From a bacterium (GTDB lineage Bacteria > Zhuqueibacterota > Zhuqueibacteria > Oceanimicrobiales > Oceanimicrobiaceae), in contig JBHHXN010000032.1 of assembly GCA_046757025.1 (NCBI GenBank), positions 1 to 37,616 of the forward strand: a DNA stretch of 37,616 nucleotides, in the 5' to 3' direction. Within the stretch, counting starts at the first letter, position 1. Each line of letters opens with the position of its first letter. The position numbers and the translations under genes were made by a program. The notes below the pieces were generated by a model that did not search any database, was not told the origin of the DNA, and saw only the letters and a list, made by a program, of their open reading frames with translations. Below are positions 1 to 37,616 of the stretch, in pieces.

Positions 1-1
1 C

Positions 2-2161
2 GTACCAGCTGCCATTCCAGCGCAAAGTAGCCGAGGCTTTCTGGATTTTAGGATTGCGCATGGCAATCCGTGCATAATCATCTGGCGTAATGGCGCGCTC
101 CAGGCGCTTGCGAAACGTGGTGGGCGCAAACAACTTGACCTCGGAGATGGGCTCCGGCTCGCGGCCGCCTTGTGCAGGAAAAGGATTTCGAACGAAGACC
201 CGGCCGCCGCTGAAAGCGGTTTTGCGCAACACCATGTGCGCAATGCGTTCAGCGCCCACGTTGCCGTTCACGCCGTTCCCCACTCGGTACTCTGCCTGAA
301 ACTCCCGGCCTGCCTCCGGCAATCGCCCGGTTTCTCCGTCTCCAAATCTTAGATGCGCCCGGCCCGTTTCATCCATTTCAGCTGTAAAATGTCGGTCATC
401 TTCTTCGCTGGCCAGCAAATCTCTACGGGGTTCCCAGGCGCCGTTGCCGTCGGCGAGGGGTTCGAATTTCAAACTAGTCAGTTTGAGCTGCGGTACGGCA
501 GCGCGGGGATCCTGCTGCAACCGTCCGGCAGCCGGCCCGTCATCAGAAAGGTGCTCGCTAAAAGTAAGCGGACCCTGTTTGAGCACCGGCCGAAACAATT
601 CCGGTAGCAAACTCATGTCGGCCGGCCGGCCCTCTCTTTCGCAATGGACGTCAATCATTTTTGTAGGCACTTTTCCTAAAGGCTCATCATCTATTCGGCG
701 GCCGTGGTCCACCAGCAGCACATTTCCGCGCGCCACACTGAGGTCACGCAGCACGCAGCACTCCGGCGCCGGTCCCACAGCAGAAATGCATAACGGAAAT
801 GGCAGGGCGTCTTCCTTTGACCAGGCAATTTCCACCAGAGGTTTGTCGTCATAGAGCTCGTCCATTACCGGTTCAACCTTCGTTAACCGCACGATATGCC
901 TATGAGCGGGGTCTGCGTCCGCCTCGTTGCCGGTTTTGGGTCCGCGCACCTCTTCAAAGATAAGAAAATCTCCGGGTTGCAATTTTAAGTCGATATTTGA
1001 AAAATCGTCTTGGACGGTCATTTGATTGCCAGCGGGTTTCGGCGTCGCTATTTCAACTTGCGGCGGGGTCGGAGACCTCCGCCAATCGTATTCCAAAGTG
1101 GCCGAAGTGGCGCCGCGCGGCAAACAGCATTCGTCGTCGCCCCAGGTGTAAAATTTCAAGGTGTTATGCTTTTCAAACAACTCAATTTCAGATTGTGATT
1201 TTTTCACCAGCGGCTCAAAAACTTCATAACTTGCTGAAGGTACGCCGATTAAATCCTCGGCCTTCAGAACCTTTCCCGGCTCCGGTACATCTTTAAAGAC
1301 GGTTACAAAGGACATCTCCTCAGCATCAAGTGTTGCGGAAGTCAGCCCTTCAAGCTCCAGAGAGAGCCAAGCGCGGGCGTTGCAGCCTTCGTGCATCTGG
1401 TAATCCACCAGCCGGCTGTGCCGGCGCACGGAAATGCGTTTGCGCGCCGTGTCCAGATAGGCTTCGGTGGCCACGGCGTCCTGGTAATAGCTTAGGTAGT
1501 CGCCGGCGTAAGCCAGAATTTCTACCAGAGTTATCCCGAGATCCGGCACATGCCGCTCGTGCCAGACGGGCATGATCTGCGTCAACCGGTCCAGAAGTAA
1601 TTGCCGAAAACTGGCGTAATCTTTGGCCAGATAGTTGATCGCCACCGGCGGCATTTTTTTGGGCGGACAGATTTGTCGAGGTTGGCAGTCCAGATCACTG
1701 GGACAATTCGCTTTAAAACTAAACGGTAAAGTCGCGTAGCGGGAATCGAAACCCGGCAGCGGCCGCTCCGTGGGGTGATCGTTTTCATCCACATCGGTAA
1801 ATTTCAAGATGTAAGTCGAAAAATCCCCGGGCTTATCTACTTCGATTTCAAAGTAGTCGTCGATCTGCGGGTTAGGGCTGACTTTTAGCTCGATGCTGGT
1901 CACGTTGATTTCTGCGGCGCGACGGCGACCAGTGATTTGTACATATTTGAGCGCTTGCCGACGGTGCTCTTCGCTGCCGGTGAAAACCGCTTTGAGAGCT
2001 TCGGACGCTTTGCGGATCAGAAAGACGTGCAATTGGCGCTGATCTTTCGAGCAGATTTCGAGAAAATCGAGGCCGTTGAATTCCTTGCCCTCTACATCAC
2101 CTGAAACCCGCACTTTCTCGCGTCGTTTTTCATTTTGACAGCTCAATACTTTTTGGATCAT
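2..2161 (-). CDS. eCIS baseplate wedge/assembly protein (Afp11/Pvc11, baseplate J-like); 3' end lies outside the window, at least 720 aa
   Basis: Absent from the ORF track because no stop falls in the window. Manual translation from ATG 2161 (ATGA overlap with the gp25 stop) gives MIQKVLSCQNEKRR...FSFKANCPSDLDC...INYLAKDYASFRQLLLDRL...DLGITLVEILAYAGDYLSYYQDAVATEAYLDTARKRISVRRHSRLVDY...FYTWGDDECCLPRGATSATL...RAITPDDYA...RWNGSWY. The segments translated at both ends and in the middle share one frame. These motifs are typical of eCIS baseplate proteins. Confidence 0.92.
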   Translation of the reverse strand, partial: MIQKVLSCQNEKRREKVRVSGDVEGKEFNGLDFLEICSKDQRQLHVFLIRKASEALKAVFTGSEEHRRQALKYVQITGRRRAAEINVTSIELKVSPNPQIDDYFEIEVDKPGDFSTYILKFTDVDENDHPTERPLPGFDSRYATLPFSFKANCPSDLDCQPRQICPPKKMPPVAINYLAKDYASFRQLLLDRLTQIMPVWHERHVPDLGITLVEILAYAGDYLSYYQDAVATEAYLDTARKRISVRRHSRLVDYQMHEGCNARAWLSLELEGLTSATLDAEEMSFVTVFKDVPEPGKVLKAEDLIGVPSASYEVFEPLVKKSQSEIELFEKHNTLKFYTWGDDECCLPRGATSATLEYDWRRSPTPPQVEIATPKPAGNQMTVQDDFSNIDLKLQPGDFLIFEEVRGPKTGNEADADPAHRHIVRLTKVEPVMDELYDDKPLVEIAWSKEDALPFPLCISAVGPAPECCVLRDLSVARGNVLLVDHGRRIDDEPLGKVPTKMIDVHCEREGRPADMSLLPELFRPVLKQGPLTFSEHLSDDGPAAGRLQQDPRAAVPQLKLTSLKFEPLADGNGAWEPRRDLLASEEDDRHFTAEMDETGRAHLRFGDGETGRLPEAGREFQAEYRVGNGVNGNVGAERIAHMVLRKTAFSGGRVFVRNPFPAQGGREPEPISEVKLFAPTTFRKRLERAITPDDYARIAMRNPKIQKASATLRWNGSWY

Positions 2162-2523
2162 TGCACGTTACTCCGTTCAAAGGATTCGTTGCGGGATTCA
2201 CCGCTGCGCAAAACTACGTATTGAATTTCAACCCGCAAATTGGCATCGTCGCTTTGTACCAGCAGCTCCTGCACCTCGATGAGGTCCCCCAGCCACTGCT
2301 GCAGAGCAGCTTGAATGGTCACCTGCAAAGTCGCGGCTAATTCGGGACTGTTGGGCTCGAACACCAGTTGCAGCAAGCCGCTGCCAAAATCAGGACGATT
2401 GACTCGTTCTCCCGGACTGGTGAAAATGAGCTGTTCGATGAGATTGCGAATATGTCCTTCATCGTTAATGGCAGCGGTGCGGCCGGCGCCATCAAAATGA
2501 AATGGAAAGTCGATATTTAGCAT
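2158..2523 (-). CDS. GPW/gp25 family baseplate protein (Afp9-like)
   Basis: HIRNLIEQLIFTSPGERVNRPDFGSGL is the gp25 motif; 121 aa; lies between the PAAR-like and baseplate genes. Confidence 0.93.
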   Translation of the reverse strand: MLNIDFPFHFDGAGRTAAINDEGHIRNLIEQLIFTSPGERVNRPDFGSGLLQLVFEPNSPELAATLQVTIQAALQQWLGDLIEVQELLVQSDDANLRVEIQYVVLRSGESRNESFERSNVQ

Positions 2524-2644
2524 TTTTGTTTTATCGTTTTATTGTCCATTTTAAATCAATTATTTTCGATTCACTCGTTCAGTATCTTACTTCAAACAAG
2601 ATTTCCACTAATGAAAATAACGAAATTCGTAAACCGACTTATAG

Positions 2645-2693
2645 ATTTCGATATTCGAGTTTTCATTTTCGATTTACGATCTTCGCTTTTCGT
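2645..2693. repeat. Degenerate tandem heptamer repeat (consensus ~TTTTCGA x7), with an imperfect inverted partner at ~2609-2633
   Basis: ATTTCGA TATTCGA GTTTTCA TTTTCGA TTTACGA TCTTCGC TTTTCGT read directly from the sequence. Confidence 0.75.
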
Positions 2694-2757
2694 TTTTTTC
2701 TACCTGGAAGTCTGTCGTGGCATCTTTTTGAACAGTGTATCGCATCACTTACTCATC

Positions 2758-3093
2758 TCAGATTCCCTGGACACGCGTCTGCGTGGCCAATATATTCGGC
2801 GGTCCCTGGGGTATTTGCTCGGCGCTCAGACAAATCCCTGAACTGGTTTGTAAAATCACCGGCTGCCCCATGACCTTCACCCTGACCGCTGGCACCAGCC
2901 ACTGCACTTTGATGCAGGGCTGCGGCTTTGGTCCTGGCACGGTAAACGGACAACCAGCAATGGGATAATTATCCCCCAGTGTGGCCACCGGCTGCCCGCT
3001 GACGGTTACGCGGGTGTTGCTGCTCACCACCGAAATTTGTCCGGCATGAGGACATTGTGCAGTGGCATTCACATGATAAAAAAGTCCAGGCAT
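2758..3093 (-). CDS. PAAR-like / DUF4280-type spike tip protein (Afp10-like)
   Basis: 111 aa; Cys/His pattern CPHAG...GCPF...PCI resembles PAAR-like metal-binding tips; GGAGG RBS; follows the gpV spike gene. Confidence 0.8.
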   Translation of the reverse strand: MPGLFYHVNATAQCPHAGQISVVSSNTRVTVSGQPVATLGDNYPIAGCPFTVPGPKPQPCIKVQWLVPAVRVKVMGQPVILQTSSGICLSAEQIPQGPPNILATQTRVQGI

Positions 3094-3116
3094 TGAGAAC
3101 CTCCACTAAAAAGTCG

Positions 3117-3632
3117 TCAAGTAATTACCAGTGCGCCATTATTGATGGTGACTGTATTTCCCGTCAGCATGATGGTGGCGCCTTTGCCGTTGGAAATGGT
3201 GATGCCGGTATCGTTGATGGAGATAAAACCACCCGACTTGATCTTGAGCAAAAACCCGCCAGTGGGACCTGGAACGTCGCTCATCTGCAAAGTATTTTGC
3301 CCGACCGTTTGCATGACCATATTCTGTATTGCCGGCGGCGAAGCTAAAGCCAATGCCGGAATCTCAGTTTGCGACCCCCACCAGCAGCCGCTCCAGATAG
3401 GATAATCGGGATCCCCCTGTTCGTATTCCACCCACACGCCCGAACCAATATTCGGTACCACGTACATGCCCGATTGCATGCCGGCAAACGGCAGACAGGG
3501 CATGGCCCAGGTGGAAGGTATCAATCCTTCCACGTCCGGCACTTGCACCAGCAGCCGCCCCTGTCGCAGGGGATCGATGTTATTCAGAACCAGACCACGA
3601 TATTTGCCAAAAAATTTATTGTTATCACTCAT
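3117..3632 (-). CDS. Phage baseplate assembly protein V / Gp5 OB-fold spike (C-terminal part of a split VgrG/Afp8)
   Basis: FFGKYRGLVLNNIDPLRQGRLLVQVPDV...WAMPC...VPNIGSGVWVEYEQGDPDYPIWSG, then short beta-strand repeats. Confidence 0.92.
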   Translation of the reverse strand: MSDNNKFFGKYRGLVLNNIDPLRQGRLLVQVPDVEGLIPSTWAMPCLPFAGMQSGMYVVPNIGSGVWVEYEQGDPDYPIWSGCWWGSQTEIPALALASPPAIQNMVMQTVGQNTLQMSDVPGPTGGFLLKIKSGGFISINDTGITISNGKGATIMLTGNTVTINNGALVIT

Positions 3633-4753
3633 ACGCGTACTCTCGAAATGGAAGATTTCACCCCGCCTCGTACCAGCGAGAAACTTTGTTTATATTCACC
3701 TATTTTAATGTTGTGAGTCACACTTTTCACAAAATAAAGACCATCTTCTGTCAAGCCGGCTCCGCGCACCGAGATGAGCTGCCGCGGTTTTATGACCTGC
3801 CCGTAGCGGAGCACATCGAGCTGTCCGTTAGCTGATACCGCATCCGCTGCATTTGCCAGCGTGGAAAGCGCATTACAGGCAGCTTCAGCCCAATCTTTTT
3901 TTGCCGTATCACGCAACACCTGTGATTTCATTACGGTGGCTAATTTGGCCGCCAATGGGGGTTTCAACGGATTTAGAGGGGGAATGGGCACTGGAATTGG
4001 AATTTTGGTTCTCTTTTCTTGAATTTGAACCAATAAGAGTTTATTAGATAAACCATCGTAAGAAAAATTCAAGGATTCCACGTTAGTGGCCGCATCCATG
4101 TCGATGCTGAGCGCGGGCTGCGATGCACCGAACCGAATCTCCGGTCCCCAGTAAGCCCGACTGATCCCCGGTTTGGGTCCGGGATCGATATAAAAAACAT
4201 AACCGCATTGTTGGCCGAGACTGTTGATATAATTGAGATCCGTACCCTGATGTTTAGCGATGCTTTCCAAAGGATTTTTCACAAATGACAGTAAAGTTGG
4301 CACGACTATGGGAATAATTCCAAACACAGCGTATTTCGCAAGAATCAAGGCCACGCGCGCCCCAAAAGGTAGGGACGCGTAAGGAAATCCGGTCAAATCG
4401 ATAAAGTCCATCAGTACGCTCAAATCCATGCCGGTGATGGTAAGCGCGGCCTGGCCGGGCTCGTTGCTGGCGGTGACGTCTTGTTTGGTGATCACGCCGT
4501 CCATCAAGACGTGGGCAGCGCCGTTCACTGTGGCCACGATGATCACACGCGTGCGCGGATCAAAAAAGCCAGAGGGCAGGTAGTTGCGGCTGATGGCGGA
4601 ATTTTTTCCCAGGGTAAATTTCAACTGAAATCCGCTCTGACTGCTGGCTGCGGAAGTCACCTGCACTTCCGTCAGCGACTCAATCACGTCTTTGGGCACC
4701 GCTCTTGGAATGACGGAACCCATTTTCAAAGTAAGGTAAAATCCCCGGTTCAT
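3629..4753 (-). CDS. Baseplate hub protein (gp27/phage late control D-like; N-terminal part of a split VgrG/Afp8)
   Basis: 374 aa; VLMDGVIT, QGTDLNYINSLG..GYVFYIDPGP, GQLDVLRYG..KPRQLISVRGAG...DGLYFVKSVTHNI; sits between the LysM and gpV genes. Confidence 0.8.
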   Translation of the reverse strand: MNRGFYLTLKMGSVIPRAVPKDVIESLTEVQVTSAASSQSGFQLKFTLGKNSAISRNYLPSGFFDPRTRVIIVATVNGAAHVLMDGVITKQDVTASNEPGQAALTITGMDLSVLMDFIDLTGFPYASLPFGARVALILAKYAVFGIIPIVVPTLLSFVKNPLESIAKHQGTDLNYINSLGQQCGYVFYIDPGPKPGISRAYWGPEIRFGASQPALSIDMDAATNVESLNFSYDGLSNKLLLVQIQEKRTKIPIPVPIPPLNPLKPPLAAKLATVMKSQVLRDTAKKDWAEAACNALSTLANAADAVSANGQLDVLRYGQVIKPRQLISVRGAGLTEDGLYFVKSVTHNIKIGEYKQSFSLVRGGVKSSISRVRV

Positions 4754-5058
4754 AATGGCTGGCCCGAAAGGCCTTCTGGTAAAGTGATTCTCAATTTACG
4801 GTTGATTTCTTCAGTGAGCTCTTCGGGACGCATGGCGTTGTTGGCGTCGCAAATACGCCAGAACAGCTCGGCATCGCCCAGATGCTCCGCACTGATATTA
4901 TCCAGCCGATCACCCTCGGTGACCGCGTGCTCTTCGATCAAATCGAAGCGCTCCGCCGGCGGTACGAACCGCCGCAGCAGGTAGGGTATACTCCTGCCAT
5001 CCTCGGTTTTGAATTCGGCTTTCTCGATTTCATGATAACGACTGTTAATAGGAAACAT
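4750..5058 (-). CDS. LysM-like (phage tail X-like) eCIS protein, 102 aa
   Basis: Start moved to ATG 5058 (MFPINSRY), preceded by a GAGGTG RBS. Contains EHAVTEGDRLDNISAEHLGDAELFWRICDAN. Confidence 0.85.
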   Translation of the reverse strand: MFPINSRYHEIEKAEFKTEDGRSIPYLLRRFVPPAERFDLIEEHAVTEGDRLDNISAEHLGDAELFWRICDANNAMRPEELTEEINRKLRITLPEGLSGQPL

Positions 5059-5065
5059 AATCACC

Positions 5066-5725
5066 TCATTTGATTCGACTGATTCCAAGATTGAGCAATA
5101 AGCCGGTTTTGCTTTTGCTCGCTCGCTGTTCCTTTTGCTGGTGATGTACCATGAACAAATTGCTGGCTTTATGAGAAAATTGCAAATCATTGGTGTTCAA
5201 GACTCGCATTCCCAGACTGACTTTTGCCCGAATGGGATTCAAAGCGGCATTAAAAAATTCTTCGGTGATGCTAAATTCCGTCAAGCGCACCGGCAGCACC
5301 CGTTTAGCGCTCCAAACAAACAAAGCCAGCGGGGATTCCACAGGGCTGATTTCCAGCGTGCCAACGTTGGCCAGATTATTGTTTTGCTGCACAGTACGGC
5401 TGGCCGGGTAAACAATGGTTTCTAAAACATCCAACTGAGGCAGGATACCAAAATTAACTGCGTCCGGACTCTGGCCAGGAAATTCCAGTTGATCCGTGGC
5501 GTCTATTTCCACGTCCACCTTGATGGTTTCGGCCGGCGCACCTTTGAGTCGCAGGGTTTCGCTGCGATCGCCGCCATCCGCACCCGTGCCCATTATCTCC
5601 AGAGTACGAGTCAGGGTTTCGGGATTGTACTGAAACGAAATCACCCGCAGGACCGCCAGTGAATTCGGATTTAATAAAACGATGCCGCCTTTTACAAGTC
5701 GAGGCGCTCCGGGAAATGTACTCAT
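5066..5725 (-). CDS. CIS tube-initiator-like protein (Afp7/Pvc7 N-terminal, tube-like fold)
   Basis: ISFQYNPETLTRTL...PLALFVWSAKRVLPVRLTEFSITEEFFNAALNPIRAKVSLGMRVL; directly upstream of the LysM gene, consistent with a split Afp7. Confidence 0.82.
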   Translation of the reverse strand: MSTFPGAPRLVKGGIVLLNPNSLAVLRVISFQYNPETLTRTLEIMGTGADGGDRSETLRLKGAPAETIKVDVEIDATDQLEFPGQSPDAVNFGILPQLDVLETIVYPASRTVQQNNNLANVGTLEISPVESPLALFVWSAKRVLPVRLTEFSITEEFFNAALNPIRAKVSLGMRVLNTNDLQFSHKASNLFMVHHQQKEQRASKSKTGLLLNLGISRIK

Positions 5726-5839
5726 TGAGCAAGTATCCTTTCAAAGTTTTTTAATACCTGAGCTCTACTATTCATTAGCGTAGTATTTTTTGGCGTTCAA
5801 GTTTTACAGACTGAGTAAAAAGTCATAAATCCTTTATTC

Positions 5840-5911
5840 TGTCATTCAGCAGGAATCTTTTTAGTTTGGAAGCAAATGACTGTTCCTTAAAAAGATTTTT
5901 CCAGAATGACA
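5840..5911. repeat. REP-like palindrome TGTCATTC...GAATGACA with inner arms AATCTTTTTA/TAAAAAGATT
   Basis: Nested inverted repeat seen directly; shares its ends with the element at 33319-33352. Confidence 0.7.
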
Positions 5912-6023
5912 CGACCCGCTGGGTTGGATGATTCACATAGGCTCTGAGGCACAAATACCCACTTTCTAACAAATCAATTCGTTTGTACATATTTGCAAAC
6001 AGTTATCGCTTAAATCATGTATC

Positions 6024-6280
6024 CTAAACTTGCAAACTGCCGTAAAGATTTTGCGCAATTTGAAATCCCACCGTCCGGGCACTTGAATTGGCCGGAACTT
6101 CAAACGCACCTGCATTTAACAAGTCAATTTGACCGGCTTCTGCCACATTTGGAGAAATGCCTTCATTCAAAAACAATCGCTGCAACTCATTCTGCATAGC
6201 CTGACGAACCTCAAATCCATCGCAAAATTCAAATCCGTGCAGCACCAGTTCGTCGATATGCAAATCCAAATCGAATGGTT

Positions 6281-6284
<4 letters not shown>
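6024..6284 (-). CDS. Small eCIS-associated hypothetical protein (~86 aa)
   Basis: LHIDELVLHGF motif, which I recall from small proteins following the ATPase in similar loci; ATG 6284 overlaps the ATPase stop (ATGA). Confidence 0.75.
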
Positions 6285-8284
<2,000 letters not shown>

Positions 8285-8288
8285 GGTT

Positions 8289-10487
8289 TTAGACAGTGTG
8301 TGTTTTTATGATTTCACCCTCGCTGGGATCAAAACGAAACCCGGTTTTGACAATATTTGTGATGTTTAACGTATAGACTCCGTCGCCATCCTCGGTTGAA
8401 AATCTCGCCACCCCGCGGGAATCGGTATTTTCGGTTTGTTCCTCTGTGCGGCCATTGGGCAGGGTCCAGGTGGCGGACACCGCTGCGTCGGCAATCTTTT
8501 CTTTGCTTTCGTCTTTCACCGTGACCTTGGCGCGCACGCGTATTTTTCCTTCTCGCTGTTCCGCCTCCAGCTCGATTTTTTCCGAGCGAATAGGGGTACC
8601 GCCGGCGCCGGTGTCGCCACCAATCACAATGGCATTCACCAGATCGCTGTTTTCGCGATCAAATTCATAGCCGCTCTTTTCGATATTATTGATGTTGAGC
8701 GTGTAGGTGCCATCGCCATCCAGCACCATAAAGCGCGCCACGCCGCGCGTGTCGGTGAGCTCATTTTGCTGAGCAGAACCGCCTTCGGGTAAAAACCAGG
8801 TAATAAACACGTTTGCTTCGGAAATCTTCTCCTGGTTTTCATCGCGTACGGTCACTTTGGCGCGAATGCGCGTTTGTTCATTTTTGATTTCCTTTTCCAA
8901 TTCGATCCTGGTGGATCGCATCTTCAACAACGGCGAGGCCGTGGAAATGCTTTTCTTCAAAACACTGTTCGCTGAATCGAAATTGAAATTGGCCTTCGAC
9001 ACTTCCTTTATTTCCAGCGAATACTCACCCGTCCCATTTGAAATGGTAAACAGCGCCACGCCCGAACTGTTGGTAGTGGCGTTTTTGCTTTGCTCAGTGG
9101 CGTCCGGCAAAGTCCAGAGCGCCGTTAACGCCGCGCCTTCCACAGCCGCGTTGGCTTCATCTTTCACCGAAATGAGCGCGTTCACATTGAACACGCCGCC
9201 CGATTCTTCAAAAGACAGACCGATATCGGTGACGCGTAATTTGGCCAACGGCGGCGCCGGCCCAATTTGAATCTTCGGCCCTTCAAACTTGCCACCCTCA
9301 TCCACTTGCAGCGGACTTTGGGCGCCATCTATTTGTAGGCGTACCAGATAGAGCCCGTTTTTTACATCGCGGATGGGAATGTTCACCGTCCTCGAATCCT
9401 GTTCGCGTGGGGCAGCTGGAAAACTGTAAGAATCCGAAGTCGAATTGTCTGCCGTGGGAACGGTGTTTAACAGCAAAAGCACACGCTGCATTTTACCAAC
9501 CCGAGGTTGCACGGTTACCTGCACTTCCTGTTTATTTTCATCGTACTGAATGTCCGCTTCATCAAAATTCGGCTGCAGTACAAATGCCGCCACATTCGAT
9601 TCAAATCCATACGGCGGTGGGCCGGCAAATATCACGTGCACCACCTGAATGCCCTGCACGCCGGCTTGCAGCTCGTCGATGTTCGGTAGCGTCGAAAGGG
9701 AGAGTTTGATTTCGGTGTCCACCACCGATTGCGGTGTCGCCAATTGACCGCCGATTCGCACCTGGGAATTCTTGCTCTGCAATTTCTTGCCGCGAATCAA
9801 AATGGTGCTGCTGCTCAGAATGGCGGCATCGGCTCCATCTTCCGAAAGTATCGTTTCAATCACAGGACCTCTAAACGGCTGCACCACGATGTTGCGCTCG
9901 AGCACCGGCAGCGCCGGTTTGGTGGTGATTTCACTTTCAATCAGAACAACGGTCGCCTGAAACGACACCGACAACGAATATGGTATCTGAAAAAACACCG
10001 ACCAGAGTTTTGACAGCTCTTCCAATGAAATTGAGGTGGGGGTGAATTTCACCAGCTCTACTTCATCGGCGAGATTGGATCGCGCTAAAAAATTGTAAGT
10101 GGGATTGATGATGACGTCTTTAATATCTTCTCGTGTTAAAACCGGATGCTCATGGATGGTTCTGACGGTACTGCCTAATAATCGCTGCGGTTCCAAAGTG
10201 ACTTCATTGCCATAAACCGTTAGCAGATAATGTAAATCAATTGCGGCTCGCGGACGCTGAACCATTTGGCTATTGGACCTGCGAGTGGGAAGATCGGTAT
10301 TTCGATAGGCGGCGTTTGGCGTGACCTGATAAAGATAAATGTTCACTCGCGGCGCCGGATTTTGATTGACGAGATTGTTGGGCTGCTCGGTAGTGACCTC
10401 CGCACCGGGCACATCCGATTGCACCGCATCGAGTAAAATGTGCCGTAGGGTGGCGGTTACCGTGGCGATCGCCAAAAAATTACTCAT
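8289..10487 (-). CDS. Afp16/Pvc16-like cap (tail terminator) protein, DUF4255 N-terminus, extended by IPT/Ig-like domains and three ~105-aa repeats
   Basis: MSNFLAIATVTATLRHIL...VNIYLYQVTPNAAYRN...LHYLLTVYG...EELSKLWSVF...YSLSVSFQATVVLI is DUF4255-like; the C-terminal repeats are visible by eye. Confidence 0.88.
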   Translation of the reverse strand: MSNFLAIATVTATLRHILLDAVQSDVPGAEVTTEQPNNLVNQNPAPRVNIYLYQVTPNAAYRNTDLPTRRSNSQMVQRPRAAIDLHYLLTVYGNEVTLEPQRLLGSTVRTIHEHPVLTREDIKDVIINPTYNFLARSNLADEVELVKFTPTSISLEELSKLWSVFFQIPYSLSVSFQATVVLIESEITTKPALPVLERNIVVQPFRGPVIETILSEDGADAAILSSSTILIRGKKLQSKNSQVRIGGQLATPQSVVDTEIKLSLSTLPNIDELQAGVQGIQVVHVIFAGPPPYGFESNVAAFVLQPNFDEADIQYDENKQEVQVTVQPRVGKMQRVLLLLNTVPTADNSTSDSYSFPAAPREQDSRTVNIPIRDVKNGLYLVRLQIDGAQSPLQVDEGGKFEGPKIQIGPAPPLAKLRVTDIGLSFEESGGVFNVNALISVKDEANAAVEGAALTALWTLPDATEQSKNATTNSSGVALFTISNGTGEYSLEIKEVSKANFNFDSANSVLKKSISTASPLLKMRSTRIELEKEIKNEQTRIRAKVTVRDENQEKISEANVFITWFLPEGGSAQQNELTDTRGVARFMVLDGDGTYTLNINNIEKSGYEFDRENSDLVNAIVIGGDTGAGGTPIRSEKIELEAEQREGKIRVRAKVTVKDESKEKIADAAVSATWTLPNGRTEEQTENTDSRGVARFSTEDGDGVYTLNITNIVKTGFRFDPSEGEIIKTHTV

Positions 10488-11218
10488 GGCTTGCCCCCGC
10501 TTTGCTGTTGCAAATATTCACTCAAAGAAAGCACCGGACTGGGCTTGGAAACATTTCGGCGAAATTCAGGTGTTTTCGATGGCATGACGGCCCGCACTTC
10601 CACCCGCCCGATTCGAATCTGCACCGTCGGTTTCGAGGAAGACGCAAGTTGCATTTGAGGAGCCACCGGAAACAGGTCGCGATTGTGCATAATGAAATCT
10701 CGAAACTGATTTTGTGTCCCCTCCCCATCAAGCGTATTCGTTGCAGCATTTATTGACGCCGCACGCATTACTGGATTTTGTTCAGAAATAAGCAATTGAT
10801 TCATTTTTTTGGCGGAAGCGTCCAAAACAGAGCGGTTTGAACCCAGCAGAAGCGAACCGTCTTTTAAACCAGCTTCCTTGAACTGCGGCTTTTGGGCTGA
10901 CATAATTTCGTAGTGACCTGCCGTCTCTTTTTGAAAAATTTGATTGAACCTGGGTGTTGTTACATCCCTTTCCATTTTCTGGTATGAATTATTGTGTGAA
11001 AGCAAGCGGTCATTAATTTGCAAATTTTCACCTTTTGTTGGATTCCCTGCATCCGTTGCCGACGGCTGCATGGGAACCGTTCCCGGCCACGACTCAGTCG
11101 AAAGGCTGTCCTGCGCAACCATGACCGTGGGCTTTGAAAACAACGGTTGAATCATCGGCTGAAGACGCGGTGTCACGCCCAATGTTTGGGCGGTTAAGTG
11201 ACTCAAAAAGCCGGTCAT
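10484..11218 (-). CDS. eCIS-associated hypothetical protein, largely low-structure, with C-terminal VQIRIGRVEVRA...LSLSEYL motif
   Basis: 244 aa; 4-bp overlaps with the genes on both sides. Confidence 0.75.
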   Translation of the reverse strand: MTGFLSHLTAQTLGVTPRLQPMIQPLFSKPTVMVAQDSLSTESWPGTVPMQPSATDAGNPTKGENLQINDRLLSHNNSYQKMERDVTTPRFNQIFQKETAGHYEIMSAQKPQFKEAGLKDGSLLLGSNRSVLDASAKKMNQLLISEQNPVMRAASINAATNTLDGEGTQNQFRDFIMHNRDLFPVAPQMQLASSSKPTVQIRIGRVEVRAVMPSKTPEFRRNVSKPSPVLSLSEYLQQQSGGKP

Positions 11219-11952
11219 GCGGTCACCAAGGCCAGATAGGATTGTCTCCTCCGCGCAGGCAGAGACAAAATATCCTGTTCACTCCAGGCATAACTGCGCG
11301 CCAGGATGTGCACTTCGTGCAGAATCCGTTTTGCCAGAGCCGCGATTTCAGCCCACACATAAGAAATCACATCCAAATCCATCTGACAGAGTTCGCCGCA
11401 TGTTTTACACTCGGACATAAGTCTTATCTCAGCTAACGGATCTAACTCGACCATTTTTTTTGAAATGGCGGAAAGCAACTTTTTGGGGATTCGGGATTTT
11501 TGTACCGGCTTGCCGTCACGCTTCACCCACAAGATGCAGAGATTCTGCAGCAATTTTTCTGCAGATTTTTGGTTTTCGCACTGCGCCACTTCCGCCAGGT
11601 CGAAACTGTTTGGCAGTCGAAAGACCGTTTCATAACCGTCTTGATTGAATGAATGCTCTTCAACGTCCTCTTCCTCTGGCGCAGACAGAGTGAGGTGATC
11701 CGTTTGCAAAGTGACTTCCATTTTTTCCTGGCACGATTCACAGGTAATCCAACCGTGGATCAGACTGCCAAAAATCTGCTGGCGGATTTGCAGCAAGCGC
11801 GCGTCCCGCTGACCTTTGCTCCATTTTGCCAGCGCTGCTCTGGTCGATTCCGGGTAAGCGGCCTGTAAAACGGTCAACGCGCGATCCACCGGATGCTGCG
11901 ATTGCCCGGCTTCCCAGATTTGCAAGAGCAATTGTTCGTTTAAAATTCGCAT
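11215..11952 (-). CDS. T4 gp26-like baseplate / tail assembly chaperone with two CxxC motifs
   Basis: GQRDARLLQIR..FG, CESC and CKTC, FRLPNSFDL, LHEVHILARSYAWSEQDILSLPARRRQSYL; directly follows the tube gene. Confidence 0.75.
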   Translation of the reverse strand: MRILNEQLLLQIWEAGQSQHPVDRALTVLQAAYPESTRAALAKWSKGQRDARLLQIRQQIFGSLIHGWITCESCQEKMEVTLQTDHLTLSAPEEEDVEEHSFNQDGYETVFRLPNSFDLAEVAQCENQKSAEKLLQNLCILWVKRDGKPVQKSRIPKKLLSAISKKMVELDPLAEIRLMSECKTCGELCQMDLDVISYVWAEIAALAKRILHEVHILARSYAWSEQDILSLPARRRQSYLALVTA

Positions 11953-11955
11953 TTC

Positions 11956-12480
11956 TTAGGCCGGCTCGGTAAAGCTGGGTTCGGTGGGTTCCACCACGTT
12001 TTCATCGCGTCGCCAACCCTCGTTTTCAAGCTTGAGCATTTCGATGGCCACGGCATTGGCATTGGCGTCCAGCTCCGGCAGCGCCTGAAACTCCGACACC
12101 CAGCAACGAAAAACGTTGTAAGCAATCACCAACTGCCCGGCTTCGTTGTAAACTTCGATGGTGATATCCTTGCGAAAATCGGCCAGGGAGACTTCCGCTC
12201 CCAGGCCGGCGCCCTGGCTCCAGACTTTGTTTGCCCACTGTTCAAACTCGGGATCATGCGTCACCCCGCGCTCCAGCGTAACCGCTTCGTACTGGGTTCG
12301 TCCCGGCGACTTGCGATCGCTGCTGGGATCGCCCCCCTCGCGATGGGACACCACCTCGGTGGTGCGTTTTAAAATGCTCACCTTGCTGACGCCAGCGACA
12401 TACTTGTTGTCCCATTTAACGCGAAATTTAAAATTTTTGTAAGGATCAAATCGTTGTGCATTAACGCTAAACTGTGCCAT
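11956..12480 (-). CDS. Contractile tail tube protein (T4 gp19-like; Afp1/5)
   Basis: RFDPYKNFKFRVKWD...VSHREGGD...KSPGRTQYEAVTLERGVT...FRKDITIEVYNEAG...CWVSEFQALPELDANANAVAIE; AGGAGG RBS. Confidence 0.96.
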   Translation of the reverse strand: MAQFSVNAQRFDPYKNFKFRVKWDNKYVAGVSKVSILKRTTEVVSHREGGDPSSDRKSPGRTQYEAVTLERGVTHDPEFEQWANKVWSQGAGLGAEVSLADFRKDITIEVYNEAGQLVIAYNVFRCWVSEFQALPELDANANAVAIEMLKLENEGWRRDENVVEPTEPSFTEPA

Positions 12481-12491
12481 AAAATGCCTCC

Positions 12492-14192
12492 TTAGGTCTC
12501 GATTTGCCCAGCCAGCTGCTGGATTTTGATGATGACAAATTCGGCCGGTTTCAATGGCGCAAAACCAACCAGAATATTGACGATGCCCTGATCGATATCG
12601 TTTTGTGTAGTAGTCTCACTGTCGCACTTGACCAAATACGCTTCCCGTGGCGTGCTGCCCTGGAAGGCGCCCTGGCGGAAAAGATTGTGCATGAACGCCC
12701 CAACGTTCAAACGAATCTGCGCCCACAGCGGTTCGTCGTTGGGCTCAAAAACCACCCATTGTGTTCCGCGGTAAAGGCTCTCTTCGATAAACAACGCAGT
12801 CCGGCGCACCGGAATGTATTTCCATTCCGAAGCCAGACGGTCGTCTCCTTTCAGGGTGCGCGCACCCCAGACGATGCGGCCGGCAGGCGGTTTAAATCGC
12901 AAGCAATTGATGCCCAGGGGATTGAGCTCGCCGTTTTCGAGATCCGTCAGCGGAACACTCAATTCCGGTACCCCCCGCAGAGTGGCATCCAAGCCGGCTG
13001 GCGCTTTCCAGACGCCGCGCTGAGTGTCGGTGCGCGCGAAAATGCCTGCCACCGCTCCACACGGCACGAACGCCTCACGCTGACCATCTTTCAGAGGGTT
13101 GGGCTGTTTTAATCGTGGGAAAAACAGCGCCGCATTCTGACTTCTCGTGCTTATTTCTGTGGCAAATTTGGTTTTGGCATCTTCTTTTGTTTTCCACCCG
13201 TCGGGAGGATCGATGATCAGCATCGCTCTTCGATCTTCACAATATTTTGCGGCTTTGGACCAAACCGTATCATCTGTATTATTTGAAGTATTGTAGGGCG
13301 GGATACAGAGAATATTAAAAAGGTCGGCGTCTTTCAGTGCATAAATACCTTCTTTAGCATTTTCTTTACCAGGCCCACTGAAATCATTGGCATCCAAAGC
13401 TTTGCCGTCGGACGCTAAATCAGCATCTGCAACCTTGCTGTTGGTGGCCGGTGTATTATCGTCCCACCTGTCTTCACCCACTTTGGGAAGATTGTGCTTA
13501 GCCGGTATATTGGCAGGCAGAGGATCCGTAGTAATCCTAAGCAATTTCGATTCATTTTCTAATATTTTATTCACTAAACGAGGACTTTCTTTCACGGTCA
13601 AATTGCGAAAAACTTCCGTGAAGTCGGTTTTTGTATCTCGAATGGTCAAGTTAAATAAATCTGATTTAGTGAGATCGAATCGCTCCGCAACCTCCAAAGT
13701 CACATCATGATCGACTATCAACCGCAAATGGTTGCCCCATTGGCCTGAATAAGCCGCTTCATAAGTAAAGTCACCGTGTTTAATTTTGGCTTTGGCCGGT
13801 CGGGGAGTATCGGCAGAAGTAGAGGAACTTTCCGAGGAGGTTTCACCTTCAGTGGACTCGCTACCTTCTGCAGACGTTTCCTCTCCAGAGGAATCCGATC
13901 CATTTGTGGAGCCGTTTTCATCTTCTTCATGGAATAAACGAACGATGATGGCCCGGCTGCCGCCATTCAAATAAAAATCTCGCACAGCAAACCCAAGATG
14001 ACTTTCTTTCCACAAGCCGCCAAAAATGCGTTCAAAATCAGCAAAGCTGTTAATCGAAATGGGTCGGTTCTCCGGGCCGCGCTGGGCTCGGCCCACAAAC
14101 GCGGTGATAGAGGTGGCCACCCCTATGATGGTACGCACACCGCTGGGGACTTCTTCAACATACACGCCCGGATAAGTTGGTTGAACAGGCAT
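12492..14192 (-). CDS. Contractile tail sheath protein (Afp2/3/4-like)
   Basis: PTYPGVYVEEVPSGVRTI, RGVWKAPAG, NPLGINCLR, VWGARTL, WKYIPVRR, FEPNDEPLW, GFAPLKPAEFVII; AGGAGG RBS. Confidence 0.97.
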   Translation of the reverse strand: MPVQPTYPGVYVEEVPSGVRTIIGVATSITAFVGRAQRGPENRPISINSFADFERIFGGLWKESHLGFAVRDFYLNGGSRAIIVRLFHEEDENGSTNGSDSSGEETSAEGSESTEGETSSESSSTSADTPRPAKAKIKHGDFTYEAAYSGQWGNHLRLIVDHDVTLEVAERFDLTKSDLFNLTIRDTKTDFTEVFRNLTVKESPRLVNKILENESKLLRITTDPLPANIPAKHNLPKVGEDRWDDNTPATNSKVADADLASDGKALDANDFSGPGKENAKEGIYALKDADLFNILCIPPYNTSNNTDDTVWSKAAKYCEDRRAMLIIDPPDGWKTKEDAKTKFATEISTRSQNAALFFPRLKQPNPLKDGQREAFVPCGAVAGIFARTDTQRGVWKAPAGLDATLRGVPELSVPLTDLENGELNPLGINCLRFKPPAGRIVWGARTLKGDDRLASEWKYIPVRRTALFIEESLYRGTQWVVFEPNDEPLWAQIRLNVGAFMHNLFRQGAFQGSTPREAYLVKCDSETTTQNDIDQGIVNILVGFAPLKPAEFVIIKIQQLAGQIET

Positions 14193-14215
14193 GGGAATAC
14201 CTCCTATTAAAATTA

Positions 14216-14494
14216 TTAATTTTCTTTATCCAATATTTCTAATTCTCTGGGAATGTCTTCGAGCTTTTTTTGATTGACACGATAATAATTTTGTAGATCT
14301 TCTTTTTGAATTTCTTCTAAAAACCCTTCTTTAACCAGGTAAGCGATGGCCGCGAGCACAATGTCCACTTTTTCTTCCAAGCGCTGTTGAAAGGTCCAAT
14401 ATTCGGCAATGCCCCGTGCGGTATGCTTGGCGCCTGGTTGTTTTTGGATATATCGTAAAATATCTCGGATGGCCGCCCGTTGTTCATCTGTCAT
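14216..14494 (-). CDS. Small eCIS-leading hypothetical protein, probable winged-helix fold (92 aa)
   Basis: ILRYIQKQPGAKHTARGIAEYW...VLAAIAYLVKEGFLEE...YYRVN resembles a winged HTH; first gene after the sigma54 promoter. Confidence 0.7.
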   Translation of the reverse strand: MTDEQRAAIRDILRYIQKQPGAKHTARGIAEYWTFQQRLEEKVDIVLAAIAYLVKEGFLEEIQKEDLQNYYRVNQKKLEDIPRELEILDKEN

Positions 14495-14560
14495 TTAAAA
14501 AATTAAATTAAATTGATCTACACACGTTAATTGGATGCCGTGGAAATGTCACCCAACCCT

Positions 14561-14576
14561 TGCAAGAATAATTCCA
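14561..14576 (-). promoter_or_regulatory. sigma54 (-24/-12) promoter of the eCIS operon
   Basis: Minus strand TGGAATTATTCTTGCA gives GG-N10-GC with TTGCA at -12; ~67 bp upstream of the 92-aa gene and next to a sigma54 activator gene. Confidence 0.78.
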
Positions 14577-14654
14577 TTAAAATCAGCGGGTTTTAATATC
14601 AGTTAAAATAGCCACTTGTAACAAAAGTAGATTTTCAGCTAAATTTGAAATAGT

Positions 14655-14759
14655 GTGGAGTTTTTCCCCTGCACTTTTTGGTGAAGCGATGGCAAATGTC
14701 ACAAAAACAGAGAATTGTTACCTGGATATTTTTCTTCGCAGTGGGGGGAATTTTTCCAC
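14655..14759. promoter_or_regulatory. Candidate upstream activator sequences (two GTGGA-N5-TCCCC sites in opposite orientation)
   Basis: GTGGAGTTTTTCCCC at 14655-14669 (+) and GTGGAAAAATTCCCC at 14759-14745 (-), roughly 110 and 200 bp upstream of the predicted transcription start. Confidence 0.5.
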
Positions 14760-14883
14760 GCCGATCCCGTTTTGGAATATTTTGAATCAGAAGACCATTT
14801 TGAATTGAGTCTGGACGCTGTGGGAAATTATTATTTTTGCGAGGGCCGCAGCAATTTGTCGTGTGAATTCTGGTGAAGTCCTT

Positions 14884-15921
14884 TTAATGGTAAGATTCCT
14901 CGGAATTCGAACTGCGGTAGCGGCTGGCTTTCAGACGATATTTTCGCATGAGCTTCCAGAAATCACTGGCGTGCATGTCGGCATGTTTGGCACAGCGCGT
15001 CACGATGCCGCGATATTTTTTTAGTAGAACACACAGATATTTTTTTTCGAATGAGGCGACGATTTGCTTTTTGGCTTGTTTCCAGGGCAACGCTTCCAGC
15101 TCCCGGCTGAATGGCAGTGTAGGGTCGAACGGTTTTTTTTGTTTAAAGGATAGTTTGTCGATGGTTTGGACTTGGGAATCGATTAAAGAACGTTTAACAA
15201 AATTCTCCAATTCCCGGATATTTCCCGGCCAGGGATAATCCATTAACGCTTTCAGGGCTCTGGCGGAAAATTGCAGGTTGTGATTCGCATTCAAATCGCT
15301 ATTTTTGGAGATAAAATAATGCACTAACAGCGCGATGTCCTGAACACGATTGCGCAGCGCCGGCACCTGCAGCTCATATTCGGCCAGCCGATAGTACAAG
15401 TCTTCGCGAAAATCGCCTGCGGAAACTTCCTGGCTCAGATCCGAATTGGCCGCGGCCACGATGCGCACATTGGCTTGTCGAAAGCCATTTTCTCCCAACC
15501 GCCGAAAACAGCCGGTCTCCAGAAAATGATTTAGTTTTACCTGCGAGCTAAGGGGCAGAGAATTGATCTCATCCAGGAATAAAATGCCTTCGTGCGCTTC
15601 TTCCACCAAACCAGAGCGCTCTTTGTACGCCCCGGTGAAAGCGCCTTTGGAGTGACCAAACAATTGACTCTCAAACAGATTTTCCGGCGTCGCACCGCAG
15701 TTGAACGGAATGAAAGGTCTGTTATGGCGTTCGCCGTACTGGTGAATAAATTCGGCACATCGGCCCTTGCCGGTGCCGGTTTCGCCAATCAACAGCACCG
15801 AAACATTTATATCGGATATTTTTTTGAGTTTTTCTACAAGCCCCAAAAAGTCAGGATGCTGCCCGATAAGCCCTTCCCGGGCGTGTTTACGCCGCAAGGA
15901 AAGCAATATATCTTCTTTCAT
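14884..15921 (-). CDS. sigma54-dependent enhancer-binding protein (AAA+ plus Fis-type HTH) with no N-terminal sensor domain
   Basis: GETGTGK, ESQLFGHSKGAFTGA, LFLDEI, FREDLYYRL, WPGNIRELEN and a C-terminal HTH; the AAA domain starts at about residue 18; AGGAG RBS. Confidence 0.95.
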   Translation of the reverse strand: MKEDILLSLRRKHAREGLIGQHPDFLGLVEKLKKISDINVSVLLIGETGTGKGRCAEFIHQYGERHNRPFIPFNCGATPENLFESQLFGHSKGAFTGAYKERSGLVEEAHEGILFLDEINSLPLSSQVKLNHFLETGCFRRLGENGFRQANVRIVAAANSDLSQEVSAGDFREDLYYRLAEYELQVPALRNRVQDIALLVHYFISKNSDLNANHNLQFSARALKALMDYPWPGNIRELENFVKRSLIDSQVQTIDKLSFKQKKPFDPTLPFSRELEALPWKQAKKQIVASFEKKYLCVLLKKYRGIVTRCAKHADMHASDFWKLMRKYRLKASRYRSSNSEESYH

Positions 15922-16076
15922 CTATGCTCCTAAACGCATAAAATGAAATGATCACAAATTTATTTATTTGCTGCACAAAAAAAGGCTAAGGCATTTCTTA
16001 TCTAAGTAATCTATGAATGCAGGCATTACCAGCAAACTATGATGGATAATAAAATTCAGCTAAGGAACACTGCCCA

Positions 16077-16092
16077 AACAAAATTGATGCCA
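16077..16092 (-). promoter_or_regulatory. Possible sigma54 promoter for the activator gene
   Basis: Minus strand TGGCATCAATTTTGTT gives a TGGCA -24 box and GG-N10-GT (variant -12 box). Confidence 0.45.
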
Positions 16093-16226
16093 ACGCAGAA
16101 CAAATACTTTAATTCATATCCCTACGAACAGACGAGATAAAATTGAGTGATGCAAAACTTTCGAAGGAGCGGTTCAGTTAATGAACGCAATGGATAAGAA
16201 AAAAGGTTCTAGAGACAAAAATGTTC

Positions 16227-16266
16227 TCTCAATTAAAAGACACCTCTAATTGAGATTTTCTCTCAA
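16227..16266. promoter_or_regulatory. Overlapping inverted repeats TCTCAATTA-N11-TAATTGAGA and TTGAGA-N5-TCTCAA; possible regulator binding sites
   Basis: Palindromes read directly in the AT-rich intergenic DNA upstream of the activator gene. Confidence 0.45.
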
Positions 16267-16527
16267 AACACATTAATACGCGGTCAACAACCTGGTGGGA
16301 ATTCTAAATTAATTACTATTCAGACAAATCTGCAGTTGTTACAATGATTAAACCTAGTTGGAAAATCGGAGGCGCCATTCAGAATAGCATATAAAAGACG
16401 AAAAATCTCAATACAAGACCTGATGTTCATAATAACAAGATATTTCAAAATAGCAAGAAAAAAGTAGTAAAGCACGAAAAAAGAAAATCGCTTACTAATT
16501 TTGTCAACTTTTTTCAGGACGGCACTT

Positions 16528-16562
16528 TCCATCCTCTATCTTCTATCTTCCATCCTCAATCC
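16528..16562. repeat. Tandem heptamer repeat x5 overlapping the peptidase stop codon
   Basis: TCCATCC TCTATCT TCTATCT TCCATCC TCAATCC read directly. Confidence 0.75.
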
Positions 16563-18242
16563 TCGACCAACTCCCGCATTTTCAAATTCACTGCCGGCCC
16601 GCCACTCCGGAGCAACGTCGGCGTTGGCTATCCAAATACCCGCCAGAAATACGGTCTGCACATGCTTGGCCATGTAATGAAAATTAAAAGGCAAGTCAAG
16701 CTCGTCCGAGGGTTGATGATAATACTGTTTCAGCTCTTCAAACAACTCGGCAGTTAATCCAAATCCCGGGAAAATGGCCGGCACGCCCTTTTGCGAGAAG
16801 CGGTAGTGATCGCTGCGATAAAAAATGCGCTCGCCGGGCAATTCATCCGGCATAATTCGCAGCCCCATTTCGCGGGCGGCCTTTTCAATTACTTCGCCCA
16901 GTGAGCTGAGATTTTTTCCATAGATAACCAGGCCGGTGCTGTCCCCTATTCCGATGACATCCAAATTAATGTTCGCGATGGTTTTGGACAACGGGAAAAC
17001 AGGATGCTCCACGTAAAATTGCGATCCCAGCAGACCTTTTTCTTCGGCGGTAACCGCCAGAAATAGCAGCGACCGTTTGGGCCTCGTCGGCAGCAATGTG
17101 AACGCTTCGGCCAGCTCCAGCAAACCGGCCACGCCCGAGGCATTGTCTGCCGCGCCGTTGTAAATTGAATCGCCCGCCACCGGCGTTCCGATACCCAAAT
17201 GGTCAAAATGCGCGGTAAACACCACCACCTCTGATTTTAGAACAGAGTCCGCGCCGGCTAGATAAGCGATCACGTTACGAGCGGGAAGTTTTTTTTCTTC
17301 GGTGATGAATTTCATTTGCACGCTTTTGTTCATGGCAAATGGGCTGACCCTCCCTGCAGCGGCCGAGGAATCGATTCCCTGAAAAGGCATGAGCTCGTTT
17401 GCAAACAGCAGTTCACTGGCATCGGGATGCAAAATAACAGCGGGAAAATATTTTTTATCTTCCTTGGAGTGCGTTTCCAAAGCCATCTCCACATTGGAAT
17501 GTAACCGTACTTGCGCTGCCCAGCTATTCTGTTCGATGAAATCAGGCCGAGTCGCACCTACCACGCCGGCCGCGTTCAGATCCCGGGCGATTTGACGTTT
17601 GGTGGAAAAACTTGCGTATTTTGAAGATTCCGCCCTTGTAATAAAGTCGTCTGTTTTAGAAGTGGGCACGCCGGTAACAAATACGGAAATCTTACCTTCC
17701 ACATTTAGATTTTGAAAATCATCGTACGCAAATTCAGGCGCTCGGATCCCGAAGCCGGTAAAAACCAGTTCGCCGCTCAGCTCAAAGCGGTGGGTGGCGG
17801 GAACACCGACTACTAAAAAATCCTTCTGATATTGCAAAGGCACATATTCGCCGTTGATTTCGATACGCATTTCTGAGTAATGAGAAACCGATCTGGCTAC
17901 CAGCGGCACAGTCTGAAAATACGAGCCCTGCTCGCCTGCTGGCTGTAGTCCCATCTGCTGAAATTGACTGGCCAGATACCGTGCCGCCACCTGCGCTCCG
18001 CGGCGGCCGGCTTCCCGACCTTCCAGTTCATCGCTGGCTAAAAATGCCACATGCGCTCGCAGTTGACCGGGTCGAATGCTCCGCAACGCCGTGAGCTCTT
18101 CGGCCGGCTTCACCACCGGCGCTTCGGTTCCGTCCTCTTCTCGAATAAAAGGATTGGTTTTCGTGAATCGAATGCTAAAATAGATCAAACCAAACGCAAC
18201 GGCGGCGATGATAATCAACAGCACCGGGAAGCGAAAGTACAT
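16536..18242 (-). CDS. M28 family metallopeptidase with PA-like insert and N-terminal membrane anchor
   Basis: LASDELEGR, FTAHFDHLG, IYNGAADNASG, AEEKGLLGS, NINLDVIG, RSDHYRF, YHQPSD; GGAGGAG RBS. Confidence 0.93.
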   Translation of the reverse strand: MYFRFPVLLIIIAAVAFGLIYFSIRFTKTNPFIREEDGTEAPVVKPAEELTALRSIRPGQLRAHVAFLASDELEGREAGRRGAQVAARYLASQFQQMGLQPAGEQGSYFQTVPLVARSVSHYSEMRIEINGEYVPLQYQKDFLVVGVPATHRFELSGELVFTGFGIRAPEFAYDDFQNLNVEGKISVFVTGVPTSKTDDFITRAESSKYASFSTKRQIARDLNAAGVVGATRPDFIEQNSWAAQVRLHSNVEMALETHSKEDKKYFPAVILHPDASELLFANELMPFQGIDSSAAAGRVSPFAMNKSVQMKFITEEKKLPARNVIAYLAGADSVLKSEVVVFTAHFDHLGIGTPVAGDSIYNGAADNASGVAGLLELAEAFTLLPTRPKRSLLFLAVTAEEKGLLGSQFYVEHPVFPLSKTIANINLDVIGIGDSTGLVIYGKNLSSLGEVIEKAAREMGLRIMPDELPGERIFYRSDHYRFSQKGVPAIFPGFGLTAELFEELKQYYHQPSDELDLPFNFHYMAKHVQTVFLAGIWIANADVAPEWRAGSEFENAGVGRGLRMEDRR

Positions 18243-18377
18243 TTACTCCTCCATTTCATGAAGAACCATTTTTTATTTGCAACATGCAAAAACGTGTCAA
18301 GACGCTATTGAGGCCGGGATTCGACTGGCCCGTTTCCCGATTTTATTCATGCTGCGCAATAAAATAAATTTCTTTCC

Positions 18378-18974
18378 TCAGAGCGGCCATTCATATTTCA
18401 GATCAAATATTTGTGGCTGATAATTGTTTATACTTTCAATGGCTGTTTGAGGCGTTTCGACCACGGAATACATCTGATGAAAACGGTTTTCGATGAACTT
18501 TTCCTTGAATCCTAATTTGAACTGTTCGAGCAAATGGTCGAAGTAACCGTTCACATTGACAATCACGATGGGTTTATTATGAAAACCGAGCTGCTTGAAC
18601 GAAATCATTTCGGTGATTTCTTCCAGTGTGCCAAATCCACCTGGCAGAGCGATGTAGGCGTGGCCGGCCTCTTCTAGCCCGCGCTTGCGGTTGCGCATAT
18701 CCGCCGCCGCCCGCATATCTGTTACGCCGGGGTCGGCCACGCCCATGTCCAGAAATTTTTGCAAAATGATGCCTACCACCTTGCCGCCATTCTCGCGCGC
18801 GCCGGCGCTCACCTCACGCATCAACCCCACCTGTCCGCCGCCAAATACCAGCGTATAGCCCTGTTCGGCAATGACCCGCCCCATTTCTCTGGCCGCGCCC
18901 AGATAGACGTCGTCCACATGGTTGCTGGATGAACAATAAACTGTAATATTTTCAATTGGGTATGTCTGACTCAT
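18378..18974 (-). CDS. LOG family nucleotide monophosphate phosphoribohydrolase (TIGR00730-type Rossmann fold)
   Basis: VYCSSS, VFGGGQVGLM, MRNRK, ALPGGFGTLEE, HNKPIVIVNVNGYFD. Confidence 0.92.
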   Translation of the reverse strand: MSQTYPIENITVYCSSSNHVDDVYLGAAREMGRVIAEQGYTLVFGGGQVGLMREVSAGARENGGKVVGIILQKFLDMGVADPGVTDMRAAADMRNRKRGLEEAGHAYIALPGGFGTLEEITEMISFKQLGFHNKPIVIVNVNGYFDHLLEQFKLGFKEKFIENRFHQMYSVVETPQTAIESINNYQPQIFDLKYEWPL

Positions 18975-19001
18975 GATTTTCCTTTCGCTAAATTGGGGTG
19001 G

Positions 19002-19697
19002 TCAACCCGTTCCTTCCGTCAGCAGTTGCCGCGCGCGGTGAAATATCGCCTCGAACATCGGTCGCGTCAGCCTACCGGTAAAAGTATTCTGCTGGCTGGG
19101 ATGATAAGAGGCGATCAACACCACCTTTTCGTTCAAAATCATTTCCCTTCCGTGAGCAAAAGCCGGTGGCTTTGTAAATTCGTGCTTCGAACAATTTTTG
19201 AAGTATTTCACCACCGTATCAAAAGCGATCTTGCCGAGCGCCACGATCACGCGCACATTCTCGAGCAAAAATATTTCCATTTTTAAAAAAGCAAAGCAGC
19301 GCTCTTTTTCATCGCCAGTGGGTTTATTTTTCGGCGGCGCACAGTGCAGCGCCGCGGTAATGTAGCAATCCTGCAAAGCCAGCCCGTCCTCTGAATTTAT
19401 GGATTCGGACTGATTGGCAAAACCGAATTTATACAGAGCCGAAAACAGCCAGTCGCCGCTGCGGTCGCCCGTGAACATGCGTCCGGTACGGTTGCCGCCG
19501 TGAGCGGCCGGCGCCAGTCCCACCAGCAGCAAGCGCGCTCGGGCATCGCCAAAACTGGGAATCGGTTTGCCCCAGTAATCCTCGCTTTCAAATCGGCGCA
19601 CTTTTTCCTTTGCCACTTTTTCACGCCAGTCCACTAGTCGCGGACACTGAGTACAATGGATGATTTCTTTTTGCAGTTGTGATAGTTTAGAAGCCAT
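19002..19697 (-). CDS. Uracil-DNA glycosylase, family 5 (UdgB-type, 4Fe-4S)
   Basis: CTQCPRL, GLAPAAHGGNRTGRMFTGDRSG, CAPPKNKP, YHPSQQNTFTGRLT; start may be 19697 or 19724. Confidence 0.92.
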   Translation of the reverse strand: MASKLSQLQKEIIHCTQCPRLVDWREKVAKEKVRRFESEDYWGKPIPSFGDARARLLLVGLAPAAHGGNRTGRMFTGDRSGDWLFSALYKFGFANQSESINSEDGLALQDCYITAALHCAPPKNKPTGDEKERCFAFLKMEIFLLENVRVIVALGKIAFDTVVKYFKNCSKHEFTKPPAFAHGREMILNEKVVLIASYHPSQQNTFTGRLTRPMFEAIFHRARQLLTEGTG

Positions 19698-19765
19698 ATT
19701 TAAGAAGGATTGACACAATTTCATAGAACATTATGAACACCGAGAGTCATTCTGCCTCTATTGGT

Positions 19766-19993
19766 TCAAATAAAAGATTTCTTCTGAAAAAGAAGGATCA
19801 GCGCTTGAAAATCCTGCCCGCTGATAATTTCACCGTTGCGAACGCGATGGCACAGTTGATCCACGTACTGCCGCAGCATCTCAGGATCGCTTGTCTGTTT
19901 CTGCTCGATCAATTGATTGACATTGCGCTGCAAAATCGCGATCACTTCTTCACGCTCCTCGGTCGAAGCTCCGCTGTAATCAGCTTGTTTCAT
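19766..19993 (-). CDS. Hypothetical protein (75 aa, helical)
   Basis: GAGGAG RBS upstream of the ATG; co-oriented with its neighbours. Confidence 0.6.
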   Translation of the reverse strand: MKQADYSGASTEEREEVIAILQRNVNQLIEQKQTSDPEMLRQYVDQLCHRVRNGEIISGQDFQALILLFQKKSFI

Positions 19994-20059
19994 GTTTAGC
20001 CACTCCTCAATTCACATCTGTTAGAACCCGGAAAAAGGATTCGTCCACTTCATGTTTCG

Positions 20060-20755
20060 TTATTTATTTTGATAGATTTTTGCCAGCCGCTGGGGCGACA
20101 CATTTACCCAGTACAAAATATGAAGAACGGCCATTTTCAAATAAGTGCGAATGACCCCGCCGGCAAAAAACCGGCGAGAGGAAGTTACCAACGGTAAATT
20201 GACCAAAATCACGCGGCCGTGCTTTCTGAGTCGTCTGGAAAAATCCACGTCTTCAAACAGCGGTTGCGGCGAAAAGCCGCCTGCTTTAAAATAATTTTCC
20301 CGACTGATGAAAATTCCGTGATCGCCATAAATAATTCTGGAGAAGAAAAATCGAATGTTGTTAAACCACTCGGCAAATCTTAGAATAAAATTTTTTTCAC
20401 TAAATTGCAATCGAAATCCGCCGGCGAACACCTCTTTTTGTTGAATGGTGGAAAGGGCGGTCAAACAGTGCGCAGCACTGAGCCGGCAGTCCGCATGTAA
20501 AAACAACAAAACCTCGCCTGTGGCCTTGCAGGCGCCGGCAGCCAGCTGCTGCCCCCGGCCTTTCACAGATTGAAGGATCTGGACTTCGAACTTTTTGCAC
20601 ACCGCCACGGAACAGTCAGTCGAACCGCCGTCCACTACGATACATTCAATCGGCTGGTCCAGGCTTTGTTGGCAGTCATGAATATCCTGTAGAATCCGCG
20701 GCAGGGTTTCGGCCTCGTTGAATACTGGAATAATGATGCTGAGTTTACCTTGCAA
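20060..20755 (-). CDS. GT2 glycosyltransferase, TIGR04283-like
   Basis: LSIIIPVFNEA, VVDGGSTD, GRGQQLAAGA, LFLHAD, YGDHGIF, PLFEDV, TSSRRF; TTG start. Confidence 0.88.
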   Translation of the reverse strand: MQGKLSIIIPVFNEAETLPRILQDIHDCQQSLDQPIECIVVDGGSTDCSVAVCKKFEVQILQSVKGRGQQLAAGACKATGEVLLFLHADCRLSAAHCLTALSTIQQKEVFAGGFRLQFSEKNFILRFAEWFNNIRFFFSRIIYGDHGIFISRENYFKAGGFSPQPLFEDVDFSRRLRKHGRVILVNLPLVTSSRRFFAGGVIRTYLKMAVLHILYWVNVSPQRLAKIYQNK

Positions 20756-21226
20756 TTTGAGTGGAATTCTTAATTAAAAGTGGAATAAAATCATTGCCAA
20801 CCGGTGAACCCCAGAAAAGTACGTTCAGGTCGGCTTGACACACCATTGTGGGCTTTCACGGAACTGGAATCCAGCAGCCCGCGCATATAAAATAATCATA
20901 AAATCAAGCAAGTTCAAGCTAAATGGTGATAAAATAAAACAAGCCGTTTTGGCAGGCGCACGGAGTTCCCCTGGCGACCTTCGCCTGTTTTCCCTGGACC
21001 GTGATTGTGAAATAATCGGTACCTGGAAATAACTGGTCTTGACGTTACAATCGTTTGCGGTTAATTTAAAAAACAACGGCTAATTGATTGACTTTTGCTT
21101 TAGAAAAATTATTTTATGAAGGCAGGCCATTTATATTGACTTTTCTTTTCAAAAACAAAACCCAGCCAATTGACAATAAACGATAGTGACCTAAGCCGCT
21201 CAATTGACCATTAACAATGGATTTAA

Positions 21227-21991
21227 ATGCGGATGGACTCTAAAATTACCACAGAAGAAAACCAGAACCTATTGCCCCCGGAAGTTGAAGCGCCACCCAC
21301 GCTCAATTTTAAGCAAGCCTTTTGGCTGATTGCCGCTTTTATTTTAGTGTTCCAGATCTTTGCACTGATTTTGTACTTTGTCCACAGCCAGAATGCCACC
21401 GCGCTCAACTCCAGCTACTACCTGCAATTGGTGACTGCGAGTATCGTGTGGGATTTTGCTTTGATTTACGTGGTGCTGGCAAATATTCGAACGCAGCAAT
21501 TTTCAGCGCTGCGGTTGTTCAATCTAAAGCTGACCCATTTGCTGGATTACGCACCAAAAGTGCTCAAATATTTCAGCGGTTGCGCCATCCTGGTGGTGTT
21601 GCTTTCTCTGTTTACCGATGGTACCGAGCTGCATTTGGAATATCAAACGCCGCTGGTGCGTGTTTTATCCATCCTGTCAGCGGTGGTCGTGGCGCCAGTG
21701 ATTGAAGAAATGATTTTTCGAGGATATCTTTATACCGCCATGCTGCCGTCCTTCAAGCACGAACGAGAGCGCCTGGTGGTCAACGCCATGTTTTTTGCAG
21801 CGGCACACGTTTTTTTAGTAACCTTATTCTTCGGCGTAACCATCCCCTATTATATTTTGATCCTGGGATATTTACTGGCGAAACTCTACGAAGAAAGCCG
21901 ATCCATTTTGCCCTGCATTCTTCTGCACTTTTTGAACAATAGTCTGGTAGTTGTCATCGACTTAGTTAAACTCGACAGCTTGAACTACTAA
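21227..21991 (+). CDS. CPBP family intramembrane metalloprotease (CAAX/Abi)
   Basis: APVIEEMIFRG, FAAAH, LHFLNN motifs; multiple TM segments. Confidence 0.9.
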   Translation: MRMDSKITTEENQNLLPPEVEAPPTLNFKQAFWLIAAFILVFQIFALILYFVHSQNATALNSSYYLQLVTASIVWDFALIYVVLANIRTQQFSALRLFNLKLTHLLDYAPKVLKYFSGCAILVVLLSLFTDGTELHLEYQTPLVRVLSILSAVVVAPVIEEMIFRGYLYTAMLPSFKHERERLVVNAMFFAAAHVFLVTLFFGVTIPYYILILGYLLAKLYEESRSILPCILLHFLNNSLVVVIDLVKLDSLNY

Positions 21992-22026
21992 ATCTACTTC
22001 TACGTACCGAAAACCGATCCATCGCA

Positions 22027-22470
22027 CTACGAAAAATTATCCTCAACATAGTAAACAAAACTTTTCACCATTTTGTCATGCAGCATTTGATTGTCCTGAT
22101 CCCAGAATGCCATCAAGTAACCGATGTAACAAATCAAGCCCGACAGCCAGCGGCCGACCACTTCTCTAAAAAACGCGCGCCCCACCCCGAGGGCGTTGCC
22201 TTCCTCATCCAACACCGCGATGTTTAAAAATTTGCGACCGAGCGACTGGCCAGTTTTTCCCATTCGGACGATGGTATTCCATATAACAAAAACCAATCCC
22301 GCGACGATGCAAACCAACGCAAGTAAACCAAACATCGTTGTCGTCGTTTCATTTTCGATTTCGAGTACCTCTGACATGATAAACAGAGGTATGTAAAATG
22401 GGATGACTAGCAAGCCATCGATTATAATGGCTGCAAATCGCGTAAAAACGTTGGCATATTCCCTCTCCAT
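22027..22470 (-). CDS. RDD family membrane protein
   Basis: YANVFTRFAAIIIDG, GQSLGRK, RAFFRE, QMLHDK; AAGGAGG RBS. Confidence 0.9.
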   Translation of the reverse strand: MEREYANVFTRFAAIIIDGLLVIPFYIPLFIMSEVLEIENETTTTMFGLLALVCIVAGLVFVIWNTIVRMGKTGQSLGRKFLNIAVLDEEGNALGVGRAFFREVVGRWLSGLICYIGYLMAFWDQDNQMLHDKMVKSFVYYVEDNFS

Positions 22471-22500
22471 TGCCCTCCTTCACTAAATTAAATTAATTTG

Positions 22501-22932
22501 TCAAATGAAAATTAAGCGTACAACCCATACAATTAAAAACAGGCATGCAAGCATTTTAAACGTAAAAATTTCAAGGAGCCTGTTTGAGCTCAATGAAATT
22601 TTTGCAATCTTTGTGGTGGGATCGTTCGTCCATGCGCACTGGATTAAAAAAAGCAGTGCGTAGATTCCCAGCGGATGCAGCGACAGGCTTTGAGAAAATT
22701 GCAGACGCGCCAGCGCACTCATGCTCCGAGTCAATCCGCAGAAAGGACCGGGCAGATCGGTTATCCAATAAAAAGGACACAGTTCCACGCCGATTCCCTC
22801 TGGCGGCAGGCTGACAACCACCAGCAATGCGGCAATGGAAGGCAGTCTGTGTTTCCAGTCAGCGGCTTTAAAACAGACCCACCCGGCATTTGACAAAGGT
22901 AATTTATTCATAATTTTGTGGAGTTTATCCAA
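22501..22932 (-). CDS. DUF2752 family membrane protein (start uncertain)
   Basis: LCPFYWITDLPGPFCGLTRS...HPLG matches the CPF..TG.PCP.CG.TR pattern with one Cys replaced by Gly. Confidence 0.8.
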   Translation of the reverse strand: MDKLHKIMNKLPLSNAGWVCFKAADWKHRLPSIAALLVVVSLPPEGIGVELCPFYWITDLPGPFCGLTRSMSALARLQFSQSLSLHPLGIYALLFLIQCAWTNDPTTKIAKISLSSNRLLEIFTFKMLACLFLIVWVVRLIFI

Positions 22933-23210
22933 AGGTAAAATTATTTTCTCACGATGTCAAGTGTTCTGCTGCATATTATTCAAACGGCATGCTTCAAATG
23001 ACTTCCGCGGACGTGGCATCTGTGCTTCAAATCCAGGACGTTTCTCGCTCACTAAACTTACACTATTTGATAATATTTCGATTGCTTATTTAATTTATAG
23101 TTTATAAATTGTGCACGCTTTTTATTAAATTTAGAAATCCACAGAAAGAGAGTGATGTATTTATTCTGTAGAAATTTTGTTAAAAATTATTCACAAAAAA
23201 TGGAGGAAAC

Positions 23211-23774
23211 ATGGCGTCTGTTTCAGATTTTCGAAATGGTATGGCCATTCGGTATAACGGTCAAATATGGATAGTGCAGGAATTTCAACATGTAAAGCCA
23301 GGAAAAGGCCAGGCATTTATTAGAACCAAGTTGAAACAATTGCTGACCGGGAAAGTCGTCGAAAACACCTTTCGGCTGAGTGAAAACATTCAAGAGGTGC
23401 GGCTGGAAGAAAAAGAAATGCAGTATCTCTACACCGCGGGTGATGAGCTGTGTTTCATGGAAAACGAAACGTACGAACAAATCAACCTGTCCAGAGACAT
23501 GATCGGCGAGCAACTAAAATTTCTGAAAGAAGGCAACATGGTGCGGGTGCAGTTCCTGGAAGGGCAGGCGGTCACCGCGTCCTTACCTATGTTTATTGAG
23601 CTGAAGGTCATCGAAGCGCCGCCGGGAGTGAAAGGCGACACCGTGTCCAACTTACAGAAAGCGGTTACCCTGGAAACGGGCGCCGAAATTCAGGTACCGC
23701 TCTTCATCAAGGAAGGGGATGTGCTGAAAATCGACACCCGCGATGGCAGATATATCGAACGAGTCAGCAGTTGA
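23211..23774 (+). CDS. efp: Translation elongation factor P
   Basis: FQHVKPGKGQAFIRTKLK, PGVKGDT, LETGAEIQVPLFI, IDTRDGRYIER; GGAGG RBS. Confidence 0.98.
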   Translation: MASVSDFRNGMAIRYNGQIWIVQEFQHVKPGKGQAFIRTKLKQLLTGKVVENTFRLSENIQEVRLEEKEMQYLYTAGDELCFMENETYEQINLSRDMIGEQLKFLKEGNMVRVQFLEGQAVTASLPMFIELKVIEAPPGVKGDTVSNLQKAVTLETGAEIQVPLFIKEGDVLKIDTRDGRYIERVSS

Positions 23775-23775
23775 T

Positions 23776-24879
23776 GTGAACAAAGCATCCTTTGGCAAAC
23801 GAACAGGTCATTTCGTTCTGCTATTTGTCACTCTGAATTTTTGCTTTTTCATCTTTGAAATCGGAATCAGAGTGTTCAATCCACAAAACTTGATCAAAGG
23901 GAAACCCATTCATACTTATGATCCTCAGCTGGAAAAACGCTTGCTGCCGAATGAGCAGGTTGAATACCGCACACCGGAATACGTTTACCAAGTGGCCACC
24001 AACTCGGCGGGTTTCCGGGATCGTTCCCACTCCAGAAACAAGCCGGAAGATGTCACGCGCATTTTGATTCTGGGCGACTCGTTCACTTTTGGCCCGGGGG
24101 TGGCTCAGGAGTACATTTTTCCACGGCTCATGGAAAAATTGTTAAATCAAGCCACTCAAAATAAAAACTCGTATGAATTGATCACCATGGCGTGCGGCGG
24201 CTGGGGACCCGAGCACTATCTCGCCGCATTGCAGCACGAGGGACTTGCTTACTCCCCGGACCTCATCGTGCTGGCCATCTACGTGGACAACGACGTCACC
24301 GACCGTCTGGAGCTGGCGCCGCCCGCTAAACAAAAGCCAAAATGGCATTTCAAATCGGTTTTGTACGCTATCAACAATTGGCTGGAAGTGCGGTCACACG
24401 TGTTTATTTTTTTGCGGACACGCCTGGATTATCCACTCTGGAAACTGGGATTACGGCCCTATTTTTTCCCACCGGTCTTCTGGCGGGATATTCCCCAAAA
24501 TATTCAGGAAGATTGGGATCGCACTTTTCAAGTGCTGGAGAAAATTGCGCAAGTGTGTGCACTTAGCGGCGCCAAACCAGTCTGTGTGCTCATTCCGGCG
24601 AGGTACCAGGTACATGAAGCGATCTGGAACAAATTCGTGGATGTGTACGATATCGATCTCGAAAAGGTGGATTTACAATTGCCACAAAAATTGTTTGTGG
24701 ATTTTTTTCAAAAGCAGAAAATCGCCTTTCTCGATCTGCTGCCTCCCTTTAGGACGGCGGGTAAAAATGAGCTACTGTATTTTCCTATGGACGGTCACTG
24801 GAATGCGGCCGGGCACGCGCTCAGTGCAGAATTGATCACGCAGTTCATACAACAGAAAAAAGATCCTATGTTATTTTGA
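23776..24879 (+). CDS. Membrane-anchored SGNH/GDSL hydrolase (AlgX/AlgJ-like)
   Basis: N-terminal TM; NSAGFRD, ILILGDSFTFG, YFPMDGHWNAAGH. Start set to the in-frame GTG just after the efp stop. Confidence 0.85.
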   Translation: MNKASFGKRTGHFVLLFVTLNFCFFIFEIGIRVFNPQNLIKGKPIHTYDPQLEKRLLPNEQVEYRTPEYVYQVATNSAGFRDRSHSRNKPEDVTRILILGDSFTFGPGVAQEYIFPRLMEKLLNQATQNKNSYELITMACGGWGPEHYLAALQHEGLAYSPDLIVLAIYVDNDVTDRLELAPPAKQKPKWHFKSVLYAINNWLEVRSHVFIFLRTRLDYPLWKLGLRPYFFPPVFWRDIPQNIQEDWDRTFQVLEKIAQVCALSGAKPVCVLIPARYQVHEAIWNKFVDVYDIDLEKVDLQLPQKLFVDFFQKQKIAFLDLLPPFRTAGKNELLYFPMDGHWNAAGHALSAELITQFIQQKKDPMLF

Positions 24880-24903
24880 GTGGGTAAGCTCAGCAATTTT
24901 ATT

Positions 24904-25226
24904 GGACAGGATGCACAGGATAAACAGGATTTTGCTAGTCAGGTCATTCGTGAAAGTCCAGTAAATCCATTTCTTATTCTTTTTTTAAGGAGTTTATTTT
25001 TTTAATCATTTGCCCTGAGTTCTTTTAAATGACAACCTGAACCTCAGCGTTTTTATTAATTATCCGTTCTTATAGTTAGAGCGCCTGCAATTTACGAAAA
25101 AATTACTTTGTGCGCACCTCATTCAAAATCATAAAGGTGTTGCTGATCAGTTTAAATTTTGTTATTTTTTCATTATTTTGATGTACAGGAAAATGATTTC
25201 TATCTTGTACATGCAGTAAATCCTGA
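24904..25226. repeat. Inverted pair of 9-bp-period triple repeats flanking ~270 bp of AT-rich DNA
   Basis: ACAGGAT at 24906, 24915 and 24924; ATCTTGT, ATGCAGT and ATCCTGA at 25202, 25211 and 25220. Confidence 0.6.
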
Positions 25227-25306
25227 AAAAAAAATAGTACTGCTGGAATCAAATTTACACACCTAAATCAATATCGAGCCAGAAAAAATCACAACTCGTC
25301 TATAGA

Positions 25307-25337
25307 AAATAAAAAAGGCTGCTTTAACAAGCAGCCC
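25307..25337 (-). terminator. Rho-independent terminator
   Basis: Minus strand GGGCTGC-TTGTTAAA-GCAGCCT followed by a T-rich run. Confidence 0.8.
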
Positions 25338-25366
25338 TGAAAGATACAAATAATATATTTCAAAAA

Positions 25367-25468
25367 TTAATGGTTAAAATAAAAAACCAAAAAATAAGCC
25401 ACTGCTAATCCCAAAAACAACACAAAAAATCTGGGGTAGTAGATTCGCTTATGTAATTTAACTTCCAT
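25367..25468 (-). CDS. Candidate small single-TM protein, 33 aa (MEVKLHKRIYYPRFFVLFLGLAVAYFLVFYFNH)
   Basis: Manual translation; basic N-terminus plus hydrophobic helix; GGAGG 13 nt upstream; lies between a sigma70-like promoter and a terminator. Confidence 0.45.
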   Translation of the reverse strand: MEVKLHKRIYYPRFFVLFLGLAVAYFLVFYFNH

Positions 25469-25610
25469 AAAAGATTAACCGCCTCCAATAAAATGAAACT
25501 TACCGATTTAATTCTTTCCTCCCTTTCAATCATCTTCCTCCTTGTAAAACCAACCCACGCAAATTTCAGCCACGACTAAAGGGGGGCACCCCTCAAAACA
25601 AAACGGCATA

Positions 25611-25639
25611 AACATACCACTATTTCATCAAAAAAGCAA
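25611..25639 (-). promoter_or_regulatory. sigma70-like promoter TTGCTT-N17-TATGTT with extended -10 (TGG)
   Basis: Read on the minus strand with an exact 17-bp spacer. Confidence 0.55.
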
Positions 25640-25693
25640 GTGTTTTTTGTTATTCAACAAGCTTCCGAAATCCCGTCAATTTTAGACTCGCAT

Positions 25694-26968
25694 TCAATTC
25701 TCGATCAGCTTTTTCAATTTTTCCAGCTCGGATTCTAAATAATTGATACGCATTTCCAACAATTTATTTTTCTCGGTCAAAGGGCCGAGCTCGCTGGACA
25801 GAATTTGCTGGGTGCTGGATTCGAAGGCGGAGTAGCCGGTGCGGTTGTACTCCACTTCCCCAAAATAAGGATTGGAAGGAAGAGATTTTTCCCCGATGGC
25901 AATTTCGGTTTGATAGGTTTGCCCCTCTCTGTTGTACTCAAGGGGGATCGTTTGCCCGGGTGCCGTGGCTTCCACCAGGTGAATCAATTGGGTAATATCC
26001 CGCACTTCCCGGTTTGCGTATTTGGCAATGATATCACCCTCAAGCAAGCCGGCTTTTTGCGCCGGGCTGTTTTGCTTGATTTCTCTTATTTTCGGCTTCT
26101 GACCGTCATAATATCCGACGACCCCCAGCCAACCTTTTCGCACATACCCAAATTCAATAAGATCTTCTGCGATTCTTTTCACGCGGTAGATGGGATAAGC
26201 TAACGTCAGTTCGTGCGCACCGGAGCGCTGCCACAAAACCGGCAAACTCTTGCCAACATTCAGTTTGCCGGCAACCACGCCCACCACTTCTCCGTTAAAA
26301 TTAAAAATGGGGCTGCCGTTATTTCCCGGATTCAAATTTGTAGAAATCTGAATCATGTTGTCGTCACGAAGGCCGTTTATAATGCCGATATCGATGGATG
26401 GAAAGACCCCCATGGAATTGCCGATTATCACGACAATTTTCCCCAAATGTATTTCTTCCATTTTTCCCAATTTGGCCGGCGCCAAATTCGAGCCGTCATT
26501 TGGTTTCAGTACCGCGAAACCCGTTTCCGGATCGTGGCCAACAAATTCCGCTGCAACTTCTTCGCCGCTGGCGGTGGTTACGATATTCGATTCGGCGCCA
26601 AACACGATGCTGCTGCGGGTAAGAATATGACCTTTGTCATCTATTATGACACCGGTACCGATGTTCAGGTAGGTGAGGTCTTGTTTTTCGATCTCCGTTT
26701 TAAAAAATGACAAAATCCCGCTTTCTTTTTCAAAATAGACCTCGCGCGAAAACTTCGATGCGACGGTCACCACAGAGGTTTTGCTTTTATCGATCAAGCC
26801 GGCGATCTCTTTTTCAAGACTCTGGAGGTTCTCACCACACAGGCCGGCATGGGCGACAGATAAAACACTCAATACGTGAATCAGAAAAAACGGCAGGTAT
26901 TTATTTGGGTTGGAAACAGGCACGATAGCATTCATTATGAAGGTGAACGAATTCAAACGGCGGTACAT
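25694..26968 (-). CDS. HtrA/DegQ-like trypsin-fold plus PDZ protein lacking its catalytic triad (pseudoprotease), with C-terminal coiled coil
   Basis: IGTGVIIDDKGHILTRSSIV, GHDPETGFAVLK, NPGNNGSPIFN, GYVRKGWLGV, NSPAQKAGLLEGDII; hydrophobic N-terminal signal. Confidence 0.88.
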   Translation of the reverse strand: MYRRLNSFTFIMNAIVPVSNPNKYLPFFLIHVLSVLSVAHAGLCGENLQSLEKEIAGLIDKSKTSVVTVASKFSREVYFEKESGILSFFKTEIEKQDLTYLNIGTGVIIDDKGHILTRSSIVFGAESNIVTTASGEEVAAEFVGHDPETGFAVLKPNDGSNLAPAKLGKMEEIHLGKIVVIIGNSMGVFPSIDIGIINGLRDDNMIQISTNLNPGNNGSPIFNFNGEVVGVVAGKLNVGKSLPVLWQRSGAHELTLAYPIYRVKRIAEDLIEFGYVRKGWLGVVGYYDGQKPKIREIKQNSPAQKAGLLEGDIIAKYANREVRDITQLIHLVEATAPGQTIPLEYNREGQTYQTEIAIGEKSLPSNPYFGEVEYNRTGYSAFESSTQQILSSELGPLTEKNKLLEMRINYLESELEKLKKLIEN

Positions 26969-26971
26969 GTT

Positions 26972-27571
26972 CTAAAATTCATAGGAATGTTTCACGGTTT
27001 TTGGGCTGATTTTTTTTATCGAATCGGAATTCGAAGTAGAATATTTCTCCAACTCAACAGAATTAATGGGGGTTCCTCGTTGGTTCAAATTCAGTTGATC
27101 CATAGGAAAATGGATGTTCACGGAACCTCCACCGAGAGCCGCGCTACTCGGTTGAGAAATATTTTGTATGGGAATGGATTGAGATGGCGGTAGAAATGGC
27201 GGATTGTTTGCCTGATTCCCGTAAAAAGGCCGGTTGGAATTGTTTAAAACAAAAAATGCAGCCAAAGCGATTAACGCTCCTGTAGCTGCATATAATGGAA
27301 TCCTCACTGGCCAGGTTTCAGTACCGCGCCGTTTTAAACTTTTTTCCATTTTAATTCGGGTTCGAAGGACCGTCTCAAAATCTGGCGACGTTTTCAATGG
27401 GGACAGCTTTTTTAGTTGGACTCGCACACTCTTGACACCTTGATAAGAATTTCGACAGTCCGGACAATTTTTAAAATGATTCTCCAGCTCCTTCTTTTTA
27501 TCATTTGGAAGTAAACCATCGACATAATCAAAGACCTTATCTTCTAACCAATTACAAATTTTCATAGGCAA
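26972..27571 (-). CDS. Zinc-binding (zf-HC2/ZAS) transmembrane anti-sigma factor
   Basis: YVDGLL...ENHFKNCPDC (HxxxCxxC) and a single TM helix; directly downstream of the ECF sigma gene. Confidence 0.88.
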   Translation of the reverse strand: MPMKICNWLEDKVFDYVDGLLPNDKKKELENHFKNCPDCRNSYQGVKSVRVQLKKLSPLKTSPDFETVLRTRIKMEKSLKRRGTETWPVRIPLYAATGALIALAAFFVLNNSNRPFYGNQANNPPFLPPSQSIPIQNISQPSSAALGGGSVNIHFPMDQLNLNQRGTPINSVELEKYSTSNSDSIKKISPKTVKHSYEF

Positions 27572-27637
27572 CTCCCTGATTCAATTTACCATTTGACTGG
27601 TCATTTTCGGTGAGCATCGGCGAATAAATCTAAAGGG

Positions 27638-28234
27638 CTACTTTTTGCGTTTTAAAAATTTAAGCCGACTTTGCAGTTTTAATCTTCCTCTATTTACTCG
27701 CGATTTGACGGTGCCAATTGGAACTTTGATGATTGTACTTATCTCTTCGTATGAAAGTTCCTGTATATCCCGCAAGACAATGACTTCTCGAAACTTGGGG
27801 GACAAGTTCTCAATTTCTCTTTGGATGATTTCTTCCTGAATTACGCCGTCGACATGGCTTTCTGGATTAAATCCCTCATCGGAAATTTCATAGTCCCGAT
27901 CCTCGTACCCCATTTCCGTCACTGAAAACAATTTCCGGCGTTTTCTTCGCCGCAGCTCCGTACGTGCTAAATTACCTGCAATGGTGTAAATCCACGTAGA
28001 AAACTTTGCAATGCGTTTGTACGCTTTTCGTTTGCGATAAACCCTTAAAAAAGTTTCCTGAACGATATCTTCGGCTTCTTCCTGGCTGCCGACAAACCGG
28101 TAGATGAAGTTCAACAGTTGATCTTTATAACGCTTGACGATCAGATCAAAAGCATACAGATCGCCTTTCTGGAAGCGTTCGATCAGCTCTTCGTCAGAGG
28201 GAAGATTGTCGTGACTGTCAGTTTTACTGGTCAT
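27638..28234 (-). CDS. ECF RNA polymerase sigma factor (RpoE/SigW-like)
   Basis: AEDIVQETFLRVY, FSTWIYTIAGN, LSYEEISTIIKVPIGTVKSRVNRGR. Confidence 0.95.
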   Translation of the reverse strand: MTSKTDSHDNLPSDEELIERFQKGDLYAFDLIVKRYKDQLLNFIYRFVGSQEEAEDIVQETFLRVYRKRKAYKRIAKFSTWIYTIAGNLARTELRRRKRRKLFSVTEMGYEDRDYEISDEGFNPESHVDGVIQEEIIQREIENLSPKFREVIVLRDIQELSYEEISTIIKVPIGTVKSRVNRGRLKLQSRLKFLKRKK

Positions 28235-28255
28235 TAATTTTTTAAGAACGTTTTT

Positions 28256-28283
28256 TTTACCAATTTTTAGTTAAAAAGTTTCA
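28256..28283 (-). promoter_or_regulatory. Probable autoregulatory ECF promoter TGAAAC-N16-GGTAAA
   Basis: Matches the SigW-type consensus TGAAAC-N16-CGTA except at one base; immediately upstream of the sigma gene. Confidence 0.6.
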
Positions 28284-28381
28284 CAAAGTTTAGACTGATA
28301 ATTATGCGAAATGTTGTTGAACATTTTTATAACAATACAAAAACTGTACCACGCAAAAATGTCGCACTCCGTTGGCCGTTT

Positions 28382-29386
28382 TCAATCACGATCGGCCTGG
28401 TTTATTATTTGAATCAAAAGGGTTTGCAGAGCGATTTGAGGGGTCTGCTGGCTGGTTTTCAAAAACAAATCTTTTTCTAACAACATTTCAAAGATAAGTT
28501 GCAATTGTCTGAATGTAAACTTTTTTGCCATTTCAAGAGATTTGTCGATAAAATAAGGCGGGATACCGGTGAGGGACGCCAACTCACTTTTAGGCATTTT
28601 TTGCGCAACGGCGCCTTTTAATTTGGTCAAATTTACAAAATGACGCGTTATCATCGCCAGGATTCCGGTTGGAGATTCTCCGCTCTCTAACATCTGATTT
28701 AATATGTGCAGAGATTTATTCATATTTTTATGCCCAAGCGCGTCGGTCAATTCAAACACGTTGAAGTTGCGAGACAAACCGACAATTTTATTGACATCCT
28801 GGAGTTCTATCTTCTTTTTACCGTTTAAATTCAATTCAATTTTATTCAGTTCGTTGACGACTTCACGAAGACGGTTGCTCACCCGAGACAAAATAAATAA
28901 AATGGCCTCTTGCGTAATTTCGTAGCCTCTTTTTTTTAAATGCGTTCGAATCCAATCCGGTATTTTGTTTTCATAAAGCGGCTTAAATTCCACACAACAG
29001 CATTGCTTTTTGATGCGCGTGACGAACTTATTGCGTGCCCCCCCGCCCTCACTAACCAGCACCATTACCGAGGTGGGAGCCGGCTTTTCCAGATACTTAC
29101 TCAGCAACTCCAGGCTGGAAAGATTCAACCTTTGAACTTCCTTCACCACCACCAATCTCGAGGCCGCCATCATCGGGTAGGCATTGGCCGTATCGATGAT
29201 TTTCCCACCATCCACTTCGTTGCCGTAAAAAACATCGAAGTTAAAATCACTGGTGGCAGTATCCACCACCGATTTGATCAATTGGCGCAATGCCTGCTCC
29301 AACAGATAGTCCTCGGCCCCGGAAAAGAAATACGCGTTGAAGAACTTGCCCTTTTCAAGGTGTTTTGAAAACTCAAAATAGTTCAT
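28382..29386 (-). CDS. holA: DNA polymerase III delta subunit
   Basis: YFFSGAEDYL, DFNFDVFYG, ANAYPMMAASRLVVVKE, NELNKI, NVFELTDAL. Start moved to ATG 29386, overlapping the stop of the MetS-like ORF. Confidence 0.92.
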   Translation of the reverse strand: MNYFEFSKHLEKGKFFNAYFFSGAEDYLLEQALRQLIKSVVDTATSDFNFDVFYGNEVDGGKIIDTANAYPMMAASRLVVVKEVQRLNLSSLELLSKYLEKPAPTSVMVLVSEGGGARNKFVTRIKKQCCCVEFKPLYENKIPDWIRTHLKKRGYEITQEAILFILSRVSNRLREVVNELNKIELNLNGKKKIELQDVNKIVGLSRNFNVFELTDALGHKNMNKSLHILNQMLESGESPTGILAMITRHFVNLTKLKGAVAQKMPKSELASLTGIPPYFIDKSLEMAKKFTFRQLQLIFEMLLEKDLFLKTSQQTPQIALQTLLIQIINQADRD

Positions 29387-29505
29387 TGGGATTTCTGTGC
29401 CTGTTTGCTGGACTCGTGTTTCATGGCGGTTTTCAAAGCTAAAATAAAGCCGCCCCAAACGATGCTTAGCATCAATATCATCACGATAATTGCTGAAAAA
29501 GACAT
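29383..29505 (-). CDS. MetS-type small subunit of an NSS-family amino-acid transporter (40 aa)
   Basis: Manual translation MSFSAIIVMILMLSIVWGGFILALKTAMKHESSKQAQKSQ shows the AI..M.....vWGG pattern; directly downstream of the NSS transporter gene; purine-rich RBS. Confidence 0.85.
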   Translation of the reverse strand: MSFSAIIVMILMLSIVWGGFILALKTAMKHESSKQAQKSQ

Positions 29506-29610
29506 GGCTCTCTTCCCGATTTAATTTTCAATTTCCTATTTCTCTCTTTCAAATAATACAGCTACATTTATGAAATTTAATCTTAAAAATACTTTTAAAC
29601 AAGCCCAATT

Positions 29611-31065
29611 TTAACTATTTACCTGCACAGATTTTTTGTACAGTCGGTTGTTGAAAATCAGGAAAACGACAATCGTCACCCCCCACTGTAAAATGCAGGT
29701 GCCCAGACTTAAAGTCCGAAATGGATGCCACCACCCCTGGGGATCAAAGGTCGTAACCGCCTGCCAGAACCACCACGCCAGTAGCGCCACAAACTCGATG
29801 GGAATCAAAAACATCACGATCACGTTGAACCATTTTCCAGCTTTTAAATCACACCCCTCAGCATTGACTATGTTGGTTCGCAGTTTATCCACGCCATATT
29901 TGATGGCGGCAAAGGCAAAAAACATCCCGCTGACAATCAAACCCAGGCCCCAAACCCAGTCCTGATTGTCGAAAAATGCCATACTGAGAGCAGATGGCAA
30001 TCCCAGTAAAAATCCAAACACCGCCACGTAAAAAATCGCATGATGCCGTTTCATGCCGGCGTCCATGAAAATGCGAGTGGCTAATTCGATCATGGCGATG
30101 AGCGAAGACATGGCGGCAAAAGTCAGCGCTAAAAAAAACACCACCATAAAAGCTGAGCCCAGCGGCATCTGCTCGAAAAGTTTGGGAATCCAGATGAAAG
30201 TTAAGCCGGTGTTGCTGGCGCTCACTGCTTTCATGGCGTCTTTATAAGGTAACAGAGCAAATATAGTCGGTAAAATCACCATGGCCGCCAGCAAAGAAGC
30301 TGAATTGTTACCCAGACCAGAGATAAAGGAGTTTAGGACCACATCTTCTTGCTTTTTCATATAAACGGCGTAAGTCAAAATCAAGCCCCAGCCGGCGCCC
30401 GTGGACCAGGCCGATTGCGACAACGCGGCCAACCAGGTTTTGTAATCCAAAAGTGGTGCTAATTCGGGCTTGAAAAGATAATTTAAACCCGCTACCGCAC
30501 CTGGCAGGGTCAGCGCCCGCACAGCCGCAATGATGAGCAGAAAAAAGAGTGCCGGGATAAGAATTTTATTGGCTTTTTCAATTCCCTGCACCACACCTTT
30601 ATAAATGACGAACGCGCCAATCGCCATGCTGATGAGATGAAAAAACACTGGTTGCAATCCCCTGGTAAATTGGCTCCAATACATTTCTGATTGGAAAATA
30701 TCCGAATCCGCCAGCACTGCGGTCACAAAGTATTTTACACACCATCCCATCACAACCGAATAATAAAACATAATGGCCATGGTGCAAAATCCCACGAATG
30801 CGCCCATCCAGGTGAATTTTTTCCCTAAAAATTTGCCGAAAGCCCCCACGGTACCGTGGCGCGTTTCTTTGCCCATGGAAAACTCGATGATCAAAAGGGG
30901 GATGGACCAAAGGAAAAGAAAAATAATCCAGGGGATCAAAAAAGAGCCGCCGCCGTTTTGGGCAACAATGCGGGGAAATCGCCAAATATTTCCCGTTCCG
31001 ACGGCCATGCCCAGGGCTGCTAATATCAAAGCCCAGCGCGTGGAAAAATATTCAGTCTGACGCAT
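29611..31065 (-). CDS. Sodium-dependent transporter, neurotransmitter:sodium symporter (NSS/SNF) family
   Basis: GMAVGTGNIWRFP, NGGGSFLIPW, FYYSVVMGW, GIEKANKILIP; about 12 TM segments; GGGAGG RBS. Confidence 0.95.
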   Translation of the reverse strand: MRQTEYFSTRWALILAALGMAVGTGNIWRFPRIVAQNGGGSFLIPWIIFLFLWSIPLLIIEFSMGKETRHGTVGAFGKFLGKKFTWMGAFVGFCTMAIMFYYSVVMGWCVKYFVTAVLADSDIFQSEMYWSQFTRGLQPVFFHLISMAIGAFVIYKGVVQGIEKANKILIPALFFLLIIAAVRALTLPGAVAGLNYLFKPELAPLLDYKTWLAALSQSAWSTGAGWGLILTYAVYMKKQEDVVLNSFISGLGNNSASLLAAMVILPTIFALLPYKDAMKAVSASNTGLTFIWIPKLFEQMPLGSAFMVVFFLALTFAAMSSLIAMIELATRIFMDAGMKRHHAIFYVAVFGFLLGLPSALSMAFFDNQDWVWGLGLIVSGMFFAFAAIKYGVDKLRTNIVNAEGCDLKAGKWFNVIVMFLIPIEFVALLAWWFWQAVTTFDPQGWWHPFRTLSLGTCILQWGVTIVVFLIFNNRLYKKSVQVNS

Positions 31066-31147
31066 GTTCCTCCCTCTGACAGTTTCAGACGTGTATTAGT
31101 CTATTACCTCCAAAAACTTTGTTTTTTTAGCAAAGTTTGTAAATATA

Positions 31148-31275
31148 TCATGCAAAGCCGCCAAGCTCGCAAAGAAAAGAACAAATATATTTACAACCAT
31201 TGCCTCCTTGCGTGAGCTTTTATTTGCACCCAAAACCAGCGATTGGCTTTTGGGTTGCGGCTCTGCCGGGTTAGG
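31148..31275. repeat. Cluster of short palindromic elements
   Basis: TCATGCAAAG...CCTTGCGTGA (31148-31215), CCCAAAA..TTTTGGG hairpin (~31226-31258), and GGTTGCGGCTCTGCCGGGTTAGG. Confidence 0.5.
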
Positions 31276-31388
31276 GGATCATTTTGAATTTTAACAGGAA
31301 CCCTTTGAGACGATTCAGGAATGTTTCATCTAATATCACAAGGCGGCACTCAATCGTGGTGATCCGACAATTGGCATTTCAACTTGTG

Positions 31389-32213
31389 TTAAAAGTAAAT
31401 GGCTTTTATGGTAAAAGCTCCTGCTCCCACCGCAAAACAATAATAAGCAAACCGGCTGAATCGGCCTTTTTTCAATACACCCAACAGCCACTTGATGGCC
31501 ACCAGCCCCGACAAATATGCGCTGATGCTTCCCACAATCAACGTGGTAATTTGATCCATATTTGGAGGGGCTGCTAACAACTCAAAAAATTTTACTAGGG
31601 AGACTCCCAGGATCAGGGGAATGGCCAACAAAAACGAAAATCTGGCCGAATCCACCGGTTGAATTCCGAGAAACAATCCCGCACTGATGGTGGTACCTGA
31701 CCGGGAAATGCCCGGAAAAAATGCCACTACCTGTGCGAGGCCAATCATCAGCGCTTGTTTGACCCGCAAGGGTTGTTGTTTATCTTTGGCAAATATTGAA
31801 ATCGTTAAAATGATGCCCGTGATGATGAGCGCGCCGCATACAAAATCCGGGTAAGCAAACGTATTTTCGAATGTACCACGAAAGTAAAACCCGATTATTG
31901 CCCCCGGAATATTACCGATGATCAAAAGCCACAGGAGGGTCGAGCCATTGGCCGCATTGTGGGTTTCCTCAGAATGATGGTTTTTACTTCGAACCGCAAA
32001 CCAGGTATCTTTAAAAATTTTCACAATATCATTTTTGAAAACCGTCACGATGGCTAACAACGTCCCAAAGTGGACGAAAATTTCAAAAGCGATGCCATTT
32101 TCTTCTATACCCAAAAAATACTTGGCCAGAACGAGATGGCCGGAACTGCTGACGGGTAAAAATTCAGTCATTCCCTGAACAAATCCTAATAAAACCGCTT
32201 CCCAACCGTTCAA
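31389..32213 (-). CDS. uppP: Undecaprenyl-diphosphate phosphatase
   Basis: GFVQGMTEFLPVSSSGHL, HFGTLLA, PGISRSGTTI, ARFSFLLAIP; TTG start with AGGAGG RBS. Confidence 0.96.
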   Translation of the reverse strand: MNGWEAVLLGFVQGMTEFLPVSSSGHLVLAKYFLGIEENGIAFEIFVHFGTLLAIVTVFKNDIVKIFKDTWFAVRSKNHHSEETHNAANGSTLLWLLIIGNIPGAIIGFYFRGTFENTFAYPDFVCGALIITGIILTISIFAKDKQQPLRVKQALMIGLAQVVAFFPGISRSGTTISAGLFLGIQPVDSARFSFLLAIPLILGVSLVKFFELLAAPPNMDQITTLIVGSISAYLSGLVAIKWLLGVLKKGRFSRFAYYCFAVGAGAFTIKAIYF

Positions 32214-32348
32214 CTAATCCTCCTGCCATAAAATGAGTTCACCATGATCCGCTATCAAATTTTGGCAATCAATATAACTTATTTCAAATAATATTGCAAG
32301 GGAAAAAACGGACGAGAAGTAATACCTCAGTCTTAGCGGGGCAACCAT

Positions 32349-32375
32349 TCGTTCCCAAATAAAATTTGGAAACGA
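32349..32375. repeat. REP-like hairpin TCGTTCCCAAAT-AAA-ATTTGGAAACGA
   Basis: 12-bp inverted repeat with one mismatch. Confidence 0.6.
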
Positions 32376-32507
32376 GATCGATGGACTCCCCCCCTTAGTT
32401 AGGTTTTCCGACGAGAAAATGCAGATTGCACTCGCATTCAAAAGAAAATCAGGGTTATATAAAAAACCAAGAAATTCTTAATACTTGCTCAAAAACTCAT
32501 GAAAGAT

Positions 32508-32540
32508 AAAAAGGCCTGACCCGGCAGTCAGACCTTTTTT
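32508..32540. terminator. Bidirectional Rho-independent terminator downstream of the OMP gene
   Basis: AAAAAGGCCTGAC-CCGGCA-GTCAGACCTTTTTT. Confidence 0.8.
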
Positions 32541-32572
32541 ATGGAATCAAAAGTATAGCAGACAACGAACCA

Positions 32573-33064
32573 TCAATCGATGAGATAGGTGATGCCTCCT
32601 AATATTTTTATCTGATCACCTTCGGTGTTATAAATCAACTGGGCCGTGGCTATCAGATTGTCGCTTACCGGGAAATCAGCACCACCGAGTAAATTGAGAC
32701 CTAAACTTGTGTCGCTTCCAAGGCCTGCCGGCAAATCCACTCGCAGCAGTGCAAGGCCTCCCCCGCCAAAAAAATCGATATGGCTGCTTGAAGGAAAATA
32801 GTAGCGAACATTGCCGTTAAAACTTAGATAACTTACACTATGTTTACTGAAATAGTCTATGCTTGGCACCAATGCCAGATTTTCAATAATTTCACCTAGC
32901 TCCGCGTGTACGCCCAAAATAATGGTGCCGTTTGTCCGACTTGCATCCACAAATCCAAGTCGGCCGCCGACGCCAGTTAAGCCAATGCTTTGCGCTTCTG
33001 AATTGTTAAACGCAAACGCGAGTATGATGAGAGTACATGCGAATATGCTTGCTGCTTTTTTCAT
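32573..33064 (-). CDS. Small outer-membrane beta-barrel protein
   Basis: Signal peptide (..SEA/QS), alternating beta strands (GVGGRLG, NVRYYF, LGLNLLGGADF, GGITYL); AGGAGG RBS. Confidence 0.82.
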   Translation of the reverse strand: MKKAASIFACTLIILAFAFNNSEAQSIGLTGVGGRLGFVDASRTNGTIILGVHAELGEIIENLALVPSIDYFSKHSVSYLSFNGNVRYYFPSSSHIDFFGGGGLALLRVDLPAGLGSDTSLGLNLLGGADFPVSDNLIATAQLIYNTEGDQIKILGGITYLID

Positions 33065-33318
33065 AAATCCTCCTGTAATGATTAAAATAAATAATTAAAA
33101 CGGTTTTTCATGGGTAGATATAATGATCCCCTAAAGTTGTAAATGATCAAAGTAGTTTTTTATTAAAACAATATTCGACCCCAAACAGTGGTGTCAGAAA
33201 CATGGACAGGATTCGAATGGTTGTCCCCCTAATAGACACAAAAGGCGAAAATTAAAACTGTATATAATGAGTTAATCAGGATAAATTACTTAGTGTTTGA
33301 CCGAAAACTCGATTCTTA

Positions 33319-33352
33319 TGTCATTCCAGCGATCTTTTGTGCAGGAATGACA
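33319..33352. repeat. REP-like palindrome TGTCATTCC...GGAATGACA
   Basis: Perfect 9-bp inverted repeat with the same ends as 5840-5911. Confidence 0.7.
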
Positions 33353-33377
33353 ACATAGTGCTGTTTTCGGTCAAAGA

Positions 33378-33695
33378 CTACTTGGTCAGTTTTTGCACTT
33401 CTTTGGTTAGCTTGTCGATTTTTTGGTGCAATTTTTTGAATTCATCATCATACGTAGGCCGAATTTTTGAAAGCGCTTGCTCAACTTGTTTATTGACCAT
33501 CTGCTTCAAATGGGTCGCTTCTTCATCGGCGCGGTCGAGCATGTCTTTCACAAATTTGGCCCCTTCGTCTTTGGATAATTCCCCCCGTTTTACGAGATCG
33601 GCTGTAATCTCCTGAGCTTTTTCTCTGGTCAAAGCGTACATGCCGAGACCCGCCAGAAGCACTTTTTTTAGAATGCCATTATCTTCCATAGTCAT
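33378..33695 (-). CDS. Phasin-like (PHA granule-associated family) protein
   Basis: LKKVLLAGLGMYALTREKAQEITADLVKRGELSKDEG, plus a coiled-coil C-terminus. Confidence 0.8.
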   Translation of the reverse strand: MTMEDNGILKKVLLAGLGMYALTREKAQEITADLVKRGELSKDEGAKFVKDMLDRADEEATHLKQMVNKQVEQALSKIRPTYDDEFKKLHQKIDKLTKEVQKLTK

Positions 33696-35536
33696 TACCT
33701 CAATAATTGATGTTTAATTATTTTGCCCTGCAGAAACTGCAAAAAATTGACTTCTTTGTTCACGCGGTTGTTCGACTTGAAGGAAATCATGCCTTTGATG
33801 CCCTGGTAATTGGAAAGGCTGCTCAATTTCCGAGATATTTTACGACCCGTACTGGCGCCCTCCTCAACCATCTTGGCGATCAAATTAAAGGCATCGTAAC
33901 CGAACACCTCCCAGCGCTCGGGATTTCTTTTCATTTTGATACGGAACTCGTTGCGGAAAGTTATGAAGGCGCCGCTGCTTTCGTCGGGGAAATAGTCGCT
34001 CACAAAGATGGCACCGTTTATGTACGGTTCGATTTGTGCGGTCTTCAAAATTTCCAGATCGTCCCAGTACTCTCCGCCCAGAATTTGTGTGTTGATATTG
34101 CTAAACGCAAACTGCGGTGCCACAAATTTAATGTGGTCCGAATAGATGGGGAAAAACAGGCCGTCGATGGAGTTCACCGAAATATCCTCTTCGTCGAGTT
34201 TGTCGCCTCTTTCCTTGGCTTCGCGAATCAACAATTGCACGTTAGTGGAGTCAAACTGAAAGGCGGCATCGCGGATGGCTTTGAACTGCCGACTCAGATC
34301 TTGCGGCTCGCCGTAATACCAGCTCTGTGCAATAATACGGCCGCCGAGAGCGTCGATGGTCGCGGCAAAACTGTCTGTGAGCTGCTGGCCATACTCGTCC
34401 GCCGGCGCCAGGGTGGCAAAAGTGCGCAATCCCAATTCATTATAGGCATATTGGGCAATTGCTTCGCCTTTGCGTTCGAGATTGCTGTTCATTTGAAACA
34501 CGGTCTCTCCCACCGACGCCACGTCGTTCTCAGTGGCCGCTGGTCCGAGCACGGGAATCCCTTCGATGGCAGCCAGGGCACCGATACCGGCGGTTACCTC
34601 ACTTTCCAATTCGCCGATGATGGCGCGGACTTTTTCCTTTCTAATCAAATATTTAATGCCGTGAATGGCTTTGATCATGTTGCTTTCCGAATCCCGTATG
34701 GCCAGTTCAATGGCGAAGTTGGAACTATTCTGCGTCTGCATCAGTCCGAAACGGATACCGCGCAATATCCCCATACCTTCTTCCGCAAAATAACCGGTGA
34801 GCGGCAAAATAACGCCCACCTTCACAGGCCGGTTTTCGGCTCTTTTTGCATCCTTGAGCAATTTGTCAACACTGGCAGCGTAAATTTTTGAATTGTAATT
34901 TTTTTGATAGGCTTTTAAATAAGAAACCGCTTTTTCGGTTGAACCTTCCTGAATTTCTTTTTTGGATAGTTCGATGGTCACCAGACCGGCCGAATGTTCA
35001 CCGTTGGCCATTTGAATGGCAGCGCGTAAATCCGACAACGACATTTTATGACGCATGATCAGGCTGGCCAGATTCTTGCTTTTAGCCACCAGATTCGATG
35101 CGGAGCTCCAATCCGCCACCCACAATAAATCTTTTATGGCGTTGGAATAATCTGACAAACGATAATAGCAGGAAGCTCGGGCGAAATGGGCGTCGTCGAG
35201 GTAACTGCTGCGGGGGAAGAGTTCGATGAGTTTGTTGAAATAAGGAATGGCGTCCACATAGCGTTCAAGATGATAGAGACTCTTGCCGGTCATGAGCAAG
35301 GAAACGGTCATACGCTGGTGCAAATCGCGCGTGTTCGTAAGCGACTCGAAATTCACAAATGCCGCGCGATACTCTGCACGTTTATATTTTGCCAGAGCTT
35401 TTTGAAATTCGACATCTTTTTCGGGTACATTTTTCACCAAGCTCCAGTCCTGTGCAGAAGCCGCACTGGACAATCCAAAATAAAGTAAGAAGCAGCCTAA
35501 ACCAACCAAATGACAGATTTGATCTTTGTTCAACAT
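33695..35536 (-). CDS. TPR plus periplasmic-binding-protein-type protein (LpoA/LppC-like)
   Basis: Signal peptide, TPR-like helices, KVGVILPLTG, AIIGEL, GYDAFNLI, YQGIKGMISF. Start set to ATG 35536, which avoids overlap with glmS. Confidence 0.8.
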   Translation of the reverse strand: MLNKDQICHLVGLGCFLLYFGLSSAASAQDWSLVKNVPEKDVEFQKALAKYKRAEYRAAFVNFESLTNTRDLHQRMTVSLLMTGKSLYHLERYVDAIPYFNKLIELFPRSSYLDDAHFARASCYYRLSDYSNAIKDLLWVADWSSASNLVAKSKNLASLIMRHKMSLSDLRAAIQMANGEHSAGLVTIELSKKEIQEGSTEKAVSYLKAYQKNYNSKIYAASVDKLLKDAKRAENRPVKVGVILPLTGYFAEEGMGILRGIRFGLMQTQNSSNFAIELAIRDSESNMIKAIHGIKYLIRKEKVRAIIGELESEVTAGIGALAAIEGIPVLGPAATENDVASVGETVFQMNSNLERKGEAIAQYAYNELGLRTFATLAPADEYGQQLTDSFAATIDALGGRIIAQSWYYGEPQDLSRQFKAIRDAAFQFDSTNVQLLIREAKERGDKLDEEDISVNSIDGLFFPIYSDHIKFVAPQFAFSNINTQILGGEYWDDLEILKTAQIEPYINGAIFVSDYFPDESSGAFITFRNEFRIKMKRNPERWEVFGYDAFNLIAKMVEEGASTGRKISRKLSSLSNYQGIKGMISFKSNNRVNKEVNFLQFLQGKIIKHQLLR

Positions 35537-35549
35537 GGGCACTCTCTTT

Positions 35550-37382
35550 CTATTCAACCGTGACACTTTTTGCTAAATTTCGAGGCTGGTCCACATCACA
35601 GCCTCGGAGAATGGCGATATAATAAGCCAGCAGCTGCAGAGGAATGATGGTTAATATGGGAGTTAAAAACTCCAGCGTCGGCGGCACGTAAATCACGTGG
35701 TCTGCGCGTTTTTTGATCTCTTCATCGCCTTCGGTGGCGATGGCGATGATCTTGCCTCTTCGGGCTTTTACTTCCTCTATGTTACTGGTGATTTTTTCGT
35801 AAGTAGAATCTTTGGTAGCAATAAACACCACCGGCATATTTTCATCGATGAGCGCGATGGGGCCGTGTTTCATCTCTGCCGCGGGATATCCTTCGGCGTG
35901 GATGTACGAAATTTCCTTCAATTTCAACGCGCCTTCCAGCGCAACGGGAAAATTGTAACCACGTCCCAGGTACAAAAAGTTTTGTGATTTGTGATGGGCT
36001 TGAGCGATGAATTTTATGGTTTCGTGGTTAGCCAAAATTTGAGCCACTTTTTGCGGAATAGCCTGCAATTCCTTGACCATTTCCGCCCCTTTGGAAGCGC
36101 CGATATTTCGCATTCTCGACAACAGCAAAGTCAAAAGCGCTAACACTGTCACCTGCGAAGTGAAGGCTTTGGTGGAAGCCACGCCGATTTCCGGACCAGC
36201 GTGCAAATACACGCCCGCGTCGCTCTCCCGGGCAATGGTAGAACCCACCACGTTGCAAATTCCCAGCACTTTGGCGCCTTTGCGCTTGGCTTCTTTTAAC
36301 GCTGCCAGGGTGTCGGCGGTTTCGCCGGATTGGCTTATCACAAACATCACTGAGCCGCGATCGATAACTGGATCGCGGTAGCGAAATTCCGAAGCGTATT
36401 CCACCTCCACGGCCGTGCGCACAAATTCTTCGATCATGTACTCGCCGATCAACGCGGCGTGCCAGCTCGTGCCGCAGGCGGAAATGAGAATCTGCGGCGC
36501 GTAGATCAGCGAATCCACCTCATGCCGAATGCCGCCCAGCCGGGCCGTGCCCTCTTCCGAAAGCAGGCGTCCGCGCATGGCGTCTTCAATGGTTTGCGGC
36601 TGTTCCATGATTTCCTTGAGCATGAAATGGTCGTATCCACTCTTTTCGATTTTATCGAGATCAAAGGCGATTTTCTCTACTTTTCGATTGACTTCGAGAT
36701 TGTCGATGGTTTTAATGGTGACTTTTTCGCGATGGATGATGGCCATCTCATTGTCTTCTAAATAGGTCACGTCTTTGGTATGACTGATGATGGCGGAAAC
36801 GTCCGACGCTACCACATATTCATTGTCGCCCATGCCCACTACCAACGGGCTGCCCTTGCGCGCCGCGATAAGCGTATCGGGGTCGCTACGGGAAAGCACC
36901 ACAATGCCATACGTGCCCTGCACCTGGCTGAGCGCCGCACGCACTGCCTGCTCAAAGGAATTGCCGTTGGTGTAATATTCTTCGATGAGATGCACCAGGG
37001 CTTCGGTGTCGGTTTCGGTTTTGAATTGGTGGCCGTTGGCTTCCAGATTGGTTTTGATGGCTGAATAATTTTCAATGATGCCGTTGTGAATCAAAGCCAA
37101 CCGACCGCTGCAGTCGGCATGCGGGTGAGCATTTATCTGGTTGGGTTCTCCGTGCGTGGCCCAGCGGGTATGAGCAATGCCCACCGCCCCTTGCATGGGT
37201 TGTTTTGAAATCAGCGCTTCCAACTTGGCAATCTTACCAGGCTGCTTTTCAATGGTAATTTCGTCATCAGTCAAAACCGCAATTCCAGCGGAATCGTAAC
37301 CTCGATATTCCAATCGCTTTAAACCTTCGATCAAAATGGAAGTGACCTCTTTATCACCAATATAACCAACAATACCGCACAT
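35550..37382 (-). CDS. glmS: Glutamine--fructose-6-phosphate transaminase (isomerizing)
   Basis: MCGIVG, LEYRGYDSAG, HTRWATHG, SQSGETADT, VASTKAF, PRNLAKSVTVE. Confidence 0.99.
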   Translation of the reverse strand: MCGIVGYIGDKEVTSILIEGLKRLEYRGYDSAGIAVLTDDEITIEKQPGKIAKLEALISKQPMQGAVGIAHTRWATHGEPNQINAHPHADCSGRLALIHNGIIENYSAIKTNLEANGHQFKTETDTEALVHLIEEYYTNGNSFEQAVRAALSQVQGTYGIVVLSRSDPDTLIAARKGSPLVVGMGDNEYVVASDVSAIISHTKDVTYLEDNEMAIIHREKVTIKTIDNLEVNRKVEKIAFDLDKIEKSGYDHFMLKEIMEQPQTIEDAMRGRLLSEEGTARLGGIRHEVDSLIYAPQILISACGTSWHAALIGEYMIEEFVRTAVEVEYASEFRYRDPVIDRGSVMFVISQSGETADTLAALKEAKRKGAKVLGICNVVGSTIARESDAGVYLHAGPEIGVASTKAFTSQVTVLALLTLLLSRMRNIGASKGAEMVKELQAIPQKVAQILANHETIKFIAQAHHKSQNFLYLGRGYNFPVALEGALKLKEISYIHAEGYPAAEMKHGPIALIDENMPVVFIATKDSTYEKITSNIEEVKARRGKIIAIATEGDEEIKKRADHVIYVPPTLEFLTPILTIIPLQLLAYYIAILRGCDVDQPRNLAKSVTVE

Positions 37383-37616
37383 AATATCTCTCCTTAGATG
37401 TCGTTCCAGAGTGCTGTAAATTCAATTGAATGCATGTAAATTTGGCCATTTGATCATGCTGTTTAGGCCATGGAGTAGTCCACCCAAATCATTGTCAGTG
37501 GCGCATATCGTCAATGGCATTGAATCACAATTTGGCTGTTTCGCCTGAATAACTCTCCTTACTAACATTTCTCACTTTAAGTTATGCAACTATGTTCATA
37601 TTAAATAATTAGATAC

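What the first reader, a model, noticed from the sequence alone, without database searches (positions are those of the whole stretch)
2..15921. Chromosomal eCIS (phage-tail-like nanosyringe) operon with its own sigma54 control module
Seen: 14 co-oriented, mostly tightly coupled genes covering sheath, tube, cap, ATPase, split Afp7, split VgrG, PAAR-like tip, gp25 and baseplate. No capsid, terminase, integrase or T6SS membrane complex is present in the window. Known: this gene set, especially the Afp15 ATPase with Afp16/DUF4255, marks eCIS rather than a prophage or T6SS. Inference: this is a single-sheath, single-tube variant abutting housekeeping genes, with a decorated cap and a dedicated activator. 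Tail fibres, a second wedge protein and any cargo probably lie beyond the left edge.
Basis: partly seen in the sequence, partly recalled or inferred. Interest (0 to 1): 0.75.

Follow-up and report, generated by a model that had tools for sequence, protein, structure and literature searches.

The report
Nanosyringe operon behind portable sigma-54 switch
A bacterium, likely of the KSB1 group, carries a phage-tail-like injection machine of a known subtype behind a recurring three-part gene switch (a sensor-less sigma-54 activator, its likely promoter and an unnamed small protein) that also sits in front of pilus, secretion and capsule operons in several phyla and likely turns them on, the small protein being weakly predicted to bind and restrain the activator.

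Summary
Fourteen co-oriented genes (2-14192) encode a contractile injection system matching the published subtype IIc reference in 12 genes, in the same order (tube 80% identical). No terminase, portal, TssK or TssL was found in the 95%-complete genome. The single-sheath, split-VgrG layout is standard IIc, not a new variant. Only the cap's three extra Ig domains are unusual (732 aa; 63 of 65 relatives are 403-478 aa).

The regulator is the real result. The sensor-less sigma54 activator and a 92-aa Pfam-less, likely winged-helix gene occur in exactly the same 18 of 79 related loci, in five phyla. A -24/-12 site lies just upstream of the small gene in 48 of 66 loci (2.7 expected), and twin palindromic enhancers recur.

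The cassette is not eCIS-specific. It also heads Tad pilus, secretin, polysaccharide-export, adhesin and protease operons. At the same chromosomal site, a same-family genome has it in front of a different eCIS type, which suggests the structural operon was swapped. Binding of the small protein to the activator has only weak predicted support. I found no description of the cassette in the searches run.

The parts
14884..15921 (-). sigma54 enhancer-binding protein, 345 aa, AAA+ plus C-terminal Fis-like helices, no N-terminal sensor; GAFTGA, Walker B and R-finger intact, Walker A GETGTGKG
   Evidence: PF00158 E 3e-61; motifs seen in the translation and alignment A4; groups with 49 other cassette activators apart from 43 other activators of its own genome, support 98/76
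14743..14760 (-). candidate distal enhancer box (imperfect palindrome), centred about 175 nt upstream of the -24 element
   Evidence: best site (6.4 bits, weak; 14 window positions score as high) for a matrix trained on 42 other loci; aligned position kept in close relatives
14654..14673 (-). candidate proximal enhancer box, centred about 87 nt upstream of the -24 element
   Evidence: second-best site (4.3 bits, weak); family boxes cluster near -80 and -155; aligned in close relatives
14561..14576 (-). sigma54 -24/-12 promoter-like site TGGAATTATTCTTGCA, 82 nt upstream of the small gene
   Evidence: near-identical site in L122, L123, L125, L136
14216..14494 (-). 92-aa protein of an unnamed family, likely winged helix; first gene behind the promoter
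   Evidence: 1142 clusters at E<=0.001; only weak Pfam hits, best E 5.5e-4, among 150 members; Atlas structure TM 0.69-0.70 to Fur/PadR, nearest clusters unnamed
12492..14192 (-). contractile sheath (Afp2/3/4), with a Ser/Glu/Gly-rich insert
   Evidence: PF04984, PF17482; phrog_23; PDB sheaths E<=4e-75
11956..12480 (-). inner tube (Afp1/5)
   Evidence: PF06841, TIGR02241; 80% identical to the IIc reference
11215..11952 (-). T4 gp26/gp51-like assembly chaperone family protein
   Evidence: PF12322 E 1e-10; Atlas 0.97; found in 77 of 79 related loci
10484..11218 (-). subtype-specific protein: conserved N and C motifs around a variable low-complexity linker (221-796 aa in relatives); possibly tape-measure-like (inference)
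   Evidence: C motif in 66 loci, N motif in 44
8289..10487 (-). cap/terminator (Afp16): Pvc16_N, two Ig-like domains, three extra Ig-like repeats (about residues 415-732)
   Evidence: mean pLDDT 82.6
6281..8284 (-). AAA+ ATPase (Afp15) with N-terminal WHD
   Evidence: PF00004, PF22977; 44% identical to the IIc reference
6024..6290 (-). 88-aa subtype-specific protein of unknown role
   Evidence: family found in 59 loci
5066..5725 (-). Afp7 N-terminal part (CIS_tube)
   Evidence: PF19266 above cut-off
4750..5058 (-). Afp7 C-terminal part (LysM-like); start at 5058 inferred
   Evidence: phrog_7145 and phrog_46 weak; relative aligns to residues 43-145 of the long ORF
3629..4753 (-). gp27-like N-terminal half of split VgrG (Afp8)
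   Evidence: two-step profile test; 40% identical to the IIc reference; no direct Pfam, NCBIfam, PHROG or PDB hit
3117..3632 (-). gp5-like OB/spike half of split VgrG
   Evidence: PF04717 E 3e-20
2758..3093 (-). PAAR-like spike tip (Afp10)
   Evidence: weak PAAR_motif and DUF4280 hits; 57% identical to the IIc reference
2158..2523 (-). gp25 wedge (Afp9)
   Evidence: PF04965
2..2161 (-). baseplate J (Afp11), cut by the contig end (873 aa in relative G161)
   Evidence: TIGR02243 above cut-off

Best explanation
This is a subtype IIc contractile injection system operon placed behind a portable, host-anchored cassette in which a sensor-less sigma54 activator likely binds twin enhancer palindromes and likely fires a -24/-12 promoter for the small gene and the structural genes, and the small, likely winged-helix protein would act as a feedback brake by binding the activator. 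Shown by sequence and comparison: gene identities, subtype match, co-occurrence of activator and small gene, the promoter motif at a fixed place, and use of the cassette in front of unrelated surface or export operons. Inferred: that this activator drives this promoter (about 0.85); that particles carry DUF4157-associated cargo and are released by lysis via the fibre and amidase genes on C275/C311 (about 0.55); that the small protein regulates the activator by direct contact (about 0.4). The small gene's place, as first product of an operon run by an activator without its own sensor, is where a trans-acting brake is expected by analogy with group 4 activators.
For: Subtype: 12 genes hit plasmid pSA1, listed as IIc in Chen 2019's supplement, in identical order; the IIa reference gives tube 26% and another order; the window's sheath and the IIc reference lie on one side of a 100-supported branch, the IIa reference on the other. 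Cassette: the same 18 of 79 loci carry both genes, in five phyla, and the label is scattered on the sheath tree (17 changes, at least 10 forced), so it is not one inherited event. Promoter: weighted score >=18.5 in 13 of 18 module loci against 4 of 60 others; strict pattern in 48 of 66 loci against 2 on the reverse strand and 2.7 shuffled. Enhancer: GGGT-N8-ACCC in 18 of 48 regions against 0.3 expected, positions clustered near -80 and -155. Sheath-independent searches: activator directly upstream in 36 of 47 hits and 18 of 27 in two other phyla. RpoN is present. Swap: G012 has efp...M28-activator (64%)-small gene (57%) in the same order, then an ATPase-first eCIS with tube 33%. Binding: weak support, score 0.41 against best control 0.00; runs agree in at least 92% of contacts, partner pLDDT at least 81; the mark was reached by 116 of 157 solved and 2 of 215 mismatched pairs, but at 0.60 or under by only 18 solved and both mismatches.
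Against: No expression data: no RNA holder was listed. The window's own enhancer boxes score weakly (6.4 and 4.3 bits), and its promoter has A for the usual C after GG. 11 of 47 and 9 of 27 small genes have no adjacent activator within the distance examined, some of them on short contigs. The complex pass is weak, a level that is more often wrong than right unless the guess was likely beforehand. The AlphaFold model joins two helices and has no confident PDB match. C275 and C311 are not shown to be linked to C32, and the second baseplate J gene was not found in the assembly. Kin among the loci are not independent (L125 and L136 look identical).
Confidence: 0.62

Rival explanations
1. The operon and promoter are as above, but the small protein is a DNA-binding regulator (repressor, co-activator or DNA-bending helper) acting at the promoter or elsewhere, not a partner of the activator.
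For: Fold neighbours are DNA-binding Fur, PadR and AspA proteins; weak MarR/Fur/F-93 Pfam hits in a few members; some copies lack an adjacent activator.
Against: The best-conserved residues (Y15, P20, A22, G28, I29, W33, L53, N74) include no basic residue; the complex prediction passed weakly over three controls; no third conserved dyad was evident beside the enhancer.
Confidence: 0.3
2. The machine stays in the cytoplasm and acts on the producer cell, as reported for Streptomyces CIS, rather than being released as a weapon.
For: The best solved sheaths are 8bky/8bl4 (that these are Streptomyces entries is recalled); no cargo gene lies in the usual slot between the ATPase and Afp7 (gap 556 nt; 1.6-4 kb in 15 of 20 relatives); PMC12998442 warns that mode of action is unreliable from sequence alone (passages).
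Against: The genome holds a DUF6519+collar fibre gene followed by an endolysin-like amidase and two DUF4157 genes; the cap carries extra adhesin-like Ig domains.
Confidence: 0.25
3. The activator is an unrelated neighbour, one of about 45 in this genome, and the small ORF is incidental.
For: The genome has 46 tblastn matches to the activator; Sigma54_activat is only weakly enriched in eCIS loci (odds ratio 1.59; Geller 2021 supplement).
Against: 18/18 co-occurrence, fixed promoter position, shared enhancer, cassette activators on one side of a branch.
Confidence: 0.04
4. A prophage tail remnant or a T6SS.
For: The tail genes are phage-like, and the contig ends inside the operon.
Against: Pvc16_N and the Afp15-type ATPase are present; Terminase_6N, Phage_portal, TssK and TssL were not found in the genome (94.8% complete); the full relative continues with baseplate, fibre and DUF4157 genes.
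Confidence: 0.02

Closest known systems
eCIS lineage II subtype IIc (Chen et al. 2019, PMC6899500; section 10, passages and supplement passages seen), e.g. Novosphingobium resinovorum plasmid pSA1
   Same: 12 genes in identical order, tube 80%, gp5 63%, split VgrG, PAAR-like tip, subtype-specific unknown genes
   Different: Cap extended by three Ig repeats; no cargo block between ATPase and Afp7; the reference shows no match to the activator or small gene within 20 kb upstream
eBAP5 (DUF6519) fibre-type eCIS (PMC12923769, passages seen)
   Same: DUF6519+collar fibre in the full relative G161 and on contig C275 of this genome
   Different: The link of C275 to this operon is inferred only
VasH / Sfa2 / Sfa3, sigma54 activators encoded in T6SS clusters (review PMC13584744, passages seen)
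   Same: A locus-encoded sigma54 activator beside a contractile machine; Sfa3 also lacks the sensor domain
   Different: VasH and Sfa2 have an N-terminal sensor domain; no small winged-helix partner is mentioned in the passages read; this cassette also heads non-contractile operons
Group 4 activators PspF and HrpR/S (PMC7175178, table passage seen)
   Same: No regulatory domain; regulated by protein binding in trans
   Different: Their partners (PspA, HrpV; recalled) are other folds; part of this family keeps a degenerate receiver-like N-terminus with no Pfam hit
Known eCIS regulators GerE/LuxR, BTAD, RfaH (Geller et al. 2021, PMC8213781; passages and 12 of 15 supplement files searched)
   Same: A regulator encoded next to the operon
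   Different: 'sigma' does not occur in the main text; Sigma54_activat appears only as a supplement row (49 genes, odds ratio 1.59, 4 phyla), without partner gene, promoter or enhancer

Membership tests
eCIS (Chen 2019 core) | Afp1/5 tube and Afp2/3/4 sheath | tested here: met
eCIS (Chen 2019 core) | Afp7, Afp8, Afp9, Afp11 | tested here: met
   CIS_tube plus LysM-like, split VgrG, gp25, TIGR02243; Afp11 is cut by the contig end
eCIS (Chen 2019 core) | Afp15 ATPase and Afp16 cap | tested here: met
   PF00004+PF22977; PF14065 E 5e-45
eCIS (Chen 2019 core) | No phage head genes and no T6SS membrane complex | tested here: met
   PF03237, PF04860, PF05936 and PF09850 not found in the 94.8%-complete genome, controls ring; capsid families and TssM/TssJ were not searched genome-wide
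eCIS (functional sense) | Particles are released and act on other cells | not testable with these tools
   only indirect: fibre and amidase genes on an unlinked contig
eCIS subtype IIc | afp8 split in two; afp10 present | tested here: met
eCIS subtype IIc | Two afp11 copies | tested here: inconclusive
   the contig ends inside the first and no second was found in the assembly; two are present in relative G161
eCIS subtype IIc | Clusters with published IIc loci, with their gene order | tested here: met
   (sheath tree, not the authors' marker set)
eCIS subtype IIa | Gene order and sequence like a published IIa locus | tested here: not met
   pHBOR03: two tubes, short cap, tube 26%
Group 4 sigma54 activators | AAA+ core with GAFTGA, Walker A/B, R-finger; no N-terminal sensor | tested here: met
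   the AAA+ domain starts at residue 18
Group 4 sigma54 activators | C-terminal HTH | tested here: inconclusive
   no HTH_8 hit for the window protein; it aligns with relatives, 7 of which hit HTH_8
Group 4 sigma54 activators | Controlled by a protein binding in trans | tested here: inconclusive
   weak complex pass, 0.41 against best control 0.00
Winged-helix proteins (PadR/Fur-like fold) | Three helices plus a beta-hairpin wing | tested here: inconclusive
   Atlas model TM 0.69-0.70 to Fur/PadR; my model joins two helices, Foldseek has no hit at E<=0.001 and best VIA Z is 5.0

The most novel reading that the evidence does not exclude
A widespread, undescribed plug-in switch: one clade of sensor-less or pseudo-receiver sigma54 activators, a twin TGGGT-N8-ACCCA enhancer, and a large unnamed winged-helix family (over 1100 clusters) that works as a new class of anti-activator. 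It stays fixed in the host chromosome while costly surface machines (at least two eCIS types, Tad pili, secretin systems, capsule export, giant adhesins) are swapped in behind it. It would be the first defined sigma54 circuit for eCIS and a handle to switch on silent IIc nanosyringes.
Probability: 0.35. Interest if true: 0.78.

Novelty: new variant of a known kind. Interest (0 to 1): 0.58.

Why it matters
How most eCIS loci are switched on is an open question: a 2023 review says it is unclear for clusters lacking known regulators (PMC10598620, passage). I found no experimental study naming subtype IIc ('subtype IIc' 0 times in the 30 listed papers). This locus gives a complete, testable circuit with coordinates: activator, enhancer boxes, promoter and a candidate brake. 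A cultured carrier of the same cassette and subtype exists (Rhodanobacter ginsengisoli, L064). If the small protein is an anti-activator, it names a function for a large Pfam-less family and adds a new partner class to group 4 sigma54 activators. The structural operon alone is an ordinary new member of a known subtype in a little-studied phylum.

Tried and rejected
- Autoregulation through the sigma54-like site at 16092 upstream of the activator: rejected, because it ends in GT rather than GC, and such sites are not enriched upstream of cassette activators (4 of 49; 4.4 expected).
- The small protein as an eCIS structural part: rejected, because it also precedes non-eCIS operons.
- Joining C32's left end to another contig by exact overlap or blastn: nothing found. 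The read-level link of C275 to C32 stays open.
- Expression: no RNA holder listed.
- Fold searches for the small protein gave no confident match. The whole-cap fold search returned only generic multi-Ig proteins with TM below 0.2; the cap profile hit two DUF4255 chains weakly.
- The cap's extra repeats found only 2 other proteins among 7992 scored candidates of 402-1281 aa, so their donor is unknown.
- sigma70 and terminator scans were near chance (25 vs 16.2; 32 vs 25.2). No tRNA, no Rfam match, no meaningful repeat in the control region.
- Cluster look-up gave no taxon names.
- Streptomyces davawensis CIS (PMC11126660, section 6 and passages) is described as a cross-phylum clade, but I did not test whether it is IIc. 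PMC12210884 (passages) had no mention of IIc, KSB1, sigma or regulator.
- Literature searches for the cassette listed no paper describing it; the library lacks most subscription papers, bioRxiv supplements were closed, and three Geller supplement files were not searched.
- Earlier scan findings: none for this protein or word set.


Full report
Setting. The window is the whole contig C32 of a 5.96-Mb, 374-contig genome (94.8% complete). The best named EF-P relatives are two 'candidate division KSB1' proteins at 80-81%, with one 'Calditrichaeota' at 80% and one 'Bacteroidetes' at 77%, so KSB1 is likely but not shown. Four runs of one study, labelled hydrothermal vent metagenome, hold the DNA. 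Their contigs show no indels over 1-17000, and three run past base 1.

Structural operon. Fourteen minus-strand genes from 14192 to 2 encode, in order: sheath, tube, gp26-like chaperone, a 244-aa unknown, Pvc16 cap, AAA+ ATPase, an 88-aa unknown, CIS_tube, LysM-like, gp27-like, gp5-like, PAAR-like, gp25 and a truncated baseplate J. All eight core eCIS components of Chen 2019 (passages) are present. Terminase, portal, TssK and TssL families were not found in the genome, while the controls rang. The 79 loci with the closest sheaths (best 80 of at least 605 stretches) mostly share this order across many phyla.

Subtype. Chen's text gives split afp8, afp10 and two afp11 for IIa and IIc, and the supplement lists plasmid pSA1 as IIc and pHBOR03 as IIa. 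Twelve window genes hit pSA1 in identical order (tube 80%); pHBOR03 gives tube 26% and another layout. The sheath tree puts the window with pSA1. The layout is therefore standard IIc.

What is missing on the left. Relative G161 carries the same operon and continues with baseplate J (873 aa), a second baseplate J, a 915-aa unknown, DUF6519, a 1528-aa DUF4157 protein, a TPR protein and a DUF6519+collar fibre. In this genome, contig C275 holds a 5'-open DUF6519+collar gene (50% to G161's), a secreted protein, an endolysin-like amidase and two small membrane or exported proteins; C311 holds two DUF4157 genes. They are the only matches to these two families in the genome and probably belong to this system, but linkage is not shown.

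Cap. Of 65 same-type caps, 63 are 403-478 aa. The window's is 732 aa, one Nostoc cap has one copy of the same repeat (530 aa), and G161 has a different extension (783 aa, InlB B-repeats) (five short caps of another type were set aside). The model shows Pvc16_N followed by five beta-sandwich domains. The decoration is real and lineage-specific; an adhesive role is inference.

The cassette. Among the 79 sheath-selected loci, 18 carry a sigma54 activator upstream and 18 carry a homologue of the 92-aa ORF, and they are the same 18. They span Pseudomonadota (11), Acidobacteriota (3), Nitrospirota (2), Myxococcota (1) and Verrucomicrobiota (1); 69 of the 79 have at least 3 kb upstream. In 16 the activator is within about 2 kb; in L058 and L087 it is further away, and in L056 it is inverted. 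On the sheath tree the cassette label needs 17 changes (at least 10 forced, 24 when shuffled; one locus dropped for lack of a hit), so it has been gained or lost repeatedly.

Promoter and enhancer. With a recalled consensus, 13 of 18 module loci against 4 of 60 others score 18.5 or more within 900 nt of the sheath. A strict YGG-N8-KTGC pattern lies within 200 nt upstream of the small gene in 48 of 66 loci, against 2 on the reverse strand and 2.7 in shuffles. The window's site is at 14576-14561. An unbiased dyad search found GGGT-N8-ACCC in 18 of 48 regions (0.3 expected). The refined consensus TGGGT-N8-ACCCA clusters near -80 and -155 from the -24 element. The window's two best sites fall at -175 and -87 but score weakly; its subfamily has a variant box at aligned positions. 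RpoN is encoded on C61.

The two proteins. The small protein has 1142 clusters at E<=0.001, no convincing Pfam family, and unnamed nearest Atlas clusters, with Fur and PadR as nearest named folds (TM about 0.7) and DsrD as nearest named by features (0.86, a lead only). The 18 module-locus activators scanned with Pfam or aligned show either no N-terminal domain or a roughly 130-160-aa receiver-like stretch without a Pfam hit. Fifty cassette activators form one side of a branch against 43 other activators of this genome (98/76; one long-branch and one short row left out); this outgroup is one genome only. The predicted complex passed weakly: 0.41 against best control 0.00, contacts agreeing in at least 92%, partner pLDDT at least 81. 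The mark was reached by 116 of 157 solved and 2 of 215 mismatched pairs, but at 0.60 or under by only 18 solved and both mismatches.

Not eCIS-specific. Searching with the small protein alone found it in 33 of 167 genomes of the host's phylum. In 45 loci (40 fetched around those hits, 5 metagenome contigs) there were 47 copies, 36 with the activator directly upstream. Downstream genes (58 scanned, mostly from a list of 105) include eCIS operons of at least two layouts (12 loci), Tad pili (3), a secretin/ATPase system (1), polysaccharide export (2), a giant SdrD-repeat adhesin (1), secreted multi-domain proteases (3) and an outer-membrane/RND set. In samples of two other phyla (11 of 201 and 14 of 151 genomes), 27 copies outside the seed loci had an upstream activator in 18, the promoter pattern in 16 and an eCIS gene within 1.5 kb in 10.

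Operon swap. Genome G012 (same family, other genus) has efp, DUF2752, GT2, UDG, LOG, M28, activator (64%) and small gene (57%) in the window's order, then an ATPase-first eCIS with two tubes at 29-33%. The next closest cassettes (L134, L135) also lead into that other kind of operon. The cassette thus tracks the housekeeping genes and the IIc operon looks like the newcomer; the direction is inferred, not tested with a root.

Mechanism. Most likely the activator binds the twin boxes and opens the sigma54 promoter, giving one transcript from the small gene through the structural genes (inferred, about 0.85). The sheath, tube, baseplate and spike would assemble a headless contractile tail, with the ATPase likely loading cargo (by analogy; PMC11495950 seen as a listing only). 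Release by lysis is plausible if C275 belongs here. Because the activator has no sensor and group 4 activators are controlled by proteins in trans, I favour the small protein as a feedback brake (about 0.4) over a DNA-binding role (about 0.3).

Novelty. The machine is a new member of IIc. Sigma54 control of contractile systems is known for T6SS (VasH, Sfa2), and Sigma54_activat appears as a weakly enriched row in Geller 2021's supplement. I found no description of the activator/small-gene/enhancer cassette in seven searches. Verdict: new variant of a known kind, interest 0.58.

Noticed in passing
window 37561-37616: A roughly 55-nt repeat at the contig's right end occurs at 87-100% identity in at least 10 other contigs, several at contig ends; it probably causes assembly breaks.
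   Followed up: no
window 16494-16560: A CT-rich low-complexity repeat at the end of the M28 peptidase gene, read through by the ORF, where many contigs branch; similar tracts lie between activator and promoter in L122 and L123.
   Followed up: no
window 25694-28234: ECF sigma factor, zinc-finger anti-sigma and HtrA-type protease in one string.
   Followed up: no
window 20060-20755: TIGR04283-family glycosyltransferase above cut-off, in a syntenic housekeeping block shared with G012.
   Followed up: partly
window 10484-11218 and 6024-6290: The two IIc-specific unknowns share a similar short beta-type motif (VxVTIGRIEVRA; IxLHIxxLVLxG). The first has conserved ends around a 221-796-aa variable linker and follows the chaperone gene, as a tape measure would.
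   Followed up: partly
L169 (G000:C275) 3363-4935: An endolysin-like amidase+SH3, a 131-aa membrane/coiled-coil protein and a truncated exported protein follow the fibre gene; possibly a lysis cassette.
   Followed up: partly
L170 (G000:C311) 300-2596: Two DUF4157 proteins with C-terminal parts that match no Pfam family; candidate cargo.
   Followed up: partly
L148, L149; L129, L130, L138: Tandem cassettes (small gene-activator-small gene, or two activators in a row), suggesting cascades.
   Followed up: no
protein P0055: The small domain is fused behind a prepilin peptidase A24 domain, in line with the cassette's link to Tad operons.
   Followed up: no
L160-L166: A subclade of activators with a changed HTH sequence goes with a changed enhancer (TGAGGC...GCCTCA), a possible co-evolving specificity pair.
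   Followed up: partly
window 15921-14884 (residues 46-56); L123, L136: Walker A reads GETGTGKGRCAE in the window and L136 instead of the family's GETGTGKE; effect unknown.
   Followed up: no
L042, L051, L056, L087: An extra ORF (121 aa without Pfam hit in three of them) or longer gap lies between the small gene and the sheath.
   Followed up: no
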